A stretch of DNA of 64,000 nt, from contig CAYLRU010000008.1 in assembly GCA_964386565.1 (NCBI GenBank), positions 8,110 through 72,109 on the forward strand, written 5' to 3'. The stretch comes from an uncultured Desulfobacteraceae bacterium (GTDB lineage Bacteria > Desulfobacterota > Desulfobacteria > Desulfobacterales > UBA5616). Of this stretch, positions 1 through 64,000 are shown piece by piece (positions within the stretch are counted from its first letter, which is position 1; every line of letters begins with the position of its first letter). Position numbers and translations under genes: made by a program. Under the pieces are notes generated by a model. It had not been told where the DNA came from, made no database searches, and worked only from the letters and a program-made list of their open reading frames with translations.

Positions 1-1656
1 CGTTATCGCCTGCCGGAATCTGCCCTTGGGCACCACCCGAATCAAGGCAACAGCCGCTAAAATATTTAACCAGACATACCTGGGCGCATTGGGTTCATGC
101 CAGGTCAAAACCGCCATTGCCAGAGAAAGAACGCCCCATCGCCAGTTCCACAGCTTGAAAAAACTGACGGCAATCATCAAGACCAGGAAAAGATCCATCA
201 GCGTCCATTGCCTGAACCAGGTATTCTGAACATTATCAACCCCGCGCATGGTCAGCACGTTCCATCCCGGTGGCAGGTGCAACACCGAATCGACCTGCTG
301 AAAATCATGGGTCCAGCCGGTTACCGGCAAGTCGCTGATTTCATTTTCGTACCGTGAATCAGCCGTCAGATTCAAACCGCCCCGACGGACTTCCACCCCT
401 TGTCTGTCAGATCCCGGCAGCGTTGTGATAAATTGGGGGATTCCATCAATGAGAACCCGGCCCAACTTGATTTCCGGACCGGTTTCAAGTCGCCATCCCC
501 GCGTCATGGTACCGGTAATCCGGTCCTGGATCGTATACCCGGATCCGTCAAAATCCAGCCACAGGTTTCGCGTCAGGGTCAGTTGATCCGGCGTCGGCTC
601 AGGATCTCCCCGTCGAATGACCTTAAATGTCATGGTGTCGCCGGATTTCACCCGGTATGCCGGCAAATGGCGCCATCCGGCGGGCAGCGTGGTCTGGCGG
701 GGATCAATCGCCGGCACACCCTTTATCTCCAAAAGCCGCAGGTGATTTCGACCGTCGAATACCCAAATTTCTTCATCCGGCCAGGGATCGGGGTTTTTAC
801 TCAAGGTCAGGGATATCTGCTCTGTTGTGCTTCGGGAAATGACTTCCACATGCCAGTTGCCCGGCCGAATCTGAAGACGAAGCCGTCCATCCGCTTCAAG
901 CCTCGCCGGAAGGGGGCTTTTCAGGTTCAAGGGGATAAAGTCCCCTGGAAGGGCGCCCTCCAGGAACACTTCCCGCTGATTTCCCGAAACCTGCAGGTCT
1001 ATTGCGGTAATCACCTCCATGGGGATTTCATCGACGATCAATCGAAAGACCTGTACGTCAAACCGGTCTTTCACCTCTTTCCGATCAGCAGCAACGTCCT
1101 GTTTTTTAAGCCACAACCGTCCATTTTCATCGATATCGGGAAATGCCACAAGCCGGCCATTCATAAAGACCCTGACAAGGGCCGTTTCACGCGGTATCAC
1201 CATTGCATCGGGAAGGATCCGCCAGGAGAACTCTCCGTGGATGCGATATATTCCCGGATTAAGCAGAACGCTTGGCCGGCCGTTTTTCGCCAACACTGTT
1301 GCCGGAACGCCATTGACAAAAATCTTTTGCGGCCACAATTCCATGCTGCCGGGCAATGTCACCCGGCTTTCCCCAAATACCTGCCAGGTCTGTTCAAAGG
1401 ATGCCGACGTCTCCTTGATTTCCAGAACCAGGGCCGTAGGCCATGCACATCGGCGTTCTTTCCCGTCGTTATATAAATGGGGGCAATCCAGGTCTTTTTC
1501 ATCATCCAGCACCCAGTCCACCCAGGGCCTGAGGGGTTCCGGCACCTGTTCAGGCGTCATGCCATGCGTATCAGATAAAAGCGCTGTCCAACTTATACAA
1601 AGCACAACCAAAAACCGAAATCCAGTGCAACACCATTTGAACCCCGGCACTTTCAT
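1..1656 (-). CDS. hypothetical exported/membrane protein; C-terminus cut by the window edge (552 codons visible)
   Basis: Absent from the supplied ORF track because it runs off the window. My translation of the minus strand is open from ATG 1656-1654 (AAGGAGG SD at 1669-1663) to base 1. It starts MKVPGFKWCCTGFRFLVVLCISWTALL (signal-like) and has a TM-like stretch LMDLFLVLMIAVSFFKLW near the edge. The plus-strand ORFs 400-1476 and 1019-1702 look like antisense shadows. Confidence 0.6.
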   Translation of the reverse strand, partial: MKVPGFKWCCTGFRFLVVLCISWTALLSDTHGMTPEQVPEPLRPWVDWVLDDEKDLDCPHLYNDGKERRCAWPTALVLEIKETSASFEQTWQVFGESRVTLPGSMELWPQKIFVNGVPATVLAKNGRPSVLLNPGIYRIHGEFSWRILPDAMVIPRETALVRVFMNGRLVAFPDIDENGRLWLKKQDVAADRKEVKDRFDVQVFRLIVDEIPMEVITAIDLQVSGNQREVFLEGALPGDFIPLNLKSPLPARLEADGRLRLQIRPGNWHVEVISRSTTEQISLTLSKNPDPWPDEEIWVFDGRNHLRLLEIKGVPAIDPRQTTLPAGWRHLPAYRVKSGDTMTFKVIRRGDPEPTPDQLTLTRNLWLDFDGSGYTIQDRITGTMTRGWRLETGPEIKLGRVLIDGIPQFITTLPGSDRQGVEVRRGGLNLTADSRYENEISDLPVTGWTHDFQQVDSVLHLPPGWNVLTMRGVDNVQNTWFRQWTLMDLFLVLMIAVSFFKLWNWRWGVLSLAMAVLTWHEPNAPRYVWLNILAAVALIRVVPKGRFRQAIT

Positions 1657-1769
1657 GGATCGCCTCCTTGTATATTACAACGTTCGGAGTGATAAACGAT
1701 AAGCAATCAGTAATAAGGGGGGGATAAAATACGGTGGATCATCACCCATCACTCATTGCCCTTCCCTCA

Positions 1770-2090
1770 TTATTTATAATCCTCTCTTACCGGACTGAAC
1801 ACATCAATGATGTAGCAGTCCGTCAATGCCTTTCCTACATGGGGAACATTTGACGGGATCACGGCGATCTGTCCGGGCTCCAGAATATGGGTTTTGCCGC
1901 CGATGGTAAACTCGAACTTCCCTTGGATCACATTGGACACCTGTTCATGCTCATGAGTATGCTCCGGAACCACGGCGCCGGCATCCAGTATCACCTGGGA
2001 AATGGTCATTTTTTCCGTATGAACGAGCCTTGCCCGGCATCCGGGAAAAAGTTCCCTATAATTCATGTCTTCGGGTTTTAAAAAAGCCAT
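1770..2090 (-). CDS. cupin domain protein (106 aa)
   Basis: The last 106 aa of ORF 1770-2315 carry a cupin pattern (PEHTHEHEQV ... IPSNVPH). The internal ATG at 2090 follows a GGAGGAAAC SD. The 75 upstream codons are low-complexity and have no SD. Confidence 0.75.
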   Translation of the reverse strand: MAFLKPEDMNYRELFPGCRARLVHTEKMTISQVILDAGAVVPEHTHEHEQVSNVIQGKFEFTIGGKTHILEPGQIAVIPSNVPHVGKALTDCYIIDVFSPVREDYK

Positions 2091-2434
2091 TTCGTTTCCT
2101 CCGTTCTTCATATTTCCTGTTGCCGCTGTCAAACTTTCCGGTTTCAAATTTTTAACCCGTGGATCCCGCGGATCCAACCGGTCAAACCGCCGAAGGGACC
2201 GAAGCAGAAACACCGGGCCGAAACCGACTTTTTGCAGCCCCGGGCGGGTTTCCATTTGATTCGTGGCGAACCTGACTTCCAGGCGATGGAAAAACGACTT
2301 GAAATTTTTATCCATCGCCTATAATTTCATTTTTATTGATAACGGGCCTTTAATGATATACGATATAAGCTTCATAATAATTTCGCATTATACCCGTTGA
2401 AGGGGAAAAACACAATATAAGGAGCTAGAATCTG

Positions 2435-4147
2435 TTGAAGGTACCAAGAATAAACACATGGTTTATCGTTTTTGGCTTGTTGCTCGCGATGACATTCAGC
2501 AAGTCTGCATTTCCCGAAGAACCGTCCAGGATATTGATTCTTCCGTTTAATATTTATTCTGAAAAAGACATCTCGTTTTTAAAAAGCGGCATTTGGGACA
2601 TGTTGTCAACCCGGCTGTATCATGAAGGAACGGTATCCATCATGGGAAAAACCGTATCCCAAAACGCCGTGGAAACTTTTTCAGGTCCCGTTGATGAAAG
2701 CTTGGCAATGAACGCCGGTGAGAAACTCTCGGCCGACTACGTGTTATTCGGAAGCCTGACCGTTTTCGGCGATACCATCAGCACGGATGCCCGGTTCATT
2801 CATGTTCCCAGCCGGTCGGTAAAGGTGACGTTTAACCGGTCCGGCACACAACACGGCGATGTTATACTGCATATCAATGAGTTTGCCCGGATCATCAACG
2901 AGACCGTCTTCGGCAACGTCCCGGTGGTTAAACCGGTTCCCCAAAAGCAGGGCGCCATACGGGAAAACCGCATGAATCCTGAAATCTTGTGGAAAAAAGA
3001 ACAAGGCAACATGCCCATTGAAGATAAATTGCCGGCAGCACAAATGCCCCCTGCCGGACCAGGAAATCAGGAACAGGTTGCCGTGGTTTCGCCGTCGCCC
3101 GTTAAAAAGCCCGCTACGGATCGGCCCGTCAGATTCTGGAAAAGCGCTGAATTTTCCTTTAAAATAAACGGTATGGCCGTTGGGGATGTTGACGGGGACC
3201 GGGTGCCTGAAGTCGTTTTTATTACCCAAAGGGATATTTATGTTTATCGCATCAACGAGAACGGTATTGAAAATTTTTCCGTTATTAAAGGAAGGAGAAC
3301 CAGCAATCTGATCAGCATCGATGTGGCGGATATAAATCAAAACGGAAAGGATGAAATATTTGTTACGAATTTTCTGACCGGAAACGCCGTTAACAACTCT
3401 TTTGTACTGGAATGGAACGGACAAAATTTTAAAACCGTATCGAACAGGCAGGACTGGTATTTTCGTGTGATTAAGGACCCTGAAAACAATCCCCTCCTCT
3501 TAGGTCAAAAACGGACCCGGGAAGATGAATTCTTTTCAGGGCCGGTAAAGAGGCTTGCCTATCGAAACGGCGGTTACGAGGCTGTGGAATCCGTTAAACT
3601 GCCTGCAGGTATGAATCTTTATGCCTTCAGTCTGGGAGATGCGTTAAACGACAACCGAAAGCTGATCGTTACCTATGCCTACGACGATCGTATTAAAATT
3701 ATCGACGAATCCGGCAACGAAGACGTCACCGGAGATGATTCTTACGGCGGAGGGAGCGTCCTCCTGGAGTTTCCGTATAACCGGAATTCGAATGCAAAAG
3801 AAGAAGACAGGTATTATATCCCCCAGCGTCTCTTTGTTGAAGATCTGGACAACGACGGAAAAAATGAAATTGTGGCGGTGAAAAACACCGATTCCTCGGG
3901 CCGTCTTTTCAAGCGTTTCAGGCACTACAAGACCGGCCTCATCGAAGCGCTCCAATGGAATGCCCTGGGATTCGACAAAAAGATAAAAACAAAAGAAATC
4001 TCTGGATATATTGCCGATTATGCCGTTGTCGATCTCAATCGTGACGGGAACAAGGAACTGCTTTATGCCGTGGTTAAAGGCGGCGGCCCGTTTTTCGGGA
4101 AGGAAAAAAGTTTCATTGTCTACCAGCCTTTTCATAAGGCTGACTAA
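2435..4147 (+). CDS. secreted FG-GAP/VCBS-repeat protein with CsgG/LpoB-like N-terminal domain
   Basis: 570-aa ORF with a TTG start 10 nt after AAGGAG and a signal-like N-terminus. N-domain: ILILPFNIYS...ADYVLFGSLTVFGD. Four FG-GAP-type Ca-binding motifs: DVDGDRVPEVVF, DINQNGKDEIFV, DLDNDGKNEIVAV, DLNRDGNKELLY. Confidence 0.8.
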   Translation: MKVPRINTWFIVFGLLLAMTFSKSAFPEEPSRILILPFNIYSEKDISFLKSGIWDMLSTRLYHEGTVSIMGKTVSQNAVETFSGPVDESLAMNAGEKLSADYVLFGSLTVFGDTISTDARFIHVPSRSVKVTFNRSGTQHGDVILHINEFARIINETVFGNVPVVKPVPQKQGAIRENRMNPEILWKKEQGNMPIEDKLPAAQMPPAGPGNQEQVAVVSPSPVKKPATDRPVRFWKSAEFSFKINGMAVGDVDGDRVPEVVFITQRDIYVYRINENGIENFSVIKGRRTSNLISIDVADINQNGKDEIFVTNFLTGNAVNNSFVLEWNGQNFKTVSNRQDWYFRVIKDPENNPLLLGQKRTREDEFFSGPVKRLAYRNGGYEAVESVKLPAGMNLYAFSLGDALNDNRKLIVTYAYDDRIKIIDESGNEDVTGDDSYGGGSVLLEFPYNRNSNAKEEDRYYIPQRLFVEDLDNDGKNEIVAVKNTDSSGRLFKRFRHYKTGLIEALQWNALGFDKKIKTKEISGYIADYAVVDLNRDGNKELLYAVVKGGGPFFGKEKSFIVYQPFHKAD

Positions 4148-4155
4148 ATTCCGGT

Positions 4156-5922
4156 CTAAAGGATCCGACGAAACCTTTTTTCCAGGTCAGCCACGGTCCA
4201 TCGGATCCAGGTGGGGCGGCCGTGAGGACAATTGTCCGGATTTTCACACCGGTCCAGTTGAGCCAGCAATTCAGCCATCTGCTTGTCTGAAAGGGATTGA
4301 TTCGCCCTTATGGCGCCATGGCAAGCCATGATTTTATGGCATTCATCAAGGGCTTGTGTCAAACCCGGGGTAAATCCGATATCCATCATTTTCTCGATGA
4401 TTTCCATAATGATCGGCTTGATGTCGCGATCTGCCAGCAGACCGGGAACGGCCTTCAAGGCAAACGTGTTCCCGCCGAACGGTTCGATTTCAATTCCGAT
4501 TTTTTCCAGTTCAGGTATCAGGTCATCCAAGATCCGGGCTGCATGATATCCTACATCAAAGGTTTCCGGCATCAGCAGTTTCTGGCGATGGACAGCGTTA
4601 TTTTCAGCCCGGTCCCGGATACGTTCATACAAGACCCGTTCATGGGCCGCATGCTGGTCGATGAGAATCAGACCGTCTTCTCCCTGGCATACCATATAAG
4701 TGTTATGCAATTGCCCGATGACCGCCAGATCGCCGAAAAACCGCTTCTGCCAGAGATCCTGCTGCTTGACGGATTCTTTCTTTAAAACAGAGGGTCCGGG
4801 CAGTGATTTTGTTTCCGGGAAAAAATCATCTACAGGCTCCCTCACCTGTTTTTCCACAGGAGGCACCGTCCGTAAACCAGTCGATTCCCGAACCGCGTTT
4901 TTAAAGCCGGCCGCCTCAGGTCGTACCATTCGGGTTCCTCCCTTAAATACCCCGGATAAGGCCCGAACCACCGCATCATGGACCTGCTTCTGGTCTGCAA
5001 ACCGGACTTCATGTTTTGTGGGGTGTACATTAACATCCACCCTTTCCGGGGGAAGATCGATAAAAATGACAACCAGGGGATATTGCCCTTTCATCAGGCG
5101 TCCGGAAAACCCTTCGAACAACGCGTGGGTAATGACCTTGTCCCGGACAAACCGTTTATTTACGAAAAGATAAATCCCTTTTGAGGTACTTCGTGCATGT
5201 CGATCCGAGGCGGCCCATCCGGAAACCGATATACCGTTTTGATCCCATTCCAGGGGATAAAGATCGCCTTCCAGTTCTTTTCCCAGTATATCGGCAATCC
5301 GGCTTTTCGGATCGGACGATGATGTCCAGTTATAGACCGTTTTACCGTTATGGGTCAGTTTATATCGAATGCCCGGACTCCCCAGCGCCATCCGTGATAC
5401 CACATCGGCAATATGCCCCATCTCCGTGTTTACGGTTTTTAAAAATTTTCGCCTTGCCGGCGTATTATAGAACAGGTCTTTCACCGTAATCATGGTACCC
5501 CGGGGGGCGCCTACTTCCCTGACCCGGGTGATTTTTCCTCCCTCGACAATGACCTCTGTTCCCGACGGAGATGATTCATCCCGGGTTATCAGGGAAAAAC
5601 GGGAGACCGAAGCAATGCTGGGCAGGGCCTCACCCCTGAATCCCAGGGTACCGATGGAAAACAGGTCCTTGTCCGTATATATTTTGCTGGTGGCATACCG
5701 CTCAATGGCCAAAAGCGCATCATCGTGGCCCATGCCGATGCCGTCATCCGATACGCGTATTAAAGAACGCCCCCCTTTTTCCACTTCAATGTGAATGCGG
5801 GAGCTTCCGGCGTCTATAGCATTCTCCGTCAATTCCTTGACCACGGAAGAAGGGCGCTCCACCACCTCGCCTGCGGCGATCTTATTGGACAGAATTTCCG
5901 GAAGAATTTTTATGCGGGACAT
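4156..5922 (-). CDS. mutL: DNA mismatch repair protein MutL
   Basis: GHKL ATPase N-terminus IKILPEILSNKIAAGEVVERPSSVVKELTENAIDAG and C-terminal dimerisation/endonuclease region (ACHGAIRAN). Start is either 5922 (MSRIKIL) or the upstream in-frame ATG at 5943. Confidence 0.95.
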   Translation of the reverse strand: MSRIKILPEILSNKIAAGEVVERPSSVVKELTENAIDAGSSRIHIEVEKGGRSLIRVSDDGIGMGHDDALLAIERYATSKIYTDKDLFSIGTLGFRGEALPSIASVSRFSLITRDESSPSGTEVIVEGGKITRVREVGAPRGTMITVKDLFYNTPARRKFLKTVNTEMGHIADVVSRMALGSPGIRYKLTHNGKTVYNWTSSSDPKSRIADILGKELEGDLYPLEWDQNGISVSGWAASDRHARSTSKGIYLFVNKRFVRDKVITHALFEGFSGRLMKGQYPLVVIFIDLPPERVDVNVHPTKHEVRFADQKQVHDAVVRALSGVFKGGTRMVRPEAAGFKNAVRESTGLRTVPPVEKQVREPVDDFFPETKSLPGPSVLKKESVKQQDLWQKRFFGDLAVIGQLHNTYMVCQGEDGLILIDQHAAHERVLYERIRDRAENNAVHRQKLLMPETFDVGYHAARILDDLIPELEKIGIEIEPFGGNTFALKAVPGLLADRDIKPIIMEIIEKMMDIGFTPGLTQALDECHKIMACHGAIRANQSLSDKQMAELLAQLDRCENPDNCPHGRPTWIRWTVADLEKRFRRIL

Positions 5923-6094
5923 ACAAAAACCAGGCCGATCCAATTTGAAAGTTGACAGGTTGTTCAGATTTCAGGCTGACTGTTCGTTTTGTGAATGGTG
6001 AACAAGTTAAGACTGTACCGGGCTTTTATTCCGGTTCTCCTGAAGCCTGATACCCTGAACCCATAGCCTGTGGCTTATAGCCTATCCATCTATT

Positions 6095-6274
6095 TCAACA
6101 TTTCTCTTTACAAAAACGAACCAGATATTCCTGCTCCTTGGGGGACAGGTTAAACCGGAAACCTGCTTCGCTGACCCATTTCTGAACAGGGGTATGCGGA
6201 TATTGGGTTCTCTGCTCGGAAACCCATTTTACGGCATTTCTGATGGCATCGCCTTCGGGCATAATGGTCGTCAT
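6095..6274 (-). CDS. small hypothetical protein (59 aa) distal to gatA
   Basis: ATG 6274 follows an AAGGGG SD-like sequence. The ORF begins 15 nt after the gatA stop on the same strand. No recognisable motif. Confidence 0.4.
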   Translation of the reverse strand: MTTIMPEGDAIRNAVKWVSEQRTQYPHTPVQKWVSEAGFRFNLSPKEQEYLVRFCKEKC

Positions 6275-6288
6275 GGGAAAACCCCTTT

Positions 6289-7758
6289 TCAAATTGATGA
6301 TAAAGCAGGCTTTTTAAGGGGAACCGCTGTTGCCTGCTCAAAATTATGGGCGATCTTCAGTAACATCTGCTCGTTAAAATGCGCCCCCAGGATCTGAAGG
6401 CCGATGGGAAGACCTTCCGGCGAAAAACCGCATGGTACGGACATGCCGGGTATTCCGGCAAGGTTGGCGGACAGGGTGTAAATATCCGATAAATACATGG
6501 TCAGAGGATCATCGATGTTTTCCCCGATTTTAAACGCCGGTGTCGGCACCGTGGGTGCAAGAATCGCATCACAGAAACCAAAGGCCTTTTTAAAATCATC
6601 CATAATCAGGGTCCGAACCTGGGATGCTTTTTTGTAATAAGCGTCATAGTATCCGGCGGAAAGCGCATAGGTTCCCAATATAATCCGGCGCTGGACCTCC
6701 GGGCCGAATCCCCTGGACCGGGTCTTCCGATACATGCCGATCATGGATGTGCCGGTTTTATCCCTGACGCCGTATTTCACCCCGTCATAACGGGCAAGGT
6801 TTGAACTGGCTTCCGACGGCGCAATTAAATAATAGGCAGCCACCGCATAGTCGGTGTGGGGCAGGGAGACATCCACACAAGTTGCCCCCAGGTCTTCAAT
6901 GGTTTTGACGGCCCGGTTTACGGCATCTGCCACCGAAGGGTTCAATCCATCCACTTCAAAGTACTGTTTCGGAATCCCCACGGTGCATCCTTCAAGACCG
7001 GGGGTTAAAAACGCGGTATAATCCGGAACATCTTTGGGTACGGATGTTGAATCTTTTGGATCATAGCCCGAAATCACGTTCATCAGCAAGGCGGCGTCAA
7101 AAACGGTTTTGGTGATGGGACCGATCTGATCCAGGGAAGACGCAAAGGCCACCAGGCCGAATCTGGAGACACGGCCGTATGTGGGTTTTAATCCCACAAC
7201 ACCGCAATGGGAAGCCGGTTGACGGATGGACCCCCCGGTATCCGAGCCTAGAGCGCCGAGGCACATATCCGCAGATACGGCAGCGGCCGATCCACCGCTG
7301 GATCCGCCGGGTACCCGGCTGATATCCCAGGGGTTTCGGGTCAGCCTTAATCCGGAGTTTTCCGTGGAAGACCCCATGGCAAACTCATCCATATTCACCT
7401 TGCCCAACATCACGGCACCTGCCTGATTCAGCTTCTCCATTACCGTTGCATCATACGGCGGAATAAAATTTTCAAGAATCTTCGATGCGCAGGTCGTCCG
7501 GATCCCCTTGGTGCAGATCAGATCTTTGATGGCAAGGGGAATCCCGGTCAACGGTAATATATCACCCTCGGCGATCATGTAATCCGCGCGCCGGGCCTGC
7601 TCCATTGCCGTCTCAGGGGTCACCGTAATATAGGCACCGATTTTGTCGTCCACTGCTTCGATGCGATCCAGAACGGCCCGGGTCAATTCCGTTGATGATA
7701 TGTCTTTATTCGCCAGAAGCCGGTGTGCTTCCTGAATGGTGAGTTCATGATACGTCAT
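6289..7758 (-). CDS. gatA: Glu-tRNA(Gln)/Asp-tRNA(Asn) amidotransferase subunit A
   Basis: 489 aa with the amidase signature [11 protein letters not shown] and conserved GatA blocks ([18 protein letters not shown]). Directly downstream of gatC. Confidence 0.97.
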
Positions 7759-7778
7759 TGTATGTGTATTACTCCTTG

Positions 7779-8078
7779 CTAACCGATAACCGTTGGAACC
7801 AAAAAAAACCCGTCTTCTTTTTCAGGAGCATTGGCCAGTGCCGCTTGCCTGTCAAGATGTTCTCCTTCTTCATCCTCCCGGAACGCGTTGTTTAAAAAGA
7901 TCGCATGGGAAGTAGGCTTGACGCCTTTGGTATCCACTTTGTTCAATACGTCGACATACGCAAGAATCGTCCCGATTTGATCGGCAAATTTATCCGTCTG
8001 CTCGTCTTCAATATCCAGACGGGCCAGTTTCGCCACATGGGCCACTTCTTCCTTGGTAATCTTCATTTCCTCTTTCAC
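7779..8078 (-). CDS. gatC: Glu-tRNA(Gln)/Asp-tRNA(Asn) amidotransferase subunit C
   Basis: About 95-99 aa. [18 protein letters not shown]...[13 protein letters not shown] is typical of GatC. Start is GTG 8078 or ATG 8066. Confidence 0.9.
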
Positions 8079-8089
8079 CTGATTTTATG

Positions 8090-8812
8090 TTAAAGGGTAA
8101 TCAACAGTGCGTCATACTTCTCGGATTTTAGCCGGGAAAGCATCTTTTCCGCTTCTTCCTTGTGCCGGAAAGGTCCCACCCGGACCCTGTACCACCTTCC
8201 TTTGCCTGAAATACTTGAAGCCATGCTGTAAGCCGAATACCCTTTCTGTTTCAGCTTTTCCACCATTTTTTCCGCCGCGGCCCTGTCTTTCAATGAGGAC
8301 ACCTGAATGGTCCACCGGAAGTCTCCACCGGCCGGTTGATCCGTTATTTTCGATTCTTCTCCCCCGTCCGCCGGTTTTTGCATCATTTCCGCGGGTTGTT
8401 CTTTTTCCGGTTGAATTGTGGATTCTTTTACGGCAACCGGTTTGCCTGCATCCGGCTTTTCGGCTGCAGGCTCTTTCTTTACCGCGGTAACGGCATGAAC
8501 CGTTTCGGACTTCTTTAAATCTTCATAAAATTCAAGATGTTCCTTCTTATTCACCGCCTTGGACAGATCTTCAAATTGTTCCCTTTCTTTTTTGATCAAT
8601 GCTTCTTCAAGTGCCGCTAATTTATTCTGAATTTTTTCAATATCGAACTGCACCGGCGCCGTTCCCCTGCCCACAAGAATTCCCAGCCCGAACATCCAGA
8701 TCGATGAAAAACAGATCAGCCCGATCCAGAAGCCGGACCCTTTTCCGGGTCTTTCAGCCGACTTGTTCTGTTTCTGGCGCACAGGCCTGTTATTTGACGA
8801 TTTTTCCGTCAT
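8090..8812 (-). CDS. SPOR domain-containing protein (septal peptidoglycan-binding)
   Basis: One TM segment (FWIGLICFSSIWMFGLGILVG), a charged linker and a C-terminal SPOR fold signature (WTIQVSSLKDRAAAEKMVEKLKQKGYSAY...WYRVRVGPF). Start placed at ATG 8812 so it does not overlap argS; the ORF extends to 8860. Confidence 0.8.
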   Translation of the reverse strand: MTEKSSNNRPVRQKQNKSAERPGKGSGFWIGLICFSSIWMFGLGILVGRGTAPVQFDIEKIQNKLAALEEALIKKEREQFEDLSKAVNKKEHLEFYEDLKKSETVHAVTAVKKEPAAEKPDAGKPVAVKESTIQPEKEQPAEMMQKPADGGEESKITDQPAGGDFRWTIQVSSLKDRAAAEKMVEKLKQKGYSAYSMASSISGKGRWYRVRVGPFRHKEEAEKMLSRLKSEKYDALLITL

Positions 8813-8822
8813 ATCGCATTGG

Positions 8823-10487
8823 CTACATTTTTTCCGGTGATGTAACGCCCAGCAGGGCAAGTCCGTTGCGGATGACCTGTTTAACCGCGGTGACGAGATA
8901 TAAACGGCCCCGGGTTAACACCCTGTCATCCGATAACACACGGTGTTTATTGTAATAGGTATGGAACGCGGATGCAAGGTTTATCAGATAAAACGTAATC
9001 CTGTGGGGCTCCATGAATTCGGCGCTGGTTTTAACCACCTCGGGATATCCGGCCATGGCCCTGATCAGGGCGATTTCCTCGGGGGTGACGAGCCTGGATA
9101 CAGCATCCGCATCATATGGGATTTCATCGAATCCGCGTTCCGCAGCGTTCCTGATAATGCTGGATATCCTGGCATGCACGTACTGTACGTAATATACCGG
9201 GTTGTCGTTGGATTTTTTCTTTGCCAGTTCCAGGTCAAAATCCAGGGGGCTTTCATGATGACGGGTTAAAAAGATAAAACGAGCCGCATCACTGCCCACT
9301 TCGTCAACCACGTCTTTTAATGTAACGAATTCACCTGCCCGGGTGGACATGGCAACAGGCTCGCCTTCCCGCAACAGATTTACCAGTTGAACCAGAATAA
9401 CGTCAAATTTTTCCGTTTCATGTCCTGAAGCGGCGATGCAGGCCCGCATTCGCGGAATATAGCCGTGGTGGTCGGCCCCCCACACATCGATGATTCTGGA
9501 AAATCCCCGATCGAACTTATCCCCATGATAGGCAATATCCGAAGCAAAATACGTGGTGTCTCCATTGCTTCTCACCACAACGCGGTCTTTCTCATCCCCG
9601 AACGCCGTTGTTTTAAACCACCATGCCCCGTCTTTTTCATACACAAGGCCTTTTTGTTTGTAATCCTCGATGGAGCGATCCACCTTGCCGGCATCATATA
9701 AGGCCTGTTCGCTGAACCAATTGTCGTATTCGATGCCGAAGTTTTTTAAATCCTTCCCAATCTCATCGAGGATATGCTTGGCGGCAAACCGTGCACATTC
9801 GTTGACAGCCTCGTTTTCATCCATCTCCAGCAGTTTGTTTCCCCTTGCCGCCTGGATCATCCTTGCGATATCGGTGATATACGCCCCCTGATAACAATCT
9901 TCCGGAAAAGAAATATCAATACCGAACAAGGCCGTGTATCGTAAAAAAACGCTGCGCCCCAGCGTGTTGATCTGACGTCCGGAGTCATTAACATAGTACT
10001 CCCTTTGAACGTCGTATCCGCAGAGTTTCAAAATATTGGCAACCGCATCCCCCACGGCGGCGCCCCGGCCATGCCCCACATGCAAGGGACCCGTCGGGTT
10101 GGCACTGACGAATTCCACCTGCACCCGTTCATTGTTTCCCATATTTACGGCGCCGTATGTTTCATTCTGCACGTGGATGGTTTTCAATACGGGATGCCAT
10201 GCAGACGGTTTGACAAAAAAATTAATAAACCCGGGACCGGCGATCTCCACTTTTTCGAACAGGCCGTCCATATCAACGATTTGGCTGACAATGGCCTCGG
10301 CGATCTTTCTCGGGGCCATCTTTAAAACGGATGCGGACACCATGGCGATATTGGTGGAAAAATCCCCCTGGGTCTCAAATTTGGGCTCTTCGATTTCAAC
10401 GGCCGGAATATCCGGCGAGTTCAACATCTTGTTTTGGTAAGCACTGCGGGCCGCAGCCGTTACCAGTTTTTGTATCGTGTGCTTCAT
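8823..10487 (-). CDS. argS: arginine--tRNA ligase
   Basis: Class I HIGH motif ([12 protein letters not shown]), DALR anticodon-binding C-terminus and the terminal ...PEKM typical of ArgS. ATG 10487 lies 9 nt after GAGGA; the ORF extends to GTG 10517. Confidence 0.96.
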
Positions 10488-10695
10488 CTGCAGTATCCTC
10501 GAAATTAATCGTTTCACTTCATAAAGTGTTTCCCGTTGTTAGTCAAGATACTTGGCTTTCATCCGGCTTACCATCAAAATTAAATGTCGTTAACGCAGCG
10601 CTGTTTTCCCACGACTTCCGTCAAAGAGCCGGTTAGAAACGCAAAAACAGTCCTTCCTGGTGGAGAAGGATAGCGTTAATGACATTGAATTTCAA

Positions 10696-10854
10696 TTGAC
10701 AACACTTAAGATATTGTTTATAAATAAAAACAACTTCAGGCTGAAGCCTGAACCGAATATTCATTGCTGTCATGAAACCCACGCTGCCACGAAGGTAACC
10801 ATATCATGAAGATATGCGGATTTCGTGGTTTTTTTTTTGGAAACGGAGGATCAA
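10696..10854 (+). promoter_or_regulatory. promoter plus ~125-nt structured leader of the Ni/Co ECF transporter operon (candidate attenuator/riboswitch)
   Basis: TTGACA 10696-10701, 17-nt spacer, TATAAA 10719-10724. Hairpin TTCAGGC(10735-41)-tgaa-GCCTGAA(10746-52). Terminator at 10786-10838, then GGAGGA and ATG 10855. Confidence 0.55.
10786..10838 (+). terminator. intrinsic terminator inside the 5' leader, 6 nt upstream of the SD
   Basis: Outer stem CCACGAA(10787-93)/TTCGTGG(10822-28), inner stem CATATC/GATATG, followed by T10 (10829-10838). No plus-strand gene lies upstream for it to terminate. Confidence 0.65.
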
Positions 10855-11634
10855 ATGAAAAAAGGTTTATGTTTCAGTCTATCTTTGGTAGTTTTATCTT
10901 TATTATGCGTCTGTCCGGTCATGGCACACTACGGCATGATCATTGTCTCCGACACCATGGTGATGCAGGAGGACAATCGGACGGTCCACGTGGATCTCTC
11001 GTTTTCCCACCCGTTTGAACTCATCGGTATGGAACTGGAAAAGCCCAAAGTCTTTGGTGTGATGGCCAACGGTAAAAAACAGGATCTGCTGGAAACCCTG
11101 AAGCAAACCAAGGTAATGGATCATACGGCATGGACCGCAAATTATAAAATCAGACGACCGGGCATCTATATGTTTTACATGGAGCCGACCCCCTACTGGG
11201 AGCCGTCCGAGGATTGTTTTATTGTTCATTACACGAAAACCGTTGTGGCCGCCTTCGGGAACGACGAAGGGTGGGATGAACCAGTGGGATTGAAAACGGA
11301 AATCGTACCTGTTTCCAAACCCTTTGGGCTTTATGCGGGAAACGTATTCCAGGGTATGGTTCTGCTGGATGGAAACCCGGTACCCAACGCCGAGGTTGAG
11401 ATTGAATTTTACAACCAGCAGAAAAAATTCCAGGCACCCACGGACTATATGATCACCCAAACCATAAAGGCCGATCCCAACGGCATCTTCACCTATGCCC
11501 CCCCACAAGCAGGCTGGTGGGGATTTGCCGCGTTGAACACTGCTGATGAAAAAATACAACGAGACGGAAAAGACAAGGATGTGGAACTGGGCGCTGTTAT
11601 CTGGGTGAAATTTCACGAATTCAAAATGAAATAG
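10855..11634 (+). CDS. DUF4198-type periplasmic Ni/Co transporter component (NikK-like)
   Basis: ATG after GGAGGA; signal peptide MKKGLCFSLSLVVLSLLCVCPVMA-HYGMI. Size and position directly upstream of cbiM match the NikK/CbiK-type accessory component. Confidence 0.75.
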   Translation: MKKGLCFSLSLVVLSLLCVCPVMAHYGMIIVSDTMVMQEDNRTVHVDLSFSHPFELIGMELEKPKVFGVMANGKKQDLLETLKQTKVMDHTAWTANYKIRRPGIYMFYMEPTPYWEPSEDCFIVHYTKTVVAAFGNDEGWDEPVGLKTEIVPVSKPFGLYAGNVFQGMVLLDGNPVPNAEVEIEFYNQQKKFQAPTDYMITQTIKADPNGIFTYAPPQAGWWGFAALNTADEKIQRDGKDKDVELGAVIWVKFHEFKMK

Positions 11635-11645
11635 GAGACATCTCC

Positions 11646-12251
11646 ATGCATATTTCAGAAGGCGTATTGTCCGGTCCGGTCCTGATCTCCGGTTATGCAC
11701 TGGCAGCTGCCGGAACCGCCGTCGGACTGAAAAAACTGGATTACGAAAAAATCGCCCAGGTCGGTATTCTGGGGGCCTCGTTCTTTGTCGCGTCCCTGAT
11801 TCATGTTCCCATCGGCCCTGCAAACGTCCACCTGATTCTAAACGGTATTGTCGGGATGCTGCTGGGATGGGGGGCCTTCCCCGCCATCCTTGTAGCGTTG
11901 ACCCTTCAGGCTGTTTTGTTTCAATTCGGCGGCATCACCTCCCTTGGCGTCAATACGCTGACCATGGCAGCACCGGCAGTGGTCTGTTTTTACATGTTCG
12001 GATGGATCATCCGGAAAAAACCCGGTCTGGCCGGTATGGCCGCTTTTTTATGCGGGTTTACCGCCGTTTTTATGTCTGCAGTCATCGCCGGTGCCGCCCT
12101 GATGTTCACCGAAGAAAATTTCCTGAAGGTCGCAGCCCTCATTGTGGCGGCCCATCTTCCGGTCATGGTGGTGGAAGGATTGATCACGGCCTTTTGTGTT
12201 GAATTTTTAAGAAAAGTTCGTCCTGAGATACTGGCCATGCATTATTTATAA
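11646..12251 (+). CDS. cbiM: ECF transporter substrate-capture component CbiM/NikM
   Basis: Starts with the family hallmark MHISEGVL (Met1-His2 metal ligand). About 6 TM segments, 201 aa. Confidence 0.9.
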   Translation: MHISEGVLSGPVLISGYALAAAGTAVGLKKLDYEKIAQVGILGASFFVASLIHVPIGPANVHLILNGIVGMLLGWGAFPAILVALTLQAVLFQFGGITSLGVNTLTMAAPAVVCFYMFGWIIRKKPGLAGMAAFLCGFTAVFMSAVIAGAALMFTEENFLKVAALIVAAHLPVMVVEGLITAFCVEFLRKVRPEILAMHYL

Positions 12252-12299
12252 CTTTACCCGGCTTGGGCGTTTTTTGCAAAGAAATATGCCGGAATCCGT

Positions 12300-12983
12300 A
12301 TGTATGCGAAGAAAATCACCCAATCCGACTATACAATCATTGGAGAAAAAACCGTGGAAAACCGACTGTTCGGCAAAATATGCTTGTTATTTTTTGTGAC
12401 GGCATCCTTTTTCTCAATCACCTGCATCACTCCTGCCATGGCCCACAAGGTAACCGTGTTTGCCTGGGTGGAGGGCGACCAGGTGTTTACCGAAAGCAAA
12501 TTAAGCGGTGGAAAACGCGTTGCAGCGGGTGACATCACCGTTTACGATGCCTCCAACAACGTCCTTTTAAAAGGAAAAACCAATGACCAGGGAGAATTTT
12601 CATTTAAACTTCCACAAAAACCGCCCCTGATTATCGAGCTTAACGCCGGTATGGGACACCAGGCCAAATGGACCATTCAGCCGGATGACGTGGATGATGA
12701 TACCTTTCCAGCAGGCAATGATCCGGAAAAGGACATCATTGCCTCCGAACCGGTAAAAACAGCCCCGTCCGTGGACAGATCCGCGGAATTAAATACCGCG
12801 GATCTCGAAGCCGTGGTAGAAAGGGTCCTGGATAAAAAACTCAAACCCGTCATTCGATTGTTGGTGGATACCCGACAAAACGAACCGTCATTATCCGAAA
12901 TCATCGGCGGAATCGGCTATATCATGGGTATCGTGGGCATCATCGCCTATTTCCAAAGCCGGTCGCCGAAGCGGGACAAATAG
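12300..12983 (+). CDS. NikL-like nickel transport accessory protein (signal/TM - beta-sandwich - C-terminal TM)
   Basis: N-terminal hydrophobic segment ICLLFFVTASFFSITCITPAMA-HKV, a transthyretin/CarboxypepD_reg-like block (ITVYDASNNVLLKGKTNDQGEFSF) and a C-terminal TM (IIGGIGYIMGIVGIIAYF). Alternative start GTG 12354 after GGAG. Confidence 0.65.
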   Translation: MYAKKITQSDYTIIGEKTVENRLFGKICLLFFVTASFFSITCITPAMAHKVTVFAWVEGDQVFTESKLSGGKRVAAGDITVYDASNNVLLKGKTNDQGEFSFKLPQKPPLIIELNAGMGHQAKWTIQPDDVDDDTFPAGNDPEKDIIASEPVKTAPSVDRSAELNTADLEAVVERVLDKKLKPVIRLLVDTRQNEPSLSEIIGGIGYIMGIVGIIAYFQSRSPKRDK

Positions 12984-13014
12984 GGAACCGGCCCGAGAAA
13001 ACCGTTCATTAAAC

Positions 13015-13773
13015 ATGATCGAAGAATATTTTACTGAAGCAGGTACCCAGATCCACCGGCTGGATCCGCGGCTTCGAATCGTTTTTGCCACGGCCTACGC
13101 GTTTTCCGTGGCCCCTCTCCATCGATTCGAACCCATGTATGCAGCGGCGGTGTTGTCCCTGTTGATGGTCATCCTGTCCGGAGTGGGTATCGGGACTCTG
13201 GTGAAGCGCATGCTGGCCTTTAACGGTCTTGTTCTTCTGTTCTGGCTGGTGCTGCCCTTCACCTTTTCCGGTGAAGCCCTTTACAGTATCGGCCCGTTTA
13301 CCATCACCCGGCCCGGTGTTATCATGTCTGCAAAGATCACGCTGAAGGCCAACGCCATCATGCCGGCTTTCATTGTCATGATTTCAACGATCCCCGTTTC
13401 AGTCATGGGCCATGCCCTGGAAAAGCTTCATGTGCCGAAAAAAATCGTTCATATTCTTCTGTTGACTTACCGTTACATATTCGTGATAGAACAGGAATAT
13501 CAGCGGCTGAAGCGTGCCATAAAAACAAGGGGGTTTGTTCCCGGGACCAATATGCACACATACAAAACCTATGCATACCTCATCGGCATGATATTTGTCC
13601 GATCCCTGGACCGGGCCCAACGGGTGCATCAGGCCATGATCTGCCGCGGATTTTGCGGAAAATTTTTCTCCCTGAACCGATTTTCCTTGAAAAAAGCAGA
13701 CTATGCTTTTCTGCCGATCATGGCAGCCGCGATTATCGGACTGGAGGTGATGGAATGGATTCCGATCCGGTGA
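13015..13773 (+). CDS. cbiQ: ECF transporter transmembrane (T) component CbiQ
   Basis: 252-aa polytopic protein with the CbiQ/EcfT signature region (YRYIFVIEQEYQRLKRAIKTRGF). Sits between cbiM and cbiO. Confidence 0.88.
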   Translation: MIEEYFTEAGTQIHRLDPRLRIVFATAYAFSVAPLHRFEPMYAAAVLSLLMVILSGVGIGTLVKRMLAFNGLVLLFWLVLPFTFSGEALYSIGPFTITRPGVIMSAKITLKANAIMPAFIVMISTIPVSVMGHALEKLHVPKKIVHILLLTYRYIFVIEQEYQRLKRAIKTRGFVPGTNMHTYKTYAYLIGMIFVRSLDRAQRVHQAMICRGFCGKFFSLNRFSLKKADYAFLPIMAAAIIGLEVMEWIPIR

Positions 13774-14486
13774 TCATCCAACTGGAAAAGGTTAATTTCT
13801 CGTATCCCAACGGCCGGGTTGTACTTAAAGATACCGATTTTTCCCTCCGGACAGGCCAGAAAATCGGATTGATCGGCCACAACGGAAGCGGTAAATCCAC
13901 CTTCTTGCACATCCTGGTCGGGTTATTGAAAATATCCGGCGGTTCCATTCGCTTCTTCAGAGAACCGGTGGTATCTGAAAAAGATTTTCAAAAGGTCAGG
14001 CAGCACATCGGCCTGGTATTTCAGAATTCCGACGACCAGCTTTTCAGCCCAACGGTATTGGAAGACATTGCCTTTGGGTTGTTGAATCAGGGCAAAACAC
14101 CTGAAGAAGCCCGGGAAATATCCAGGAAACTGCTGACCGACCTCGACCTGAAAGATTTTGAAAACCGGGTCACCTACCGGCTGTCCGGCGGCGAAAAGCG
14201 GCTGGTAGCCCTGGCAACGGTTCTCGTCATGGAACCCCGGGTGCTGTTGCTGGATGAACCGTTTACCGGGCTGGACGAATACACCCGGGATCACATCATT
14301 GAAATCCTGAATCATCTGGATATCAGCTATATCATCGTGACCCATGAATACGACTCCCTGGTCCAGACCACCAGTGACATCTGCAGCATGGAGAATGGCA
14401 AAATCATTTATAACGGCGATTCATCCATGCTCCACAGCCATTTTCACCGGCACCCCGGGGGAACCGTCCACCATCATCACCGATAG
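13755..14486 (+). CDS. cbiO: ECF transporter ATPase CbiO with His-rich C-terminal tail
   Basis: ATG 13755 after GGAGGTGATGGA, overlapping the cbiQ end by 19 nt. Walker A GHNGSGKST, signature LSGGEKR, Walker B LLLDEP. Tail: HSHFHRHPGGTVHHHHR. Confidence 0.9.
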   Translation: MDSDPVIIQLEKVNFSYPNGRVVLKDTDFSLRTGQKIGLIGHNGSGKSTFLHILVGLLKISGGSIRFFREPVVSEKDFQKVRQHIGLVFQNSDDQLFSPTVLEDIAFGLLNQGKTPEEAREISRKLLTDLDLKDFENRVTYRLSGGEKRLVALATVLVMEPRVLLLDEPFTGLDEYTRDHIIEILNHLDISYIIVTHEYDSLVQTTSDICSMENGKIIYNGDSSMLHSHFHRHPGGTVHHHHR

Positions 14487-14494
14487 CGACACCG

Positions 14495-15421
14495 ATGACA
14501 GACGATATTCTTATTCAGCATCATTTCCTGTTTCAAAAAGGATTCTTTGAAAGGCACCCTTCCCTTTTTGATATCTATTTCCGCAATACCCCGAGAAAGC
14601 TGTACGACAAATTGGAAAAGACAAAAGCCGCCCTTACCGCCTATGAAGGAACCATTCAATGGCCGGCGATCAGGGGGCCGGGATTTTGCGGGGCCACCCA
14701 TCCCGGGGCCGGAAAAAGTTTTAACGGCTACATGACGGGCTGCTCCCCGTCTTTTTACAACAGCGACTGTCTTTATGTCCATCCGGGTCTGAACATTTTT
14801 GCCGTATCCGACCCCCCCGGGATCACCACAATCTCCCGAAAGCTTTTTGAAAAACTGGATGACCGGTTAAGAAAAACAACCACGGATAGACTTGATACTG
14901 TCATCAATGACCTGGCCGCCGGCATCCAGGAAAACGGGCCCACCCTGGCATTGATTCAATTTCAACAATACGGCATCTCCCGGACGCCAAACCGGGCATT
15001 TGTTTATATCGCCGGTGACACCGAAGTATACCGGGGAAACTTTAAAGGGGAAAAAATCAAACGGATTAACGGCAGCCCGCATTTCTGGGGAACTGCATGC
15101 CATGATTTAAAGCCCCGCGTGTTTGAATTGAACAGCAACGATTTTTTTCTTATCGTCAGTGACGGCATCAGCAGTCTGAGACAGACCGTTCCCGAGCATG
15201 GAATCGAAAAAATCCTTTGGGAACATATCATTCGTGATCCTGAAAAATTTGCCGAAAACGTCACCATGACCTGCAACCGGGTTTTTACCCAAAACAATAA
15301 CGGCAGATCCCGAACCCTGCTCGGCGGAACGGATGACATCACCGCCCTGCTAGTCGTCCCATCGGCGCTTGCCCAAATCCCTGTTGATAAAGGATACATA
15401 CTGGGAGGACACATCGGCTAA
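14495..15421 (+). CDS. PP2C/SpoIIE-family phosphatase-like protein
   Basis: Starts 8 nt after cbiO. Degenerate PP2C motifs FAVSDPPG, FFLIVSDGISS and GGTDDITALLV. Confidence 0.55.
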   Translation: MTDDILIQHHFLFQKGFFERHPSLFDIYFRNTPRKLYDKLEKTKAALTAYEGTIQWPAIRGPGFCGATHPGAGKSFNGYMTGCSPSFYNSDCLYVHPGLNIFAVSDPPGITTISRKLFEKLDDRLRKTTTDRLDTVINDLAAGIQENGPTLALIQFQQYGISRTPNRAFVYIAGDTEVYRGNFKGEKIKRINGSPHFWGTACHDLKPRVFELNSNDFFLIVSDGISSLRQTVPEHGIEKILWEHIIRDPEKFAENVTMTCNRVFTQNNNGRSRTLLGGTDDITALLVVPSALAQIPVDKGYILGGHIG

Positions 15422-15645
15422 AGAACCCCGGCCGGACATATGTTTAAGGCAAACCATAAATTTCTATAATTGAAATGTATCAAATTATAGGGGATTTTAT
15501 CACCTTTTTAATGCATTTTTCAGAATCGGCTATGATAATTTCTATTTGACCGTCCGTCGCGTCAGACTGCAAAAAGAGCGGGTTGATGCAAAAGGATGTC
15601 TTGTATAACCGAATCCGTCAAATACGCAAAAAACGGAAGTAACAT

Positions 15646-16518
15646 TCATTGTCCCGGGTTCCAGACGTCCCTGAGGCTGTCCCCCAAAAGATTAAAGGCC
15701 AATACGGAAAGCATGATGGCAATTCCCGGATATACTGAAAGATGGGGTGCGCTTAAAATATAGTCTTTCCCTTCCATGAGCAACGTACCCCATTCCGGAT
15801 AGGGTGGCTGGACACCGAATCCCAAAAACCCAAGGGCCGATACGGCAATAATTGCCTTTGCCAGTCCGATGGTGGCAAGAACGATGACCGATCCGATGTT
15901 TGCCGGCAAGATATGGCGAAAAACAATAACAATTCTTGATACCCCTGAAAACTGCGCGACTTTTACATAATCCCGTTCCTTAACAGAAAGGGTAATCCCT
16001 CTGACAAGTCTGGCGTAACGCATCCAGCCGGTAATGGAAAGGGCAAAAATCAGATTAAATGTGCCCGGTCCCATTAGCCCTGCCAGTGTCATGGCAGCAA
16101 CTATCTCAGGAAGGGAAAGAAAAATATCGGCAATTCTCATGAGCAATTCATCCATGAGACCGCCCTGGTAGCCGGCAACCAACCCAACCATTACTCCCAA
16201 AAGGCAGGAAACCATCACCACAGAAACTCCCAGCCCTATGGACATGCGCGCACCAGACAAAATACGTGAAAAAAGACACCGGCCCAAGGCATCATTGCCC
16301 AGAGGATATTGCAGGCAAGGAGAAGCTAATCTTAAAGACAAATCTGTCTTCAGGGGATCATGGGGGGATAGCGCAGGCCCCAAGGCAGCTATAAAAAACA
16401 CCACGACTGCGATTACGGCCGCGCCTGAAATCAGGGGGTTTTTAATTACGGAGCGGTAAAATCTGCCCTGGATTTTTTCATATCCGGCATGCTCCCGCGA
16501 AAAATCATGAGCACTCAT
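15646..16518 (-). CDS. Opp/Dpp/Nik-type ABC transporter permease (DppC/NikC-like)
   Basis: 290-aa polytopic protein with the BPD_transp_1 EAA-type region. Overlaps the upstream permease by 4 nt. Confidence 0.9.
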   Translation of the reverse strand: MSAHDFSREHAGYEKIQGRFYRSVIKNPLISGAAVIAVVVFFIAALGPALSPHDPLKTDLSLRLASPCLQYPLGNDALGRCLFSRILSGARMSIGLGVSVVMVSCLLGVMVGLVAGYQGGLMDELLMRIADIFLSLPEIVAAMTLAGLMGPGTFNLIFALSITGWMRYARLVRGITLSVKERDYVKVAQFSGVSRIVIVFRHILPANIGSVIVLATIGLAKAIIAVSALGFLGFGVQPPYPEWGTLLMEGKDYILSAPHLSVYPGIAIMLSVLAFNLLGDSLRDVWNPGQ

Positions 16519-17453
16519 AATGGTCGAATCCGTGGATCCAGATATTGGTAGACAATATCCACAAAAAAATTAATCAGGACAAAAATCATAGCGGTAAAAA
16601 ACACCAGACCTTGTATCAAAGGATAATCCCTGTTGCTGACCGCATTGACCATCAGTTCCCCCAGCCCCGGCCATGCGAAAATGGTTTCCGTTATCACTGC
16701 TCCCTCAAGAATCATTCCCAATTCCAGCCCCACCACGGTAACTACAGGTATCATTGCATTTTTCAATATGTGACCTCCGAGCACGAGGCGGCTACTGACG
16801 CCTCTGGCGCGAAGGGCCAACAGGTATTCAGACTGCAAGGTTTCTGCGACGGCGGAACGCAAAATTCGTGTCGTATAGGCCGTCAGTGCGGTTCCCAGTG
16901 TTATGGCGGGCAAAACCAGATGCTGCCAATCCCCACGGCCAAAGCTTGGAAGCCAATGAAGTTTCACACAAAAAACAACAATGAGCACCAGCCCAAGCCA
17001 GTAATTGGGCATGGAAATACCGGTTACGGCAACCGCAACTCCGATTGAATCAAGCCATGTGCCTTGCCTGACGCCTGAAAGAATACCGATTGGCACGGAT
17101 ATGATCAGTGCAAGGAAAATGGCGGTTATGGCAAGATCAAAGGTACGGCTGAATCGAATGCTGATGAGTTCCCAAACAGGTACTTCCTCCACCAGTGATA
17201 TGCCAAAGTCAAGACGGACGACATGCTTCAACCAATGGAAATATTGCTGATAAAAAGGCTTGTCCAATCCTTCTTCCTGAATGATCCATTCAATGGTGGC
17301 CTGATCTACTAAACCTGGTTCTCCATAGCGGGCAATGGCTATCTCCAGGGGGGCGTCACCCGGTGCAAGCAGCATCATGGCGTAGGTAAAAAAAGTTGCG
17401 CCAATGAGGACAAAAATTGCGGTAACTATGCGCTTTGATATGAATCGTACCAT
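16515..17453 (-). CDS. Opp/Dpp/Nik-type ABC transporter permease (DppB/NikB-like)
   Basis: 312 aa with the typical DppB N-terminus (IVTAIFVLIGATFFTYAMMLLAPGDP) and C-terminus (IVYQYLDPRIR). Confidence 0.9.
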   Translation of the reverse strand: MVRFISKRIVTAIFVLIGATFFTYAMMLLAPGDAPLEIAIARYGEPGLVDQATIEWIIQEEGLDKPFYQQYFHWLKHVVRLDFGISLVEEVPVWELISIRFSRTFDLAITAIFLALIISVPIGILSGVRQGTWLDSIGVAVAVTGISMPNYWLGLVLIVVFCVKLHWLPSFGRGDWQHLVLPAITLGTALTAYTTRILRSAVAETLQSEYLLALRARGVSSRLVLGGHILKNAMIPVVTVVGLELGMILEGAVITETIFAWPGLGELMVNAVSNRDYPLIQGLVFFTAMIFVLINFFVDIVYQYLDPRIRPL

Positions 17454-17477
17454 TCAAACATTTTTCTATAACTGACG

Positions 17478-19277
17478 TTAATCTAAATGACAAAAAATCT
17501 CATGTTCGCACGTGATATTTCTTTTTAACGGCGCGATTTTTTCGCATACCGAGAGCCGTCGGGGGCATCTTGAGTGAAATATACAGCCGGATGGCGGGTC
17601 ATAAGGAGACGGAATCTCCCCTTCAAGAACGATCCGTTTATCCTGCCATAGGCCGGGTTTTAGTGCATTTGACAAAAGGGCCTGTGAATATGGATGGCGA
17701 GCGGAGGAAAAAAAGATTTCCACCGGGGCCTTTTCAACGATTCTTCCCAGATACATTACAGCCACGGTTGTGCCGATGTCTTTGACAAGGCCGAGGTCGT
17801 GGGTAATGAGAAAACAGGTCAGGCCATGCCGCCTTTTCAGCCTGTAAAGCAGCTTCGCCATGTCTTTTTGGTTCACAGCATCCAGAGCGCTCAGGGGTTC
17901 GTCGAGAAATAAAAGATCGGGGCCGGTTGAAAGGGCACGGGCGATACATGCTCTTTGATTCTGACCCACCGATACTCTCCCGGGTGGTTGCTGAAGCAAA
18001 GAGTATGAAAGCCCCACTTCCGCTGCCAATCTTTTGACAATCTTTTCCCTCTCTTTCTTCTTAACACCCCTGGCATGTAACGGCTCCATAATAGACTGTC
18101 CCAAGGAAAGATAGGGGCTTAAAGAAGCAACCGGATCCTGGAAGACCACCTGGGACTTGGATTTCATCCTTTGATGGACCGGATCGCCGGGCCGCCTGAC
18201 GGGTTGACCATCGAAAATCATCTCACCTTCCTGATACGGACAGAATCCTAGCATGGCGTTTATCAGGGTTGTCTTTCCGGAACCGCTTTCACCTATCAGG
18301 CAAAAGATCTCTTCACGGCGGACATCCAGACTGATATTCCTTACGGCATAAAATGAACGATGGGAAAAGAGCGTTTCGGCCCTAAGCGTGAATTGAACGG
18401 AAAAGTTGCGGATGGAAATGGCGGAAGCTGTCTCCGGTTTTTCATACCTGTTCCCGACTTGTTCAGACATACCTGAAACAAGCCGCCGGGTATATGGATG
18501 TGACGGTCGGAAAACTATTTCACGCGCTGCCCCGTTTTCCACGATATGGCCCTTGTGCATCACCGCTACCCGGTCACATACCTCCAGGGCAACTGAGAGG
18601 TCGTGGGTGATAAAGATGATTCCGGTGCCATAACGTTTTTTTAAAAGGGCGATTAACTGGATGATCTGCACGGTAATCGTAGGATCAAGGGCCGATGTAA
18701 CTTCATCCAGTATCACGACTTCCGGCCTGGTGGAAAATGCCATTTGTAACTGGGCACGTTGCAGCATCCCCCGGCTCCATTGATGGGGATACTGCCGACA
18801 CCGTTCTTCCGGTGAAGCAATGCCAACCGTTTGGAGAAGGTCATTTATTTTTTGATTTTCCCTTTCCTGTTTTCTCCATCTACGCTTTTTTAAGCCGGAG
18901 CGAACCGACAGAACATCTTTGAATTGGTTACCCACTGTAAAGACCGGGTCCATCGCGCTTTTGGGATTTTGCAGCACCAGGGATATCTTACGTCCCCTGA
19001 AATACTGCATCTTTTGCTGACTTTGCGTGGTGAGCTCTTGACCACCCAGAACAATGGAACCGGAAACAATTTTTCCCGGGTATTCCAGCCGTACAAGGGT
19101 CCTGGCAAAAACGCTTTTCCCGCAACCGGATTCCCCCACAAGGCCGAGAATTTCACCCCGGTTAAGCGAGAGACATAGACCATCGAGAACCCTTGGACCG
19201 GTCGCCCTGCCTGGTAAATCGACAACCAGGTTTTTCACCTTAAGAATTGGATTCGCTGCTGTCGCGCGTTGATACAT
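17478..19277 (-). CDS. fused double ATPase of Opp/Dpp/Nik-type ABC transporter (DppD-DppF fusion)
   Basis: 599 aa with two nucleotide-binding domains: Walker A GESGCGKS and GESGSGKT, two signature/Walker B sets (ILDEVTSALD, LFLDEPLSALD). Confidence 0.9.
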   Translation of the reverse strand: MYQRATAANPILKVKNLVVDLPGRATGPRVLDGLCLSLNRGEILGLVGESGCGKSVFARTLVRLEYPGKIVSGSIVLGGQELTTQSQQKMQYFRGRKISLVLQNPKSAMDPVFTVGNQFKDVLSVRSGLKKRRWRKQERENQKINDLLQTVGIASPEERCRQYPHQWSRGMLQRAQLQMAFSTRPEVVILDEVTSALDPTITVQIIQLIALLKKRYGTGIIFITHDLSVALEVCDRVAVMHKGHIVENGAAREIVFRPSHPYTRRLVSGMSEQVGNRYEKPETASAISIRNFSVQFTLRAETLFSHRSFYAVRNISLDVRREEIFCLIGESGSGKTTLINAMLGFCPYQEGEMIFDGQPVRRPGDPVHQRMKSKSQVVFQDPVASLSPYLSLGQSIMEPLHARGVKKKEREKIVKRLAAEVGLSYSLLQQPPGRVSVGQNQRACIARALSTGPDLLFLDEPLSALDAVNQKDMAKLLYRLKRRHGLTCFLITHDLGLVKDIGTTVAVMYLGRIVEKAPVEIFFSSARHPYSQALLSNALKPGLWQDKRIVLEGEIPSPYDPPSGCIFHSRCPRRLSVCEKIAPLKRNITCEHEIFCHLD

Positions 19278-19317
19278 TTTTCAGCACCTGCCGTTTTTGC
19301 ACCGGGTGGTTGAGAAT

Positions 19318-20904
19318 TCATTTTCGATAGATCTCGGGGGTCAGAAGGAATTTCTCCGCCGGATGAATCCGGTAGTTTTGCACATAATTATAGGCGACGG
19401 ATACCATTGATTTGTAAAACAGCACAATCACAGGACTGTCGTCATAGATAATTTCCTGAATCCGGTCATAAATTATTTTGCGCTTTTTAGGGTCAAAAGT
19501 GACTTTTCCTTTTCTCGCCAATTCGTCCAGTTCCGAGTTGTGGTATCCCATACAGTTTGACCCGGCCTGGCCGGTAAAAACATTGGAGATGAAAAAATCA
19601 GGGTCACCTTCAGGAGCAACGTTCCACATCTGCAAATTTAAATGAACCTCGCCTTTTCTCATGGCCCTGCTGATAGGTGATCCCCTTTGGGTAATTTTCA
19701 GCTTTGTAATGATGCCCACCCTATGCAATTGTGCCTGTATCAATTCAAGGACCGGTTTTAACGATGCACGTCCTTCATAGGTCCACATATTCAGTAACAA
19801 CGGCCGGCCGGCCATTTCCAATATCCCGTCTCCGTCACTGTCTTTGGCGCCGGCCTCAGCCAAAAGCTTTAATGCTTTGTCAGGGTCATAAGGATACGGT
19901 TTCAGGTTACGGTTACCCCAGGGAATGGTTCCAGGAAAAACTGACGCGCCGACTTGTCCCCCCACGCCGCCAAGAACCGTATCAACAATCTCCTGTCGAT
20001 TGATGGCATGGTTGATGGCCTTTCGGACACGGGAATCGGCAAGAGGGCCGTCTGCAATCCTTACAAAAAAAAAGCAAAGCCGATTGGTGGGTTCGTGATA
20101 GATTCGGACGTCTTTTCGCGATGCCATGCGCTTTACATCATTTTCAGGAAAATTTGTCACCACATCCAATTGTCCGGCTTCAAACGCCAGCATCCGCGTT
20201 GAAGGGTTCCTGATGATTTTCAGATGAACTTTTGCAAGCTTTGCCCTGCCCCCCCAATAACCGTCAAATCGGGACACAATCATCTCTTCCTTTGGAATCA
20301 CCTTGTCCAATACAAACGGGCCGGTGCCGTAAATTCTTTCTTTACTGCTCCCGGGGCTGACAATCCCTGTCCCAGGTGATGTTAAATAATATAAAAACGC
20401 AGCATTGGGCTTATGGGTTTCAAATACCAGGATATCGTTATCCTTAACGGTGATGTTTTTGATATCCAGCATTTTCTGTATCCGTATATTGAACACCTCG
20501 CTTTTTTTATCAATAATACGGTCAATGGACCATTTAACGGCTCTGGCGTTTAAGGGTGTATTGTCATGAAACCGGATCCCATTTTTTAATTTGATCTCCC
20601 AGATTAAAGGACTGAGGTTTTTGGATGCAGCCACGAGCCAGGGCCTTAAATTCATTTCAAAGTCAAGCACAAAGAGCGTTTCGGTCACTCCGGCCTCGTT
20701 GGTGTACCAACCGTTGGCCCCTTTGGCCGGATCAGGACATTTTACGGATGGGCCAAAAGGTTTGGCAATGATCAGTTTGTCCGGTCCGGCTGCAAAAACA
20801 CCGGTAGCAAATAATTCCAGTGAAAACAGAAGGATCAGTATAACAGCCAGACCAATCTCCCTATCTTCTTGCATGCGCAATAAAGAATGCCGGTTTTTTT
20901 TCAT
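19318..20904 (-). CDS. family 5 (DppA/NikA-type) ABC substrate-binding protein
   Basis: SBP_bac_5-like sequence across about 500 aa. Signal peptide after MKKNRHSLLRMQEDRE-IGLAVILILLFSLELFATGVFA. The start is ambiguous (20904, 20874, or up to 21051); every option overlaps the methyltransferase 3' end. Confidence 0.85.
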   Translation of the reverse strand: MKKNRHSLLRMQEDREIGLAVILILLFSLELFATGVFAAGPDKLIIAKPFGPSVKCPDPAKGANGWYTNEAGVTETLFVLDFEMNLRPWLVAASKNLSPLIWEIKLKNGIRFHDNTPLNARAVKWSIDRIIDKKSEVFNIRIQKMLDIKNITVKDNDILVFETHKPNAAFLYYLTSPGTGIVSPGSSKERIYGTGPFVLDKVIPKEEMIVSRFDGYWGGRAKLAKVHLKIIRNPSTRMLAFEAGQLDVVTNFPENDVKRMASRKDVRIYHEPTNRLCFFFVRIADGPLADSRVRKAINHAINRQEIVDTVLGGVGGQVGASVFPGTIPWGNRNLKPYPYDPDKALKLLAEAGAKDSDGDGILEMAGRPLLLNMWTYEGRASLKPVLELIQAQLHRVGIITKLKITQRGSPISRAMRKGEVHLNLQMWNVAPEGDPDFFISNVFTGQAGSNCMGYHNSELDELARKGKVTFDPKKRKIIYDRIQEIIYDDSPVIVLFYKSMVSVAYNYVQNYRIHPAEKFLLTPEIYRK

Positions 20905-21601
20905 TCTGTTTTTTGCCCCCATAAGGATTAAAGCCAACGCGAGATGTATCATAAGATCGAATCTCTTTAAAACGGGCAGCATGCAAAAGCATGCTGGCCT
21001 TTTCAAAGCAAATGCCTTCATAAAATGGAAGCGACTTTTGCAGACCGGCATAGCTTCGGAAAAAACGAAGGAAAATCATACTGCGGTTCCGGCGCATCCC
21101 TTTGAGCAATTTGAAAGCCAAATGATGAATACGCTTCCAAGTGGTATTCATCCATAACCCGTCGGATACTATCAAGATGCCTTCTGGTTTCAAAATCCGC
21201 CGCCATTCTTCAAGTGCTTTATCGGGATGCGGAAGCGTCCACAACAAATTCCGGGAAACCACCACATCAAAAGTGCTGTCACCGAACGCAAGCGCCTCGG
21301 CGTCTCCGATCTGAAAATCGATATCAAGCCCTTGATTTGCTGCATATTGCCCGGCAATGAAAAGCATGTTTTCGGCCAGATCGATACCCGTCACGTTGAA
21401 ACCGGCACGGGCGAGATATACGGCAAACTGTCCGGTCCCGGTTCCGATATCCAGCGCGCGCCTTCCGGGAGCCCCTGGAGCCAGTTCTTTTAAAATGGAT
21501 TCCCAGTTCTTGGCTATTGCAATCGACTTGTCCGTATCATGGCCGTAACTTCTGCTTCTCCAGTTCCAGTAATTTTTAATCGAAGCTTTTACCCTGTCCA
21601 T
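20861..21601 (-). CDS. class I SAM-dependent methyltransferase
   Basis: SAM-binding motif I ALDIGTGTGQFAVYLARAGFNVTGIDLAENML, then the acidic post-I and motif II region (GDAEALAFGDSTFDVVVS). Confidence 0.85.
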   Translation of the reverse strand: MDRVKASIKNYWNWRSRSYGHDTDKSIAIAKNWESILKELAPGAPGRRALDIGTGTGQFAVYLARAGFNVTGIDLAENMLFIAGQYAANQGLDIDFQIGDAEALAFGDSTFDVVVSRNLLWTLPHPDKALEEWRRILKPEGILIVSDGLWMNTTWKRIHHLAFKLLKGMRRNRSMIFLRFFRSYAGLQKSLPFYEGICFEKASMLLHAARFKEIRSYDTSRVGFNPYGGKKQNEKKPAFFIAHARR

Positions 21602-21704
21602 ATAGATCCTCTCAAAAAGCTAACCGATGCAGTTACCACCGGCAGATGCATTCCGCCCATAGAGGCTGCATCGGTAATGTCAAATCCGGGTCACACCATG
21701 GTCT

Positions 21705-24020
21705 TTAGTAGCAAACGCTCACCGTACCGAGCCAAAATCGGCCGGGGGCACGGTAGTATTCATAGTATTTTTCATCAAAAAGATTGTCCACGGAAAGGGA
21801 GAGTGCGATATGGTCCATCGGCCTGGCAGTTATCTTGGCGTCTACAATATGGTATTCGTCATCTGCTCTGTATGTTGTGTCCGCATATTGGGCATATTCA
21901 TCATCGTATCTGCTGTCACAATATCTATAGCTGATGCTCGCATCCAGGTAACGGCCGAAATAGCCAAGCCAGAGGCTCCACATGTCCGTGGGCGTCTCAT
22001 TCACTTCCCATCCCAGCTTGGAAGAAACTTGCGTTTTCGTATATTCGGACCAGTTATGCGCATAAAACAGACCGGCCTTCATATTGTGGGGCAGAAGGGC
22101 TTCAATCGAGGCCTCGATACCGTTTACCTCGGCCTCTTCGGCATTGACCCGCTTTTTCTCTGTTACCTGGGTTCCGTCCGCAAGGGTATAAGTTGTTGTT
22201 TGATTTACGATCAGGTCCTTAAAATCATTTTCAAAATAGGTTGCCTTGACCCGGATGCGCTTTTCCCAGAATTCCCATTCCGTACCGATCTCCCAGGATT
22301 TATTGGTCGTGGGGCCAAGGTCGGGATTCGGATCGGCCATGGAAATGGTTCCGCCGCCTTCCCAATAGTAGCTTGCGGTTCTGTAATACAGGGAAGGTGC
22401 GGTAAATGCTTCGCCATACGACGCCCGAACTGTACCGTTCTCAAATGGACGATACACCAACGACACTTTGGGGCTGAACTTTCCGTCATCCGTGTCCGGG
22501 TATTCGATATTACTTCCGTCAATATTGGAATAGTCTGCATCAGTACCCCACCAATGGTCGTAGCGGCCGCCCAGATAGGCAGTCAAATGGTCTGCAGGTG
22601 AATACTCCACCTGGATGAATGTTCCCAGCGTACGGTTTTTGCCTGAAGTCTCTTCCCTGACGGATACAGTGCTGTCTTTGTCGTAAGGATCGGAAAGGTT
22701 ATTGTCCGTGACCGTGGCCTCTTCCTGAACGCCTTGAATTCCCACCGTAACCAGGCATTTGTCGTTCAAATAATGAAATGTGGCTGCCAGATCGGCCTGG
22801 GCAAGGTAATTGTCTTCCACCTTATACCGGCTGTTGCTGATATTATGGGTCGCACTTTCCTTATCGTTGAAAGCGAGAAGACCAACGATATCTACCGAGT
22901 CGGGTATTGAGTGATTGAAACGCAGGGTGTGGACCATGGATTCTTTTGTTTTCGGGTTCGAAGTAAAATTAAACGGGCTCAATGTTGTTGTGTATGTGTT
23001 TCCCCCATCCTGAATATAGACATCGCCTTCATAGAGGGTTGTTCCGGATGAATTCTTCAGAAAGCTCTTCCCGTCCTTCCAACCGTATTCGAATTCGCTG
23101 ATATTGAGGCTGTACCATAACCGGGTATTGGGGGCGAAGTCATAACCTGTTTTAAAAAACAGGCCGTGGTCTTCATACCAGTTGTCGCCCTGATGACCGA
23201 TCTTGTAGCGATCATTTCCGGTTTGCGGATCAACATCCTTTTCCCAGCCTGTTACTATCGGGATATTGGGATCAAGCACACCTGTAACGGGGGTGTTCAG
23301 GCTTTTGTAAGAAGGAGTCGTGACATAGCCGTCCGAACTACGCGATTTGAAACTGAACGAGTAAAAAAAACGGTCGCCAAGGATGGTGGGGTCAAACCAG
23401 AAACTCCGTTTCCTGCCACCATTTTTCTTTCCAAAAGGTCGATCGGCAAATCTGAAACTGTAAAAATGGCTGTTCCAGTTGCCGTAAGAAGCCGAGGCAT
23501 CTATCTCCGCATCTTCCGGTATTTTTGTTGTATAATTAATAACGCCGGTCTGGGCCAACGTTCCGTATAGCGCGGAAAACGGCCCTCTGACCACGTCAAT
23601 TCTTTCCACATCCGGCATCGGTATGGCACCGGTATGCGAATAGTAGCCGTAATCGTACCAATTGACCCCGTCAACCTGAACAAGGGCTCTTTGGCTGCGG
23701 ATAACAGGCCGGGCCCAATAGTCCGCCAGCCCCCGGTACTGCCTTGGCCAGATCCCTTCCGTCAGGACAAGCGGTTTAAAGGGGTGCTCGGAATTAAAGG
23801 CCTTTATTTCATCTTCCGTAATGACGGAAACGCTTGCCGGAGCATCTATCGGCGCTTTTGGTGTTCTTGTTGCCATAACCGTTATGGGTTCAAGTTGGTA
23901 CGGTTCGGCATCATGTCTGACCGTCGACTGGTGGCCGGCGTCTTCTGTCTCAGCCCACACCGGTTGACAAATAAAAAAGATCATTGCCGCTGCAAAACAC
24001 AATATCGATTTCAACTTCAT
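21705..24020 (-). CDS. TonB-dependent outer-membrane receptor
   Basis: ATG 24020 after GGAGGAGG; signal peptide MKLKSILCFAAAMIFFICQPVWA. Plug-domain motifs (EPITVMATR, VVRGPFSALYG), a long beta-barrel and an aromatic C-terminus. Confidence 0.92.
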   Translation of the reverse strand: MKLKSILCFAAAMIFFICQPVWAETEDAGHQSTVRHDAEPYQLEPITVMATRTPKAPIDAPASVSVITEDEIKAFNSEHPFKPLVLTEGIWPRQYRGLADYWARPVIRSQRALVQVDGVNWYDYGYYSHTGAIPMPDVERIDVVRGPFSALYGTLAQTGVINYTTKIPEDAEIDASASYGNWNSHFYSFRFADRPFGKKNGGRKRSFWFDPTILGDRFFYSFSFKSRSSDGYVTTPSYKSLNTPVTGVLDPNIPIVTGWEKDVDPQTGNDRYKIGHQGDNWYEDHGLFFKTGYDFAPNTRLWYSLNISEFEYGWKDGKSFLKNSSGTTLYEGDVYIQDGGNTYTTTLSPFNFTSNPKTKESMVHTLRFNHSIPDSVDIVGLLAFNDKESATHNISNSRYKVEDNYLAQADLAATFHYLNDKCLVTVGIQGVQEEATVTDNNLSDPYDKDSTVSVREETSGKNRTLGTFIQVEYSPADHLTAYLGGRYDHWWGTDADYSNIDGSNIEYPDTDDGKFSPKVSLVYRPFENGTVRASYGEAFTAPSLYYRTASYYWEGGGTISMADPNPDLGPTTNKSWEIGTEWEFWEKRIRVKATYFENDFKDLIVNQTTTYTLADGTQVTEKKRVNAEEAEVNGIEASIEALLPHNMKAGLFYAHNWSEYTKTQVSSKLGWEVNETPTDMWSLWLGYFGRYLDASISYRYCDSRYDDEYAQYADTTYRADDEYHIVDAKITARPMDHIALSLSVDNLFDEKYYEYYRAPGRFWLGTVSVCY

Positions 24021-24228
24021 TTCAAATCCTCCTCCAAATAAAAAAGCCACGAAGTCGCTCTCCTTTCCGGGAGCACAGACCTTCGTGGCCTTTTGTTCAG
24101 GCTCTTTATATTGTTTCCGCCGATATACGGCGACATGACTTTTGGCTTTGCCCTGAAATTAAACCGTTTGCGACTTCTGCCGCAGATTAAGAAAGAATTT
24201 TTTTACTTGATATTTTCCGGGAAGTCAA
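24021..24228 (-). promoter_or_regulatory. promoter plus ~170-nt structured leader of the TonB-receptor/ABC operon (candidate attenuator/riboswitch, related to 10696-10854)
   Basis: Read on the minus strand: TTGACT (24228-24223), 17-nt spacer, TAAAAA (24205-24200). TTCAGGGC (24157-24150) can pair with GCCTGAA (24102-24096). Internal hairpin CGCCG-tatat-CGGCG (24132-24118). Terminator at 24089-24036, then GGAGGAGG (24035-24028) and ATG 24020. Confidence 0.55.
24036..24089 (-). terminator. intrinsic terminator inside the 5' leader, abutting the SD
   Basis: 5' arm GCCACGAAGGTC and 3' arm GACTTCGTGGC (one bulged G), with an inner GCTCC/GGAG(A)GC stem, followed by TTTTTTATTT and then directly GGAGGAGG. 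Confidence 0.65.
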
Positions 24229-24817
24229 GATTTTTCGCCAATTATTGTTGTTAGCACGTCGAGTATCCGGTATTCTTGACATGAAGCCATCTCAAAAAAA
24301 AACGAGGTAGTATTACAGCGCAACCAAGTTGAACCATATCGAGGAGATTCTCTGCATGGTATTCGTATCGAACAACCCATCGCCTGAAGTTTTGCAGCCA
24401 GGCGCAGAGGGCATCCTCCGGGATTTTTTTGAGACAGGTTCTAAACTGCGGGGACGTGACCGTTATGGGCAGGGGACCTGGGAAGTATTGTCCCACTACC
24501 TGAAATCCGGTGTTTCATATGATGACACGTTTCCTGGCGGTGTGATCGTGGTTCAGACCTTTGGTCGGTTTATGGAAAACCCGGAACCAGGATTCCCGAA
24601 AATTGTGCCTTATCTGATTGATTTTTTAATTTTTTGCACTTATAGTAATCAAAGAACTTGTTTTTCCCCCTGGCGTTCTTGGCATCTTGAGTGAGCGTAG
24701 CGAACGGGCGATGTGTTTTTGGGTTAAACCGTTAAGGCGCAAAGCGCCAAGAGACTTTGAATGATTTTTTTCCCTTCTGGACTCCGGTTTCTGGTATTTT
24801 GTTTTTTTTTTCTCTTT

Positions 24818-24831
24818 TTGACTTAAGTCAA
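24818..24831. promoter_or_regulatory. CRP/FNR-family-type operator TTGACTTAAGTCAA upstream of hcp
   Basis: Perfect 14-bp palindrome (TTGAC-N4-GTCAA). Its centre lies about 41.5 bp upstream of the transcription start predicted from the TATATT -10 hexamer at 24854-24859. Confidence 0.5.
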
Positions 24832-24960
24832 GGATGGTTCTGTCCGGCGCATGTATATTGTCGCCAAAAACAGCAAATAAAGCTGTGGCGAACGGAACGC
24901 TGCAACGCGAAAATCCGGAAAGGTCTACATTAATATACACAAACGAAAAGGAGGCAAACC

Positions 24961-26574
24961 ATGTTTTGTTATCAGTGCGAACAAACGGCAAAGGGTCAGG
25001 GATGTGATAAAATCGGCGTATGCGGCAAAAAACCCGATGTGGCCGCTCTGCAGGACCTGCTGCTGTATGCGGTTAAGGGGCTGTGCCAGTATGCGGTGGA
25101 AGGCCGGAAAAAGGGAATCCGGGATGCAAAGACCAACCAGTTTATCTGCGAGGCCATTTTCTCCACATTGACGAACGTCAATTTCGATCCGGAACGGTTT
25201 GTCGACCTGATCAATGAATGTGCCCGGTTACGGGATGAATTAAAAGGAAAAACCGGTGCTGAAATTTCCGGTGGAGCAGCGACATTCGTGCCGGAAGACT
25301 CGATGGATGCCCTGGTTGCCCAGGGAGAAAAGGTGGGTATTAAGTCTGACCCCGAGATAGATCCGGACATCCAGTCGCTGAAACAGTTGCTCACTTACAG
25401 TATCAAGGGTGTTGCCGCCTACGCGGACCATGCAGCCATATTGGGGCAGGCCGACGATGCCGTGTACGATTTCATCCAGGACGGTATGGTTGCTACGCTG
25501 GATACGGAAATTGGTGTGGATGACCTTATCGGACTGGTGCTCAAGTCCGGCGAGATCAACTTAAGGGCCATGGAACTGCTGGATACCGGCAATACCGGAG
25601 CCTATGGGCATCCCGTCCCCACAAAGGTGCCCCTGTACCCGAAAGCGGGAAAAGCCATCCTGGTGTCCGGCCATGACCTCAAAGACCTGGATGAAGTCCT
25701 GAGACAGACCGAGGGTAAGGGAATCAACGTTTATACCCATGGTGAAATGCTGCCCTGTCACGGATATCCCGAATTGAAGAAGTATCCCCATTTTTGGGGT
25801 CATTACGGAACGGCCTGGCAAAACCAGGCAAGGGAATTCGACGAATTCCCCGGAGCGATCATCATGACCACCAACTGCATCCAGAAACCCAGGGAGACTT
25901 ACCGGGACAATATCTTTACCACCGGCCTGGTGGGATGGCCCGGGGTCAGACATATTGCGGACAAAAATTTTGCACCGGCCATCGATAAAGCTCTGGAAAT
26001 GGAAGGCTTTAAGGAAGACGGTCAGGGCAAGTCCGTCATGGTGGGATTCGCCCACAATGCCGTCATGGGTGTGGCCGGACAGATAATCGAGGCGGTGAAA
26101 AATAAAAACATCCGTCATTTCTTCCTGGTGGGCGGATGCGACGGCGCCAAGCCCGGCCGAAGCTATTACACGGAATTCGTCGAGAAAATTCCCAAGGATT
26201 GCGTGGTGCTGACCCTCGCCTGCGGTAAATTCCGGTTTTTTGACAAGGATCTGGGCGATATCGGCGGCATTCCCCGGCTTTTGGATGTGGGGCAGTGCAA
26301 CGATGCTTACTCCGCCGTTCAGATTGCCGTTGCCCTGGCAAATGCATTTGAATGCGACGTAAACGACCTGCCGCTCTCCATGATCATTTCCTGGTATGAA
26401 CAAAAGGCCGTGGCGATCCTGCTGACCCTGCTCTACCTGGGGATCAAGGATATCCGGCTCGGCCCCAGCCTGCCGGCATTTATTTCGCCCAACGTACTGA
26501 ATGTGCTGGTTGAAAAATTCAACATCATGCCGGTAAGCACCCCGGATGAGGATCTAAAGGCAATATTGGGATAG
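24961..26574 (+). CDS. hcp: hybrid cluster protein (hydroxylamine reductase)
   Basis: N-terminal MFCYQCEQTAKGQGCDKIGVCGK Cys motif; 537 aa collinear with class I Hcp. AAAGGAGG SD upstream. Confidence 0.97.
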   Translation: MFCYQCEQTAKGQGCDKIGVCGKKPDVAALQDLLLYAVKGLCQYAVEGRKKGIRDAKTNQFICEAIFSTLTNVNFDPERFVDLINECARLRDELKGKTGAEISGGAATFVPEDSMDALVAQGEKVGIKSDPEIDPDIQSLKQLLTYSIKGVAAYADHAAILGQADDAVYDFIQDGMVATLDTEIGVDDLIGLVLKSGEINLRAMELLDTGNTGAYGHPVPTKVPLYPKAGKAILVSGHDLKDLDEVLRQTEGKGINVYTHGEMLPCHGYPELKKYPHFWGHYGTAWQNQAREFDEFPGAIIMTTNCIQKPRETYRDNIFTTGLVGWPGVRHIADKNFAPAIDKALEMEGFKEDGQGKSVMVGFAHNAVMGVAGQIIEAVKNKNIRHFFLVGGCDGAKPGRSYYTEFVEKIPKDCVVLTLACGKFRFFDKDLGDIGGIPRLLDVGQCNDAYSAVQIAVALANAFECDVNDLPLSMIISWYEQKAVAILLTLLYLGIKDIRLGPSLPAFISPNVLNVLVEKFNIMPVSTPDEDLKAILG

Positions 26575-26739
26575 TCAACCCGCGGGGTAAGGGGCGCGAC
26601 TTGCTCCCCGCATTTGATGCTGCATTGCCAAAGCGCAGGTGATGCCTTATATTGCGGTAAAAGATTGTAACGGTAAAAAGGGAATTGGGTCGGTATTTAC
26701 TACATATCAAAACAAAATTGAAACTTGAAATTTAACACG

Positions 26740-26769
26740 CCATGCATTCGACGGCTGTCGAATGCATGG
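26740..26769. repeat. perfect 13-bp inverted repeat CCATGCATTCGAC-ggct-GTCGAATGCATGG
   Basis: Read directly from the sequence. Ends 3 nt before the GGGGGAG SD of the HD-domain gene. Confidence 0.9.
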
Positions 26770-26784
26770 ACAGGGGGAGTGACC

Positions 26785-27516
26785 ATGAAATGTCCCGGAC
26801 AGGATATGCAATACTGGAAACCCGGCGCGATATATGATGCCAAATGTCCCAAGTGCGGGCATAACGTGGAATTCTTTAAAGATGACCCCACGCGCAAATG
26901 CCCGAACTGCGGTCACCGGTTCGTCAACCCCAAGATGGATTTCGGATGTGCCGCCTATTGTCCGTTTGCCGACCAATGCGTGGGTGACCTGCCCCCGGAA
27001 GTGGTGGCCCAGCGGCAAGATTTGATCAAAGATCGTGTGGCCATTGAAATGAAGCGCTATTTCAAAAACGATTTTAAACGGATCGGCCACGCCACACGGG
27101 TAGCGCGGTACGCTGAAAGAATCGGAAAAGACGAGGGCGGCAACCTGGCCGTTATTCTCATTGCCGCCTATCTCCATGATATCGGAATCCCCGAAGCTGA
27201 GAAAAAATACAACAGCAGTGCGGCGAAATACCAGGAACAGGAAGGCCCGCCGGTGGCTGAAAGCATATTGAAAAAGCTAAACGCACCAGAAGAACTGGTT
27301 AAAGAGGTATGCGACATTATCGCCCATCACCACCATCCGAGGCCGGACGACAGCCTTAATTTCAAGGTTGTATATGATGCTGATTTAATAGCGAATATTG
27401 AAGACAATCAAAAAGAAAAAGCCATTGATGGAAAAAAGATTGAACATATGATCGAAACCGCTTTTTTGACCCAAGGCGGGAAAAACCATGCAAAAAAGGT
27501 GCTGTCAAAAGGATAA
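26785..27516 (+). CDS. HD-domain phosphohydrolase with N-terminal double zinc-ribbon
   Basis: ATG after GGGGGAG. CPKCGH...CPNCGH plus CAAYCPFADQC, then the HD motif HATRVARYAERIG...LIAAYLHDIG. Confidence 0.8.
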   Translation: MKCPGQDMQYWKPGAIYDAKCPKCGHNVEFFKDDPTRKCPNCGHRFVNPKMDFGCAAYCPFADQCVGDLPPEVVAQRQDLIKDRVAIEMKRYFKNDFKRIGHATRVARYAERIGKDEGGNLAVILIAAYLHDIGIPEAEKKYNSSAAKYQEQEGPPVAESILKKLNAPEELVKEVCDIIAHHHHPRPDDSLNFKVVYDADLIANIEDNQKEKAIDGKKIEHMIETAFLTQGGKNHAKKVLSKG

Positions 27517-27521
27517 ATGCC

Positions 27522-28295
27522 ATGAAAGTAATGCGTAAAATCATACAAATAGACGATGAGAAATGCGACGGTTGCGGACAGTGCATCCCGTCCTGTGCCG
27601 AAGGAGCCCTTGAAATCGTGGACGGCAAGGCTCGGGTCGTTGCGGAAAAATTCTGCGACGGCTTGGGCGCCTGCCTGGGCGAGTGCCCAAACGATGCATT
27701 GACCATCATAGAGCGCGAAGCGGAAGAATTCGACGAAGAAGCCGTTGAGCACCATCTGTCAACCCAGGAAGAAAAAGCGGACAAGCCTGAAAAAGTACTC
27801 CCCTGCGGATGTCCGTCTGCCACGATCCAGGATTTTGCACCGCCCAAAACACCGTGTCAGCAGGCCAATGCACCCAGGGCCATGGCCTTTGACGGGGAAT
27901 CGACCCTGACCCACTGGCCCATCCAGATCCGGCTGGTTCCCCCGGATGCGGGGTTCCTGAAAAATGCGGACCTGCTGGTTCTGGCCGATTGTTCGGCAGT
28001 GGCGTTTCCCACCCTCCACCGGGATTTATTAAAGGGCAAAGTGGTATTGATGGGGTGCCCCAAATTTGATGAAGCAGATGAATATGTCCGGCGGTTTGCA
28101 GAAATTTTCAGGGTCGCCGATATCAGAAGCATCACCACCGTGGTGATGGAAGTGCCCTGTTGTTCGGGCCTTCCCATGATCGTGAAAAAGGGTATGGCGG
28201 CTGCCGGAAAAACCGTTCCCATGGAGGAAGTCACCATCAGCGTGAGGGGAAAAGTCTTGGCACCTGTCGAGCGCCCTGTTAAAGCAGCGGGTTAG
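27522..28295 (+). CDS. 2x[4Fe-4S] ferredoxin-domain protein (FrdX-like hcp partner)
   Basis: CDGCGQCIPSCAEGAL and CDGLGACLGECPNDAL cluster motifs. The C-terminal about 130 aa is Cys-containing (GCPKFD, VPCCSG). Starts 5 nt after the HD gene. Confidence 0.8.
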   Translation: MKVMRKIIQIDDEKCDGCGQCIPSCAEGALEIVDGKARVVAEKFCDGLGACLGECPNDALTIIEREAEEFDEEAVEHHLSTQEEKADKPEKVLPCGCPSATIQDFAPPKTPCQQANAPRAMAFDGESTLTHWPIQIRLVPPDAGFLKNADLLVLADCSAVAFPTLHRDLLKGKVVLMGCPKFDEADEYVRRFAEIFRVADIRSITTVVMEVPCCSGLPMIVKKGMAAAGKTVPMEEVTISVRGKVLAPVERPVKAAG

Positions 28296-29056
28296 AGACG
28301 GCTTATGGCATCCACAAGCGCGGGCAGAATAACGCCGGAAGGCCCGCGCAGGCTGACCCGGCAATGTGGGCTAATGTCGCTTTCATACGCGTTGACCTCT
28401 ATGACCGGGTTGCCGTCTCTTAAAATTTTCCTGGGAAAGGCCGCTGCCGGATAAACCGTGGCGGACGTGCCCACCACGATCATACAGTCGCATTTTGCTG
28501 TTTCGGTTTCACATGCGGAAAGAACGTCCGGGGGAATGGGTTCGCCAAAAAAAACCGTGTCGGATTTTAAAATACCCTTGCAGGAGGGGCAAATCGGCGG
28601 CAGTTGCGTCGTGGATATTTCTTCCGGATCATACCGCCGGTTGCAGTTGATGCACCGAAGGAGCATGGCATTGCCGTGGATCTCCAGGACATTACGGCTG
28701 CAGGCTTCGGTGTGGAGGTTATCGATGTTCTGAGTGATGACGGCCCTTACGACCCCCATTTCCTCCAGTTCGGCAAGGGCCAGATGCCCCGCGTTGGGCA
28801 CGGCGTTTTTCAATGCATCCACCAATTCCACCATGGGCCCTTTTGGGTTAAGGCGACTCTCCCATGCTTTTTTCGGATCGTCCAAAAAACGCTGATACCC
28901 GTCCATGGGGGGTTCCCCGTGCTTGGCCCAGATTCCTCCGGGACCCCGAAAAGGCGGAATACCACTTTCAACACTGATGCCCGCACCGGTAAGTGCAATG
29001 ACATATTTTGCCTTGACCATAATCCGAGCCGCTTTCCAAAGTAAATCCTCATTCAT
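28292..29056 (-). CDS. cobB: NAD-dependent protein deacylase (Sir2 family)
   Basis: GAGISVESGIPPFRG, TQNIDNLH and the Zn ribbon CINCN...CPSCKG. Confidence 0.92.
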   Translation of the reverse strand: MNEDLLWKAARIMVKAKYVIALTGAGISVESGIPPFRGPGGIWAKHGEPPMDGYQRFLDDPKKAWESRLNPKGPMVELVDALKNAVPNAGHLALAELEEMGVVRAVITQNIDNLHTEACSRNVLEIHGNAMLLRCINCNRRYDPEEISTTQLPPICPSCKGILKSDTVFFGEPIPPDVLSACETETAKCDCMIVVGTSATVYPAAAFPRKILRDGNPVIEVNAYESDISPHCRVSLRGPSGVILPALVDAISRL

Positions 29057-29074
29057 GACGTCATCTCCCGAGGC

Positions 29075-29473
29075 CTAAATGTCTTGAAGAATTTTTTTCA
29101 CGACGTTACCGTCAGCCCTCGGCCCGAAATGCTTCATGATAAGCCCCATGGCCTGTATCTTATTTTTAAATGCTGAAAAATCGACATTCTCATGAATCCA
29201 GCCGATGATTTCATCTTCTGATGCCTGTTCAGGCATATAAGCCTCAACAATGGATATGAATTCGGAGTCCTCTGATATCCCTTGTTTCTGAAGCAGCTCT
29301 CTTTCAGACTTGATCAGTTTTTTCAAAATGCCTATTATCTGGTCATCGGTCAGCTCTTTTTGTTCCAGTCGCCCGAATTCTCCTAAAATCACGCGGATGG
29401 CGTCTTTTTTCACACTGTCCCTGGTCTTCATTGCCAGGGCCAGGTCGCTTTTAATTTTTTCCTGAAGGCTCAT
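29075..29473 (-). CDS. GatB/YqeY domain-containing protein
   Basis: MSLQEKIKSDLALAMKTRDSVKKDAIRVILGEF is typical of YqeY. ATG 29473 lies 9 nt after GAGGA. Confidence 0.85.
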   Translation of the reverse strand: MSLQEKIKSDLALAMKTRDSVKKDAIRVILGEFGRLEQKELTDDQIIGILKKLIKSERELLQKQGISEDSEFISIVEAYMPEQASEDEIIGWIHENVDFSAFKNKIQAMGLIMKHFGPRADGNVVKKILQDI

Positions 29474-29535
29474 CTTCAAATTTCCTCTTTAAAATCGGCG
29501 CGGTTCATGTCCGGTGTTATATCCGAACCTGGCGC

Positions 29536-30039
29536 TTATTTTTTTGACGGCGCGGGGTGAAGGAATTTTTGCTCTATAAAATCGGCGATCTTCTCGATTT
29601 CCTCGAGTGCGAAATCCGGTACATGAAGATCCATTTTCCGATCCGATACAAAGGCCACCAGCTCATCATTATCCAGGCAAAGGGGATGCTTATGCGCCGC
29701 AGATCGGAAAATTTCAATCTTGGGCAACTTTTCTTTTTTATACCCTTCCGCAATAACCAGATCAACATCCTGAAAATAGGTCAACAGGTCTTCCAGTCCC
29801 AGGGGACACTTTTTTTTGATCATGGCCATGCTGTCCGCAGAAGCTACTATGACCGTATCCGCTCCGGCCTTCTGATGACGCCAACTGTCTTTGCCTTCCC
29901 TGTCCATATCAAAGCCGTGGTGAGCATGTTTCATCACCCCGATTACATACCCGCGTTTTTTCAGTTCAGGGATTAGTTTTTCAATCAAAGTGGTTTTGCC
30001 GGCCCCGGACTCGCCGACAACGGAAACAACCGGGGGCAT
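29536..30039 (-). CDS. mobB: molybdopterin-guanine dinucleotide biosynthesis adaptor MobB
   Basis: P-loop VVGESGAGKTTLIEKLI, then VIGVMKHAHHGFDMDREGKDSWRH. Start is ATG 30039 (6 nt after AGGAG) or 30045. Confidence 0.9.
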   Translation of the reverse strand: MPPVVSVVGESGAGKTTLIEKLIPELKKRGYVIGVMKHAHHGFDMDREGKDSWRHQKAGADTVIVASADSMAMIKKKCPLGLEDLLTYFQDVDLVIAEGYKKEKLPKIEIFRSAAHKHPLCLDNDELVAFVSDRKMDLHVPDFALEEIEKIADFIEQKFLHPAPSKK

Positions 30040-30244
30040 AAACATCTCCTTTTCAATTCCATGTGAGAAACAATTTTCCGTTATCCCGACCCATCAGGCG
30101 CATCGTAAGTATGGGTGCTGTCAGATCATAAATCATGTATCTGATAGGCATAATTCATACAACAGCATGTTTTCGAATGCAATTCATAAAATATTCTATT
30201 GATTTACGCGTAAAAACAACAAGAATTACAAAAGAATAAATATT

Positions 30245-30273
30245 TTGACATATTTGGGTTTACTTGATATTTT
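30245..30273 (+). promoter_or_regulatory. sigma70-like promoter of the OmpA-family gene
   Basis: TTGACA 30245-50, 17-nt spacer, TATTTT 30268-73. Confidence 0.4.
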
Positions 30274-30320
30274 TTGAAAATAGTAAAAATAACCAGCACC
30301 GTACCTAACCATCGTGGTGA

Positions 30321-30339
30321 TATCCGGATTATCCGGATA
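30321..30339. repeat. perfect 19-bp palindrome TATCCGGAT-T-ATCCGGATA
   Basis: Read directly from the sequence. Lies in the predicted 5' UTR, 80 nt upstream of ATG 30420. Confidence 0.9.
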
Positions 30340-30419
30340 AACAAAAAACTCAATTTTGTGTAAAACATGTATTTATCTGTTTTAAAATCAAATTATTTAT
30401 TCCAGGAGGAGGAAATATC

Positions 30420-31658
30420 ATGGGAAGAAAAACGTTACCAATGCTGTTGATGACCGCGTTATGTGCGATGTTGATCGGATGTGCCGCCCAAACGCCCCAG
30501 AAAAAGATGACATTGCCGCTTAACGTGGCGCCCCAGATTGCGGCCGGTCAGTATGTGCAGGATGCGGATATTTTATATGTGATACTGGATGCGTCCTCAT
30601 CTGTTCCGGTTCCCGGCGGGGACCAGGCCAATGTTAATGCGGCCAAAAATATCGTCAGCCGGATAAATCAAAGGATGCCTGATGTGGAAATAAACAGCGC
30701 GTTAAGGCCCTTCGGACTCGGCGATTGTTTATATAACAAGGAAACCCGCCTGCTTTACGGGATTACCCGATTTAACCGTCATTCATTTCAATCCGCACTG
30801 GATACGATCACCTGTGTGGCGAACAAAAGCCCCATGAAAAAGGCAATTGACGCCGCAACCGAGGATTTAAAGGACACCAAGGGTAATATCGCCCTGGTGA
30901 TTGTCAGTGACGGTGTGGGGATGGGAAACGCTCCGGTTGAGGCGGCCAAAAATATGAAAAAAGCACTGGGTGACAGATTGTGTATCTATACGGTGTTGGT
31001 GGGAAATAATTATGAAGGCGAAACCTTGATGACCAAAATCGCAAAAGCCGGTGTTTGCGGCGACATGGTCAGGGAAGGGGATATTGCCAATAAAAAAGAT
31101 ATGAGTCGATTCATCGAGAAATTGCTCTTTCATATTTACACGGACATGGATTGCGACGGTGTAAAGGATTCATGGGACAAGTGCCCGAATACGGAAAGAG
31201 GTGTGAAGGTGGACGGCTGTGGATGCCCCATGGCCATGGATTCGGATGGCGACGGAGTTTATGACGACAAGGACCAGTGCCCCAATACGCCCAAGGGAGC
31301 CAGGGTTAATTCCGTGGGATGCTGGGCCCTGAAAAATGTTCTGTTTGATACGGACAAGGACAATATTAAACCGGCTTTTTATTCGGATTTGCATGAAGTC
31401 TTAGCGGTTCTGGAAAAAAATCCCACCCTTACCATCGAAATTCAGGGACATACGGACAATGTGGGCGGAGCTGCATACAATAATGCCCTTTCCCAGAGAC
31501 GTGCAGATGCGGTCATGAACTACCTTGTGGGAAAAGGCATTGCTGAGAAGCGGCTGACGGCCGTGGGCTATGGTTTTGACAAGCCGGTGGCGTCAAACGA
31601 TACAAAAGAAGGCCGGGCTCAGAACAGGCGGGTGCAATTGGAACCTCTGAGCCGGTAA
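30420..31658 (+). CDS. OmpA-family lipoprotein with vWA-like and thrombospondin type 3 repeat regions
   Basis: Lipobox LIGC; vWA-like (VILDASSS ... ALVIVSDG); TSP3 repeats (DCDGVKDSWDKCPNT, DSDGDGVYDDKDQCPNT). OmpA_C domain (IEIQGHTDNVG...YNNALSQRRA...NRRVQL). Confidence 0.9.
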   Translation: MGRKTLPMLLMTALCAMLIGCAAQTPQKKMTLPLNVAPQIAAGQYVQDADILYVILDASSSVPVPGGDQANVNAAKNIVSRINQRMPDVEINSALRPFGLGDCLYNKETRLLYGITRFNRHSFQSALDTITCVANKSPMKKAIDAATEDLKDTKGNIALVIVSDGVGMGNAPVEAAKNMKKALGDRLCIYTVLVGNNYEGETLMTKIAKAGVCGDMVREGDIANKKDMSRFIEKLLFHIYTDMDCDGVKDSWDKCPNTERGVKVDGCGCPMAMDSDGDGVYDDKDQCPNTPKGARVNSVGCWALKNVLFDTDKDNIKPAFYSDLHEVLAVLEKNPTLTIEIQGHTDNVGGAAYNNALSQRRADAVMNYLVGKGIAEKRLTAVGYGFDKPVASNDTKEGRAQNRRVQLEPLSR

Positions 31659-31739
31659 GCCCGGATAGATATCGCAAAATGTATCAGGCGTTATAATAAA
31701 ACAGGGATGCCGGTCAGATTCATGAGATAAGGGGAAACC

Positions 31740-33752
31740 ATGAAAAAGCTTATCAAATGGGGGGTGATCATTGGCGGATCAATCCTGGTCCTCGTTTGTG
31801 CCGTACTTCTCATTGTGCCGTTTTTTTTGGACATGGAACAATATAAACCCATGATTGAAGAAAAGGTCTCGGCTGCGGCAGGGAGGCCTTTTTCAATCAA
31901 CGGCGATATTCAGCTCTCCCTGTTTCCCCTTGCCGGTATTTCATTTACGGATTTGCAGATCGGCAATCCCGAAGGCTTTGAAGAAAAAGAATTCATCAGC
32001 ATCAAGAACTTTGAAGCACGGGTCAAGCTCCTGCCGCTGCTTTTTAAGGACGTTCAAATCAACCGTTTTATCATAGAAGAACCCAGAATCGTTCTGGTCA
32101 CGCAAAAAAACGGCCGGGTCAACTGGGAGATGCCGTCAAAAACCCCTCCTGTGAAAACTTCTGAAAAGAAAGAAGACGAAAACCAACCCGGTTCCGGTAT
32201 TTCTTTAAAAAACCTGGCGGTCGGCGAAATGGTCGTCACAGACGGTTTGGTCCAGGTGATTGATCATTCCCAAAAAAGTCGCACCGAGATTTCTAAAATT
32301 GCGGCAAAAATCAACGACCTCCGCCTTGATCGACCTGTTAAGCTGTTTCTTTCCGCAAATATTAACGGCCTTCCCATATCATTAAGGGGCCAGGTGGGGC
32401 CGTTGGGCCGGGACATCGGCGCCGGTGATATTCCGGTTGATCTTATGACAATCGTGCTCAATGAAGCGAAAATAGTCATAACCGGAAAAGTTCTTCACCC
32501 CATGAATCAACCGGCCTTTAACCTGACGGTGCGGGCCGAGCCCTTTTCTCCGAAAAAATTGATTCCGGCACTCATCAAGGATATTGAAATTCAAACGGCA
32601 GATAGGAACGTCTTGAAAAAGATGGCTTTCGGCATGACGTTAAACGGTAATGCCGATGCCGTGTCGATTTCAGAAGGAAGCATCGTCCTTGACGATTCGA
32701 CACTTGCATTTAACGCAAAAATCAAAGCCTTTGAAAAGCCGGATCTGTCTTTTGATGCGACACTGGATCAAATCGATGCAGACCGTTACCTGCCGCCGAA
32801 AAAAGAAGCTGAAACACCGGTTGGACAGCAAGAAGCATCCGCTTCCAAAGCAGAACCGGATTACGGGCCCCTCCGGTCACTCGTCTTGAAAGGAAATATA
32901 AAAGTCGGGGCCTTAAAGGTCAATAACATCCGGATGCAGAACCTTGTCATAACACTGACGGGAAACAGGGGGATAATCAGGGCCAATCCCCTTTCCTTGG
33001 ATTTGTACGGAGGCCGGGTGGATGCCAATGCGGTATTGAATGTTGCGACGGATACCCCCAAAACGGTATTTCAGTTAAATGCCGATAACATCCAGGCAAA
33101 CGCGTTATTAAAAGATCTTTTGGGAAAAGATATTATAGAGGGAGTGCTGAAGGCGAAGATTGATCTTCAGACCGTGGGCGCCGACCCGGAAGCCGTAAAG
33201 CAGTCTCTGAGCGGCATCACGAATGTATTATTTAGAGACGGCGCCATTAAAGGGATCGATCTCACCGCCATGGTAAGAAACGTGAAAACCGCATTCGGTC
33301 TGGTCCAATCAGGCGAATCCGGGGAAACACAACCGCGGACCGATTTTTCCGAATTCCACCTTCCCTTTGTCTTTAAAAACGGGATCGCCAATACATCGGC
33401 CACGCAACTCGTATCACCGCTGGTCCGTGTGACGGCCGAGGGCCGGGCGGACCTGGTGAATGAAAGCCTGGATTTTCGGGTTAAGCCCAAATTCGTGGCC
33501 ACTGTAGCGGGTCAGGGGGATACAGAAAACCGGTCCGGGGTAATGGTGCCGATACGGATTACCGGCAGTTTTTCATCTCCGAAATTCGCTCCGGATATCG
33601 GCGGCATCATAAAGCAGGGTCTGGAAGGCAATCTGCCGGTTCCGGGAAATTTAAAAGATGTTCTCGGCGGAGGCAATGCCTCCGATGACAAGTCCGGCTC
33701 CCTGGAAGAAGCCACAAAGGGATTGCTCAAGAATCTGCCATTCGGCAGATAA
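31740..33752 (+). CDS. AsmA family protein
   Basis: 670 aa with an N-terminal anchor (KWGVIIGGSILVLVCAVLLIVPFF) and AsmA-like N- and C-terminal regions (DLYGGRVDANAVL...). Confidence 0.85.
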   Translation: MKKLIKWGVIIGGSILVLVCAVLLIVPFFLDMEQYKPMIEEKVSAAAGRPFSINGDIQLSLFPLAGISFTDLQIGNPEGFEEKEFISIKNFEARVKLLPLLFKDVQINRFIIEEPRIVLVTQKNGRVNWEMPSKTPPVKTSEKKEDENQPGSGISLKNLAVGEMVVTDGLVQVIDHSQKSRTEISKIAAKINDLRLDRPVKLFLSANINGLPISLRGQVGPLGRDIGAGDIPVDLMTIVLNEAKIVITGKVLHPMNQPAFNLTVRAEPFSPKKLIPALIKDIEIQTADRNVLKKMAFGMTLNGNADAVSISEGSIVLDDSTLAFNAKIKAFEKPDLSFDATLDQIDADRYLPPKKEAETPVGQQEASASKAEPDYGPLRSLVLKGNIKVGALKVNNIRMQNLVITLTGNRGIIRANPLSLDLYGGRVDANAVLNVATDTPKTVFQLNADNIQANALLKDLLGKDIIEGVLKAKIDLQTVGADPEAVKQSLSGITNVLFRDGAIKGIDLTAMVRNVKTAFGLVQSGESGETQPRTDFSEFHLPFVFKNGIANTSATQLVSPLVRVTAEGRADLVNESLDFRVKPKFVATVAGQGDTENRSGVMVPIRITGSFSSPKFAPDIGGIIKQGLEGNLPVPGNLKDVLGGGNASDDKSGSLEEATKGLLKNLPFGR

Positions 33753-33842
33753 TCTTGCATCTCTTTAGCCTATTCCAAAAGCCGTTGGGGCAAGATGGGC
33801 AAACAGCTAAAAAATGGGACCTCTGAACTGTAACGGGAATTT

Positions 33843-34295
33843 ATGAAAACGGCAAAGGATATTATGACCGGAAATCCGGTGACGGTGTCCCCGGAAACGG
33901 AGATTCTCCAGGCGGCAAAACTTCTCCTGGAAAGACGGATTAACGGCGTACCGGTTGTCGATGACACGGGCAAACTGGTGGGAATTATCTGTCAGAGCGA
34001 CCTGATCGTTCAACAGAAAAAAATGCCGATACCATCGTTGTTCACATTTCTGGATGGTATTGTCTCGTTGACATCCATGAAGCAGATGGAAAAAGAAGCC
34101 CGGAAAATTACTGCAATAACCGTGGCTCATGCCATGACGGCCAACCCTGTCACCATTAAGCCGGACACCACCATAGAAACAATGGCCGAGTTGATGGTGG
34201 ATAAAAAATTTCACACGCTTCCCGTGGTGGATAATGGTAAATTAGTTGGAATCGTTGGGAAAGAAGATATTTTAAGAACATTGATGCGACAATAA
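33843..34295 (+). CDS. CBS domain pair protein
   Basis: Two CBS motifs (IMTGNPVTVSPETEILQAAKLLLERRINGVPVVD; HAMTANPVTIKPDTTIETMAELMVDKKFHTLPVVD). Confidence 0.9.
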   Translation: MKTAKDIMTGNPVTVSPETEILQAAKLLLERRINGVPVVDDTGKLVGIICQSDLIVQQKKMPIPSLFTFLDGIVSLTSMKQMEKEARKITAITVAHAMTANPVTIKPDTTIETMAELMVDKKFHTLPVVDNGKLVGIVGKEDILRTLMRQ

Positions 34296-34469
34296 TGTTT
34301 TTTTACCTCCCATGTTTCATCTTCCCTGATTTTCCGTATTCGTTCAAAGACCGGTAAGGAAAAATTGCAACAGCCGAGAATCTCTCTCCCCATCTTTGTA
34401 AAGGGGACTTAAAGAAATTATGCGATTTTGATGTTGAATTCCCATTTTCTGATCAAGGAGGAAAACCTT

Positions 34470-35360
34470 ATGGCAAGTGAGAAATTGAAACATATCATAG
34501 AATTACTGAAATCCATGCCGGTTGATGAAGACGCATCCTTTCAGGAAATGCGGGCGGAAATGGAAAATATGTTGATTCTTCAAACACCCACGGAAGGTTT
34601 TGATTTTTCACCGGTTTCCGTCGATAAAGTACCTGCTGAATGGGTGTTGCCGGAAAATGCCGGAAAGGACGGTGTGATATTGTATCTCCATGGCGGCGGA
34701 TATTGCATCGGTTCCATCAATACCCATCGGGCCATGGTAGCCCGAATTGCCAGAGCATCGAAGGCCCGGGCGCTTTTAATCGATTACCGGCTTGCACCGG
34801 AAAACCCGTTTCCGGCGGCGGTAGAGGATGCAACAACCGCCTATCGATGGCTTCTTGAAGAAGGCATATCCCCTGAAAAAATTGTCATTGCGGGTGATTC
34901 CGCAGGCGGCGGACTTACCGTGGCCACGCTGTTGAATTTAAAGGACGGTAAAACCCCCTTGCCGGCTGCGGCGGTTTGCATTTCACCATGGGTTGATTTG
35001 ACAATGAGCGGGGAATCCATGAAGACCAGAGCAGCGGCAGATCCCATGGTGCGGTATCAAGGAATTGTTAAAATGGCCGAAGCATACTTGAACGGAAAAG
35101 ATCCCAAACTACCTCTTGCCTCGCCCCTGTTCGGAAATCTGGAAAATTTGCCGCCCATGCTCATTCATGTCGGCACCGCCGAAGTGTTGCTGGATGACAG
35201 TCTGCGTCTGGCCGAAAAGGCAAAGGCAGCGGGAGTGGATGTGACGATTGAAACCTGGGAAGACATGATTCATGTATGGCATACGTTTGCGGAAATGTTG
35301 CCTGAAGCAATGGAAGCCATTGACATCATCGGAAAATATATTTTACAGCATATCCAATAA
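34470..35360 (+). CDS. alpha/beta hydrolase, hormone-sensitive-lipase-type esterase
   Basis: ATG after AAGGAGG. Oxyanion HGGGY; nucleophile elbow GDSAGG; C-terminal DxxxxD...H region. Confidence 0.88.
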   Translation: MASEKLKHIIELLKSMPVDEDASFQEMRAEMENMLILQTPTEGFDFSPVSVDKVPAEWVLPENAGKDGVILYLHGGGYCIGSINTHRAMVARIARASKARALLIDYRLAPENPFPAAVEDATTAYRWLLEEGISPEKIVIAGDSAGGGLTVATLLNLKDGKTPLPAAAVCISPWVDLTMSGESMKTRAAADPMVRYQGIVKMAEAYLNGKDPKLPLASPLFGNLENLPPMLIHVGTAEVLLDDSLRLAEKAKAAGVDVTIETWEDMIHVWHTFAEMLPEAMEAIDIIGKYILQHIQ

Positions 35361-35389
35361 TGATAGTTTACAGATAAAGGATAAAATCT

Positions 35390-36637
35390 ATGAATCCATA
35401 TGAAATTGCCTGCCGGCAGGTGGATATTGCCGGAAAATATCTTGATATCGATGACGGGCTGCTTGAATTCCTGAAACACACCAAACGGGAACTTGTGGTC
35501 CATTTCCCCGTAAAACGGGATAACGGCAAGCTGGAGGTTTTTACCGGCTACAGGGTTCTTCATAATCCCGCCCTTGGACCGGGCAAGGGCGGAATCCGGT
35601 ATCACCCGGATGTGTGCCTGGATGAGGTTCGGGCACTGGCCATGTGGATGACCTGGAAAACGGCCGTGATGAACGTGCCCTTCGGCGGAGCCAAGGGCGG
35701 GGTGACCTGCAATCCCAAGGAATTGTCCCAGCAGGAAATCGAACATATCACCCGACGGTTCACATGGGAAATCGCCCCGTTTATCGGTCCCAAATCCGAT
35801 ATTCTGGCCCCGGATGTCTATACCAACCCCCAGGTGATGGCCTGGATCATGGATACGTACAGTATTTTAAAAGGGTATTCGGTTCCCGAAATTGTAACCG
35901 GAAAACCCATTGAAATCGGGGGCTCGGCAGGCCGGTTCAAAGCTACGGGCAAAGGGGTTTATCTGACAAGCGTTAATGCGGCCCCCCATGTCGGAATAGG
36001 GAATTCCGTCAAGGGAACTCGGGTGGTCATTCAGGGCGCCGGCAATGTGGGAGAAATAACCGCTAGATATTTTTGCCAGGCCGGTGCAAAGCTCATCGCC
36101 ATCAGTGATTCCAGGAGTGCCGTCTTTAATCCCCGGGGAATCAAGGCGGATGAAGCCATGTCCTGTAAACAGAAAAACGGAAAATTTGTTGGCCGGGAAC
36201 TGGGGGCGGAAGAGATTTCCAATGCGCAGCTCCTGGAACTGGAATGCGACATACTGATCCCAGCGGCCCTGGGAAACCAGATTACCAAGAAAAATGCCGG
36301 AAACCTGAAATGCAAACTGGTGGTGGAAGGGGCCAACGGCCCGACAACGCCCGAGGCGGACGAGATTCTCTTTGAGAGAAACATCATGGTGGTTCCGGAT
36401 ATCCTGGCCAATGCCGGGGGGGTGACGGTTTCCTATTTTGAGTGGGTCCAGAATGTCCAGGAGTTGATGTGGAGCGAACATGAGGTCTTCGAACGCCTGG
36501 AAAAAATCATGGCCAGAGCTTTTAACGAGGTCCTGCGGATTGCCGAAGAAAAAAAGGTCAGTATGCGCACGGCGGCCTATATCCTCGGTGTGGGGCGTGT
36601 GGCAAAGGCCATGCAGTTAAGGGGAATATATCCCTGA
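35390..36637 (+). CDS. gdhA: glutamate dehydrogenase (Glu/Leu/Phe/Val dehydrogenase family)
   Basis: KGGIRYHP, the catalytic-Lys box PFGGAKGG and the Rossmann motif GAGNVG. 415 aa. Confidence 0.88.
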   Translation: MNPYEIACRQVDIAGKYLDIDDGLLEFLKHTKRELVVHFPVKRDNGKLEVFTGYRVLHNPALGPGKGGIRYHPDVCLDEVRALAMWMTWKTAVMNVPFGGAKGGVTCNPKELSQQEIEHITRRFTWEIAPFIGPKSDILAPDVYTNPQVMAWIMDTYSILKGYSVPEIVTGKPIEIGGSAGRFKATGKGVYLTSVNAAPHVGIGNSVKGTRVVIQGAGNVGEITARYFCQAGAKLIAISDSRSAVFNPRGIKADEAMSCKQKNGKFVGRELGAEEISNAQLLELECDILIPAALGNQITKKNAGNLKCKLVVEGANGPTTPEADEILFERNIMVVPDILANAGGVTVSYFEWVQNVQELMWSEHEVFERLEKIMARAFNEVLRIAEEKKVSMRTAAYILGVGRVAKAMQLRGIYP

Positions 36638-36815
36638 CAACCGACCGGACGTTTTCGGGCGTTCTGAAAACGGCGTTTGATGGAAAGAAGGCGGTTTGGA
36701 TATTGCGGCAAAGAATAAACCCGGAATAAGAAAAGCGACACCGACCTCATTTTGACTTCAGTCCTCTGATTCCCGGTTTCCGGTTCCTGAATGCTTAAGC
36801 ATAACGGAGGAAAAA

Positions 36816-37049
36816 ATGAAAGATATATCCGCATGGGTGTTGATTGCCCTTTTGATGACGACGAGCCTCTTTTTCGCCTGTTCCGATAAAGATAACGGGG
36901 TAAAGGAAAAAAATGTCGTTGAAAAGATAAGCGATGACGCTGCAAAGAAAATTTCCGACAAAATACTGGAGCCGGTTGAAAACGCCCGGGATGTAAAGGT
37001 TATGGAAGACAAGCGGCTGCAGGAACTTGAGAAGGCCATGGTTGAGTAA
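36816..37049 (+). CDS. small lipoprotein, unknown function
   Basis: GGAGGAAAAA SD, signal peptide plus lipobox LFFAC, then a charged 55-aa tail. Confidence 0.55.
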   Translation: MKDISAWVLIALLMTTSLFFACSDKDNGVKEKNVVEKISDDAAKKISDKILEPVENARDVKVMEDKRLQELEKAMVE

Positions 37050-37154
37050 TTCGGTGGTCGGATTTTTATTAATCAGTTTAGGATTTACGAGGATGAATTC
37101 GCAAAAAGTTGCTTTCCGACTTTTTACGAGACCATCAAGGAGAGGGTTCTTATT

Positions 37155-38147
37155 TTGTTACCCATCGGAATTATTGCAAACCCTGCTTCGGGAAAGGATA
37201 TCCGGCGGCTGGTAGCATTCGGATCGGTGGTTCCCAACAGCGAAAAAATAAACATGGTGAAGCGAATTCTACTCGGACTGGATTCCATGGGGGTGGAGAA
37301 AGTTTTTCTGATGCCTGAAAACGCCGGTATCTGCAGGCTGGCCCTGGACCGGTTGAATGTTTCCCTTGAGGCATCCTTTCTGGATATGCAGCTGGAAAAT
37401 TCCCAGAACGACTCGACACGGGCAGCCCGATTGATGAATGAGATTGGGGTGGCGTGTATCATCACCCTTGGCGGTGACGGAACCAACCGGGTTGTTTCAA
37501 AAGGATGCTTGGATACGCCGCTTTTGTCGGTGGCCACCGGAACCAACAATGCCTTTTGCTATATGGTCGAAGGAACCCTTGCCGGTATCGCCGCCGGTGT
37601 GCTGGCGTCCAACCACTTCCCCGTTGATGCGTTGACCCGGAAGGCCCCGAAACTCGAAATCCTGAAAGATTCGGAGTTGCTGGACATTGCTCTGGTTGAC
37701 GTGGTGGTGTCATCTTCAGAATTTGTGGCATCCAGGGCCGTATGGGATGTGGACACCTTAAGAGAAATTTTTTTAAGCCAATCCGAACCCGGAAATATCG
37801 GATTTTCCTCCCTTGGAGGATATATATGCCGGCTGCCGGAAAATTCGGGAAAAGGACTGTATATCGTCGTCGGTAAAGGAGGGCAGAAAGTCAGGGCGCC
37901 CATTGCGCCGGGACTGGTTCGATGGGTTCCCATTGAATCCCACCGGATGTTTGAATCCGGTGAAACCATACCGGTGAAAACAAAACATGGCGTCATTGCC
38001 CTGGACGGAGAACGGGAAATCACCATAAGCGAGGAAGACCGGATATCAATCCGACTGGACCTGGAAGGCCCGCGCGTACTGAATCTGACCGAGACGCTGA
38101 GGCATGCATCTGTAGATTGCATCTTTATCGCCGAACAGGGCGAGTGA
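37155..38147 (+). CDS. ATP-NAD kinase family (AcoX-like) protein
   Basis: IGIIANPASGKDIRRL N-terminus and the ITLGGDGTNR diacylglycerol/NAD-kinase motif. TTG start after AAGGAGAGG. Confidence 0.7.
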   Translation: MLPIGIIANPASGKDIRRLVAFGSVVPNSEKINMVKRILLGLDSMGVEKVFLMPENAGICRLALDRLNVSLEASFLDMQLENSQNDSTRAARLMNEIGVACIITLGGDGTNRVVSKGCLDTPLLSVATGTNNAFCYMVEGTLAGIAAGVLASNHFPVDALTRKAPKLEILKDSELLDIALVDVVVSSSEFVASRAVWDVDTLREIFLSQSEPGNIGFSSLGGYICRLPENSGKGLYIVVGKGGQKVRAPIAPGLVRWVPIESHRMFESGETIPVKTKHGVIALDGEREITISEEDRISIRLDLEGPRVLNLTETLRHASVDCIFIAEQGE

Positions 38148-38224
38148 CCCCATAACGTCCTGCTTGACCGGAAAAATCGTGTCTGGTATGCAGAAAAGTC
38201 AAATAAATTAGTAAGGACAAGTTC

Positions 38225-39799
38225 ATGCTGATTACGGAAATACTTGCCAGAAATGCCCGCATGTACGGTAATGAAACGGCTCTCATCGAACGGGAACCGG
38301 CTAAAAACATCAGGAAAGAAATCACCTGGAAAGAATTTAACGACCAGGCAAACCGGATCGCCTCTGCATTGATTAAAATGGGCGTTAATAAAGGAGACCG
38401 GGTCGTCCACCTGATGACCAACTGCATTGAATGGCTGCCGATTTATTTCGGCATATTGCGAACCGGGGCATGGGCCGTTCCCCTTAATTTCCGGTTTGTC
38501 GCCGAAACCATCAAACGGTGCATTATCACCGCGGAAGCCGGGGTCCTCATTTTCGGCGAAGAGTTCATCGATCGTATCAATTCGGTGAAACCGGAACTGG
38601 ACGAAACGGTCCGGCAGTATATCTTTGTCGGGCCGAAATCGCAAAAACCCGACTACGCCGAATACTACGAAGACCTGTTTTCTGTTGAGCAGGCCGAAAA
38701 TCCCGGTGTTGGGATTGACATCAATGATGAAGCGGCCCTGTATTTCACATCCGGGACCACGGGAACACCCAAAGCGACATTAATAACCCACAGAAACCTG
38801 GAATTCGCCTGCTATATTGAAAACAATCATCACCGGCAGACGCACCAGGACAATTTTCTTTGTATCCCGCCGCTGTATCACACCGGCGCTAAAATGCACT
38901 GGTTCGGCAACTTCCTGGTGGGAGCAAAGGCCGTAATTTTAAGGGGAGTGGAACCGAAATGGATACTGGAGGCGGTTTCAGAGGAAGGCGTCACCATTGT
39001 CTGGCTGTTGGTTCCCTGGGCACTGGACATATTATTTGCCATTGAAAGCGGTGAGTTGAAGTTGCACAATTTTCACCTGGACCAATGGCGTTTGATGCAT
39101 ATCGGCGCCCAGCCTGTTCCGCCCAGCCTGATCAGGGAGTGGTTAAAGGTTTTTCCCCATCACCAGTACGACACCAACTATGGATTGACGGAAACCACCG
39201 GACCGGGGTGCATCCATCTGGGTATGGAAAATCTCCACAAGGTGGGGGCCATCGGGATCCCGGGGTTTGACTGGGAATTTAAAATTGTCGATGCCCAGGG
39301 AAACACCGTTTCGAACGGAAAACCGGGAGAACTGGTGGTAAAGGGCCCGGGCGTGATGAAAGCGTACTATAAAAACGAGGCAGCCACCGGAGAAACGTTG
39401 AAAGACGGCTGGTTGTTCACCGGTGACATTGCCCGACAGGATGAAGATGGTTTCATATGGCTGGTGGACCGGAAAAAAGATGTAATTATTACGGGCGGAG
39501 AAAATATCTACCCCGTGGAAATCGAGAATTTCCTCCAGACCCATCCGAAAATTCAGGATGTGGCGGTCATCGGCCTGCCGAGTCTGAGGCTGGGAGAGAT
39601 CGCCGCGGCCATTGTCCAGGTGAAACCCGGATATGAGATCTCAAAGGATGAAATTAATGAATATTGTGCGGCACTGGCCCGATACAAACGGCCCCGGCGC
39701 ATTATCTTCGGCGACGTTCCGAGAAATCCGACCGGTAAAATCGAAAAACCGAAATTGAGAAAGCGGTATACGGGGGGCGAAGAAAGTATCAAGGTCTGA
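38225..39799 (+). CDS. AMP-forming acyl-CoA synthetase
   Basis: AMP-binding motif YFTSGTTGTPKA; GDIARQDEDGFIWLVDRKKD; C-terminal lysine loop PRNPTGKI. Confidence 0.9.
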   Translation: MLITEILARNARMYGNETALIEREPAKNIRKEITWKEFNDQANRIASALIKMGVNKGDRVVHLMTNCIEWLPIYFGILRTGAWAVPLNFRFVAETIKRCIITAEAGVLIFGEEFIDRINSVKPELDETVRQYIFVGPKSQKPDYAEYYEDLFSVEQAENPGVGIDINDEAALYFTSGTTGTPKATLITHRNLEFACYIENNHHRQTHQDNFLCIPPLYHTGAKMHWFGNFLVGAKAVILRGVEPKWILEAVSEEGVTIVWLLVPWALDILFAIESGELKLHNFHLDQWRLMHIGAQPVPPSLIREWLKVFPHHQYDTNYGLTETTGPGCIHLGMENLHKVGAIGIPGFDWEFKIVDAQGNTVSNGKPGELVVKGPGVMKAYYKNEAATGETLKDGWLFTGDIARQDEDGFIWLVDRKKDVIITGGENIYPVEIENFLQTHPKIQDVAVIGLPSLRLGEIAAAIVQVKPGYEISKDEINEYCAALARYKRPRRIIFGDVPRNPTGKIEKPKLRKRYTGGEESIKV

Positions 39800-39837
39800 G
39801 CCCCAAACCCATATCGTATGCAAGGAGACGATCCATC

Positions 39838-41181
39838 ATGAAAAAATCGGTTGTAGCTGTTGTTAAGTATGAAGAACCCGTCAAATCAGTAAGAAAAGCG
39901 GTTGAAATGTCAAACGGACCGGCGGTTTTTCAATCCGGCGCCAAGGTGTTTATCAAACCCAATATCGTCTTCTGGAACAAACATTACCCCATACCCAAAT
40001 ACGGCTCCATTACAACGAGTCGTGTGATCGAAGATATGATCATTCTGCTGAAGGAATGCGGGATAAACGACATCACCATCGGGGAAGGCACCGTGATCAA
40101 CAAGTCCGGGGTGAAAGGACTGCAGGAACATGCATTTGAAACCCTCGGGTACAATGTGTTGAAAAAAAAGTACGGGATCAAGACCTTGAATGTTTTTGAA
40201 AGGCCGTTTAAAAAAATCGACATGGGCGACGACGTGGTGTTGAATTACAATGAAGATATTTTAAATGCCGATCTTGTGGTGGATATCCCCGTGCTGAAAA
40301 CCCACGGCCAGACCACGGTCAGCCTGGCTCTTAAAAATTTAAAAGGCTCTATTGATATTCCATCGCGGAAGAAATGCCACAATACGGATCCTGTAAAAGA
40401 TTTGAATTATTGGGTGTCCAGGATAGTGGAGCCCATGCCGCCGATATTTGCCATCATTGACGGCATCTACAGCCTTGAACTGGGCCCCGGCTATGACGGA
40501 CGGGCCAGGAGAACCAACCTGCTTATCGCGTCCACGGATGTACTTTCCGCAGACATGTGCGGAGCAAAGGTCCTGGGGTTTGATCCTGCCTCGGTACCCC
40601 ATCTGGTTCATGTCGCCAAAAAACGCAATCGGCCTCTTGATCTTTCGGATATCGATGTCGTTGGAGAACCCCTTGACAAGGTATCTTCCCCGCATCAAAT
40701 TGAATATGATTATACCAATAACGGAGAGTTGCCGGCGTACCTGGCGAAATACGGCATTGAAGGAATTTCCTGGCGAAACCCCGGCTCCACTATCTGCACG
40801 TACTGTACGGGATTCACCAGCCCCGTATTGACAAACATTGTTTCCACATGGGCTGGCAAGGCTTTCGATGACGTGGAAGTGCTTACGGGAAAGGATATGA
40901 AACCCACACCGGGGAAAAAGAAAACCATTTTGCTGGGCAAATGCATTTATGAGGCGAACAAGGACAACCCGGACATAAAGGAAATGTTTGCCGTCAAGGG
41001 ATGCCCTCCCTCCGAAAAAGGAATTATCAAGGCATTGCAACAGGCCGGTATTCCGGTCAGTGACGATCTCTTTGAAATTTACGACAGCACCATCGTTCCC
41101 ATTTTAAGCCGCCGGTATACAAGAAAGCCGGAAGAGTTCCAGGAGTCTTTTTATACCGTGGAATCAATGCCGGTAACCTAG
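39838..41181 (+). CDS. DUF362 domain-containing protein with Cys-rich C-terminal extension
   Basis: DUF362-like N-terminal layout (VAVVKYEEP...VFIKPNIV...LKTHGQT). C-terminal cysteines (CTYCTG, GKCIYE, VKGCPPS). Confidence 0.7.
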   Translation: MKKSVVAVVKYEEPVKSVRKAVEMSNGPAVFQSGAKVFIKPNIVFWNKHYPIPKYGSITTSRVIEDMIILLKECGINDITIGEGTVINKSGVKGLQEHAFETLGYNVLKKKYGIKTLNVFERPFKKIDMGDDVVLNYNEDILNADLVVDIPVLKTHGQTTVSLALKNLKGSIDIPSRKKCHNTDPVKDLNYWVSRIVEPMPPIFAIIDGIYSLELGPGYDGRARRTNLLIASTDVLSADMCGAKVLGFDPASVPHLVHVAKKRNRPLDLSDIDVVGEPLDKVSSPHQIEYDYTNNGELPAYLAKYGIEGISWRNPGSTICTYCTGFTSPVLTNIVSTWAGKAFDDVEVLTGKDMKPTPGKKKTILLGKCIYEANKDNPDIKEMFAVKGCPPSEKGIIKALQQAGIPVSDDLFEIYDSTIVPILSRRYTRKPEEFQESFYTVESMPVT

Positions 41182-41276
41182 TATGCTTTTTATACCCCCT
41201 TTGGAAGTCCCCCTTCCCTGGTGGGGAAAGGTGAGAATGAGAGGCAACTAAGGCATTGTGTTTTTCCCCGGCGTTT

Positions 41277-43232
41277 TTAATCCTTCTCGAGTTCCTTTAT
41301 ATCGGCATAATACTGCAGCACGTCCGGATTGCTCAAGGCGTCTTTGTTCAATACGGGTTTTTTCTCGATGATTTTTTTCACGGCCAGTTCGACCTTTTTC
41401 ATGTTCAGGGTGTAGGGAATCTCCGGTACGGCAATGATTTTATCCGGAACATGCCGGGGGGAAGCATTTTTCCGGATGGCGTCCTTTATCGTCTTTTTAA
41501 ACGCCTCGGTCAGGGTCTGCCCCTCTTTCAGTTTTACAAATAAAACCACCCGGACGTCGTTTTTCCAGGACTGGCCGACCACAAGGCTGTCCTCTATCCC
41601 ATCGATGAGTTCCACCTGGCGGTAGATTTCAGCCGTACCGATGCGGACGCCGCCGGGGTTCAGCGTGGCGTCGGAGCGGCCGAAGATTTTCACGCCTCCG
41701 CGGTCGTTGATCAGGATGTAGTCTCCGTGTCTCCAGACACCGGGATACACATCGTAATAAGCGCTGATATATTTTTCATGATCCGGATCATCCCAGAAGT
41801 AGATGGGCATGGATGGAAAAGGCGCCGTACAGACCAACTCCCCCTGTTCATTGATAACGGCGTTGCCGGCTTCGTCAAACGCTTCGACTTTCATGCCCAG
41901 GCCCCTGCACTGCAGCTCGCCGGCATACACCGGGATCATGGGATTTCCCAGGGCAAAACAGCCGTTAAGATCCGTTCCCCCTGAAATGGATGATAGTTGC
42001 AGATCTTCTTTTACTTCCTTATAAATGAATTCAAATCCTTCTTCCGACAGGGGAGAACCGGTTGAAAGAAGGGTTTTAAGAGACGACAGGTCATATGTCT
42101 TTCCCGGTTTGATACCGGATTTTTCAAGTGCGGAAATATACCCCGAACTGGTTCCGAATACGGTAATTTTCTCTTTTTCCGCCATCTCCCACAACACTCC
42201 CGGATGGGGATAAAACGGGTTGCCGTCATACAGTACAATGGTTGCGCCCACGGCCAGGGAGCTAGTAAGCCAGTTCCACATCATCCAGCCGCAGGTAGTA
42301 AAATAGAAGATGGTATCTTCCCTTCCCAGATCCGTGTGAAGCAAAAGCTCTTTCAGATGATTGATGAGCACGCCTCCCGCACTTTGGACCATGCATTTGG
42401 GAAGTCCGGTGGTGCCGGATGAATACATGATGTAAAGGGGGTGGTCAAACGGCAGGTGCTCAAATACCGGTTCAAGTCCCGATTCATCCGGTTTAAAGGT
42501 CTCGTATAATACGGCATTGGAAATCCCGCCGATATCCGGCAGCGGCGTGGTATAGGGAACGACAACAACTTTTTCCACGGAGGGAAGTTCGTTTAAAATT
42601 GTCGAGATGCGTTCCAGAATAGAGAGTGTTTTGCCTTTATAGAAATAACCGTCGGACGTAAATATGATTTTCGGCCGAATCTGGCCGAAGCGGTCCAGAA
42701 CGCCCTTGATTCCGAAATCAGGGGAACAGGACGACCAGATGGCACCAATGCTGGTGGCGGCCAGCATGGCGATGATGGTTTCAGGCATGTTGGGCATAAA
42801 TCCCACGACTCTGTCGCCGATACCCACACCGGCCCGGCGCAAGGCGACTGCCGTCTGCCCCACTTCCCGGTAAAGGTCGGCATAGGTGATTTTCCGGACG
42901 TTCTGACCTTCACCTTTGAAAATCAGGGCGACTTGATCATCCCTGTATCGCAGAAGATTCTCGGCAAAATTCAATCTGGCGCCGGAAAACCATTTGGCCC
43001 CGATCATTTTTCCGGGATCATCAATAACCCGGTAAAATGGGGTCAAGGCCCGGATTTCGGCAAAATCCCACATTGCCGCCCAGAAATCGGCTATATGGGC
43101 CACCGACCACTGGTAAAGAGACGGATAATCCTTAAAATGGTGTTCGTATCGTTCGTTTACAAAATTCATAAAACGGCTCATACGGGATTTCTGGATTCTT
43201 TCCTTCGAAGGCTGCCATAAGATCTTTTCCAT
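41277..43232 (-). CDS. acetoacetate--CoA ligase (acetoacetyl-CoA synthetase)
   Basis: 651 aa. N-terminus LWQPSKERIQKSRMSRFMNFV...YQWSV..IADFWAAMWDF is characteristic of AACS. AMP motif YSSGTTGLPK. Confidence 0.88.
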   Translation of the reverse strand: MEKILWQPSKERIQKSRMSRFMNFVNERYEHHFKDYPSLYQWSVAHIADFWAAMWDFAEIRALTPFYRVIDDPGKMIGAKWFSGARLNFAENLLRYRDDQVALIFKGEGQNVRKITYADLYREVGQTAVALRRAGVGIGDRVVGFMPNMPETIIAMLAATSIGAIWSSCSPDFGIKGVLDRFGQIRPKIIFTSDGYFYKGKTLSILERISTILNELPSVEKVVVVPYTTPLPDIGGISNAVLYETFKPDESGLEPVFEHLPFDHPLYIMYSSGTTGLPKCMVQSAGGVLINHLKELLLHTDLGREDTIFYFTTCGWMMWNWLTSSLAVGATIVLYDGNPFYPHPGVLWEMAEKEKITVFGTSSGYISALEKSGIKPGKTYDLSSLKTLLSTGSPLSEEGFEFIYKEVKEDLQLSSISGGTDLNGCFALGNPMIPVYAGELQCRGLGMKVEAFDEAGNAVINEQGELVCTAPFPSMPIYFWDDPDHEKYISAYYDVYPGVWRHGDYILINDRGGVKIFGRSDATLNPGGVRIGTAEIYRQVELIDGIEDSLVVGQSWKNDVRVVLFVKLKEGQTLTEAFKKTIKDAIRKNASPRHVPDKIIAVPEIPYTLNMKKVELAVKKIIEKKPVLNKDALSNPDVLQYYADIKELEKD

Positions 43233-43247
43233 CGTATTTTCCTCCCC

Positions 43248-43790
43248 TTATAGCGTTCCAACCCACAGGGCAACGGCCATACTCCGACCATTGTTTATAA
43301 TTTTCTGCTCTTTGGGCTCAATCCAGAACTGGACGGCGTCTCCCTTTTCGAGTATCACCGTGTTCCCGCCATGGATCAGCTCCAGAGACCCTTTCAGAAT
43401 GCACAGGATTTCCTGGCCGCTCTTGATATTTTTTCGGACGGGGATGACTTTTCCCGGCGCGATGAACATGATCGCACTGTCAATCACCGTTCTGTTTTCC
43501 GAAGAAAAAAAACGCCGGGTGACGAATCCCGACCGTGGAATTTCAACATCATCCCATTCCGAACCGCGAACTACGACAAACCGTTCCTGTTTTTCCGCAT
43601 GGTTCAAAATATCACCGGCATTCACACCAATGGCATTGCATATTTTTATCAGTGTATCCACTGACGGGGAATTCACATTATTTTCAATCTGGCTTAAAAA
43701 GCCTTCCGAAATGCCTGCTTTTTCCGCAACCACTTTGAGGGTCAGTTTTTTTTCTTTCCGGGACTTTCTGATCAGTGGGCCGATATTCAT
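43248..43790 (-). CDS. XRE-family HTH regulator with C-terminal cupin sensor domain
   Basis: HTH_3 (IRKSRKEKKLTLKVVAEKAGISEGFLSQIENN) plus a cupin region (EILCILKGSLELIHGGNTVILEKGDAVQF). Confidence 0.88.
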   Translation of the reverse strand: MNIGPLIRKSRKEKKLTLKVVAEKAGISEGFLSQIENNVNSPSVDTLIKICNAIGVNAGDILNHAEKQERFVVVRGSEWDDVEIPRSGFVTRRFFSSENRTVIDSAIMFIAPGKVIPVRKNIKSGQEILCILKGSLELIHGGNTVILEKGDAVQFWIEPKEQKIINNGRSMAVALWVGTL

Positions 43791-43835
43791 AATCGCACAG
43801 CTCCGGTTAAAAGTGCTTTCTTGTATAAAATATAA

Positions 43836-43873
43836 TTGACATAATTAAATTATTAATATATATCAATATTAAT
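43836..43873 (+). promoter_or_regulatory. sigma70-like promoter with overlapping inverted repeat (candidate operator) for the acyl-CoA dehydrogenase operon
   Basis: TTGACA 43836-41, 17-nt spacer, TATATC 43859-64. Inverted repeat ATTAATAT(43852-59)-N6-ATATTAAT(43866-73). Very AT-rich context. Confidence 0.35.
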
Positions 43874-43973
43874 CATAAGTAAAGATTTAATTTAAAGAAT
43901 ATTGGGCCCGGCGGTCCATATGGAATGAAACGAAGAAAAAATCCTCAAACCCGTTACCAAAAAGGAGGACGTT

Positions 43974-45122
43974 TTGGATTTCGATCTTTCAACGGAGCAG
44001 GAAATGATCCGCAGGGAGGTTCGAAAATTTGCGGAGAATGAGATCGGTCCCGTGGCCAGCGAACTGGATGAAAAGGAGTTGTTTTCCACGGAGCTGACCC
44101 GGAAAATGGGTGAAATCGGTCTTTTCGGCATGTTCGTCTCCGAAACATACGGCGGCCAGGAAATGGATTACCTGTCCTATATTATTGCCGTTGAAGAAAT
44201 CGCCAGGGTCGACGGATCACAGGCTGCCACCGTTGCAGCGGGAAATTCCCTGGGTATCGGCCCCATATTTTATTTCGGGACCGATGAACAAAAAAAAAAG
44301 TATCTTCCGGCACTATGCAGTGGAGAAGGGCTGTGGGGGTTTGGATTGACCGAGCCCACGGCCGGTTCAGATGCCGGGGCGAGTAAAACTACGGCCGTAC
44401 TTGACGGAAATCAATGGGTACTCAACGGGTCGAAAATATTTATCACCAACGCGGCCTGCGAGATGTCAATGGGAGTGACGGTTCAGGCCGTAACGGGAAA
44501 ACGGCCCGACGGGAAACCTGAATATACCTGCTTTCTGGTGGAACACGGTACGCCGGGTTTTAAGAGCGTTCCCATGCACGGGAAAATGGTGTGGCGGGCC
44601 TCAAATACGGCACAGCTCTATTTTGATGATGTGAGAATTCCCAAAGAGAACATCCTGGGAAAAAAAGGCGATGGATTTCACCAGATGCTGAAGACCCTGG
44701 ACGGCGGCCGTCTTTCCATCGGCGCCATGGGGCTCGGGGGCGCCCAGGGAGCATACGAGGCGGCTTTGAATTACGCCAGGGAAAGGGTCCAGTTCGGGCA
44801 ACCCATCTGCAAGTTCCAGGCCAATGCCTTCAAGCTGGCCGATTGCGCCACTGAAATCGAATGCGCCAGAAACCTTCTGTATAAAGCCTGCTGGCTGAAA
44901 GACCGGAACCGGCCCTTCGGCAAACTGGCCGCCATGGCAAAACTGTTCTGTTCGGAAACAATGGGACGGGTGGTCAATCATGCGGTTCAGCTCCATGGGG
45001 GGTACGGGCTTTTTAAGGAATATAACGTCGAGCGATTTTACAGGGATCAAAAACTTCTTGATATCGGTGAAGGGACTTCCGAGGTCCAGCGAATCGTCAT
45101 ATCCCGGCATATCGGATGTTAA
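43974..45122 (+). CDS. acyl-CoA dehydrogenase (short/branched-chain type)
   Basis: 382 aa. TTG start after AAAGGAGG. ACAD signatures (GLTEPTAGSDA, catalytic-base region YRDQKLLDIGEGTSEVQR). Confidence 0.9.
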   Translation: MDFDLSTEQEMIRREVRKFAENEIGPVASELDEKELFSTELTRKMGEIGLFGMFVSETYGGQEMDYLSYIIAVEEIARVDGSQAATVAAGNSLGIGPIFYFGTDEQKKKYLPALCSGEGLWGFGLTEPTAGSDAGASKTTAVLDGNQWVLNGSKIFITNAACEMSMGVTVQAVTGKRPDGKPEYTCFLVEHGTPGFKSVPMHGKMVWRASNTAQLYFDDVRIPKENILGKKGDGFHQMLKTLDGGRLSIGAMGLGGAQGAYEAALNYARERVQFGQPICKFQANAFKLADCATEIECARNLLYKACWLKDRNRPFGKLAAMAKLFCSETMGRVVNHAVQLHGGYGLFKEYNVERFYRDQKLLDIGEGTSEVQRIVISRHIGC

Positions 45123-45140
45123 CCCAATTTAGGAGGAACG

Positions 45141-45791
45141 ATGGAAACCAAGAATCAAAGCCCTTACATAAATATTGATTATTTTGAGGATTTGACTGGC
45201 GATATATCCCGTGTATCCGGAAAGGACGAAATCTCCATCGGCGAAAGAATTAAAAGCCTCCGGGAACTTAAGGGAATGTCGATAGATGATGTGTCGCGCG
45301 TCACCGGCTTTGACGGAGATCTTTTGCTGAAAATAGAAAATAACGATGTCCAGCCCCAACTGGGAACCATCATCAAGTTGTCCAAGGCCCTGGATTCGGC
45401 ATTCAGCCTTCTGGTATCCGGCGCCGGCACCGGCCCTTACGCCATAACCCGGAAGAATGATCGAAAACCCATATTGAGATCTGCGTCCGGAAAGGGAAAA
45501 AAACGGCTCTATTCTTATAAAGGCCTTGCGCCTGAAGTCGAAGGACGGAGTATGGAGCCCCTGATCGTTGTTCTTGAAGAAGGCATTGACGAGGAATCGT
45601 CCGTCCATCATGGTGAGGAGTTTATTTTTGTTCTGGACGGTGTTGTTTTACTTCAACTGGGAGATGACCGGTTCGAGCTTGAACCCGGGGACAGCGTCTA
45701 TTATTTGTCCAGCGTTCCACATTTTATTTCAGCCAAACATCAAAAGGCTACCATACTGGCGGTTATTTATGAGGGAGGAAAGGAGAAATAA
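45141..45791 (+). CDS. XRE-family HTH regulator with C-terminal cupin domain (second copy)
   Basis: HTH_3 (IGERIKSLRELKGMSIDDVSRVTG) plus a cupin region (EFIFVLDGVVLLQLGDDRFELEPGDSVYY..VPH). Confidence 0.85.
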   Translation: METKNQSPYINIDYFEDLTGDISRVSGKDEISIGERIKSLRELKGMSIDDVSRVTGFDGDLLLKIENNDVQPQLGTIIKLSKALDSAFSLLVSGAGTGPYAITRKNDRKPILRSASGKGKKRLYSYKGLAPEVEGRSMEPLIVVLEEGIDEESSVHHGEEFIFVLDGVVLLQLGDDRFELEPGDSVYYLSSVPHFISAKHQKATILAVIYEGGKEK

Positions 45792-45794
45792 AAA

Positions 45795-46946
45795 ATGACC
45801 GAATACGATATGTGGAAAATTTTTCCCCGCATGCCCAGGAAGGTGACCATCGGGGATATTACCGTACGGGACGGTTTCCAGCATGAAGAAAAGTTTATTT
45901 CAACGGCAGCTAAAAAGTTTTACCTGGAAGAACTGATATTTGCCGGATGTCGGCATATCGAAGTCACCAATCTTGGCAATCCTTACATCATGCCCCAGTT
46001 TAGGGATGCGGAAGAACTGCTGGCCCATCTTCGAGGTGATCGGTTCAGGCAAAAATGCGAGAGAAAAGGGATCCCCCATGAAGACATCTGCCTCACCTGC
46101 GTTACGATTCGTGAACCCGCCGTGGATCGCGCCATTGCATTAAAGGAGAAGGGTATTGGCCCGGATCGCGTTCTGATGATGGTTTCCACGGAGGAGGAGC
46201 ATCATTTTGCCAATTCCGGGACCACTCTGCCCCAGTATTGGCGTGAAGCAGAGCGCTGCATCAAAAAATGTGCGGATGCCGGCATCAAGATGTGCGGCAC
46301 GGTGAGCACCATCTGGGGAAGTCCCATCGGCGGGGCCACGGACTTAAGAGACGCCGTGGCGTTCACCAAGCGCTGGCTTTCCATCGGCGCCCATGATGTA
46401 GAACATGCAGACCATGACGGAAGTGCGTCGGCACCGGATGTATATCGGTATTTTTCCATGATTTTAGATGAAATGCCGGATACCCGGCTGCACATTGCCC
46501 ATTTCCATGAGACCAAGCGTATGGCGTCCGCATCCGTTCTGGCCGCGCTTCAGGCCGGCATCACGAATTTTGAAGCAACCCTGGGCGGCCTGGGAGGACA
46601 GCCGAGCAACTTCATGGACGACTGTCCGGTGAAGGGGACGGGTGAATACTATTACGAAGATCCCCGCTATGTGGGGCTGGTCACCCTGGAAGACACCCTG
46701 GTTCAGATTGACGAAATGGGAATCGAGCACGGATATGATGTAGATCGTATCCTGTGGCTGGGAAAGCAGATGGAACGCACCATCGGCAGGCGGCTTCGGT
46801 CCGAGGCCGTTTATAACGGCAGAACATTAAAGGAAGGTCACATGAAGTTCGCCCGGCCTGGACTGGCGGAACTAAAGGAAAAGCTAGGGGAATCACCGGG
46901 GCAGAGACTGCCGGTGGAGTGGAAAGATAAAGCCATGCTGTCGTAG
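45795..46946 (+). CDS. HMG-CoA lyase-like (HMGL/pyruvate carboxyltransferase TIM-barrel) protein
   Basis: VTIGDITVRDGFQHEE parallels the E-V-G-P-R-D-G-L-Q-N-E motif. H-x-H metal motif (IAHFHETKRMA). Starts 4 nt after the regulator. Confidence 0.75.
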   Translation: MTEYDMWKIFPRMPRKVTIGDITVRDGFQHEEKFISTAAKKFYLEELIFAGCRHIEVTNLGNPYIMPQFRDAEELLAHLRGDRFRQKCERKGIPHEDICLTCVTIREPAVDRAIALKEKGIGPDRVLMMVSTEEEHHFANSGTTLPQYWREAERCIKKCADAGIKMCGTVSTIWGSPIGGATDLRDAVAFTKRWLSIGAHDVEHADHDGSASAPDVYRYFSMILDEMPDTRLHIAHFHETKRMASASVLAALQAGITNFEATLGGLGGQPSNFMDDCPVKGTGEYYYEDPRYVGLVTLEDTLVQIDEMGIEHGYDVDRILWLGKQMERTIGRRLRSEAVYNGRTLKEGHMKFARPGLAELKEKLGESPGQRLPVEWKDKAMLS

Positions 46947-47075
46947 ATCATGCCTTTGTATTTAGAATCCAGAAGTCAATGCCGATAACTTCGCGTAAAT
47001 GGCCATCATGTTCCATTATGTCAGTCTTAAGTTAATGATATCGATCAGAAGTCAGAATGGAGGAAATAACAACCC

Positions 47076-48683
47076 ATGCGCCGGATCAAGACCGCCATCG
47101 ATCCCCTGTCGACCGTTTATCGGGATTATGAACGCTGTAACCGGAAACGTATGGCCGATTTTCACGAGCGCCAGCAAAAGGCCCGTTTCCACCGGCCGGA
47201 ACGCGACATAAATCGGCTGCGTCGACAGAAAAAACTCCTGGTAAGGGAACGTCTCGACATGCTGCTTGACCCGGGCACGCCGTTTCTGGAACTTTCGTCT
47301 CTGGCTGCAAACATGGCCTACGACGGCACGGTCCCCAGCGCCGGGCTGGTGTCGGGGGTGGGAATTGTATGCGGCCGTGAAGTCCTGGTAATGGCCAGCG
47401 ACAGTTCCATAAAAGGCGGCGCGTGGTATCCCCTTACCGTTAAGAAAATGGTGCGGACAACCCATATCGCCATTGAAAACCGTATTCCCATGATCCACCT
47501 GGTGGATGCGGCAGGGGCTTTTTTACCCATGCAGTCCGAGCTTTTTCCGGACAGGGACGGGGCGGGGCGGATTTTTCGAAACCAGTGCGTCTTAAGCGCT
47601 CTGGGGGTAAAGCAAGTGGCGCTGGTGCTGGGACACAGTACGGCAGGGGGGGCTTACGTGCCCACCTTATGTGATTATTCCGTTATGGTACGCAGGACCG
47701 GCGGCGTATTTTTAGGAGGCCCCCCCCTGGTCAAAGCCGCTACAGGGGAAGATGTTTCCGCTGATGAACTGGGGGGTGCGGATGTTCACAGTTCCATCAG
47801 CGGTACGGCGGATTACGCCGTTGACTCGGAAAAGGAAGGCATCGCGTTGGTACGTGAAATCGTGGGCACCTTTCCCCGTGAAAAAAAGGCGGCAGTGGAA
47901 AGACGGGAAATCGAAGAACCCTACTACGATCCAAAGGAGCTTTACGGCATTATTCCGGATGATGTCAAAAAGCAGTTCGACATGCGAGAGGTGATCGCCC
48001 GCATTGTGGACGGCAGCCGTTTCCACGAATTCAAACCCGACTACGGCACCACCGCCGTGTGCGGTTTTGCCTTTCTATACGGATGGAAAATCGGCATTGT
48101 CGGCAACAACGGGGTTCTTTTTTCTGACAGCGCCAAGAAATGTACGCAGTTCATGCAAATCTGCAATCGGGATCGTGTTCCGGTAATATTCCTGCAAAAC
48201 ATCACGGGGTTCATGGTGGGAAAGGACTACGAACACGCGGGTATTACCAAGGACGGCGCCAAAATGCTCATGGTCCAGGCCAACCTGGATGTGCCCAAAC
48301 TCACGATAATGACCAACGGCAGTTTCGGTGCCGGCAATTACGCCATGTGCGGCCGGGCTTATGACGCGCGGTTTATCTTTTCCTGGCCCAACTCCCAGAT
48401 TTCGGTTATGGGCATGGAGCAGGCGGCTAAAACCCTCACCCAGATTCGGTTAAAAGCCTTGGAACGGCAGGGAAAGACCCTGACCGAGGAAGAAGAACGT
48501 GAAATCAACGAGGGCATTACCCAGGACTACCTGGAAAAAAGCAGCGCATACTATGCCACGTCGGAATTGTGGGACGACGGTATCATAGACCCCGTGGATA
48601 CCCGAAAGGTATTGGGAATTGCCCTGTCGGTATCACTGAACCGTGATTTCGGTGAAACACCTCATGGGATTTTCAGAATGTGA
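47076..48683 (+). CDS. acyl-CoA carboxylase carboxyltransferase (beta) subunit, methylcrotonyl-CoA carboxylase-like
   Basis: 535 aa, the typical MCCase-beta length. Two crotonase-like CT halves (SGVGIVCGREVLVMASDSSIKGG; GGADVHSSISGTADY; LQNITGFMVG). Confidence 0.85.
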   Translation: MRRIKTAIDPLSTVYRDYERCNRKRMADFHERQQKARFHRPERDINRLRRQKKLLVRERLDMLLDPGTPFLELSSLAANMAYDGTVPSAGLVSGVGIVCGREVLVMASDSSIKGGAWYPLTVKKMVRTTHIAIENRIPMIHLVDAAGAFLPMQSELFPDRDGAGRIFRNQCVLSALGVKQVALVLGHSTAGGAYVPTLCDYSVMVRRTGGVFLGGPPLVKAATGEDVSADELGGADVHSSISGTADYAVDSEKEGIALVREIVGTFPREKKAAVERREIEEPYYDPKELYGIIPDDVKKQFDMREVIARIVDGSRFHEFKPDYGTTAVCGFAFLYGWKIGIVGNNGVLFSDSAKKCTQFMQICNRDRVPVIFLQNITGFMVGKDYEHAGITKDGAKMLMVQANLDVPKLTIMTNGSFGAGNYAMCGRAYDARFIFSWPNSQISVMGMEQAAKTLTQIRLKALERQGKTLTEEEEREINEGITQDYLEKSSAYYATSELWDDGIIDPVDTRKVLGIALSVSLNRDFGETPHGIFRM

Positions 48684-48836
48684 GCTCCCCGTCCCCTGAA
48701 ATATTTACAAAACGGTCGATACCTGTTAAAAGTCTTACTTAAGATGGATCACCGACTTTTCCGGCCACCCGGGATTTTGATTGAAAAATACGTAGTGACT
48801 GGAAAGGCATGAGGTGGGATTCCCCAAAAAGCTGTT

Positions 48837-51458
48837 TCAAGCATCAAACCATTTCTGATAAAAACTCATGCGATCCTCATAAAAAGCAACCATTTCCCGG
48901 TTTTCTTTTCCATGCAAGCCGATTTCTGAAAAATACGAAAGGGCGTTTTCGATGTTTAACCTGGATAAGGCTTCCGGCTGTTCGATTTCTCCCTGCTTGA
49001 GCAGGATATTGCCGAACAACAGTATTTTTTTCAGTCGGTCTTTTGAAGACCGCTGGTCAACAGATTGCCGGGACAGCCATTTCAGCACAAGACCATAGGA
49101 TTCGATAAACGGCTTTAAAAAAGCGGCGAACTGTTTTAATTTCCGGTAACCCGGTGACGTAATCGTATAGGTCTCCGGTTGGATGGGATGGGGGATGAGG
49201 ATGTCGTCATCAATAAATGCCTTGATACTCTTTCTCAAATAAAATTCAACAGGCTGTTCATTGTCCCGGATAAATTCCTGACTGAAAAAGCCGGCAAGAA
49301 ACTGATAATCGGCAAGAATATCCGCTGTCCTGAATATAAATGCGTCTTTTGACAGAATGGCAAGGCCGGCATAGGCAGCAGGAATGAAATGGGTGATGGC
49401 GTTGTTTTTGTAATATTCCAGTTCATGCCGTTTGTTTTTCCTGATGATCAGGGTATCCGTGTCTTGCCATATGCCGGGTTCGGCCTGAACAGCATCAATG
49501 ATCTTTGCCTGGAGATAATGGTTAAGAATCCGGCCGGTGATATGGCGTGGATAGGCCGTCAATGAATCGCTCACCGGAGATTTCCGTGACACCAGGTATG
49601 ATACATAGGTCTGGATCTGATTCATCAGGCTTTTAAAGGTGCGGGAATTTTTCCGGGAATTCAGCAACGATGCGGCAACAATGGACCTGGGCATCGCAAT
49701 GGTGGCCCGATCGATTTCGTTCATGATTTTGTTGCCCAGTTCACGGCAAACGAAATTCTTTTGTTTTGAAGAAAGACCGCCCGCCGGTAAGTTCTTTTGG
49801 GCGATATAATCGTTAAGATCGATGGGATCATTGAACTTCACAAAAATCTTTCCATATCGTTTCTTCAACAACTTCCGGACCTTTAAAATCTGCCTGGCGC
49901 TTTCCGGTTGTTTTTGGCCTCCTTCGATTTCATGCAGATATTCCTTTTCTTCAGGAACGCGTTCGTACCCGATATAAACCGGAACAAAAATAAGATCCCT
50001 GCAGGCGTTGTTTTCAAATGCGGTCAGTAAAATATTGATCATACCGAGCTGAGGATGAAGGAGTTTTCCGGACCGGCTTCGGGTTCCTTCAATAAAGACG
50101 GTAATATGAAATCCTTCTTTGAGAAGTTCATAAATATAGGCGGAAAAAACCTTTGTGTAGAACACCGCACCTTTGAAAGACCGTCTGACAAAAAAGGTGC
50201 CCGCCATTCTGAGAATGGGGCCCAAAGGCCAGAAGGAGAGATTTTTCCCGGCAAAAAAGTGGGGCGGGGACATATGGTGTAAAAACATGATGTAAAGCAT
50301 TACCATGGAATCGATGTGGCTTCGGTGACACGGCACAAAAATAACGGGACCTTTTAAGGCCATTCGCTTGATCGCTTCGAGCCGTCCGACATCAATGTGA
50401 ATTCCGTCGAAGACGGTACGGGACAGCCACTGGATGATACGGACCGACAATCCGGTGAAACCGGGCCGGTATCTCGCAGCAATTTCGTCAAAATATGCCA
50501 CGGCCTGACGGCGTACCGAAAAAATAGAAGTGTTTTTCCGGGCCGCGTGTTTTTTCATATAATCCTGAAGGTCATCGTTGGTCAGGATACTCAGCCTGAT
50601 TTCATCAAAAGATTTTATTACCGGTCCAGTGGTGCTTTGACGGTGTCTTGTGATTTGATACAGAAGGTTGCGTCTTAACACAAGGGCCAGATGACTGGTA
50701 CTGCGTGAAGACGATCCGGGTTCGTTTAAAAAATTTTGGAGATTAACCGGCTGGGAAAATTCGACAAACATTTTTTCGGGTTTCAGCAATGCCTTGAAAA
50801 ACTTTCGCAACGTGTCGGGCCTTTGCTCGGATCCAAAAAAAAGATCGGTTAATTTTAACGCCGTGGTTGCCGGTTTTTGGGTATAAAAAAAAAGTTGGGG
50901 CACAATGACAACGGGCCTGTTGATTTTGCCCTGCAACTCGATCAAATATTTTAAAGGATCGGGTTTCTGTTTTACAAACCGCTGATAAAAATCATGTTTT
51001 TCAACCAGCGACAGGAAAACGGCCTCTCCTTTTTGCAGTTGCAGGCCCAGATAGTCATCATGAAACAGTCCGGATCGGTGTTCCTGATGAAAGAACCGGT
51101 AAATTCCCGAAAAAAGGATCTGGAGCCATTTTCTGAAGGATTGAAAAAACAACAATCTGTAATCTATGGCAATGGTGGGCCCCACCAGTCCCATGGAAGA
51201 GAGGCGGAAATATGAAAACAGATACTCAAACGTGCTTTTAAATTTATTCACGTAAACGATACAGGCATTTTCAGGAAGGCCTTTGATGACGTCCGCCTGA
51301 TTCGTTGAAAAGCCGATTCGAAGAAACAGCAGTTTAAAAAAGAAATGCCGTATTGGATCCATATGAGAAGGAAGTTGACAGCCGAAGTGCTGTGTGGTTC
51401 CCTCTAAAAACCGGTTGATTATCGTGTTGATTTTCTTTATCAGCATGACAGGATTCAT
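48837..51458 (-). CDS. plsB: glycerol-3-phosphate acyltransferase PlsB
   Basis: Catalytic block VPCHRSHIDSMVMLYIMF...FFAGKNLSFWPLGPILRMAGTFFVRRSFKG...FIEGTRSRSGKLL closely parallels E. coli PlsB. The start is uncertain (ATG 51458; the ORF extends to GTG 51494). Confidence 0.9.
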   Translation of the reverse strand: MNPVMLIKKINTIINRFLEGTTQHFGCQLPSHMDPIRHFFFKLLFLRIGFSTNQADVIKGLPENACIVYVNKFKSTFEYLFSYFRLSSMGLVGPTIAIDYRLLFFQSFRKWLQILFSGIYRFFHQEHRSGLFHDDYLGLQLQKGEAVFLSLVEKHDFYQRFVKQKPDPLKYLIELQGKINRPVVIVPQLFFYTQKPATTALKLTDLFFGSEQRPDTLRKFFKALLKPEKMFVEFSQPVNLQNFLNEPGSSSRSTSHLALVLRRNLLYQITRHRQSTTGPVIKSFDEIRLSILTNDDLQDYMKKHAARKNTSIFSVRRQAVAYFDEIAARYRPGFTGLSVRIIQWLSRTVFDGIHIDVGRLEAIKRMALKGPVIFVPCHRSHIDSMVMLYIMFLHHMSPPHFFAGKNLSFWPLGPILRMAGTFFVRRSFKGAVFYTKVFSAYIYELLKEGFHITVFIEGTRSRSGKLLHPQLGMINILLTAFENNACRDLIFVPVYIGYERVPEEKEYLHEIEGGQKQPESARQILKVRKLLKKRYGKIFVKFNDPIDLNDYIAQKNLPAGGLSSKQKNFVCRELGNKIMNEIDRATIAMPRSIVAASLLNSRKNSRTFKSLMNQIQTYVSYLVSRKSPVSDSLTAYPRHITGRILNHYLQAKIIDAVQAEPGIWQDTDTLIIRKNKRHELEYYKNNAITHFIPAAYAGLAILSKDAFIFRTADILADYQFLAGFFSQEFIRDNEQPVEFYLRKSIKAFIDDDILIPHPIQPETYTITSPGYRKLKQFAAFLKPFIESYGLVLKWLSRQSVDQRSSKDRLKKILLFGNILLKQGEIEQPEALSRLNIENALSYFSEIGLHGKENREMVAFYEDRMSFYQKWFDA

Positions 51459-51673
51459 ACAGTTTGACAATTTTACGGGTAATGGTGTGCACACCGTTGA
51501 TGTTTTTCGATCTTATGTTGTTGATATATTCGATATCCAAAGAAAAATCAAACAGCCACCTGAATATCCTTGATGGCTAAGGATGCAACTCTGATTGAAT
51601 CGGACAACCTGTAAATTATGCGTTCCCCCATCGGAACGCGGGAAAGGAAATCGGCAAAGAAACAGGGGCAATT

Positions 51674-52567
51674 GTGAATCATTCCAGACTGCCGGCATTA
51701 AATGATATTGAAGATTCAAGGATACCGGGAAATCTGCCGTTTGTGGTGGATTCCCATGTCCATGTTTTCCCGGAACCCTTATTTAAGGCCATATGGGACT
51801 GGTTCGACATGTTCGCATGGCCCATACGATACCGTTTTGCTTCAGAGGAAGTGGTGGACTATTTACTGTCCCGGGGGGTGGGACATGTGGTGGCGTTTCA
51901 ATATGCCCATAAACCCGGCATGGCGGACATGTTAAATTCATATATGGCACAACTCTGCCGGGCCTTTCCGGGCCGGGTCACCGGTATGGCAACGGTATTT
52001 CCCGGAGAACCCGACTGCCGGCGGATTCTGGTTCGGGCGTTTGGTATGGGGTTAAAAGGCGTTAAACTGCACGCCCATGTGCAATGCTTCGATATGACCA
52101 GCGAAGAAATGGACGAAATTTATGATGTTTGTTCATCCGAAAAAAGACCGTTGGTCATGCATGTGAGCCGGGAGCCCAAAAGTCCTGCCTATAAATGCGA
52201 TCCCTATGTGTTGTGCAGTGCGGAAAAGCTCGAACGGGTGATCTCCAACTTTCCGAAATTAAAAATATGCGTTCCTCATTTGGGGATTGACGAGTTTTTG
52301 CCGTATAAAAAGCTCATTGAAAAATATGATAACCTGTGGCTGGACACGGCCATGGCCGTTACGGACTATTTCCCCATCGTCAATCCGGTGGGCCTGGAAG
52401 AAATGCGGGGAGATCGGATTCTGTACGGCACGGATTTCCCCAACATTCCATTTGCATGGGACCGTGAAATCAAATGGATCAACCGCCGAGGTTTTTCAGA
52501 TCAATTCCTTGAACGGCTGTTGGGAAAAAACGCCGTTGATTTTTTTGATCTGGATATCCCATGCTGA
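51674..52567 (+). CDS. amidohydrolase-2 family metal-dependent hydrolase (TIM barrel)
   Basis: N-terminal metal motif VVDSHVHVF, later HLG...DTA...YGTDFP. GTG start 6 nt after AGGGG. Confidence 0.8.
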   Translation: MNHSRLPALNDIEDSRIPGNLPFVVDSHVHVFPEPLFKAIWDWFDMFAWPIRYRFASEEVVDYLLSRGVGHVVAFQYAHKPGMADMLNSYMAQLCRAFPGRVTGMATVFPGEPDCRRILVRAFGMGLKGVKLHAHVQCFDMTSEEMDEIYDVCSSEKRPLVMHVSREPKSPAYKCDPYVLCSAEKLERVISNFPKLKICVPHLGIDEFLPYKKLIEKYDNLWLDTAMAVTDYFPIVNPVGLEEMRGDRILYGTDFPNIPFAWDREIKWINRRGFSDQFLERLLGKNAVDFFDLDIPC

Positions 52568-52666
52568 ACGACAACTGCGGGAAAAATCCCCGCAACCTGT
52601 GGAAAGTTCCGGGAAGCGGGTCTGATGGTATTATCCGTCGCACTGATTTCCAAATCCTCTGCTTTG

Positions 52667-52690
52667 ATCCCGGACCCGGGATTCTTTTTT
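52667..52690 (+). terminator. intrinsic terminator after the amidohydrolase gene
   Basis: ATCCCGG-ac-CCGGGAT stem followed by TCTTTTTT. Confidence 0.55.
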
Positions 52691-52699
52691 CGGATGGCA

Positions 52700-54112
52700 C
52701 TATTGGAAGGAGCGTTTTATTTCCGCATATCGGGTCAGCGCAGCCATGGCCAGCGCGCATTGTTCCGATGTATTGTACATGGGAATTCCGGCGCTCTTCA
52801 ATAGTTCCATGGTGGATACCGACGAATGAAGTTTTTGCGTGATGACGGGTTTGTTGTACTTTTTGGGGATTTGGCAGAACCGGTCGACAGCCGTCAAGAC
52901 GGCGATTCTGGTCTGGGCCAGGGACTCGTTTTTCAGGGTTCGGTCTATGGGTACATTTGTGATGATACCATCAATATAGTCAATGGATGCCAGTTTTTCA
53001 ATGATGCGCACCTCGTCCATGGCTTCGTAAATGCCGGCGGCAAAATCCACCGGGTTATTGGGCACCGGGGCATGGGGAGGCAGTATTTCCTTGAGCCCGA
53101 GTTTGTCCGCTTCTTTGAATTCCGGAATGTGAATACCCATGCAGGCCAGATTGTCCGTCGTAGTCACTCCCTGGCCGCCGTTTCCCACCACGGCGATACG
53201 CTTCCCTTTGGGAAGAGGCTGATTGATCAGTGCCTCGGCCATGATAAACAGATGTTCCATCTGTCGGACCCGAATCAGGCCTGCCTGGCGGCACATGCCG
53301 TCAAATATCCGGTCTTCTCCCGCGATGGATGCCGTGTGAGACAAAGTCGCCTTAGCCCCCATTTCGGATGTACCGCCTTTGAGAATCAGGACGGGCTTTT
53401 CCCTGGCCACTTCCCTGGCGATTCGCCGGAAGGTTCTGCCGTCTTTAAATCCTTCGATATACACAGCAATCACCTGCGTATCCGGATCGTTGGCAAAATA
53501 CGCCAGATAGTCCGCTGCCGTCAGATCCGCCTGGTTCCCCATGGAGATGAATTTACTCAACCCAAACCCCTTGGTAAGCGCAATCCTCACTGCCTGGCCG
53601 CCAAACATGCCGCTCTGGCTGATAAAAGCCAAGGCGCCTCTGGGAGGATTGGGAAATGGGGTGATATTTAAGTCCCCCGCCGCGGAAAAGATGCCGTTTC
53701 CGTTGGGGCCCACAAAACGGATACCGCCTTTCCGGGCGATGTCCACCGTTTCCATCTCAAGGGCACGGCCAGCCTCACCGGTTTCGGCGAAATCCGCGGA
53801 TATGATAACACCGCCCTTGACGCCTTTTTTTACGCAATTTCGCATAATTCCGGGCATCTGAGCGGCCTGAACCGTGAATACGGCAAGGTCGACGTCACCG
53901 GGGATCTCCGTTATATCCGCATATGACGGCAATCCGCAAATCCGGCTTTCCTTCGGGTTAACCGGAAAGATCTTTCCCCTGAACTTGGATTCAAGGGCGC
54001 TTAATATTAACCGCCCCCCCCATTTGGCCGGGTTATTGCTTGCTCCGATAAAAGCAATGGATTTGGGTTTGAAGATGGGATCCAACTGTTTAACGATATC
54101 TGCGGACAACAT
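52700..54112 (-). CDS. CoA-binding protein, ADP-forming acyl-CoA synthetase alpha-like (no ATP-grasp domain)
   Basis: IFKPKSIAFIGASNNPAKWGG CoA-binding Rossmann, then succinyl-CoA-synthetase-like ligase/flavodoxin domains (ISQSGMFG, phospho-His-like region GHTASIAG). Confidence 0.8.
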   Translation of the reverse strand: MLSADIVKQLDPIFKPKSIAFIGASNNPAKWGGRLILSALESKFRGKIFPVNPKESRICGLPSYADITEIPGDVDLAVFTVQAAQMPGIMRNCVKKGVKGGVIISADFAETGEAGRALEMETVDIARKGGIRFVGPNGNGIFSAAGDLNITPFPNPPRGALAFISQSGMFGGQAVRIALTKGFGLSKFISMGNQADLTAADYLAYFANDPDTQVIAVYIEGFKDGRTFRRIAREVAREKPVLILKGGTSEMGAKATLSHTASIAGEDRIFDGMCRQAGLIRVRQMEHLFIMAEALINQPLPKGKRIAVVGNGGQGVTTTDNLACMGIHIPEFKEADKLGLKEILPPHAPVPNNPVDFAAGIYEAMDEVRIIEKLASIDYIDGIITNVPIDRTLKNESLAQTRIAVLTAVDRFCQIPKKYNKPVITQKLHSSVSTMELLKSAGIPMYNTSEQCALAMAALTRYAEIKRSFQ

Positions 54113-54196
54113 TTCCTCCGTTTCTCACCAACGGGCATTTTTTATTTTTCGAAACAACAAAACCATGCTCTTCGGGTGTACCCCGGGTTTAGCAAT

Positions 54197-55438
54197 TTAC
54201 TCCGTACCGGGCACATCCGCCTCGGTGGTGATTACACCTTCAACGAATAGATCGCTGATATCATCATCTGTCAATCCCAGGATTTCCTTATATACATATT
54301 CAATGTCTTCACCCAGGCAGGGACCGGCCTTATAAATGTGGTTTGGTGTTTTTGACAGCCGGTAGGCCGGGGCATTGTAAGCATGTTCCCCGATAACCGG
54401 GTGCTCCAAAAACCGGAAATGCTCTCTGTGTTTCAATTGGGGGTCCTTAAACAGATCTTCCGCAGCTTCCACCATCCCGCAGGGCACTTCGGATTCCTGC
54501 ATCAAGGTCATGATCTTTTCGGCCGGCAATTTTTTCGTCCATTGAGTGATAAGATCGTCTAATTCATCTTCATTCTTTTTACGGGTCAGAAACGTTGAAA
54601 ATTTTGCATCCCGACACCAGTCAGGATTTCCGATAACGCGACAAAAAGCACGCCATTGGGCCTCGTTGGTAACGGCAATAGCGATCCATCGATCTTCGCC
54701 CGAGCAGGGGAATATGCCATGGGGCGCCATGTAGGGGTCTTTATTCCCCATTCGCTTGGCAATTCTTTTATTAACGCTGTAATCCAGGATGGTGGGACCC
54801 AGAAAGGTTACCCCGGCCTCCACCTGGGACTGATCCAGGTAGATGCCCTTGCCGGTTTTCTTTCTCCGGATCAGCGCGGCGATGACCGTGGAGGCCAGGT
54901 ACCAGGGCGCGATAAAGTCGCTGTAATTATTGAAAATAGGCAGTGGTTCCCGATCCGGGAGGCCGAGAAGATTGGAAAAACCCGCATACGTTGTGCCGAA
55001 CATGCCATAAGCACCGAACTCTCTCAACGGACCGGTCTGACCCATCTGGCAGGTTGAAAAGTAGATGATGTCGGGCTTTATTTTTTTGCAGCTCTCATAA
55101 TCCAACCCGAACTTGGCCATGGTTCCAGGTGTGAAACTCTCCGTCACCAGATCGGCCCACGCAACGAGTTTTTTGGCCAGTTCCACGCCTTTGGGTTTGG
55201 TCAGGTCCATAGCCACGCTGTATTTGTTGGTATTATAGGCTGCGCCGAATACGCTTCGGTCGACGCCGGGTTCTCCGTCTCTGAACGGGGCGAAAGTTCT
55301 CAAGGAATCGGGGACGCGGTGACTTTCCACCCGAATAACCGTGGCCCCGTGCTCCGCCAACTCTCTTCCCACTTGAGGGCCCACGCCCACCCATGCGAAA
55401 TCCGCCACCTTTAATCCTTTAAAGACTTGTTTTTGCAT
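54197..55438 (-). CDS. family III (CaiB/BaiF) CoA-transferase
   Basis: GLKVADFAWVGVGPQVGRELAEHGATVIRVE N-terminal fold. 413 aa. Confidence 0.9.
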   Translation of the reverse strand: MQKQVFKGLKVADFAWVGVGPQVGRELAEHGATVIRVESHRVPDSLRTFAPFRDGEPGVDRSVFGAAYNTNKYSVAMDLTKPKGVELAKKLVAWADLVTESFTPGTMAKFGLDYESCKKIKPDIIYFSTCQMGQTGPLREFGAYGMFGTTYAGFSNLLGLPDREPLPIFNNYSDFIAPWYLASTVIAALIRRKKTGKGIYLDQSQVEAGVTFLGPTILDYSVNKRIAKRMGNKDPYMAPHGIFPCSGEDRWIAIAVTNEAQWRAFCRVIGNPDWCRDAKFSTFLTRKKNEDELDDLITQWTKKLPAEKIMTLMQESEVPCGMVEAAEDLFKDPQLKHREHFRFLEHPVIGEHAYNAPAYRLSKTPNHIYKAGPCLGEDIEYVYKEILGLTDDDISDLFVEGVITTEADVPGTE

Positions 55439-55449
55439 GATATTCTCCT

Positions 55450-56724
55450 TTATATAACACCACGGTTCTTGAGGATGATCATCTCTTCCCGGCTAAGGTT
55501 CAACTCTTCTTCATAGATTTGGATGTTATGCTCTCCGATAAGTGGTGAGCGGCGTTGGGGATGATACGGGGGCAGCTCGGTCCAGCGGATAGGCCAGCCC
55601 GGATAGGTAATTTTTTCCCCAAGCTCAGGATGATCCACTTCCACCCAGAACTCCCTGGCTTTCAGTTGGGGGCTGGCCACCAGGTCTTCAGCATTGGTTA
55701 CCGGAACCAGCATGATATCATTTTTAATGGCGTAGTCAAAAAGCTCTTCCTTGGTTTTGGTTAACAGGAATTCGGCAAACTGTTCTTCCATGGCGGTGAT
55801 TTCTTCCTGGGTGACCGTGGCGGAATTGTCCTCAAGCCAGTCGTGGTCCTTGAGCAAAAGGCAATACCCTTCGCTGTTGGCCCATGCGGTAAGGCGTTCG
55901 GTGGAAATTCTGACACCGTGAGCCGCCCCTCCGCCCACCATTAAATAGACATAACCGTTCTTGCACGGCCATACCCATCGCATGATGATGGGGCCCGGCG
56001 GCGTGGGTCTCACCGACATACCGTAAGGCCCGATACCCCGGTAGTTGACCTTCAGGATGTCCCAGATTTCGGCGGCCATCATCAGGGTCAGTACAACGGC
56101 CTGCTGGCACGAGACATCTACATGCTGTCCTTCCCCGGTCATTTCCCTGTGGTACAGGGCCACCATGGTTCCCAGAACGCCCTGCAGGCTTCCGTTGAAA
56201 TAAAACTGCGGGACTGAAAACCGCATGGGGGGAGAATCCATATAACCGTAAAGGCGTGCCATTCCCCCCATTGAAACACCAACCAAGTCCGTTACATTGT
56301 AATGGGCATAAGGCCCGGTCTGACCAAAAGGCGTAATAGAGGTCAGAATCACGCCCGGATTTTGTTTTTCCAAAACCTCGTATCCCAGGTTCAAGAGGTT
56401 CAGATAACCGGGTTTGAAGGACTCAACAACAATATCGGCGGATGCAACGAGCTTTAAAAATAGTTCCCGGCCTGCCGCGGTTTCTAAATTCAGGGTTACC
56501 CCTCTCTTGTTTAAATTCGCATAAAACCAGTACAGGCTTTTTTCGGGATGGGGCATATCATGGTAAAAAGGGCCGTTGTTCCTTCCCGGGTCTCCGTCCG
56601 GGGGTTCGATTTTGATCACATCGGCCCCCAGATCTCCCAGAATTTTGCCGCAAAGGTGTCCGGTTTCATTGGTGAGATCAAGTACCCGATACCCCTCCAA
56701 AAACCTTTCTGCTTCGTTGTTCAT
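55450..56724 (-). CDS. family III (CaiB/BaiF) CoA-transferase, second subunit-like copy
   Basis: YRVLDLTNETGHLCGKILGDLGADVIKIEPP. ATG 56724 after GGGGGA; the ORF extends to 56769. Confidence 0.9.
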   Translation of the reverse strand: MNNEAERFLEGYRVLDLTNETGHLCGKILGDLGADVIKIEPPDGDPGRNNGPFYHDMPHPEKSLYWFYANLNKRGVTLNLETAAGRELFLKLVASADIVVESFKPGYLNLLNLGYEVLEKQNPGVILTSITPFGQTGPYAHYNVTDLVGVSMGGMARLYGYMDSPPMRFSVPQFYFNGSLQGVLGTMVALYHREMTGEGQHVDVSCQQAVVLTLMMAAEIWDILKVNYRGIGPYGMSVRPTPPGPIIMRWVWPCKNGYVYLMVGGGAAHGVRISTERLTAWANSEGYCLLLKDHDWLEDNSATVTQEEITAMEEQFAEFLLTKTKEELFDYAIKNDIMLVPVTNAEDLVASPQLKAREFWVEVDHPELGEKITYPGWPIRWTELPPYHPQRRSPLIGEHNIQIYEEELNLSREEMIILKNRGVI

Positions 56725-56824
56725 GTGTTCCCCCTGATTGTCAAGTGTGTCGGTTTGTAAAACGGTCAAATTGTTTATTTTCAGCGTTGACTCCCCCGGT
56801 GTTTTTATGGGAGCCCTGGATTCG

Positions 56825-56846
56825 AAAAAAGCCCGGTTACAGGGCT
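56825..56846 (-). terminator. short intrinsic terminator about 100 nt upstream of the CoA-transferase start
   Basis: On the minus strand: AGCCC-tgtaacc-GGGCT followed by TTTTTT. Confidence 0.45.
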
Positions 56847-57178
56847 GATCATGGATGATTTTGTATAAAAAGTATTTTATAGATGATGGAATTAAATATA
56901 ATTGAAATATTAGCCGTGATATATATCCAAGAATCAGGGACGAGTCAAGGAATTGATGGATGACGAAACACGGATTCTGTCCGTATCACATAATTAACCG
57001 GAAAAGGAAGATTTTGGGTCCTGGGGAATCCTGGACATGCCGAGGCTGCAGCTCCTGTGAAACCGCCCCGCTAAAGTCACGGGACCCTTGGCAGACACAG
57101 CGGTACGACGTCAAGGATTTCAAATGAACGAAAATACGGGAATGGGTCGAAAGGTGCTACTTATGGGATGGATACCAA

Positions 57179-59443
57179 CTATTTTGAGATATATTTTTCA
57201 ACCTCAACAAGGGCGCTGTTCATGGGAATGGACCCGCCCGGGGAATGGTCGTCGCCGGTCAGTACATTGGCGCATCCCCCCAAATCCACTCCGTCCTTAT
57301 CCGGCTCATACCAGGCCCCCTGACTCACGTTGACCACACCCGGCATAATGCGCTCGGTCACATATGCCGGTATGCGTATCCGGCCCCTGTCATTAAAAAC
57401 ATCAACAAGATCGTTGTTCTCAATTCCCCTTTTCCTGGCATCAACAGGATTGATCCAGACTGAATGGGGTTCGATTTTGCGCATCCATGGGACATTGTAC
57501 CAGGTGGAATGGGCCCTTGTTTTGTGGTGAGTCGTGAGAAGCTGGAGGGGATATCGGGCAGCCTTTGGCGAATCATAATTTTCACCATGGCTGATGTACT
57601 TGGGGATGGCGGGGACTAAGGGATCTTCCATTTCCGCCAGATGGTCGCATTTGATTTCAATTTTGCCCGACAGGGTGGGAAACGGGTTGTTTTCAGGATC
57701 CCGGACCTGCTCCTTGAAGGAAACAATGGGCTCTGACAGCTTGATTTTAAGGACACCGTCTCGCTTCATGGCATCATAGTCGGGGATATCATCCCGGGTG
57801 GAAGCGATCCCTCTTAAAAGTTCATCTTCCGTGGCATCAAAGATATGATGGGATATGCCCAGACGTTTTGAAAGCTCCCGGCAGATATCAAGGTCCGACT
57901 TTGTTTCATAAAGGGAGTCCACTGCTTTGTTCAGATAAATATAATAAGGAGATCCCATCCACGGCGGGGCGATATCGCATCTTTCCATAAACGTGTTCAC
58001 CGGCAAAACAATATCGGCAAACCTGGCCGTGGCCGTCATGAACTGTTCGTGGACCACCACATATTCCAGGGTTTTAAATGCCTTTACCCCGAGATTGGTA
58101 TTGGGAAACTGGTTGATCTGGTTGCCGGCCACCACGTAGGCCATTTTAATATCTGCTGGATATCCCCCGGCCCGGCCCCTTAATATGGCATCATAGACCT
58201 TGCTGTAATGAATTCGGGCACTGGAGGGATTGGTCCCGCCGTAAAGCTTATACAACGATTTCTTACGGGGCAGGGCCCCGTCTTCAACGGGATTCCCCGA
58301 TCGAAGGGGGGTATCCAGAGTGATCCGGGAGGTCACCCCCTTGTTTTTGGCCTTGCCGAATTTTGTCTCCCGGCTTGAATAGGCCCGCATGAAGCCGCTG
58401 GCATAACCGCCGTTAATCCCGATGTTGCCGGTGATGGTGCAAAGCACATTGGCAGCCCTGGAATACTGCTCTCCCAGGGATGTCCGGGCCGGGCCCCAGC
58501 CGGCGATGAGTGCGGCCGGCCTGCTTTTCGCATATTCCCGGGCCAGGTTGATGATGGTCTGCGCCGGCACTTTGGTTATGGCCTCCGCCCATTTCGGGGT
58601 TTTCGGTTCCCTGTCCTCCAGCCCCAGAACATATTTCCGGTACGTTTCAAATCCGATGGTGTGGGTGTCTATAAAGGATTGATCGTGGAGGTTTTCCGTA
58701 ATAATGACATGGGCCATGGCGATAAGCATGGCCGTATCCGTTCCCGGACGTATGGGAATATATTGGTCGGCAAAGGTCGCCGCCGTATCAGTGTAACGGG
58801 GATCCACGACCACCATCTTAATGCCTTTTTCCTTTGCAAGGGCCAGATAGGGACTGGTTTCCGGGTCCTGAATGGTGTTGGCCGGGTTCCAGCCCCACAT
58901 GATAATCAGGTTGGAATTGAGCAGGTCATCCCGGGAATTTCCCGTCCGGATGGTGCCGTATGTGGCCATGGACGCAAACAGGGCTCCTTCAAAGGAGGGA
59001 ATACCCCAGATCCGTGTAAATCCGCCGAATTTCTGGAGCATCAATCCCACGGGAAAAGGGCCGTGAAGCATACCCTGGTTTCCGGATCCGGCAGAAAGAA
59101 AAATGGCGCTGTTCCCATAAGCCTGCTTTATCTTTTTCAAATTTTCGGCAACGTTATCCAGGGCATCATCCCAGGATATGCGCTCAAATTTTCCTTCTCC
59201 CCGGGAACCAACCCGTTTCAGGGGGTATTTCAGCCTGTCCGGATGATAAAGCCGCTGCCGGTATGACCGCCCCCGGAGACATGCCCGGATTTGCGGATCT
59301 TCGCCGTTGTCTGTCTCGTAACGAATGACTTTCCCGTTTACAACATGGGCTTTCAGGACGCATCGGCCGCCGCAGTCATGACAACATCCCGTGGGGATGA
59401 TGGATACATTGTTATCAGATGAAACCTTCACATTTGGGTTCAA
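57179..59443 (-). CDS. DmsA-like molybdopterin (bis-MGD) oxidoreductase catalytic subunit, no Tat signal
   Basis: TTG start 6 nt after GGAGG. [4Fe-4S] motif C-x2-C-x3-C-x26-C (CHDCGGRC...IRAC). The block ACLRGRSYRQRLYHPDRLKYPLKRVGSRGEGKFERISW closely parallels E. coli DmsA as I recall it. No RR motif in the first 25 aa. Confidence 0.88.
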   Translation of the reverse strand: MNPNVKVSSDNNVSIIPTGCCHDCGGRCVLKAHVVNGKVIRYETDNGEDPQIRACLRGRSYRQRLYHPDRLKYPLKRVGSRGEGKFERISWDDALDNVAENLKKIKQAYGNSAIFLSAGSGNQGMLHGPFPVGLMLQKFGGFTRIWGIPSFEGALFASMATYGTIRTGNSRDDLLNSNLIIMWGWNPANTIQDPETSPYLALAKEKGIKMVVVDPRYTDTAATFADQYIPIRPGTDTAMLIAMAHVIITENLHDQSFIDTHTIGFETYRKYVLGLEDREPKTPKWAEAITKVPAQTIINLAREYAKSRPAALIAGWGPARTSLGEQYSRAANVLCTITGNIGINGGYASGFMRAYSSRETKFGKAKNKGVTSRITLDTPLRSGNPVEDGALPRKKSLYKLYGGTNPSSARIHYSKVYDAILRGRAGGYPADIKMAYVVAGNQINQFPNTNLGVKAFKTLEYVVVHEQFMTATARFADIVLPVNTFMERCDIAPPWMGSPYYIYLNKAVDSLYETKSDLDICRELSKRLGISHHIFDATEDELLRGIASTRDDIPDYDAMKRDGVLKIKLSEPIVSFKEQVRDPENNPFPTLSGKIEIKCDHLAEMEDPLVPAIPKYISHGENYDSPKAARYPLQLLTTHHKTRAHSTWYNVPWMRKIEPHSVWINPVDARKRGIENNDLVDVFNDRGRIRIPAYVTERIMPGVVNVSQGAWYEPDKDGVDLGGCANVLTGDDHSPGGSIPMNSALVEVEKYISK

Positions 59444-59481
59444 TTTCTTCCTCCATGGATAACTTTCTTCCGGCGGCTGTT

Positions 59482-61230
59482 TCAGGGGTTTCCATAGGCG
59501 TCTCTTACTTTTTGCCGCAACATTTTCCCCGCTGGCGAAAACGGAATGTCGTTTACAAAGACAATGGATTTGGGAATTTTATAGCCGGCCATTTTGTCCC
59601 GGCAAAATTCGATTATCTCTTCGGGTTCTGCCGTCTCACCGGGCTTTAACCGGATCACTCCCCTCACCCGGCTGCCCCATTCTTCATCAGGTACACCGAT
59701 AATGCATACCGTATCGACCTTGGGGTGGCTTGAAATGATCTCTTCCACTTCCAAGGGGAACACCTTTTCCCCTCCCGTATTAATGCATTCCTTTTTCCGG
59801 TCAATCACCCGGATTTCACCGGATTCATCAATATAGCCCAGGTCCCCGCTCCTGAACCACCCGTCTTCCATGGCCTCCCGGGTTTTTTCTTCGTCCTTGT
59901 AATACCCTTTCATCACAGTGCTCGATCGGTAAAGAATCTCACCGGGTTCACCCCGGGGCACCTCATTATTATTCTCATCCACAATTTTTATGTCCACGAT
60001 GGAACTGCCCACGGACCGGTCCTTGATATTCTCCGGATCAACATCGAGTTTAAAGGATGTCACCGGCGTCATCTCCGTCTGGCCGAAGGCGTCCAGGATC
60101 ATGGTTTCCGGGAATGCCCGCAATATCTTCCGTTTCAAGTCCTTGGGGCAGGCCCCACCGCCTGTTCCGGTTAACCGAATTGAACCGACATCGTATTTAT
60201 CGAAATCCGGATATGACAGCAGCTTTTTCCATCCCGTGGGAACATTGGACAGGTTATACACCTGCTCCTTCTCGACGAGTTCAAGAATAAGGGCAGGATC
60301 GAATTTGATGCTTTCGGGCAGAACATAACACACTGCCCCGGTAAGGGCGCCCATCATCAGGTTTGCATAGGATGCATCATGAAAAAACGGCATGGACGGG
60401 AACATGGCCTTTCGCATGTTCTTGTATCCCTTTCGCAGTTTTTTGGGGTCCATAATGCTTTTTCTGACTTTCTCCCGAAAAAATTCCAGAGTCTTTGGTT
60501 TTTTCATGATGTTTTTAAACAGGTCGGATCGATAAAACGGACCCAGAACGGATTTTAAAGGAAGCGTGGAATCCGCGATGATCTTCTTTTTTCGGTCCGG
60601 GGGCATATCCATGGTAAACATCCGGACGGCAAGGTGTGCCGACAGCATGGAAAACATATCCAGATGGCCTTTATATGTCAGCATGACCCCTTTGGGAAAG
60701 CCGGTTGTGCCGCCGGTATAGATCATTACTGCCACGTCTTCCCATGCATTCGCCACACGGGGGTCCTTCCCTTCACCCGAATTCACGAAGCTTTCATAAT
60801 CAATGATATTATCGGCTTTTGTTTCCCCCATACAGATGAAATGATCAATCTTTGTCAGATTTTTCATGGCCGGAACCACTGTATCCGACCAGATCCCGTC
60901 AAAAATGAACACATTAGCGTCCGAATGGTTTCCCTGGTATTCGATTTCACCGGGAACAAACCGGTAATTCATGGGGCAGGGAATCGCCCCGGCCACCTGA
61001 ATCCCGAAGTTGATCTCCACAAATCCGGGTGTATTATGAAACATGAACACCACTTTATCATCTTTTTTCACGCCGAGTTTGATCAGGGCCTGGGCGATTT
61101 TAAACACCCGTGGAACCAAATCTTTCCACTTTATCCGCCGGTCTCCGTAGATGATGATCTCTCCTTCGGGATTGTATGTTGCACATGACAAGAAACTGTT
61201 GGCAATAATATTCGGTGAAAAAGAACCCAT
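59482..61230 (-). CDS. AMP-forming acyl-CoA synthetase (FadD-like)
   Basis: YTGGTTGFPKG AMP motif; GDLGYIDESGEIRVIDRKKE; C-terminal PFSPAGKMLR. GGAGG SD. Confidence 0.9.
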   Translation of the reverse strand: MGSFSPNIIANSFLSCATYNPEGEIIIYGDRRIKWKDLVPRVFKIAQALIKLGVKKDDKVVFMFHNTPGFVEINFGIQVAGAIPCPMNYRFVPGEIEYQGNHSDANVFIFDGIWSDTVVPAMKNLTKIDHFICMGETKADNIIDYESFVNSGEGKDPRVANAWEDVAVMIYTGGTTGFPKGVMLTYKGHLDMFSMLSAHLAVRMFTMDMPPDRKKKIIADSTLPLKSVLGPFYRSDLFKNIMKKPKTLEFFREKVRKSIMDPKKLRKGYKNMRKAMFPSMPFFHDASYANLMMGALTGAVCYVLPESIKFDPALILELVEKEQVYNLSNVPTGWKKLLSYPDFDKYDVGSIRLTGTGGGACPKDLKRKILRAFPETMILDAFGQTEMTPVTSFKLDVDPENIKDRSVGSSIVDIKIVDENNNEVPRGEPGEILYRSSTVMKGYYKDEEKTREAMEDGWFRSGDLGYIDESGEIRVIDRKKECINTGGEKVFPLEVEEIISSHPKVDTVCIIGVPDEEWGSRVRGVIRLKPGETAEPEEIIEFCRDKMAGYKIPKSIVFVNDIPFSPAGKMLRQKVRDAYGNP

Positions 61231-61671
61231 TCCCGCCTCCTGTTCCGGGTGTGATTTTCAATACGCTTTAAAAAATACCGGTCTCCCCTGAAAATCGATT
61301 GTTTGGTTCATGATCAGGCTAAAAATGAAATACAGAAATGAAACTTACGGCAAATTGCGGTTGCCGGTTCATGGCAAACAGGGCACCTGCAAGGGATGAC
61401 TTGCCAATAATACCAATAAAAAGATTATAGCCAAAAAAAATATTTAAAATCAACAAAATATGGCCCATCAACTTAAAATTCGTCAGATAAGCGACCGCCT
61501 TCTTTGATGCCGCGCCTTGGGATACGGTATATGGGACGGTCAAACAGCCCGGCCCTTGACAGGAACTGATATTTTTCCTATTCACCACAGTCAGGGATGT
61601 TAAGTTTCGGTCCGGCGTCTAACGTACGGGTAAAAAGACAAGTATTTAATTTTCGATTACGGATAATCAAA

Positions 61672-62640
61672 ATGGAAAAATCTTTTCAGCCGGTACTTCC
61701 GTTGAAGAATCCTTTCTTGCAAACCGTTCTTGCCAGCAGCCGGCTGAGGACCCTTGGAAAGAATCCCATGCTGGATCATGCCCGGGAAATCATTTTGACA
61801 ACCCGTGATCATGTTCGTTTAGTGGCGCATTATTCACCACAGGTTCATGCACCGGAAAAGGGCGTCGTGATACTGTTGAACGGCTGGCAGGGAGATTCCA
61901 ACTCCGCATATATCCTGCGTACGGGAAAATATCTTTACAATCATGGGTATGCCGTATTCAGGCTGAACTATCGGGACCATGGCAAGAGCCATCATCTCAA
62001 CGAAGGGCTTTTTTACGCCACCCTTCTGGATGAATTATTCGAAGGTATTGAACAGGCTGCACAAATCGAAAACAGAATCCCGGTTTTTCTGGCCGGGTTT
62101 TCCCTTGGGGGAAATTTCGCCCTGCGGATCGCAAAAAAATGTTCGGTCTCTCCCATCAAAAACCTTCGTTATATCGTGAGTATCAGCCCGGTCCTGGACC
62201 CGAACAAAACAACGGCTGCCATCGACAACATCAGGCTTATCCGGGACTACTTTCTGAAGAAATGGAAGCGCTCGCTGCGGGACAAACAACGCGCTTTCCC
62301 GCAATTGTATGATTTTACAGATATATTGAAAGAAAACAACCTGCACACCATGACCGAAATGTTGATACGGCGCTACACCCGGTATGAAAATGCAAAACAG
62401 TATTTCCGGGACTATACCGTCAAGCCGGATGATGTTACGGATATCCCCGTGCCCACAACCATTATCACGGCCGAAGATGATCCCATCATTCCGGTGGAAG
62501 ATTTCCAGGCATTACACGTGAACAACCCGACCCGTCTGGTCATTCATCCCAATGGCGGTCACAACGGTTTTTTGGAAAATTTCAGATTGGAAACCTGGTA
62601 TGAAAGGGAAATGATCCGGTTGTTCGACAGCATGGTTTAA
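61672..62640 (+). CDS. alpha/beta hydrolase (YheT-like)
   Basis: Nucleophile elbow GFSLGGN; C-terminal DD...GGHNGF. Start is ATG 61672, or up to 61597 in the ORF track. Confidence 0.8.
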   Translation: MEKSFQPVLPLKNPFLQTVLASSRLRTLGKNPMLDHAREIILTTRDHVRLVAHYSPQVHAPEKGVVILLNGWQGDSNSAYILRTGKYLYNHGYAVFRLNYRDHGKSHHLNEGLFYATLLDELFEGIEQAAQIENRIPVFLAGFSLGGNFALRIAKKCSVSPIKNLRYIVSISPVLDPNKTTAAIDNIRLIRDYFLKKWKRSLRDKQRAFPQLYDFTDILKENNLHTMTEMLIRRYTRYENAKQYFRDYTVKPDDVTDIPVPTTIITAEDDPIIPVEDFQALHVNNPTRLVIHPNGGHNGFLENFRLETWYEREMIRLFDSMV

Positions 62641-62678
62641 TCTTTTTCTATCCCGGTATACCCGGGTCAGGAGGTCTT

Positions 62679-63242
62679 ATGCGGAAAAAAATCCTGGTTC
62701 CCATCGCCGATGGGACGGAAGAATTGGAAGCCGTCAGCATCATTGATGTTTTGCGGCGGGCCGATGCAAAGGTTGATGTGGCATCCGTAGGAGAACTGCA
62801 AATTACCGCATCCCGGGGAACTAAAATTATTGCAGACACCCACATTTCACGGTGCAAGGAAAATCAGTACGACCTGATCGCCCTGCCCGGCGGCCTGCCC
62901 GGTGCTCACCACCTGAGGGATTGTGAAGATTTAATCGAAATGTTGAAAAAACAAAAAGCAGATGGCGGATGGATTGCAGCCATCTGTGCCTCGCCGGCAG
63001 TGGTTTTTGAACATCATGGGCTTTTGGATGAACTGAAAGCCACCTGCCACCCGGCATTTGCCCATGAAATCAAGAATAAAACGTCCATTGAATCCCGGGT
63101 GGTCGTGGACGGCAGGTGCGTGACCAGCAGGGGGGCGGGCACGGCAGTGGAATTTGCATTGACGCTGGTTGCTCTTCTTTATGATAAAGAGAGGGCCATG
63201 TCCGTAGCCGAACCCATGCTGGCCCGTTTTGATATGCCCTGA
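62679..63242 (+). CDS. DJ-1/PfpI family protein
   Basis: KILVPIADGTEELEAVSIIDVLRRA and the nucleophile-elbow Cys AAICASP. Confidence 0.9.
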   Translation: MRKKILVPIADGTEELEAVSIIDVLRRADAKVDVASVGELQITASRGTKIIADTHISRCKENQYDLIALPGGLPGAHHLRDCEDLIEMLKKQKADGGWIAAICASPAVVFEHHGLLDELKATCHPAFAHEIKNKTSIESRVVVDGRCVTSRGAGTAVEFALTLVALLYDKERAMSVAEPMLARFDMP

Positions 63243-63287
63243 CGGTTGCGGTTGTGTCTGACAAAACAGGAACAGGAAAACTGAAAT

Positions 63288-63662
63288 ATGAAAGCCTTAT
63301 TAATAACGGCACACGGCAGCCGAAAGCGCACGTCCAATAACGAGGTCCTTGAACTGGCGAAAAGCCTGGAAAAAATGCCGGAAAGCCATTTTGACATGGT
63401 GATGTGTGCCTTTATCCAGTTTGCATCACCTCTGTTTCATGATCAGGTTGATGTCATGGCTGGAAAAGGCGCCTCGCAAATCATCGTCTTCCCCTATTTT
63501 ATTGCAGCGGGCAGCCATGTTTTAACGGACATCCCCAACCTGATTCAGCAGGCCAAAGTGAAATACCCCCGTATCGACTTTGGATTGATCCCCCATATCG
63601 GGGGGCTAAAGGGCATAAAAGCATTTCTGATAAATGAAATTAACGCATACCTGTCAAATTAA
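63288..63662 (+). CDS. cbiX: sirohydrochlorin cobaltochelatase, small CbiX type
   Basis: 124 aa. MKALLITAHGSR...VFPYFIAAGSHV matches the CbiX(S) layout with the catalytic His in AHGSR. Confidence 0.8.
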   Translation: MKALLITAHGSRKRTSNNEVLELAKSLEKMPESHFDMVMCAFIQFASPLFHDQVDVMAGKGASQIIVFPYFIAAGSHVLTDIPNLIQQAKVKYPRIDFGLIPHIGGLKGIKAFLINEINAYLSN

Positions 63663-63672
63663 AGCCTTCATT

Positions 63673-64000
63673 TTATTCAGGGGACAAATAAATCAATTTG
63701 CCGCACGAATTCTGGATTGCCACGTCCAAACGGGTATCACAGCCGCTTAAAGCAGAACCGACATGGCTCAATGCTTTTTCCGGGGTATTGTTTATTTCAC
63801 TCAAATGGCCCAACACAACATGCTTAAGCCTGTCGTGCTTCAATTCACTTAAAAGGTTTTTCGAATCTTCGTTGGACAGGTGACCGTCGCGGCTTTTAAT
63901 CCGCTGTTTGACAGGCCAGGGGTAGGGTCCTGTCTCCAGCATTTTTAAATCGTGGTTGGCTTCCAGGAATAATGCGTCGCATCCCTTCAAGTGCTGTTTC
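63673..64000 (-). CDS. MBL-fold metallo-hydrolase, C-terminal part only (N-terminus beyond the window)
   Basis: The frame stays open to base 64000 (...KQHLKGCDALFLEANHD...SRDGHLSN...VLGHLSEINN). The M at 63990 in the track is an internal TTG codon. Confidence 0.75.
   Translation of the reverse strand, partial: KQHLKGCDALFLEANHDLKMLETGPYPWPVKQRIKSRDGHLSNEDSKNLLSELKHDRLKHVVLGHLSEINNTPEKALSHVGSALSGCDTRLDVAIQNSCGKLIYLSPE

Follow-up and report, generated by a model that had tools for sequence, protein, structure and literature searches.

Several described systems come close to the one considered here. Nickel and cobalt homeostasis is controlled at the RNA level by the NiCo (czcD) riboswitch, whose metal sites are rich in purine N7 groups. 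In the guanidine-II riboswitch, two look-alike mini-hairpins with conserved loops are joined by a variable linker, and their ACGR tetraloops kiss through C-G pairs. PyrR, a nucleotide-binding protein with an alpha/beta fold that is often encoded together with its targets, binds leader hairpins and chooses between a terminator and an alternative structure. The RNA target of ANTAR proteins consists of two hexaloop hairpins, whose loops carry A as first and G as fourth nucleotide, separated by a linker of 5-12 nt; the hairpin that overlaps the terminator is too weak without the bound dimeric protein, and the factor-bound leader is read through (PMC3369931).

The window analysed in this work is the whole 64,000-nt stretch of DNA from an uncultured Desulfobacteraceae bacterium. 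On its forward strand, a leader at 10696-10854 precedes a Ni/Co ECF importer operon, with the following features:

TTGACA 10696-10701, 17-nt spacer, TATAAA 10719-10724, +: sigma70-type promoter (direct reading)
10735-10752, +: HP1, UUCAGGC-UGAA-GCCUGAA, with a closing C-G pair and GAA at the loop end (fold)
10753-10785, +: variable linker, its sequence not conserved across members
10786-10796, +: CCACGAAGG (10787-10795) plus flanking G and U; terminator 5' arm or alternative HP2
within 10786-10796, +: HP2 mini-hairpin (G)CC-ACGAA-GG(U) (fold, -3.1 kcal/mol)
10800-10816, +: HP3, hairpin at the terminator tip, CAUAUC-AUGAA-GAUAUG, also with a C-ANGAA-G loop (fold)
10821-10828, +: terminator 3' arm, TTTCGTGG / UUUCGUGG (direct reading, fold)
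10829-10838, +: U10 tract (T10 in DNA) of the intrinsic terminator (direct reading)
SD 10845-10850, ATG 10855, +: GGAGGA and start of the first transporter gene (direct reading; frame checked)
10855-15421, +: putatively regulated nikK-M-L-Q-O-like operon (Pfam, NCBIfam)
10855-11634, +: DUF4198/NikK-like (Pfam)
11646-12251, +: CbiM/NikM (Pfam; NCBIfam CbiM NF004905, 281 bits, cut-off 173)
12300-12983, +: NikL (NCBIfam NikL, 174 bits, cut-off 100)
13015-13773, +: CbiQ (Pfam)
13653-14486, +: ORF of an ABC ATPase (Pfam)
14495-15421, +: 308-aa ORF without a family (Pfam)

The terminator hairpin was calculated to fold with -17.3 kcal/mol and is followed by U10, only 6 nt separate the U-tract from GGAGGA, and the argS gene (8823-10517) is divergent from the leader. 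A simple consensus scanner for promoters and terminators missed both the promoter and the compound terminator because of its own rules, the -10 box ending in A and the terminator loop being longer than 8 nt; both calls come from direct reading and folding, not from the scanner. With the R1 covariance model the leader scored 64.8 bits.

A second copy was found on the other strand of the window, ahead of a TonB-receptor operon:

24228-24020, -: TonB leader, sharing the 11-mer GCCACGAAGGT, CTTCGTGG, the T-run and the SD with the ECF leader
TTGACT 24228-24223, 17-nt spacer, TAAAAA 24205-24200, -: promoter (direct reading)
24184-24169, -: HP1, UGCGGC-AGAA-GUCGCA (fold)
24091-24168, -: TonB-type insert, a UUCAGG/CCUGAA helix around the hairpin CGCCG-UAUAU-CGGCG (fold)
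24040-24090, -: terminator, GG-CCACGAAGG (24088-24080), inner hairpin, CUUCGUGGC (24054-24046), U6 (24045-24040)
24035-24027, -: SD of the second operon
15646-24035, -: second putatively regulated operon (Pfam)
24020-21705, -: TonB-dependent receptor (Pfam)
21601-20861, -: Methyltransf_11 (Pfam)
21051-19318, -: ORF, SBP_bac_5/NikA-like (Pfam)
19277-17478, -: double ABC ATPase (Pfam)
17453-16515 and 16518-15646, -: two permeases (Pfam)

Folding gave -23.7 kcal/mol for this terminator, which is followed by U6, and -4.7 kcal/mol for its HP2, GGCC-ACGAA-GGUC; both window leaders thus end in the stable, G+C-containing hairpin and U-tract of an intrinsic terminator. The TonB leader scored 59.1 bits with the R1 model, and its type of HP1 recurs in related TonB-type leaders. 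The best NCBIfam match of the SBP_bac_5 protein was the nickel NikA type, below the cut-off. In the source genome there are three copies of the element, two of them within the window. The 11-mer GCCACGAAGGT occurs five times in the genome; two occurrences are the ECF and TonB leaders, and the other three lie in coding-like regions without leader context.

The preliminary description of this locus had proposed a promoter, a terminator-containing cis-regulatory leader and an SD/ATG before the importer operon, and a leader common to two metal importers. The former was confirmed by direct reading and folding, and the latter by the 11-mer, T-run and SD that the ECF and TonB copies have in common. 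Two details had to be given up. The supposed shared TTCAGGC...GCCTGAAC helix is not a homologous block, the TonB counterpart of the 5' hairpin being UGCGGC-AGAA-GUCGCA; the TonB-leader arms TTCAGG and CCTGAA (24157-24152 paired with 24101-24096) enclose a lineage-specific insert, which found no match in an Rfam scan and has loosely conserved relatives in L027, L028, L029, L066, L136 and L163. The suggested swap of partners among four strands (TTCAGGC/GCCTGAA versus GCCACGAA/TTCGTGG) does not recur across the family, in which HP1 stems vary from one member to the next, and direct reading of the window copy allows it no more than 3+3 bp, interrupted by an internal loop.

The ECF leader is a member of a widespread family of leader RNAs that is absent from Rfam 15 and from the literature searched. 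When the whole window was compared with Rfam 15 by cmscan, no match reached the gathering score, neither to the cobalamin riboswitch RF00174 and its relatives nor to the NiCo/czcD and Moco/Wco riboswitches. With the two leaders, E-values up to 10 and permissive filters, only chance-level matches to unrelated families appeared, none of them to these classes or to the guanidine-II (mini-ykkC) model. No description was found in full-text searches of the literature on nickel-uptake riboswitches and leaders, on DUF4198 or DUF3842 RNA motifs and on CCACGAAGG. Using BLAST and the R1 covariance model, we detected the element in 102 of the 151 genomes sampled from the order and in 33/151 genomes across the phylum, with up to seven copies per genome; the named matches belong to Desulfobacterales, Desulfobaccales, Syntrophobacteraceae, Nitrospirota and Clostridia. 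Both copies in the window have what defines the family, namely a 5'-terminal HP1 with a C-(N)NGAA-G loop, the invariant CCACGAAGG...YUCGUGG terminator and, downstream, a gene for nickel or transport. Additional copies of the hairpin unit are present in L087, L158 and L185, and in L150 two whole elements stand in tandem. The preliminary description was therefore right in recognising no known riboswitch class here, as the covariance scan found none at gathering scores, and the conservation that it called for, a leader kept upstream of orthologous operons, was observed in many genomes.

The members share one layout, in which the promoter is directly followed by HP1, a variable linker and the terminator with its nearly invariant CCACGAAGG...YUCGUGG stem. 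An HP1-type hairpin with a GAA loop was found upstream of the terminator in 121/171 members on the sense strand, whereas the antisense strand gave 22/171 and shuffled sequences 14.6%, and GAA ranked first among the 64 loop trinucleotides tried. The loops are AGAA (32), UGAA (25), AAGAA (19), AUGAA (17) and others, and the stem sequences vary freely. TTGAC was present upstream in 97 of the 121 HP1-bearing members, and HP1 starts 38-45 nt past it in 75 of these 97, therefore at the 5' end of the transcript. Between HP1 and HP2 lies a linker of 25-192 nt (median about 50) that shows no conservation of sequence.

The terminator is far more constrained. CCACGAAGG was invariant in 29/29 sequences and in 100 of 102, the other two having one substitution each; the outer stem was 97.9% paired (n=102), with six core pairs essentially invariant, and the flanking pair covaries (GC 50, AU 31, GU 21; n=102). 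Of the 171 members, 66 carry an inner hairpin with a GAA loop, versus 3.3% of shuffles. Judging from predicted folds, HP2, the local hairpin of CCACGAAGG, is the only conserved alternative to the terminator. It shares the terminator 5' arm, so that the two are mutually exclusive, and was predicted in 85 of 121 nascent transcripts. The pair flanking HP2 (GC 42, GU 29, AU 26, other 5) gave a covariation of 0.293 versus 0.175 in shuffles, a value reached in 0/500 of them. HP2 is weak, -3 to -5 kcal/mol, versus -17 to -24 kcal/mol for the terminator, and would therefore require a stabiliser.

Downstream of the element we found genes for Ni/Co ECF importers (CbiM/NikM, DUF4198, NikL), TonB systems, NikA-type and BtuF-type ABC importers, LarE-B-C and CooT; a listed transport or nickel family follows in 114/141 instances, and LarE, LarB and LarC exceed their NCBIfam cut-offs. 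The family probably governs operons of nickel acquisition and nickel use through premature termination of transcription. NikR (PF08753) was not found in the source genome, which is 96.8% complete (G000). In the order it was present in three of 151 genomes, all three without the motif, and across the phylum in 6/33 motif genomes versus 65/118 motif-less ones (p = 1.6e-4; Fisher p-values here overstate the support, as the genomes compared are related). In these anaerobes, most of which have no NikR, the leader is thus probably the sign of a new type of nickel sensing.

Two proteins accompany the motif. DUF3842 was detected in 33/33 motif genomes of the phylum sample versus 25/118 others (p = 8e-18, overstated in the same way by relatedness), usually encoded alongside the nickel-binding protein CooT, which was found in 33/33 versus 57/118. 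Of the 25 DUF3842 genomes that were motif-negative under strict filters, at least one (G186) became positive with the filters off. Among the genomes listed for the order sample, every motif genome had DUF3842 except G013, G043, G044 and G046, which are 60-95% complete; a further 11 DUF3842-negative genomes lie outside that listed set. In more than 25 genomes, DUF3842, with or without CooT, adjoins a copy of the motif, being immediately upstream, divergent or directly downstream. In the source genome the DUF3842-CooT pair follows parB, has no motif ahead of it and is unlinked to the presumed targets. DUF3842 was also present in four of the five motif-bearing Clostridia. CooT was not found in 4/5 of them, which weakens it as an obligatory factor, although one of the four has a contig break right after DUF3842, and in one gut MAG with a good copy of the motif neither protein was found.

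The fold of DUF3842 is only of a general Rossmann/flavodoxin-like kind and includes a glycine-rich loop; neither a recognisable RNA-binding domain nor conserved Cys/His was seen in it. Searches with its model in Foldseek PDB and VIA-align wide gave generic Rossmann/flavodoxin-like matches only (TM <0.5, Z up to 9.2) and no clue to its function, and an ESM Atlas feature search gave no usable match. Each CooT dimer holds a single Ni (Kd 9 nM), and what the protein does in the cell is unsettled (PMC6006190).

The conserved anatomy looks like an antitermination device in which the factor-bound state is ON. We favour protein-assisted antitermination at low nickel over a direct riboswitch, giving it about one chance in two, because DUF3842 accompanies the motif in all motif genomes of the phylum sample, usually with CooT and often beside the motif. 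A trans-acting factor would read the GAA loops of HP1 and HP2 during RNA synthesis, and its binding would lock HP2, block the terminator and let transcription run on into the importer genes. At ample nickel the factor would release, the 3' arm would displace HP2 and transcription would end at the U-tract. The best candidate for the factor is the DUF3842 protein, and a CooT dimer would supply the nickel signal. The term "OFF switch" used in the preliminary description fits the expected physiology, less importer being made when nickel is plentiful; the GAA-loop hairpins and the co-occurrence and adjacency of DUF3842/CooT suggest a protein-dependent mechanism at least as strongly.

A direct riboswitch is possible but rather unlikely. 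The RNA itself would sense Ni2+/Co2+ or a small molecule reporting nickel status, and DUF3842/CooT would be mere regulated cargo; as core cargo of a nickel riboswitch regulon they would also yield the co-occurrence. Tentatively, a binding site could arise by loop-loop docking of the GAA loops, rich in purines, of HP1, HP2 and HP3. This docking might hold HP2 in place (ligand = ON), or metal binding at purine N7 might undo it and so allow the terminator to form (ligand = OFF). Such a reading gains from the identical nucleotides kept in Desulfobacterota, Nitrospirota and Clostridia, a cross-phylum conservation typical of riboswitches, from the guanidine-II-like arrangement of paired similar hairpins and a highly variable linker, and from the small size possible for metal-ion riboswitches. 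The Clostridia without detected CooT, the MAG without either protein and the lack of a recognisable RNA-binding fold in DUF3842 are on the same side. Against it, the conserved core is tiny, consisting of loops of 4-5 nt and a 9-mer, with neither a conserved junction nor a pseudoknot, and the conserved alternative to the terminator is a hairpin of only 3-5 bp. A ligand that stabilises HP2 would turn the importers ON and is therefore the wrong logic for nickel itself, and a riboswitch would need neither the extra copies of the hairpin unit nor a DUF3842 gene in each motif genome.

It is improbable that the leader senses nothing, with HP1 acting as a 5' stabiliser, the terminator either attenuating constitutively in a "leaky" manner or ending a trans-acting sRNA, and nickel control residing elsewhere, e.g. 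at the promoter. A 5' hairpin and a terminator with a long U tail are indeed the usual layout of Hfq-type sRNAs, but a plain terminator or stabiliser would not hold CCACGAAGG and the loop GAA invariant from phylum to phylum, given that the stems drift; moreover, the element lies 6-100 nt upstream of nickel and transport genes on the same strand, and occurs in few genomes carrying NikR. Even less probable is a DNA-level operator in which a dimeric transcription factor binds the inverted repeat CCACGAA...TTCGTGG. Both arms do form an invariant inverted repeat in DNA, but their spacing varies from about 21 to 55 nt (the search pattern permitted 15-45 nt), unlike that of an operator, the repeat lies 60-200 nt past the promoter with a U-tract behind it, and the strand bias of the GAA-loop hairpin (121 versus 22) is sensible only in RNA. 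A divergent member of the cobalamin, NiCo/czcD or Moco class is very improbable: cobalamin riboswitches often control genes for CbiM, TonB receptors and BtuF-like binding proteins, but cmscan gave only the chance-level matches mentioned above, a B12 box is absent, and hairpins of about 55 nt in all make up the element.

It seems likely that the leader is the RNA half of an unrecognised nickel-sensing system that replaces NikR in many anaerobes, be it DUF3842/CooT antitermination or a nickel-import riboswitch. Sulfate reducers, syntrophs, Nitrospirota and many Clostridia need nickel for hydrogenases, CO dehydrogenase/acetyl-CoA synthase and the nickel-pincer cofactor. Given the rarity of NikR in the order, control of nickel uptake in such anaerobes is a gap, to which a leader RNA before nickel importers, where NikR is mostly not found, offers a concrete and testable answer. 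If the protein-RNA reading is true, this would be the first metal-responsive protein-RNA antitermination and would define a new family of RNA-binding attenuation regulators, with a regulatory function for DUF3842 and CooT; to our knowledge, the job of CooT as a CODH "chaperone" was never settled. If the RNA senses alone, it would be the first riboswitch class governing nickel import. The analysis offers new hypotheses for both proteins, a function for DUF3842 and a part in regulation for CooT, and the element can serve as an annotation marker for nickel regulons, including poorly understood DUF4198, NikL and FmdE-like proteins, methyltransferases and LbtU-type porins.

Compared with known systems, a T-box-like reading, with GAA taken for a Glu codon and UGGY for the partner of the acceptor end, was rejected, as there is neither T-box architecture nor a link to amino-acid genes, and readings as K-turn, boxB or IRE-like loops do not fit the sequence rules. 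The NiCo riboswitch forms a four-way junction and turns exporters ON at high metal, whereas the new family precedes importers and matches it neither in sequence nor in structure. With guanidine-II the family shares twin mini-hairpins, a variable linker and an HP2 loop that starts with ACGA; however, HP1 loops are mostly AGAA, UGAA or ANGAA and control is transcriptional, and membership is ruled out by the loop type and the absence of a cmscan match. NikR has an equal physiological job and the same kinds of target (nik, cbiM-type and TonB-dependent nickel uptake), and the two systems are seldom co-resident; NikR is a DNA-binding ribbon-helix-helix protein at promoters, whereas the new family acts in the transcribed leader. 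The likeness to PyrR and pyr attenuation lies in the candidate DUF3842, which has an alpha/beta fold and is often encoded with the targets, although PyrR promotes termination through an anti-antiterminator and another RNA site, and RNA binding by DUF3842 is only putative. In contrast to the hexaloops and the 5-12 nt linker of ANTAR leaders, the loops here are of 4-5 nt, end in GAA and are closed by a C-G pair, the linker is 25-192 nt long, no ANTAR protein is implicated and the regulon is nickel uptake instead of nitrogen metabolism; loop type and linker length rule out membership, whereas a hairpin exclusive with the terminator is present in both. As in the leaders recognised by EutV, NasR and AmiR, two small hairpins carry alike loops, with one hairpin of the pair overlapping the terminator's 5' arm.

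The leader of the Ni/Co importer operon (ECF leader) was read directly from the sequence, which bore out the layout of promoter, hairpin, terminator and SD given in the preliminary description.

Features of the ECF leader, read from sequence
10696-10701, + strand: promoter -35, TTGACA
10719-10724, + strand: promoter -10, TATAAA, after a 17-nt spacer
10735-10752, + strand: 5' hairpin (HP1), a perfect 7-bp hairpin, UUCAGGC-UGAA-GCCUGAA
10787-10795, + strand: 5' arm of the compound terminator, CCACGAAGG
10800-10816, + strand: inner hairpin of the terminator, CAUAUC-AUGAA-GAUAUG
10821-10828, + strand: 3' arm of the terminator, UUUCGUGG
10829-10838, + strand: U10 tract of the terminator
10845-10850, + strand: GGAGGA, 6 nt past the U10 tract
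10855, + strand: ATG of the first gene

The terminator hairpin folded at -17.3 kcal/mol. The genes behind it encode DUF4198 (NikK-like), CbiM, NikL (174 bits; NCBIfam cut-off, 100), CbiQ and an ABC ATPase, and the operon is, by its predicted products, a nikK-M-L-Q-O-type Ni/Co ECF importer. The operon-terminal 308-aa ORF (14495-15421, + strand) fell into no Pfam or NCBIfam family. The argS gene (8823-10517, - strand) is divergent from the leader, and the same was seen for ECF-type leaders in 8 related loci (L007, L012 and others); this synteny is conserved in the family, and nothing points to shared regulation.

The second copy in the window precedes genes for a TonB-dependent receptor, a methyltransferase, a NikA-like binding protein, ATPases and permeases.

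24228-24020, - strand: TonB leader, read from sequence
24184-24169, - strand: true HP1 of the TonB leader, UGCGGC-AGAA-GUCGCA

It was confirmed that two metal importers have a leader in common: both copies contain the 11-mer GCCACGAAGGT, the 3' block CUUCGUGG, the U-tract and the SD. The TTCAGGC helix, previously taken for a further shared block, is not one; the counterpart of HP1 is the hairpin listed here, and the TTCAGG/CCTGAA helix of the TonB leader encloses an insert specific to leaders of this type. Of five occurrences of the 11-mer in the genome, two are those in the window leaders; the remaining three are in apparent coding sequence and lack the leader context.

An extra domain lies between HP1 and the terminator of the TonB leader (24091-24168, - strand) and was also seen in L027, L028, L029, L066, L136 and L163; leaders containing it precede TonB-receptor or BtuF-like operons. 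Its features are CCAAG..., which recurs, then a GC-rich hairpin and ...UUACAUA; it gave no Rfam match and may serve as a second sensor module. The promoter of the TonB leader is closely preceded by an 81-aa ORF (24251-24496, - strand) with a weak, sub-threshold match to the C-terminus of an IS5-family transposase, probably what remains of a transposase gene. A gene for a 537-aa Prismane/CO-dehydrogenase-family protein, similar to hybrid-cluster proteins, runs divergently from the TonB operon (24961-26574, + strand; E = 6e-173). Within 19318-21601 (- strand), the longest NikA-like ORF, with its start at 21051, shares about 190 nt with the methyltransferase gene (20861-21601), and its true start is probably further downstream.

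When both leaders were compared by BLAST with 60 relatives, a terminator part of about 55 nt was found to be conserved far beyond the genus (E down to 1e-15), and CCACGAAGG and GUGG were invariant in an alignment of 29 sequences. A covariance model of this part (R1) recognised both window leaders and, in the same genome, a third copy at the end of contig 27. The search for conservation in the Desulfobacterales that had been proposed earlier gave matches in 102 of 151 genomes of the order, with up to seven per genome; in the sample of the phylum, 33 of 151 genomes matched. A pattern scan of named genomes identified carriers in Desulfobacterales, Desulfobaccales, Syntrophobacteraceae and Nitrospirota/Thermodesulfovibrio, and among Clostridia in Peptococcaceae, Oscillospiraceae, Ruminococcaceae, Anaerosolibacter carboniphilus and a Clostridium isolate, among others. 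Against Rfam 15 the leaders gave no match at gathering scores and only chance-level, unrelated families at E up to 10, in agreement with the earlier remark that no known riboswitch class could be recognised. Full-text literature searches found no description of the family, which belongs to no family testable here.

The anatomy of the RNA was drawn from 171 collected instances. HP1 has a loop of 4-5 nt ending in GAA, mostly closed by C-G, and was present upstream in 121 of the 171, compared with 22 on the antisense strand and 14.6% of shuffles; among the 64 loop trinucleotides tried GAA was by far the commonest (the runner-up, AAA, scores 54). Its stems are 4-12 bp long and use every pair type at every position, so HP1 is conserved as structure and not as sequence. 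It starts 38-45 nt after the promoter TTGAC and therefore forms the extreme 5' end of the transcript. An unconserved linker of 25-192 nt leads to the terminator, whose outer stem was 97.9% paired in 102 aligned members, with six core pairs essentially invariant and a covarying flanking pair (GC 50, AU 31, GU 21, never unpaired). Because this stem never drifts, it must be read for sequence and not for pairing alone.

The 5' arm can also fold on itself. This alternative hairpin (HP2), CC-ACGAA-GG within CCACGAAGG lengthened by flanking pairs, has the same loop type as HP1; when nascent transcripts were truncated immediately ahead of the 3' arm, folding predicted it in 85 of 121. Its flanking pair (GC 42, GU 29, AU 26, other 5) gave a covariation score of 0.293 compared with 0.175 in shuffles, a value reached by none of 500 shuffles, and slid controls scored much lower. 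A third hairpin (HP3), with a C-(N)NGAA-G loop at the terminator tip, was found in 66 of the 171 instances and in 3.3% of shuffles. In L087 (321-367), L158 and L185 the unit is repeated several times as extra internal (C)CACGAAGG copies, and L150 (about 220-400) has two complete elements in tandem, which suggests cooperative or multi-site recognition. The exchange of partners between four strands envisaged in the preliminary description amounts to only 3+3 bp in this genome, and it cannot hold in relatives because their HP1 stems differ.

Downstream genes on the same strand were typed with Pfam and NCBIfam, and at least one family of the regulon followed 114 of 141 instances, many of the others lying at contig ends. 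The regulon comprises ECF-type components (DUF4198, CbiM/NikM, NikL, CbiQ, ATPases), outer-membrane systems (TonB-dependent receptors, ExbB/ExbD/TonB, OprB-, LbtU- and MetA-type channels), ABC systems (SBP_bac_5 binding proteins with Dpp-type permeases, Peripla_BP_2 with FecCD), Methyltransf_11, FmdE with a zinc ribbon, TrmO_N, a secreted TP_methylase, and DUF3842 and CooT; no exporter genes were seen among those typed. In Oscillospiraceae and Ruminococcaceae the genes for nickel-pincer cofactor synthesis, LarE-LarB-LarC, lie downstream. An Oscillospiraceae MAG (L137, 1459-7406) has them in one operon with a Nik-type permease and binding protein, all three Lar proteins scoring above their equivalog cut-offs, and in a Ruminococcaceae MAG (L112) the motif precedes larE-larB-larC as far as the locus end. 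Importers of the CbiM type transport either metal, Ni or Co, and it is the Lar genes, CooT and NikL that indicate nickel. In Desulfobaccales (L124:6338-7297; L120; L091) the motif precedes a protein of the tetrapyrrole-methylase (TP_methylase) family with an apparent signal peptide, an odd location for such an enzyme.

NikR (PF08753) was not found in the window's genome and was present in only three of the 151 genomes of the order, all without the motif. In the phylum it was present in 71 of 151, namely 6 of 33 motif genomes and 65 of 118 motif-free ones (odds ratio 0.18; p = 1.6e-4, a p-value that overstates the case as the genomes are related). Genomes with NikR seldom have the motif, as would fit functional replacement. 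The family can be described as a conserved and widespread leader RNA, not annotated before, of nickel-acquisition regulons in anaerobes mostly without NikR.

In a search for candidate factors, two small genes recurred beside the motif, coding for DUF3842 (about 140 aa) and, after it, CooT (about 62 aa, N-terminus MCEANAY). The two adjoin in nearly every genome checked, with a 4-nt overlap of the reading frames in at least five loci; loci of this module include L031, L111, L113, L145, L156 and L200-L216. In the phylum sample DUF3842 was present in 33 of 33 motif genomes and 25 of 118 others (p = 8e-18, with related genomes), CooT in 33 of 33 and 57 of 118, and DUF3842 seldom occurred with NikR (8 of 58 genomes, compared with 63 of 93). 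In the order, motif genomes visibly without DUF3842 include G013, G043, G044 and G046 (60-95% complete), an inexact tally since 11 DUF3842-negative genomes are unlisted. More than 25 genomes have the pair beside a motif copy, either immediately upstream, in divergent orientation, or at the head of the genes that follow it, and these copies include "weak" matches of NikR-positive genomes; G186, scored as motif-negative, has a copy right behind the pair when filters are off. In the window's genome the pair (contig 27, 26145-26751; locus L221:2140-2761) directly follows parB with no motif in front, as one would expect if a regulator were produced constitutively. Sequence identity of DUF3842 is 55-75% within the order and about 55% in Nitrospirota. 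CooT is known to bind nickel as a dimer, with one Ni per dimer at a Kd of 9 nM, and its role in the cell is not settled (PMC6006190).

Anatomy and comparative data together make transcription attenuation at the leader a well-supported reading, and the conserved GAA loops say that something would recognise them. HP2 is the only conserved competitor of the terminator (-3 to -5 compared with -17 to -24 kcal/mol) and wins only if held, so read-through would be expected in the bound state. With importer genes downstream, this state would have to belong to nickel shortage, a logic that comes naturally to an apo-protein but sits awkwardly with Ni2+ as direct ligand. We put about an even chance on protein-assisted antitermination with DUF3842/CooT as the candidate factor. 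Against it, the confidently predicted fold of DUF3842 (pLDDT 93) is a generic Rossmann/flavodoxin-like domain with a DGQGGGIG loop, in which neither an RNA-binding domain nor conserved Cys or His was recognisable; four of the five Clostridia with the motif yielded no CooT (a contig break closely follows DUF3842 in one, DUF3842 stands alone in two), and one motif-bearing gut MAG showed neither protein. Two other readings would also account for the strict co-occurrence: the proteins may be the core cargo that a riboswitch controls, or DUF3842 may produce or remove a small-molecule ligand. A direct riboswitch is rated as less likely than the protein model. The remaining readings (non-sensing leader or sRNA, DNA operator, divergent form of a known riboswitch) are improbable even jointly, the operator because the distance between the arms ranges from about 21 to 55 nt and because the HP1 loop is specific to one strand.

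Nearest in logic to protein-assisted antitermination at this leader is attenuation of the ANTAR/PyrR type, with alike hairpins of which one overlaps the terminator, although loop type and linker length rule out membership in ANTAR. Guanidine-II is alike in layout, but its loop sequence differs and the leaders do not fit its Rfam model. In physiological role, the leader family is parallel to NikR.

Follow-up and report, generated by a model that had tools for sequence, protein, structure and literature searches.

In our analysis of a 64,000-nucleotide stretch of DNA from an uncultured Desulfobacteraceae bacterium (hereafter the window), we found a nickel/cobalt ECF importer operon headed by a promoter and by an RNA leader which ends in an intrinsic terminator and whose structure is conserved, with covarying pairs, among related genomes. 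The same type of leader precedes the gene of a TonB-dependent receptor on the other strand. We read the leader as a hitherto uncharacterised attenuator, specific to the order, which heads a metal-uptake regulon of Desulfobacterales that lack NikR, and its conservation together with the lack of a match to known RNA families points to a metal-uptake switch that has so far escaped characterization. NikR is the usual nickel regulator; the switch described here is probably run by a putative RNA-binding protein instead. In sulfate-reducing Desulfobacterales, metal uptake is important for hydrogenases and CO dehydrogenase, nickel enzymes of their energy metabolism, and also shapes the competition for trace metals in sediments. 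The regulator missing from these genomes would be an order-wide RNA attenuator ahead of Ni/Co ECF importers, TonB receptors, and siderophore porins.

Two leaders of the same type in the window

Judged by family matches, the gene order DUF4198-CbiM-NikL-CbiQ-CbiO below the first leader (Table 1) corresponds to the nikKMLQO arrangement known from Ni/Co ECF importers. Rodionov et al. (2004, PMC545781) described this gene order in delta-proteobacteria as being under NikR control, and DUF4198 proteins (Zcp) are known elsewhere as Zur- or Fur-controlled periplasmic metal-capture proteins that were once misannotated as CbiM/NikM (PMC12663993). The preliminary description of this DNA had reported a TTGACA-17-TATAAA promoter, a leader free of ORFs, a terminator, a Shine-Dalgarno sequence and an ATG in succession, with argS running divergently, and all of these were found in place (argS at 8823-10517 on the minus strand). 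The promoter was missed by a consensus scanner because its -10 hexamer ends in A; from its position we infer a transcription start near 10730.

The leader itself (10725-10854) is the 130 nt that separate the promoter from the ATG (10855). It encodes no leader peptide, and neither of its two plus-strand ORFs is credible: one of them (49 aa, GTG start) begins upstream of the promoter, and the other (70 aa) starts inside the terminator without a Shine-Dalgarno sequence. The intrinsic terminator (10785-10838) combines an inner stem, CATATC/GATATG (10800-10805/10811-10816), and a ten-T run with an outer stem in which CCACGAA (10787-10793) pairs with TTCGTGG (10822-10828) as part of a longer GCCACGAAGG/CCTTCGTGG-type stem. 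RNAfold predicts this terminator structure for the operon leader with a z-score of -2.3 against shuffled sequences. A transcription attenuator has this arrangement, in which no gene intervenes from the promoter to the start codon and an intrinsic terminator lies in between. Promoter, leader, and terminator stand directly before the Shine-Dalgarno sequence with no ORF among them, and termination would have to be overcome for the operon to be expressed.

The leader of the TonB-receptor gene (24020-24190, minus strand) has the same elements as the operon leader. Both carry the identical 11-mer GCCACGAAGGT, TTCGTGG with a U-run, and GGAGGAGG, in agreement with the preliminary description. The TTCAGGC...GCCTGAAC helix which it had also taken to be shared was not recovered; in the TonB leader, TTCAGGG and GCCTGAAC do not pair and lie about 50 nt from each other, and its actual P1 is the hairpin GCGGC-AGAA-GUCGC. 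The sequence GCCACGAAGG occurs twice in the window (at 10786 and at 24080 on the minus strand) against 0.12 occurrences expected by chance, and six times in the whole genome, where the other four copies lie inside genes and look like chance matches. For the 14-mer of P1, the genome-wide count allowing 2 mismatches showed a coding-sequence bias, and the backwards control was frequent as well.

Table 1. Coordinates of the two leaders and the genes below them (positions in the window).
Feature	Position	Strand	Basis
-35 hexamer TTGACA, operon promoter	10696-10701	+	sequence
-10 hexamer TATAAA, 17-nt spacer	10719-10724	+	sequence
P1 hairpin CAGGC-UGAA-GCCUG at the transcript 5' end (about +5 to +22); covarying stem, loop ending in GAA	10735-10752	+	fold, RNAalifold and covariation on 24 leaders
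P2, terminator 5' arm GCCACGAAGGT, nearly invariant order-wide; predicted mini-hairpin NCC-ACGAA-GGN before the 3' arm is made	10785-10795	+	
P3, inner hairpin CAUAUC-AUGAA-GAUAUG in the terminator loop; compensatory changes in every pair	10800-10816	+	
Terminator 3' arm TTCGTGG and T10 run (T10 at 10829-10838)	10822-10838	+	
Shine-Dalgarno GGAGGA, 6 nt past the U-run	10845-10850	+	sequence
DUF4198 (PF10670; Zcp/NikK-like periplasmic protein), which opens the operon below the leader, ATG at 10855	10855-11634	+	Pfam
CbiM/NikM ECF substrate-specific component	11646-12251	+	Pfam, NCBIfam PRK06265
NikL family nickel/cobalt ECF transporter subunit	12300-12983	+	NCBIfam NF058648
CbiQ energy-coupling T component	13015-13773	+	Pfam
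CbiO ATPase, start codon uncertain, overlaps CbiQ	13653-14486	+	Pfam
TonB-dependent receptor, 771 aa (Plug and beta-barrel), the other gene headed by a leader of this type	21705-24020	-	Pfam
TonB-receptor leader, terminator 3' arm CTTCGTGG and U-run (approximate)	24040-24053	-	
TonB-receptor leader, P3 inner hairpin, loop GGAAA (approximate)	24058-24073	-	
TonB-receptor leader, P2/terminator 5' arm GCCACGAAGGT	24079-24089	-	
TonB-receptor leader, P1 hairpin GCGGC-AGAA-GUCGC, near the transcript 5' end	24170-24183	-	sequence, fold

Conservation and target genes across Desulfobacterales

We collected the DUF4198 orthologous loci from 34 Desulfobacterales and related genomes, and the same leader was found at most of them. 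An alignment of 24 leaders gave an RNAalifold consensus and a covariance model; the consensus comprises a hairpin at the 5' end (P1), a terminator whose core 5' arm is invariant in sequence, and an inner hairpin (P3). In this alignment 92% of the cells were paired in the consensus, against 37-46% with the partners slid, and both-sided changes occurred at 14 pairs, with compensatory changes in all six pairs of P3; the structure to which these covariation statistics refer was derived from the same 24 leaders. The covariance model is specific, its only matches in the whole genome of the bacterium being the two window leaders and a third copy. The third copy (C27:23-160, minus strand; locus L051) lies at a contig end. 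The assembly breaks off before the gene under its control, which was not recovered from any overlapping contig. The preliminary description had looked to relatives for conservation of the leader blocks, and this expectation was borne out: the element is present in 16 of the 21 Desulfobacterales genomes searched with the model, and strong matches are rare elsewhere in the phylum.

In relatives, the element stands ahead of genes which encode DUF4198 proteins (in many cases), CbiM alone, CbiM-PDGLE, NikL operons, and TonB-dependent receptors, including a TonB ortholog in another family, and further LbtU-family siderophore porins, FhuD-like ferrichrome-type binding proteins, and an outer-membrane beta-barrel. 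The siderophore-porin and FhuD-like cases come from other Desulfobacterales (loci L058, L068, L064, L067, and L071). With these two families among its targets, the regulon would reach beyond nickel and cobalt, and we read it from these gene families as a metal-acquisition regulon broader than Ni/Co.

Order-wide conservation of the 5' arm sequence and the loop motifs over so many different target genes makes it highly improbable that the leader is not regulatory at all, that is, a constitutive partial terminator merely limiting expression. Control at the level of DNA deserves more attention, as P1 (about +5 to +22) is a 7-4-7 inverted repeat in a typical operator position in both leaders. It could be the operator of a repressor, with the terminator as a leaky attenuator which is constitutive and holds expression at a low level, and the changes in the P1 stem could then reflect the symmetry of a palindrome. 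We consider this quite unlikely nonetheless, for the 5' arm sequence and the inner hairpin loops are conserved beyond the need of a simple terminator, P3 covaries inside the RNA terminator, and no matching operator was found among the known ones searched (NikR, Zur).

A predicted second fold of the terminator 5' arm

The sequence of the terminator 5' arm, CCACGAAGG, is nearly invariant among the 24 leaders whereas the other helices covary. The bases that flank it (pos1/pos11) are always pairable, as A-U, G-U, or G-C, and the 5' arm should therefore be able to form a mini-hairpin of its own, P2, with an ACGAA pentaloop. RNAfold placed P2 beside P3 in transcripts cut before the 3' arm (p>0.7 in 14 of 23 leaders), and in full-length transcripts P2 gave way to the terminator with p of about 1. 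In these models the folding of P2 would be a second role for the terminator 5' arm, like that of the ANTAR P2 hairpins which overlap a terminator.

The preliminary description had proposed instead an exchange of pairing partners among four strands, those of P1 and those of the terminator. This is not supported, as no consistent complementary partner was found; in the leaders searched we found no conserved cis sequence complementary to it and hence no cis antiterminator.

The loops of P1, P2, and P3 all end in GAA while the stems vary; the loop tally gives UGAA, AGAA, AGGAA, AAGAA, and CGAA for P1, ACGAA for P2, and AUGAA, AGGAA, AAGAA, GGAAA, and others for P3. Such GAA loop ends amid varying stems would be the mark of a recognition motif. 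As a separate observation, the leader at one locus of a Thermodesulfobacteriota MAG (L032) has a second CCACGAAGG within its inner hairpin, so that the ACGAA-loop unit is duplicated.

The distance between P1 and the terminator is variable (about 40-100 nt), which would be tolerated if a factor loaded at P1 were to ride with RNA polymerase and suppress the terminator downstream. Models for such processive antitermination are lambda N at boxB and a specialised NusG paralog at its leader site. P1 lies at the 5' end of the transcript in both leaders, and the genome encodes a second NusG paralog (C1:121037-121318, minus strand; locus L079), RfaH/UpxY-like and 175 aa long, separate from the housekeeping NusG which lies on contig C83 beside rplK/rplA. 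However, the paralog adjoins lptD, hup, and holB with no link to the leader genes, and a factor loaded at P1 would leave the conservation of the P2 and P3 loops unexplained, so we regard this route as improbable.

Comparison with known regulators and RNA families

At the gathering threshold, Rfam gave no matches in the window and 10 relative loci, and at E-value thresholds it gave only unrelated chance matches, in line with the preliminary description, which had recognised no known riboswitch class. The consensus likewise does not resemble a known riboswitch, consisting of three simple hairpins and a terminator joined by variable linkers, with no multi-helix junction aptamer. In their main text, the motif papers of Weinberg (2010/2017) mention no TonB, cbiM, or nickel motif. 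The NiCo riboswitch (czcD motif) and other metal riboswitches are likewise cis-RNAs which act on metal transport genes via terminator formation, but they are multi-helix junction aptamers recognised by Rfam, in contrast to the small, simple hairpins of the leader.

The main rival of protein-mediated antitermination is nevertheless a new riboswitch that senses a metal (e.g., Ni2+/Co2+) directly, the ion stabilising P2 through the GAA-loop hairpins or tertiary contacts and so preventing the terminator with no protein involved. The metal-uptake regulon free of NikR and cobalamin riboswitch control, the conserved loops, and the competition between P2 and terminator in the RNAfold predictions are all compatible with it. 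Weighed against these, the three hairpins are small, separate, and variably spaced, the loop conservation is short, Rfam finds no match, and siderophore porins and FhuD-like proteins would be odd company in the regulon of one ion. We hold direct metal sensing to be unlikely, a minority possibility.

In many bacteria, cobalamin riboswitches (cbiMNQO/btuB) control TonB receptors as well as the transporter genes for cobalt and B12. No RF00174 match was found at either leader, and cobalamin riboswitches are present at four other loci of the genome (C12:51263, C4:38550, C3:85552, and C4:10582; L041-L044), upstream of a btuB-like TonB receptor, a BtuF-like binding protein, and other B12 genes. The leader element is a system separate from the cobalamin riboswitches, because it gives no cobalamin match while these riboswitches stand at the four btuB/btuF-type loci.

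NikR control of nikKMLQO concerns the same layout of target operon (DUF4198 or NikK-like protein, NikM/CbiM, NikL, NikQ, NikO) but works through a protein-DNA operator, GTGTTAC-N13-GTAACAC (PMC545781), which is absent here. The genome has no NikR gene, and neither NikR operators nor Desulfovibrio-type Zur (Zur_D) operators were found near the leaders; the preliminary description was correct that the operon shows neither NikR control nor a cobalamin riboswitch. NikR was present in none of 6 leader-bearing genomes (our own and 5 relatives) versus 2 of 5 leaderless ones, a small sample of related genomes. Zur and Fur control applies to the same families (DUF4198, TBDRs), which are induced by metal starvation (PMC12663993), but through transcription-factor operators, in contrast to the RNA terminator leader described here.

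A close resemblance in layout is to the ANTAR systems, in which 5'-leader hairpins carry conserved loops, an intrinsic terminator shares its 5' side with the second of these hairpins, and binding of the hairpins is proposed to prevent the terminator from forming (PMC3369931, PMC8934654). As in these dual-hairpin systems (EutV/AmiR/NasR), the P2 mini-hairpin of the leader coincides with the terminator 5' arm. The differences are several. The loops are GAA-ending tetra- and pentaloops (UGAA, ANGAA) and not the ANTAR hexaloops with A1 and G4, the first hairpin lies 40-100 nt upstream at a variable distance, a third hairpin is present inside the terminator, and the genome encodes no ANTAR-domain protein (PF03861 is absent at the cut-off, with only noise at E<=10).

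Possible mechanism of the leader

Taken together, the small modular hairpins, the variable spacing of P1, the GAA loops, and the invariant 5' arm resemble a protein-recognised antiterminator more closely than they do an aptamer for a ligand. We tentatively favour the reading that the conserved leader attenuates transcription, with OFF as its default state, and that a putative trans-acting RNA-binding antiterminator relieves it. Transcripts would start near 10730 and, without help, would stop at the terminator before the ribosome-binding site of the operon, and the TonB-receptor transcript on the other strand would meet the same default stop. Before the 3' arm is made, the 5' arm would fold as P2 (loop ACGAA) beside P3 (loop ANGAA). 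An RNA-binding antiterminator protein that is active at metal scarcity could then bind the GAA-loop hairpins, P2 being the most critical of them; P2, once bound, would be locked, the terminator blocked, and RNA polymerase would go on into the operon. P1 may serve as a loading or high-affinity site. Promoter, terminator, and the conserved structure with its covariation are seen in the sequences; the protein factor and its signal are what we infer.

Several points weigh against trans-acting antitermination. No candidate antiterminator protein was found in the genome, ANTAR being absent; the spacing of P1 and the terminator is unlike the fixed P1-P2 spacing of ANTAR targets; the GAA loops could instead make tertiary contacts in a riboswitch; and the covariation statistics rest on a structure taken from their own alignment. 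The preliminary description had put forward a shared cis-RNA acting as an OFF switch on metal importers. A shared, conserved attenuating leader is indeed present, but the riboswitch part of that proposal is not supported, the architecture being more like that of a protein antiterminator, and the wording "OFF switch" is apt only in the sense of a terminated default state.

A bolder formulation, which we regard as doubtful, is that three GAA-loop hairpins, one doubling as the terminator 5' arm, constitute either an undescribed metal-sensing RNA class or the target of an undescribed, non-ANTAR antiterminator family, and that this device replaces NikR in Desulfobacterales for nickel/cobalt and siderophore-type uptake. 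A leader that operates through protein-mediated antitermination with a GAA-loop code would point to a new family of RNA-binding antiterminators, and one that senses metal by itself would represent a new class of metal riboswitch.

Surroundings of the two leaders

The window holds several further genes around the two transcription units. An ORF of 308 aa without a Pfam match (14495-15421, plus strand) follows CbiO. Just upstream of the TonB receptor lies an oligopeptide ABC transporter cluster (SBP_bac_5, two permeases, and a tandem ATPase) together with a methyltransferase (15646-21051, minus strand). A hybrid-cluster-type Prismane protein (PF03063; 24961-26574, plus strand) is encoded divergently from the receptor, and its gene is followed by those of an HD-domain zinc-ribbon protein and then a 4Fe-4S ferredoxin.

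Follow-up and report, generated by a model that had tools for sequence, protein, structure and literature searches.

A putative family of transcription-attenuating leaders upstream of nickel uptake genes in Desulfobacterales

Background

Bacterial nickel import is textbook NikR territory. The NikR operator of delta-proteobacteria has the form GTGTTAC-N13/14-GTAACAC, and its targets are importers of the nikKMLQO, nikMNQO and nikABCDE types (PMC545781, from which the gene names used here for operon A were also taken). On the RNA side, the NiCo (czcD) element RF02683 folds into a four-way junction, is itself the binder of the metal and turns on efflux genes, and a 2024 review of metallostasis covered this efflux switch, the metal selectivity of which is disputed, as its sole Ni/Co RNA element (PMC11672702). 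A different kind of leader control is known from the ANTAR targets of EutV, NasR and AmiR, where a dimeric protein binds two like loops and blocks formation of a terminator, the consensus target being two hexaloops, each with A as its first and G as its fourth nucleotide (PMC8934654). In the literature outside subscription journals, we found no description of an RNA element for nickel uptake, nor of a function for the protein family DUF3842 that is discussed below.

The window analysed here, the whole stretch of 64,000 nt of DNA from an uncultured Desulfobacteraceae bacterium, carries two metal importer operons preceded by similar leaders, here called leader A and leader B. That leader A is a member of a conserved, so far undescribed family of transcription attenuators controlling nickel acquisition in lineages without NikR is a reading that we hold to be evenly balanced; that the element is a conserved attenuator of a nickel regulon is very probable.

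Results

Direct reading of the sequence places a σ70-type promoter in front of leader A (TTGACA 10696-10701, a 17-nt spacer and TATAAA 10719-10724, + strand), and the orthologous leaders of relatives also have a TTGACA-type promoter, 10-20 nt upstream of the first hairpin. In RNA folding this hairpin, P1, pairs UUCAGGC (10735-10741) with GCCUGAA (10746-10752) around a UGAA loop, and is followed by a variable linker with no conserved sequence (10753-10785). Next come the terminator 5′ arm GCCACGAAGGU (10786-10796), the core word of which (CCACGAAGG) is near-invariant in the family, the apical hairpin of the terminator, P2 (CAUAUC 10800-10805 with GAUAUG 10811-10816, loop AUGAA), the 3′ arm UUUCGUGG (10821-10828) and a U10 tract (10829-10838), with the Shine-Dalgarno (SD) sequence GGAGGA at 10845-10850 and the nikK ATG at 10855, all on the + strand. 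About 125 nt of the leader are non-coding, with no ORF of at least 80 aa in it, and a terminated product would be ~105 nt long. The promoter, the leader of ~125 nt, the strong terminator and the SD/ATG are thus present where an earlier note on this DNA had read them, its judgement that the leader lacks a credible ORF holds, and Pfam annotation agrees with it that the gene upstream is a divergent argS.

Operon A, which would be controlled by this leader, extends over 10855-15421 (+ strand) according to Pfam matches. It encodes NikK (DUF4198, 10855-11634), NikM (CbiM, 11646-12251) and CbiQ (13015-13773), a NikL-like protein (12300-12983), an ABC ATPase (listed ORF 13653-14486, of which the real start is probably downstream of the CbiQ stop) and a 308-aa ORF without assignment (14495-15421), which gave no match in a sequence search of the PDB.

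Leader B (24036-24228, - strand) precedes an operon headed by a TonB receptor. Its promoter consists of TTGACT (24228-24223), a 17-nt spacer and TAAAAA (24205-24200), and is followed by P1 (UUCAGG 24157-24152 paired with CCUGAA 24101-24096), the terminator 5′ arm GCCACGAAGGU (24089-24079), an inner hairpin (24074-24057), the 3′ arm CUUCGUGGC (24054-24046) and a U-rich tract of U6-A-U3 (24045-24036), with the SD sequence at 24035-24027 and the ATG at 24020, again all on the - strand. The corresponding operon B (15646-24035, - strand, Pfam matches) encodes a TonB-dependent receptor (24020-21705), a SAM methyltransferase (21601-20861), a NikA-like SBP_bac_5 protein (21051-19318), a fused ABC ATPase (19277-17478) and two permeases (17453-16515 and 16518-15646).

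The collinearity of the two leaders described in the earlier note was recovered, as leader B contains the identical 11-mer, the 3′ arm, the U-run and the SD sequence. The TTCAGGC helix that was said to be common to both fared less well: the pairing exists, but in leader B it spans ~60 nt and has a local alternative, the hairpin GGC-AAA-GCC (24152-24144, - strand). The 11-mer GCCACGAAGGT has two copies in the whole window, one per leader, and since 22 of 100 shuffles reached two or more copies, its copy number alone is not significant. A covariance model built from orthologs matched leaders A and B at E-values of 5e-11 and 4e-6, respectively, and found a third copy of the element elsewhere in the same genome (three copies in total), with model R1 matching leader B at 24038-24160 (58 bits). 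By such comparison the similarity of leaders A and B is far above chance, and the proposal of a terminator-containing regulatory leader common to the two metal importers is supported.

Rfam 15 gave no matches at gathering thresholds in the whole window, including the cobalamin (RF00174), NiCo (RF02683) and Moco (RF01055) families, while the same search detected four cobalamin riboswitches elsewhere in this genome with RF00174. At E-values of up to 10, only unrelated low-scoring noise was obtained for leaders A and B, and for 17 loci of other phyla the motif itself had no match to any Rfam family. The leaders had been thought to match no known riboswitch class and to lack both a NikR operator and a cobalamin riboswitch, and this is borne out: no cobalamin riboswitch was found in the window, and the best NikR operator candidates in both leaders have 4-5 mismatches out of 14, against a window background of 3. 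A leader peptide was rejected, as the AUG in the P2 loop becomes AGG, AAG, ACG or AUA in relatives, and no conserved short ORF or SD sequence was seen within the leader alignment. A DNA operator at the P1 palindrome was rejected as well, since P1 covaries without keeping its sequence and the two halves in leader B lie 60 nt apart. A search for the ANTAR domain (PF03861) was silent in this genome, as it was in the control genomes.

The leaders were aligned with their relatives in a seed of 20 orthologous leaders and in a broad set of 87 sequences from three phyla. The earlier note had named as its test whether the blocks are conserved and covary in front of orthologous operons, and they do so strongly: 91% of the cells were paired, compared with 70.5% after shuffling and 36-46% for slid controls, and 20 of 22 pairs had double-sided changes. 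Among the 87 sequences all seven P1 pairs had double-sided changes, all five P2 pairs covaried, and the terminator arms of relatives had compensatory changes such as CCAUG/CAUGG and CCAGG/CCUGG. All top pairs in the mutual information belong to P1, P2 or the terminator, and a pseudoknot or long-range tertiary pairing was rejected, as APC-corrected mutual information gave none beyond these three helices. On this comparative basis, the core of the element consists of P1, a hairpin that covaries and presents an (A)NGAA loop, and an intrinsic terminator that is conserved in sequence. In the family consensus P1 has a stem of 5-8 bp, usually with a C-G closing pair below the (A)NGAA loop. The linker is 28-89 nt long in 101 members (mean 39 nt), with 44% A and 11.5% G and no enrichment of CGAA-type words; decoy CACGAA repeats were considered there and dismissed, being found in a few members (L027, L121 and L178) with no overall enrichment.

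Conservation of the terminator 5′ arm is of another kind, with CC in 87/87 sequences and A, A, G and G each in 81-86/87, and its GAAGG is kept at this level though the 3′ partners are mismatched in 14-21 sequences. Since P1 covaries freely and the arm is invariant, the two cannot be conserved partners, and the proposed swap of TTCAGGC/GCCTGAA with GCCACGAA/TTCGTGG was not upheld: the swap duplexes are weak (-4.1 and -2.0 kcal/mol, versus -9.7 and -12.1 kcal/mol for the native helices), and the stem sequence of P1 is not conserved. What P1 and the arm do have in common is the loop word (A)NGAA-G. The arm itself repeats the loop motif of P1, as CC-ACGAA-GG, and in Clostridia P1 reads C-ACGAA-G, identical to the word in the 5′ arm.

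This gives the 5′ arm the option of a P1-like mini-hairpin, Px (GCC-ACGAA-GGU), which can form only while the terminator stem is unformed. Its pairs are 94% pairable, in a stem of only 3-4 bp, and its outer pair is GC in 38 sequences, GU in 22, AU in 17 and other in 8, with 18 double-change cells versus 7.1 ± 6.1 in shuffles, a modest covariation that is confounded by pairing of the outer Px base in the terminator as well. A third copy of (A)NGAA forms the P2 apical loop of the nikK-type members, where it is conserved; the P2 loop is variable or missing in TonB and SBP-type members. A class-2 variant (L005, L011, L018 and L021) has a 5′ arm without ACGAAGG and keeps the GAA loop of P2, and is thus unexplained by a model of pure Px sequestration.

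The folding energy of the terminator is -17.3 kcal/mol in leader A and -23.7 kcal/mol in leader B, and both leaders have the stable hairpin and the U-tract (U10 in A, U6AU3 in B) of an intrinsic terminator. Px reaches -2.1 kcal/mol in leader A (range -2 to -3 kcal/mol), so that with RNA alone the terminator prevails and termination would be the default.

Of 151 genomes of this order, the covariance model located the element in 106, with up to six copies per genome, and in a phylum sample of 151 it located the element in 11 genomes outside the order, these being counts of genomes that are not phylogenetically independent; it was also found in Nitrospirota and Clostridia. In Desulfobacterales the first gene downstream encodes NikK/DUF4198 in 61 cases, CbiM or CbiM-PDGLE in 9, a TonB receptor in 6, DUF3842 in 4, a NikA-like SBP in 3 and Peripla_BP_2 in 3, and first genes also include outer-membrane channels and FmdE with a zinc ribbon. 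The element is followed in other phyla by NikA/NikB, CbiM-PDGLE, LarE with LarB, and FmdE with FecCD, and one clostridial model match (L268, upstream of minC) is probably false. The distance from the terminator to the SD sequence of the nickel gene is 6-25 nt, on the same strand, and the element almost always lies immediately upstream of nickel genes.

NikR_C was not found in the genome of the window, which is 96.8% complete, and only 3 of 151 genomes of the order have it, compared with 72 of 151 for the phylum as a whole. When this latter sample is divided by the motif, NikR occurs in 2 of the 14 genomes that have the motif and in 70 of the 137 others. By these counts for order and phylum, the element and NikR are complementary in their distribution. 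In the clostridial sample NikR_C gave marginal matches only (22-29 bits).

A small protein of 143 aa, DUF3842, of a family found in about 1,900 genera of anaerobes, co-occurs with the element. In the order sample motif and DUF3842 occur together in 99 genomes, the motif only in 7 (4 of which are under 80% complete), DUF3842 only in 21 and neither in 24; over families f1-f30, seven lack the motif and seven lack DUF3842, with six families common to both sets. DUF3842 is encoded in 14 of 14 motif genomes of the phylum sample versus 44 of 137 others, and in all 10 clostridial genomes with a match, 9 of which have a credible nickel context, versus 37 of 136 others. It is anticorrelated with NikR (both in 9 genomes, DUF3842 only in 49, NikR only in 63 and neither in 30). 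As to location, DUF3842 is encoded in 14 of 120 loci (each of 8 kb or less) around pattern matches. At least 9 genomes have it directly downstream of the motif, and in Clostridium sp. D53t1 its gene is divergent from hypB-motif-nikB. Of 300 carriers, 18 have CbiM within 10 kb of DUF3842, versus fewer than 3 at random, distributed by likeness band as 0/6, <3/42, <3/42 and 18/207. In the genome of the window, the sole copy is located behind a putative parB-like gene and away from the nickel genes.

The homodimer model of DUF3842 scored 0.66 (best control 0.00), a mark that 20 of 30 solved homo-pairs and only 1 of 23 single chains attained, with at least 96% contact agreement between runs and a pLDDT of at least 91. 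The predicted fold is a generic Rossmann-like one and includes a glycine-rich loop, as would suit a protein that binds a nucleotide or cofactor; fold matches were only generic and tied (Foldseek TM ≤0.5, VIA Z ≤9.4 with tied rows), so the function of DUF3842 cannot be drawn from its fold. The fold searches gave no likeness to known RNA-binding antiterminators, the PDB sequence search had no match, and by count of K/R versus D/E the protein (P0002) is not basic. Co-occurrence in three samples, adjacency and the homodimer model together make DUF3842 the leading candidate for a partner of the element, and it could also simply be a nickel-related member of the regulon.

Discussion

The linker is floppy and variable in length, the hairpin loops are repeated and identical, and an RNA antiterminator is lacking, all of which points to a trans-acting factor, and we lean slightly towards antitermination by such a factor rather than a direct riboswitch. 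Without the factor, the terminator would form and transcription would stop by default. The factor, probably dimeric, would recognise the like hairpin loops of P1 and Px, and of P2 where present, and when bound could keep the two terminator arms apart as RNA polymerase moves over the U-tract, so that transcription reads through. For homeostasis, the factor would be expected to bind at scarce nickel and to be released at sufficient nickel. DUF3842 may be this factor or an obligatory partner in the system; that it is the antitermination factor itself is a tentative suggestion to which we give a rather low probability.

Of the alternatives, the one that survives best is a true riboswitch, in which the RNA would bind Ni2+, Co2+ or a nickel-related small molecule (e.g. 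a precursor of the nickel-pincer cofactor) and so decide between terminator and read-through; we regard this as rather unlikely. As is classic for such switches, the leader is strongly conserved, covaries, contains a terminator and, in three phyla, precedes genes of a single pathway. The conserved nucleotides overlap the terminator 5′ arm as in ON-type riboswitches, and tandem copies of the element exist (L099, L106 and L131). In the nikK type, GAAGG of the arm also lies opposite UUUUC, which gives tandem G-U pairs, a known kind of metal-binding site in RNA. The element, however, lacks any junction or internal loop whose conserved nucleotides might make a pocket, its two conserved modules are separated by 28-89 nt of unstructured linker, and it has no signal of long-range covariation or a pseudoknot, while its conserved parts are two or three copies of one small loop, as is typical for the sites of oligomeric binders. 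Stabilisation of P1 or Px by Ni2+ would turn the importers on at excess nickel, which is the wrong sign, and without an RNA antiterminator an RNA-only OFF switch has no state to switch from. The near confinement of the motif to genomes carrying DUF3842 likewise speaks against RNA acting alone.

The same confinement bears on a further alternative, that antitermination or pro-termination is mediated by a different protein and that DUF3842 is a nickel-handling or housekeeping protein which shares lineage and regulon with the element. Its generic, nucleotide-binding-like fold, its main genomic position behind a parB-like gene and the many carriers without a detectable motif (21 genomes of the order and 44 of the phylum sample) would all fit this, as would DUF3842 genes downstream of the motif, which are expected of a regulon member. 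What makes it improbable is that in three separate samples, including one from another phylum, nearly all genomes with the motif also carry DUF3842, that DUF3842 is anticorrelated with NikR, that the clostridial gene lies divergently to the operon under control, where a regulator gene is usually placed, and that the dimer model suits a target of two hairpins. Very improbable, finally, is that nothing is switched and that the element is a leaky terminator acting constitutively, or the gene of a small RNA placed by chance upstream of nickel genes, for while the 5′ hairpin, A/U-rich linker and U-tailed terminator resemble Hfq-type small RNAs and a terminated product of ~105 nt would arise anyway, the fixed spacing of 6-25 nt before the nickel-gene SD sequence leaves no room for a second promoter, a plain terminator needs neither an invariant 5′ arm nor a conserved upstream hairpin loop, and the element is complementary to NikR in its distribution.

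Returning to the preferred reading of antitermination by a trans-acting factor, the element and DUF3842 may form a new post-initiation nickel-sensing system, or alternatively the RNA alone may be the first nickel-uptake riboswitch, a pair of outcomes to which we give slightly less than an even chance. If the former is true, DUF3842 would be a new kind of RNA-binding antiterminator that reads (A)NGAA hairpin loops, and the system would replace NikR in Desulfobacteria, Thermodesulfovibrionia and many Clostridia, with the RNA element filling the gap left by the missing NikR. One RNA element appears to control NikKMLQO, NikMNQO, NikABCDE, TonB receptors and even genes for the nickel-pincer cofactor, in lineages that comprise most of an order of sulfate reducers dominant in the environment, Nitrospirota, and gut and soil Clostridia. 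It may also serve as a compact annotation marker for nickel transporters, including as yet unassigned ones, with FmdE plus FecCD systems, NikA-like-linked methyltransferases and outer-membrane channels as candidates, and it offers a first functional handle on DUF3842.

Compared with the described systems, the element has the same importer targets downstream as NikR, which is a ribbon-helix-helix DNA-binder acting at initiation, whereas control by the element would be placed after initiation, at the terminator. Like the NiCo riboswitch, it is an RNA of anaerobes that acts in cis on transcription and is linked to nickel/cobalt homeostasis, but it consists of two simple hairpins, precedes importers and has no Rfam match. 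HutP and TRAP are small oligomeric RNA-binding proteins that read repeated short purine-rich words of a leader and so set terminator versus read-through (cf. PMC3064811); their words are UAG or GAG repeats in single strands, unlike the word of the element, which is displayed in hairpin loops, and our fold searches found no likeness of DUF3842 to either protein. The ANTAR dual hexaloop has the most similar layout, with a constitutive first hairpin and a similar second hairpin buried in the terminator 5′ arm, and the logic that we propose for the nickel element is identical. The loops of P1, Px and P2 differ from ANTAR hexaloops in being NGAA (4 nt) or ANGAA (5 nt) closed by C-G, the hairpins are 28-89 nt apart instead of adjacent, the nikK-type elements carry a third copy of the loop at the terminator tip, and the regulon, unlike those of ANTAR systems, is that of nickel uptake.

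Two terminator-containing leaders

Direct reading of the window sequence recovered all the leader elements listed in the earlier note. On the + strand, preceding the nikK operon (leader A), the promoter (TTGACA 10696–10701, 17-nt spacer, TATAAA 10719–10724) is followed by a perfect 7-bp hairpin (P1, UUCAGGC-UGAA-GCCUGAA, 10735–10752), an unstructured stretch of ~33 nt and a terminator consisting of the 5′ arm GCCACGAAGGU (10786–10796), an inner hairpin (P2, CAUAUC-AUGAA-GAUAUG, 10800–10816), the 3′ arm UUUCGUGG (10821–10828) and U10 (10829–10838), with the Shine-Dalgarno (SD) sequence GGAGGA at 10845–10850 and the ATG at 10855. Leader B, on the − strand before a TonB-receptor operon, carries the identical 11-mer (24089–24079) and the 3′ arm CUUCGUGGC (24054–24046), followed by a U-tract and SD, and the terminator hairpins have folding energies of −17.3 (leader A) and −23.7 kcal/mol (leader B).

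The argS gene upstream of leader A is divergent, as had been stated. Operon A encodes a DUF4198 protein, CbiM, a small Ig-like protein, CbiQ and an ABC ATPase, in this order, and is by predicted gene content the nickel ECF importer that Rodionov et al. (PMC545781) define as NikK-NikM-NikL-NikQ-NikO. Its last ORF (14495–15421, +, 308 aa) matches neither a Pfam family nor a PDB sequence, and language-model features suggest, as a lead only, a likeness to PP2C/SpoIIE phosphatases. Operon B encodes a TonB receptor, a SAM methyltransferase, a NikA-like SBP_bac_5 protein and ABC components; upstream on the opposite strand, across a gap of ~0.7 kb, lies a Prismane-family gene (hybrid-cluster protein/CO dehydrogenase family, 24961–26574, +, 537 aa).

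The first reading had recognised no riboswitch class, and the Rfam covariance scan proposed there agreed, as Rfam 15 (4,227 models) gave no match anywhere in the window at gathering thresholds, and only unrelated noise in leaders A and B at E up to 10. Four cobalamin riboswitches of the ordinary kind, found elsewhere in the same genome, indicate that the search works, and that the organism uses such riboswitches, but not at these leaders. A NikR-type operator, which the first reading had not seen either, was absent from both leaders, and no NikR_C domain was found in this genome (96.8% complete).

Conservation and structure of the element

NikK orthologues were present in 40/61 relatives, with this leader upstream of most. 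The search upstream of orthologous operons suggested in the earlier note, performed with a covariance model (R1) from a 20-sequence seed alignment (A2), recovered a family with covarying pairs. R1 found at least one copy in 106/151 genomes of the order Desulfobacterales (maximum six in one genome), and copies in 11 phylum-sample genomes outside the order. The window's own genome has three copies, the third at a contig end (L034 24–143, −, G000:C27), where the assembly breaks off before the downstream gene; this copy has P1 ACAGUC-AUGAA-GACUGU and the arm ACCACGAAGGG. Copies may be tandem or clustered, as at loci L106 (101–208 and 258–364), L131 (three matches) and L099 (101–207 and 878–973, in the order motif, DUF3842 gene, second motif, nikK). 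Scanning GTDB species genomes for CCACGAAGG, N12–42 and TCGTGGYTTTTTT gave, among the matches listed, mainly Desulfobacterales MAGs and Desulfoluna butyratoxydans, but also Desulfobaccales, Syntrophobacteraceae, Thermodesulfovibrio, Nitrospira and Clostridia, including Clostridium sp. D53t1 and Ruminococcaceae; the matches from other lineages also have P1, and none matched Rfam at the motif.

In a broad alignment of 87 sequences (A5), 91% of cells pair, versus 70.5% in shuffles and 36–46% in slid controls, with both-sided changes in 20/22 pairs. The top mutual-information pairs all belong to P1, P2 or the terminator, and this analysis gave no pseudoknot signal. The P1 stem is free to vary, with an NGAA or ANGAA loop and a mostly C-G closing pair, while the linker (28–89 nt, 44% A, 11.5% G) lacks a conserved word. 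Within the 5′ arm, CC is kept in 87/87 sequences and the A-C-G-A-A-G-G positions in 75–86/87; the C of the arm and the A before it covary with the bases opposite them in the 3′ arm, and AAGG stays conserved even opposite 3′-arm mismatches (14–21 sequences), which indicates a constraint on GAAGG beyond its part in the terminator.

The CC-ACGAA-GG sequence can itself fold into a mini-hairpin (Px), with an ANGAA loop and C-G closure like P1. Its outer pair is GC in 38, GU in 22, AU in 17 and other in 8 sequences, with 18 double changes versus 7.1 ± 6.1 in shuffles. The clostridial P1 repeats the 5′-arm word itself, ..C-ACGAA-G.., and nikK-type members have a third copy, C-AUGAA-G, as apical loop P2, which is variable or missing in TonB and SBP-type members. 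A rarer class-2 variant upstream of nikK orthologues (L005, L011, L018 and L021) keeps P1 and the P2 loop (apical hairpin GGUAUU-AUGAA-AAUACC), with CCGCAAAC or CCGCAUAC replacing CCACGAAGG, and is not explained by a model based on Px alone.

Genes downstream of the element and relation to NikR

Among 95 Desulfobacterales copies, the first gene encodes NikK (61/95), CbiM or CbiM-PDGLE (9/95), TonB receptors (6/95), DUF3842 (4/95), NikA-like SBPs, Peripla_BP_2 proteins or Phenol_MetA_deg channels (3/95 each), an OprB-like porin, FmdE with a zinc ribbon, or one of a few others. Clostridia and Nitrospirota have NikB/NikA operons, a methyltransferase with NikA, CbiM-PDGLE, an ECF S component, FmdE with FecCD, and LarE-like plus LarB (AIRC) nickel-pincer cofactor genes. 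What these genes are predicted to share is a part in acquiring and using nickel, and the Lar genes favour nickel rather than cobalt.

In Ruminococcaceae and a further clostridial genome, the LarE-like PP-loop and LarB-like genes lie behind the motif (L167 1168–1938 and 372–1151; L263 1643–2392). In Desulfobacterales, Clostridia and Nitrospira, a class I SAM methyltransferase is repeatedly found immediately after the motif or next to a NikA-like binding protein (window 20861–21601, −; L152 2226–3563; L153 737–1540; L209 6385–7131). In two phyla the motif precedes an FmdE-domain protein with a C4 zinc ribbon and then a FecCD-type permease (L114 1771–2376; L265 934–1455 with 2–937; L269 952–1476), a candidate unrecognised nickel uptake system. 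In a Clostridia MAG (L159), a cobalamin riboswitch (181–370, 123.7 bits) and, ~250 nt on, a weak copy of the element (623–719, 28.6 bits), both on the + strand, lie upstream of CbiM-PDGLE, which may represent dual B12 and nickel/cobalt control.

The motif and NikR are complementary at the lineage level. NikR_C was found in 3/151 genomes of the order versus 72/151 across the phylum, and in the phylum sample NikR was present in 2/14 motif genomes versus 70/137 others, counts in which relatives are non-independent, so that p-values overstate. In one of the three NikR_C genomes of the order (G032), nikR adjoins nikK and the motif is absent. Another genome (G033) has neither motif nor DUF3842, and its nikK leader (L016 ~1320–1400) contains a different long hairpin of repeated CACGAAGAU and CCUUCGUG words.

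Proposed mechanism

Px folds at −2 to −3 kcal/mol, versus −17 to −24 for the terminator, and folding energies gave no credible antiterminator formed by the RNA alone, so that termination is probably the default state. The strand swap envisaged in the earlier note is unsupported on the same grounds, with swap duplexes of −4.1 and −2.0 versus native helices of −9.7 and −12.1 kcal/mol. We propose that a trans-acting, probably oligomeric, binder would hold the 5′ arm as Px and let polymerase pass. Such a binder fits the presence of a single hairpin-loop word in two or three copies, of which one is accessible only with the terminator open, and their connection by a linker of free length. It would be on the RNA when nickel is scarce, a direction taken from the needs of the importers. 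A direct riboswitch, with the RNA itself as sensor, is a less likely alternative.

DUF3842 as candidate factor

The uncharacterised family DUF3842 was first met as a gene downstream of the motif, and then in co-occurrence counts. It was present in 99/106 motif genomes versus 21/45 others in the order sample (151 genomes), 14/14 versus 44/137 in the phylum sample (151 genomes), and 10/10 (9 with verified nickel contexts) versus 37/136 in a clostridial order sample. Four of the seven motif-only genomes in the order sample are <80% complete, and among families f1–f30 the motif is missing from seven and DUF3842 likewise from seven, with six in common. DUF3842 and NikR are anticorrelated (both 9, DUF3842 only 49, NikR only 63, neither 30). 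DUF3842 is encoded in 14/120 loci around the pattern-scan matches listed, and the Clostridium sp. D53t1 gene is divergent from hypB-motif-nikB. Its carriers, 1,887/36,145 genera, are nearly all anaerobes (Clostridia, Desulfotomaculia, Desulfobacteria and Thermodesulfovibrionia), and CbiM lies within 10 kb in 18/300 carriers versus <3 at random (by likeness band 0/6, <3/42, <3/42 and 18/207). The AF2 model (pLDDT 94.9) has an only generically Rossmann-like fold; a homodimer model passes (0.66 versus 0.00 for the best control) a mark reached by 20/30 solved homo-pairs and 1/23 single chains, with contact agreement of at least 96% between runs and pLDDT of at least 91.

That DUF3842 is the trans-acting factor is a tentative lead rather than a finding, and on balance doubtful, since the single copy in the window's own genome sits behind a putative parB-like gene, no motif was found in many carriers, and the modelled fold suggests a nucleotide binder. 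At this locus (L140 545–1926, G000:C27) the sole DUF3842 gene overlaps the stop codon of the preceding gene, which is parB-like by sequence reading, and in several complete clostridial chromosomes DUF3842 is also found in the first 10–55 kb of the record.

Comparison with known systems

The literature searched held no description of the motif, of a nickel-uptake RNA element or of DUF3842 function, and NiCo is the sole Ni/Co RNA element covered in a December 2024 metallostasis review (PMC11672702). A terminator-based attenuator is a known kind of element; the family and its presumed signal are new, and the protein partner possibly so. The logic of the proposed binder mechanism is shared with ANTAR targets (PMC8934654), but their loops and spacing differ from those of the element, which is thus not a member of the ANTAR-target family.

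Follow-up and report, generated by a model that had tools for sequence, protein, structure and literature searches.

Two operons with terminator-containing leaders

The DNA analysed is a stretch of 64 kb, referred to as the window in the following. It contains an operon for an ECF-type importer, which is preceded by a promoter, a leader and an intrinsic terminator. The features of this locus are listed below; the operon genes were assigned by Pfam and NCBIfam scans.

8823-10517, minus strand: arginyl-tRNA synthetase (argS), divergent, upstream of the ECF leader
10696..10724, plus strand: sigma-70-type promoter of the ECF leader, read from the sequence (-35 box TTGACA at 10696-10701, 17-nt spacer, -10 box TATAAA at 10719-10724)
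10735..10752, plus strand: P1 hairpin TTCAGGC / TGAA / GCCTGAA with a 7-bp stem and a C-G-closed UGAA tetraloop (MFE and centroid fold)
10753..10784, plus strand: linker, variable and A/U-rich, of no conserved sequence or pairing
10785..10797, plus strand: alternative mini-hairpin UGCC[ACGAA]GGUA made from the terminator 5' arm, loop in brackets (MFE of the nascent RNA)
10786..10838, plus strand: intrinsic terminator (P2, 10786-10793 with 10822-10829; P3, 10800-10816; U-tract, 10829-10838)
10845..10857, plus strand: SD GGAGG (10845-10849), 6 nt past the U-tract, and nikK ATG (10855)
10855..15421, plus strand: ECF operon under control of the leader
10855-11634, plus strand: NikK/DUF4198
11646-12251, plus strand: CbiM/NikM
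12300-12983, plus strand: NikL-family subunit
13015-13773, plus strand: CbiQ
13770-14486, plus strand: ECF ATPase
14495-15421, plus strand: 308-aa ORF of no assignment

The noncoding leader of 125 nt lies between the promoter and the SD and ATG of nikK (10696-10857), and its transcription probably starts at about position 10731. A TTGACA box is found upstream of P1 at equal distance in relatives, and the promoter scanner omitted the promoter shown here only since it demands a T at the last position of the -10 box. The reading frame of nikK is backed by a Pfam match of the translation from 10855, and the sole ORF in the leader is an ATG frame of 8 codons, which has no SD and is not conserved. 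Both the MFE and the centroid structure obtained with RNAfold consist of P1 and the terminator. The latter is a G+C-rich hairpin with a U-tract directly after it, as is characteristic of intrinsic terminators: its P2 stem of 8 bp contains the invariant core CCACGAAGG, P3 (CATATC-ATGAA-GATATG, with an AUGAA loop) is stacked on top, and the stem is followed by T10. The free energies are -17.3 kcal/mol for the terminator hairpin alone and -3.1 kcal/mol for the mini-hairpin alone. A preliminary description of this DNA had postulated the promoter, a leader lacking a credible ORF, the strong terminator and the SD/ATG before nikK, all of which can indeed be read in the sequence or its fold, and had correctly recognized the upstream argS gene as divergent.

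A related leader precedes a TonB-receptor operon on the minus strand (24228-24018), with the following features.

24200..24228, minus strand: promoter, read from the sequence (TTGACT at 24228-24223, 17-nt spacer, TAAAAA at 24205-24200)
24169..24184, minus strand: P1, a GCGGC-AGAA-GUCGC hairpin with a 6-bp stem and an AGAA loop (MFE fold)
24096..24157, minus strand: UUCAGG...CCUGAA helix around a GCCG...CGGC hairpin, an insertion in the linker (fold)
24077..24091, minus strand: mini-hairpin AGGCC[ACGAA]GGUCU (nascent-RNA MFE and centroid)
24036..24090, minus strand: intrinsic terminator (P2, 24090-24081 with 24054-24045; P3, 24075-24056, with a GGAAA loop; U-run, 24045-24036)
15646..24035, minus strand: TonB-receptor operon under control of the leader (SD and ATG, 24035-24018; Pfam and NCBIfam scans)
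24020-21705, minus strand: TonB-dependent receptor
21601-20861, minus strand: SAM methyltransferase
21051-19318, minus strand: NikA-like SBP
19277-17478, minus strand: double ABC ATPase
17453-15646, minus strand: two permeases

The mini-hairpin alone reaches -5.8 kcal/mol in this leader (z = -2.6), the terminator fold shows a z value of -3.2, and the covariance model matches the terminator region with 29 bits (E = 0.004). Sequence blocks shared between the two leaders had been claimed before, which is correct for an exact 11-mer present in both; it occurs five times in the 3.38-Mb genome, and the composite of its core and TTCGTGG within 60 nt is found genome-wide only at the two leaders of the window. 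The TTCAGG...CCTGAAC helix, regarded as another shared block, is present as well, but is not homologous to P1: it represents a lineage-specific insertion that does not appear in other family members. The true P1 homologue is the hairpin at 24184-24169, which directly follows the transcription start and is near-identical to P1 of the relatives L008 and L009. A third, more divergent copy was detected with the covariance model at a contig end elsewhere in the genome (G000:C27:20-144).

The leader family and its nickel-related genes

The leaders belong to a widespread and apparently undescribed RNA family. Model R1, a covariance model built from the relatives, matches 106 of the 151 Desulfobacterales genomes (69 at E<=1e-5), often with 2-5 copies per genome. 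The motif extends to a few further orders of the phylum and, as judged from a pattern scan, to Bacillota and Nitrospirota, and thus ranges over Thermodesulfobacteriota, Nitrospirota and Bacillota. Cultivable carriers are Desulfonema magnum, Desulfoluna butyratoxydans MSL71 and Anaerosolibacter carboniphilus DSM 103526. The preliminary description had named a lack of conservation or covariation before orthologous operons as refuting; the search of the order and of other phyla shows the blocks to be conserved and covarying there, and supports its view of a transcription-attenuating leader common to two metal-importer operons. A full-text literature search yielded no description of the motif. The leaders had also been said to match no known riboswitch class, and the Rfam scans agree: cmscan with Rfam 15 at gathering thresholds gave no matches in the 64-kb window (including Cobalamin RF00174, NiCo and Moco), nothing was matched at the motif in the loci of 15 relatives, and permissive scans (E<=10) of both leaders yielded best E values of 0.29 and 0.97 with unrelated sRNA models. 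The match at 0.29 is weak and falls on the opposite strand.

Compensatory changes are observed at all seven pairs of P1 (in sets of 33 and 85 relatives) and at all six pairs of P3, and 92.6% of the cells are paired; shuffling lowers this share to 71%, and with sliding it never exceeds 45%. For P2, 93.5% of the cells are paired; its outer pair is GC in 37, AU in 33 and GU in 14 cases, and CCAGGAA/UUCCUGG and CCAUGAA/UUCAUGG occur within it as covarying variants. Across the family, there is almost no variation in the core CCA-N-GAAGG or in its 3' partner. Loops of the (N)NGAA type close P1 in about 72 of 85 members. In the GCCACGAAGGC subtype, P3 often has a loop other than (A)NGAA, and of 115 instances defined by the pattern, only 56 show a strict P1. 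The linker measures 10-57 nt in the model alignment, where 72% of it is A+U, and 29-108 nt among the pattern-defined sequences. The terminator hairpins of 85 members average about -21 kcal/mol, with a median of 8 U among the 9 nt past P2 and a spacing of the P2 arms of 23-33 nt (11 nt in one case); their inverted repeat is located 60-130 nt downstream of the promoter, with the U-run always on one strand. Either the CC[ACGAA]GG hairpin, in tandem, or P1 is duplicated in some members (L107, L147, L146), and tandem copies of the motif are seen in L056 and L088. An exchange of strands between P1 and the terminator, proposed earlier from their resemblance in the ECF leader, is not conserved in the family: since the P1 stems covary freely and the terminator arm is invariant, this resemblance is peculiar to one sequence.

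The 5' arm of the terminator can fold alternatively as the mini-hairpin CC[ANGAA]GG, and these two structures are mutually exclusive. The mini-hairpin forms in the nascent-RNA MFE of 61 of 85 relatives and of both leaders of the window. Its loop is ACGAA, AUGAA, GCGAA or AGGAA in 77 of 85 members, matching the loops of P1 and P3 in consensus and in the free second position, and its GG is conserved while the partner of this GG in the terminator form is not. The flanking pairs covary, the third with GC 36, AU 26 and GU 14 (of 85), and pairs 3-5 are paired above the partner-shuffled level in an independent pattern-defined set (n = 116). Note that the mini-hairpin is short, that strong covariation is confined to this third pair, and that the third position also covaries with the base closing P2, so that the signal is partly common to both structures. 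Apart from this weak hairpin of 3-5 bp, no conserved stable antiterminator was found in the nascent folds of the relatives and of both leaders. The linker was considered for this role and rejected, as no more than 6 of 85 nascent MFE folds show it paired with the terminator 5' arm.

The first gene past the motif codes for NikK in 33 of 76 leaders, and for CbiM/NikM, TonB receptors, ExbB/ExbD/TonB, NikA-type SBPs or Peripla_BP_2/FecCD in others. Further genes under the motif encode NikKMLQO and NikA-type and FecCD-type ABC importers, and in Ruminococcaceae and Oscillospiraceae the motif lies ahead of LarE-LarB-LarC (Ni_insertion), which are connected with the nickel-pincer cofactor. Downstream genes of no obvious nickel role occur in places (glycyl-radical enzyme, Fe-ADH, amino-acid permease).

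NikR_C was not found in the source genome (96.8% complete), nor NikR in 148 of the 151 Desulfobacterales genomes, and two of the three NikR-positive genomes are devoid of the motif. A search for operators of the type GTGTTAC-N13/14-GTAACAC or of the enterobacterial type gave none with up to three mismatches in either promoter region, and none with up to two in the window. Control of the two leaders by NikR is therefore rejected, as neither the gene nor an operator was found. The earlier observation that NikR operators and cobalamin riboswitches are missing at the two loci is thus confirmed, and extends to the nikR gene. Four cobalamin riboswitches were recognized elsewhere in the source genome with the same Rfam Cobalamin model, at genes for a BtuB-like receptor, CobT and BtuF/FecCD. 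Since these genes use standard cobalamin riboswitches, corrinoid control is separate from the motif, and a corrinoid was rejected as its signal. The nickel-related gene set, the absence of NikR and the separate cobalamin riboswitches together point to nickel as the likely signal of the leader. With the leader placed before genes of nickel uptake and cofactor synthesis in hosts that mostly do not possess NikR, the family probably represents the means by which the carrier bacteria control their nickel supply.

Proposed antitermination and its alternatives

The model favored here, to which we attach an even degree of confidence, regards the leader as a conserved cis-acting attenuator on a nickel-acquisition regulon, whose loops are read by a trans-acting factor that blocks the terminator; this factor may be a protein. 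Transcription would begin about 5 nt ahead of P1 with its C-G-closed (A)NGAA loop, and past the variable A/U-rich linker the polymerase would make the sequence n-CC-ANGAA-GG-n, which should fold in the nascent RNA to a mini-hairpin of 3-5 bp displaying a P1-type loop. P3 would come next as the third hairpin, often again with an (A)NGAA loop. The emerging 3' arm (UUCGUGG and the U-tract) could then use the exposed ANGAA loop as a toehold for pairing and displace the CC/GG pairs, generating the 8-bp P2 on P3 and thereby a strong intrinsic terminator. The unassisted outcome would be termination 6-20 nt before the SD; such a default OFF state is suggested by the free energy of the terminator (about -21 kcal/mol, versus -3 to -6 kcal/mol for the mini-hairpin) and by the lack of a conserved antiterminator in the linker. 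A factor binding the (A)NGAA loops would use P1 as recruitment site and the mini-hairpin as decision site, and by holding the latter and covering the toehold it would enable read-through. The factor is envisaged to act when nickel is scarce.

This scheme resembles antitermination by ANTAR proteins (EutV, NasR, AmiR) in the presence of at least two hairpins with the same loop, the last of which overlaps the terminator, and in termination as the default. The last hairpin of ANTAR targets is formed from the terminator 5' arm and is exclusive with the terminator, while the first serves as recruitment hairpin (PMC8934654), and CC[ANGAA]GG likewise overlaps and excludes the terminator 5' arm. ANTAR targets are further defined by hexaloops with A at position 1 and G at position 4 and by a short constrained linker (PMC8934654), whereas the loops of the leaders are UGAA, AGAA, AUGAA and ACGAA (4-5 nt) and the linker of the family is variable (10-108 nt). 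Moreover, the regulon of the family is related to nickel, that of ANTAR proteins to nitrogen or ethanolamine. The ANTAR domain PF03861 gave no match in the source genome, and the control genomes were equally silent.

Clustering of flanking ORFs revealed no gene for an RNA-binding regulator beside the motif, either at 85 loci of the order or at 121 loci of all phyla; a divergent gene recurring at nine loci presumably reflects argS synteny as in the window. The evidence on DUF3842 as the trans-acting factor is mixed, and it was not retained as a candidate. In its favor, its presence and that of the motif go together in the order (99/7/21/24), and for 9 of the 121 motif copies its gene is found no more than 3.5 kb away. 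Fold and gene location speak against it: the predicted structure (pLDDT 87.5) shows a generic Rossmann-like fold with weak matches to UbiX/NAD enzymes (TM <=~0.5), the gene follows parA-parB in the source genome, and nothing favors RNA binding.

The most serious alternative, which we regard as possible but clearly less probable, is a self-contained riboswitch class in which Ni2+, Co2+ or a small molecule that reflects nickel status is bound directly by the RNA, so that nickel import and cofactor synthesis are shut off. The binding site might be made up of the conserved GG and of the purine-rich GAA loops in P1 and P3, with the ligand shifting the equilibrium of mini-hairpin and terminator towards termination. 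As a structured and conserved 5'-UTR element whose stems covary, whose loop and junction nucleotides are conserved and whose expression platform is built in and overlapping, the motif bears the hallmarks of riboswitches. Its distribution is complementary to that of NikR, and its tandem copies (L056, L088) have parallels among some riboswitches. It is found in Thermodesulfobacteriota, Nitrospirota and Bacillota with no co-travelling regulator gene, and it has crossed phylum boundaries together with the operons, as is seen more often with riboswitches that need no partner or with elements that rely on a universal factor.

Precedents also exist for small riboswitches of two hairpins (guanidine-II) and for terminator-embedded aptamers (HMP-PP, thiS). 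In the guanidine-II (mini-ykkC) class, ACGR loops kiss upon ligand binding and thereby free the SD. The leaders share with it the tandem small hairpins, the identical short C-G-closed loops and the variable linker, but their loops are not self-complementary, their platform is a terminator, and no Rfam match was obtained. The HMP-PP riboswitch is likewise reminiscent of the leaders in carrying conserved nucleotides within a terminator hairpin and only one small hairpin upstream, and in being easily taken for a plain terminator; it differs in that sequence and structure are unrelated, again with no Rfam match, and that ligand binding by the leader RNA is hypothetical. The NiCo (czcD) riboswitch, a four-way-junction ON switch of efflux genes, is also a cis-RNA tied to Ni/Co homeostasis and occurs in some of the same phyla, but the leader family consists of a hairpin and a terminator on uptake genes and does not match the NiCo Rfam model.

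Several points argue against a riboswitch. The terminator is very stable by itself, and there is no conserved stable antiterminator for the ligand to overcome, so that a ligand-free ON state would be hard to explain. Conserved nucleotides are few, and the three near-identical loops resemble repeated binding sites rather than one pocket. Finally, a ligand that stabilized the three-hairpin form would switch the importers on in the presence of the metal, which is physiologically implausible. The anatomy of the leader fits better to factor-dependent antitermination than to a ligand-stabilized terminator.

It appears improbable that the element senses nothing, acting either as a constitutive terminator of partial efficiency that keeps basal expression low or as the source of a 5'-UTR-derived sRNA of about 105 nt, which would act in trans via its GAA loops. 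The terminated product does have the outline of Hfq- or ProQ-type sRNAs (P1, then a linker of 72% A+U, then a U-tailed terminator), and the sole weak Rfam resemblance (E = 0.29) involves an sRNA model, if on the opposite strand. However, the element invariably separates the promoter of a nickel-related operon from its SD, and a second promoter is absent, so that expression of the operon must traverse it, and the invariant CC..GG flanks and the P1-identical loop would serve nothing in a plain terminator.

Still less credible is attenuation by a leader peptide, or an assignment to a known RNA class (cobalamin, NiCo/czcD, Moco or ANTAR target) as a divergent representative. An ATG frame ending in ...CCA CGA AGG TAA (Pro-Arg-Arg-stop) on the core is present in the window and two close relatives, but an in-frame ATG occurs in only 7 of 81 members and has no SD. 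Known classes are opposed by the Rfam scans, with no family at E<0.1 on either leader and none at gathering threshold in the 15 relatives' loci, and an ANTAR target by loops of 4-5 nt of the (A)NGAA type in place of A1/G4 hexaloops and by the long, variable linker (PMC8934654). The near-invariant half-sites of CCACGAA...TTCGTGG could in principle constitute a DNA operator for a dimeric transcription factor replacing NikR, but this is highly unlikely in view of the variable arm spacing (23-33 nt, one of 11 nt), the compensatory changes between the arms, the U-run always on one strand, the position of the repeat 60-130 nt past the promoter and the covariation of P1 as RNA.

Implications for nickel regulation

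Nickel supply is critical for anaerobes with [NiFe]-hydrogenases, CO dehydrogenase/acetyl-CoA synthase or nickel-pincer enzymes. NikR regulons comprise nikABCDE in E. coli and nixA, frpB4, fecA3, exbBD-tonB and ceuE/fecDE in Helicobacter. The genes under the motif form nearly the same set (ECF Nik, NikA-type ABC, TonB receptors with ExbBD/TonB, FecCD-type ABC importers), but NikR is a DNA-binding repressor acting at GTGTTAC-N13/14-GTAACAC, whereas the leader family acts in nascent RNA through a terminator. In delta-proteobacteria, the NikR regulon covers nikKMLQO (PMC545781).

The motif allows a nickel regulon to be defined from sequence alone, and this regulon hints at nickel roles of FmdE-domain proteins, TonB-adjacent SAM methyltransferases, tetrapyrrole-methylase-like proteins and DUF3842 paralogues. 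The element is modular and of about 105 nt, and may serve as a nickel-responsive expression part in anaerobes. Either outcome for the sensor would be new, namely a class of metal riboswitches or an RNA-binding antiterminator with a nickel-sensing protein. In the former case, a riboswitch class would replace NikR in the Desulfobacterales and also occur in Clostridia and Nitrospirota, and it would to our knowledge be the first riboswitch repressing transition-metal uptake via a terminator-embedded three-loop aptamer. Nickel regulation in the Desulfobacterales had lacked an answer, because NikR is present in just 3 of 151 sampled genomes; a single RNA element ahead of nearly every type of nickel importer, found in over two thirds of the genomes sampled and in at least three phyla, provides a concrete and testable one.

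Two leaders with a common architecture

The leader in front of nikK on the forward strand (ECF leader) and the leader of the TonB-receptor operon on the reverse strand (second leader) are made up of the features listed below, where P1 denotes a 5' hairpin, P2 the outer stem of the terminator and P3 its inner hairpin.

Features of the two leaders and their surroundings in the window
8823-10517, reverse strand: argS, divergent to the ECF leader
10696-10701 and 10719-10724, forward strand: ECF promoter as read from the sequence, TTGACA and TATAAA with a 17-nt spacer
10735-10752, forward strand: P1 of the ECF leader, hairpin of 7 bp, loop UGAA
Between P1 and the long hairpin, forward strand: linker of 32 nt
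10786-10793 with 10822-10829, forward strand: P2, outer stem of the long hairpin
10800-10816, forward strand: P3, inner hairpin with the loop AUGAA
10829-10838, forward strand: U-tract of ten U
10855, forward strand: ATG, with GGAGG six nt 3' of the U-tract
24228-24200, reverse strand: own promoter of the TonB-receptor operon
24184-24169, reverse strand: P1 homologue of the second leader, directly 3' of the TSS and almost identical to the P1 of relatives
24020-15646, reverse strand: TonB-receptor operon, coding for a TonB-dependent receptor, a methyltransferase and a NikA-like ABC importer

The genes downstream of the ECF leader code for NikK/DUF4198, CbiM/NikM, a NikL-family subunit, CbiQ and the ECF ATPase. 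The second leader also ends in a terminator, and the 11-mer GCCACGAAGGT is common to both. The preliminary description of promoter, leader, terminator and importer operon with argS divergent, and of a link to the leader of a second operon with its own promoter, is therefore correct, as judged from the features between 8823 and 10855 and the common 11-mer. Its alignment of the TTCAGG...CCTGAAC helix of the second leader with P1 has to be revised, as this helix is a lineage-specific insertion into the linker and the true P1 homologue is the hairpin at 24184-24169. A third copy in the same genome lies outside the window, 19 nt from a contig end (G000:C27:20-144, reverse strand), and contains P1 ACAGUC-AUGAA-GACUGU, the core CCACGAAGG and a P3 loop AGGAA.

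The last gene of the nik operon, starting 8 nt past the ECF ATPase gene, is a 308-aa ORF (14495-15421, forward strand) with no match in Pfam or NCBIfam; a GGTDDITALLV stretch near its C-terminus is similar by eye to a PP2C/SpoIIE phosphatase motif, and the product may have an accessory or regulatory role. A perfect 6-1-6 palindrome (ATTGAA-T-TTCAAT, 10684-10696, forward strand), whose last base is the first of the ECF -35 box, is kept in part in a relative of the same genus (L005) and could be a DNA operator providing a second layer of control. A gene for a hybrid-cluster protein of the Prismane family (24961-26574, forward strand) is divergent to the TonB-receptor leader.

Conservation and distribution of the motif

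The Rfam check suggested in the preliminary description revealed no known family at either leader: the window gave no match to Rfam 15 at the gathering score, the two leaders searched at E<=10 reached a best E of 0.29 with unrelated sRNA models, and the loci of 15 relatives showed nothing at the motif position. The method works in this genome, because four cobalamin riboswitches were recovered elsewhere in it with the same library. Full-text literature searches did not reveal a description of the motif either.

When the leader was compared with 40 relatives by BLAST, a terminator part of about 53 nt proved to be 77-92% identical between families of the order Desulfobacterales, which would not be expected of an ordinary terminator. 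The proposed search for covarying pairs bore out the element: a covariance model (R1) built from 12 sequences matched 106 of the order's 151 genomes at E<=0.01, and 69 of them at the stricter E<=1e-5, often with 2-5 copies, and compensatory changes were present in 7/7 pairs of P1 and 6/6 pairs of P3 among 85 aligned members. All weak matches retrieved contained the core and lay 5' of transport genes. P2 comprises 8 bp, with an outer pair of G-C in 37, A-U in 33 and G-U in 14 of these members. Overall, 92.6% of the cells were paired, compared with 71% after shuffling and <=45% after sliding. The core CCA-N-GAAGG is nearly invariant, and changes of N are matched by the 3' arm (CCAGGAA/UUCCUGG, CCAUGAA/UUCAUGG). 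The A/U-rich linker varies from 10 to 108 nt without conservation. There are two subtypes, of which subtype 1 (CCACGAAGGUA with P3 GUAUC-AUGAA-GAUAC) is located 5' of nikK and includes the ECF leader, and subtype 2 (GCCACGAAGGC with variable P3) is located 5' of TonB receptors and other genes and includes the second leader.

Outside the order, the motif occurred in only nine genomes of a phylum-wide sample. Scanning 185,579 species genomes for the pattern yielded at least 119 loci at a chance expectation of about 17 matches by our own estimate, in taxa including Clostridia, Peptococcaceae, Ruminococcaceae, Oscillospiraceae, Thermodesulfovibrio, Nitrospira, Desulfobacca and Syntrophobacteraceae. 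Most of the rescored out-of-phylum loci were confirmed by R1, or by eye via P1 and the same gene contexts. We are confident that the motif is a genuine conserved attenuator family.

Several loci carry tandem copies in one leader or repeats in one gene cluster, some with sub-operons that each have their own copy (L056:201-469; three in L088; two each in L057, L058, L067 and L161; a divergent pair in L111 and L144). At L161, from a Nitrospira MAG, a motif copy is separated by about 80 nt from a tRNA-Sec gene (2127-2219, forward strand; Rfam, 63 bits).

An alternative fold of the terminator arm

The preliminary description suggested that P1 arms and terminator arms could swap partners, which cannot be general because the P1 arms vary freely and the terminator arm does not. 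The conserved alternative is a mini-hairpin, n-CC[ANGAA]GG-n, formed by the terminator 5' arm together with the next two G. Its loops (n=85) include ACGAA (66), AUGAA (5), GCGAA (4) and AGGAA (2); their consensus, free second position and C-G closure are those of the P1 loops (UGAA, AGAA, AAGAA, AUGAA and others) and of roughly half the P3 loops. The GG is kept in 80/85 members even though its pairing partner within the terminator is not conserved. The third pair is G-C in 36, A-U in 26, G-U in 14 and unpaired in 8 of the 85; since the nucleotide 5' of CC is also the partner of the base closing P2, this covariation is partly common to mini-hairpin and P2. In 116 pattern-defined instances, for which the flanks of the core were left unconstrained, pairs 3, 4 and 5 were formed in 103, 66 and 55 cases (shuffle means 90.7 +/- 2.4, 51.0 +/- 3.7 and 44.4 +/- 4.3). 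Folded with RNAfold as nascent transcripts that stop short of the 3' arm, 61/85 members and both window leaders formed the mini-hairpin, and the linker paired with the terminator 5' arm in only 6/85. We rather favour a regulatory decision between mini-hairpin and terminator.

Duplicated hairpins occur in some members, either as CC[ACGAA]GG in tandem or as a second P1. The upstream hairpin is a second CC[ACGAA]GG unit at L107:251-373 (Nitrospirota MAG) and L147:3911-4004 (Nitrosomonadales MAG), and these leaders are direct repeats of the recognition hairpin.

The terminator hairpin averages -21 kcal/mol and the mini-hairpin -3 to -6 kcal/mol. The 3' arm begins with UUC, which is complementary to the exposed loop of the mini-hairpin; this loop can thus serve as a toehold for strand invasion, so that unassisted transcription should terminate. 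In the simplest reading, a binder of (A)NGAA loops would cover the toehold and lock the mini-hairpin, leading to read-through, with P1, and P3 where its loop is the same, as extra or recruiting sites. The chances that this loop reader is a protein seem about even. The proposed logic is the same as in ANTAR antitermination, which however depends on a short linker of fixed length and on hexaloops with A1 and G4 (PMC8934654), features lacking in the motif; it would be ANTAR-like in its working rather than an ANTAR member. Direct ligand binding by the RNA, i.e., a riboswitch, would agree with the spread across phyla and with no regulator gene being co-located with the motif, but appears rather doubtful, as there is no stable ON structure in the ligand-free state. 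Leader-peptide attenuation and a DNA operator were rejected.

DUF3842 was followed as a candidate partner, with mixed evidence. Its distribution (order genomes: both 99, motif only 7, DUF3842 only 21, neither 24) and position are linked to the motif (<=3.5 kb away in 9/121 instances; directly 5' or 3' of copies at L057, L059, L063, L088, L146, L178, G003:C103 and G053:C1), but structure prediction gives it a generic Rossmann-like domain, in which a DGQGGxIG loop is invariant, and the single copy of this genome lies 3' of parA-parB (L218:3640-4071).

Gene contexts and the probable signal

Among 76 leaders from the order and the phylum, the first gene coded for NikK (33), CbiM/NikM (8), TonB receptors (6), NikA-type SBPs (4) or Peripla_BP_2 with FecCD and ATPase (3); others were ExbB/ExbD/TonB, outer-membrane channels, SAM methyltransferases, a tetrapyrrole-methylase-like protein, FmdE-domain proteins and DUF3842. 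LarE, LarB and LarC, the makers of the nickel-pincer cofactor, are encoded 3' of the motif in one Ruminococcaceae and one Oscillospiraceae MAG, LarC matching Pfam Ni_insertion. In the latter, a Nik/Opp-type permease comes next, and the leader reaches only 23.7 bits with R1 (E = 0.16), with core and AGAA-loop P3 present.

In L024, L032, L037, L044 and L057, nikK is followed by a protein of about 390 aa instead of cbiM (cluster 6, e.g., L057:1939-3111), with a signal peptide, beta-barrel-like sequence, terminal Phe and no Pfam match, which probably serves the system as a dedicated outer-membrane porin. A nickel relation is not obvious for a convincing copy, with two AUGAA-loop hairpins upstream, 5' of genes for a glycyl-radical enzyme, its activase and DUF3842 (L146:1308-5237, Clostridium MAG), nor for a weak copy 5' of an iron-type alcohol dehydrogenase gene (L099:3109-4272).

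The gene set of the Helicobacter NikR regulon is mirrored by that of the motif. The same applies to published NikR regulons (PMC545781). NikR_C was not found in this genome (96.8% complete) or in 148/151 genomes of the order, two of the three positive ones being without the motif, and no NikR-type operator was found. Corrinoid uptake and synthesis genes of this genome carry ordinary cobalamin riboswitches. Taken together, the gene set, the absence of NikR and the separate corrinoid riboswitches point to nickel status as the most likely signal, with cobalt possible from the sequence alone. The preliminary interpretation was right in substance: the element is a new cis-regulatory RNA common to metal importers, and it likely belongs to nickel homeostasis.
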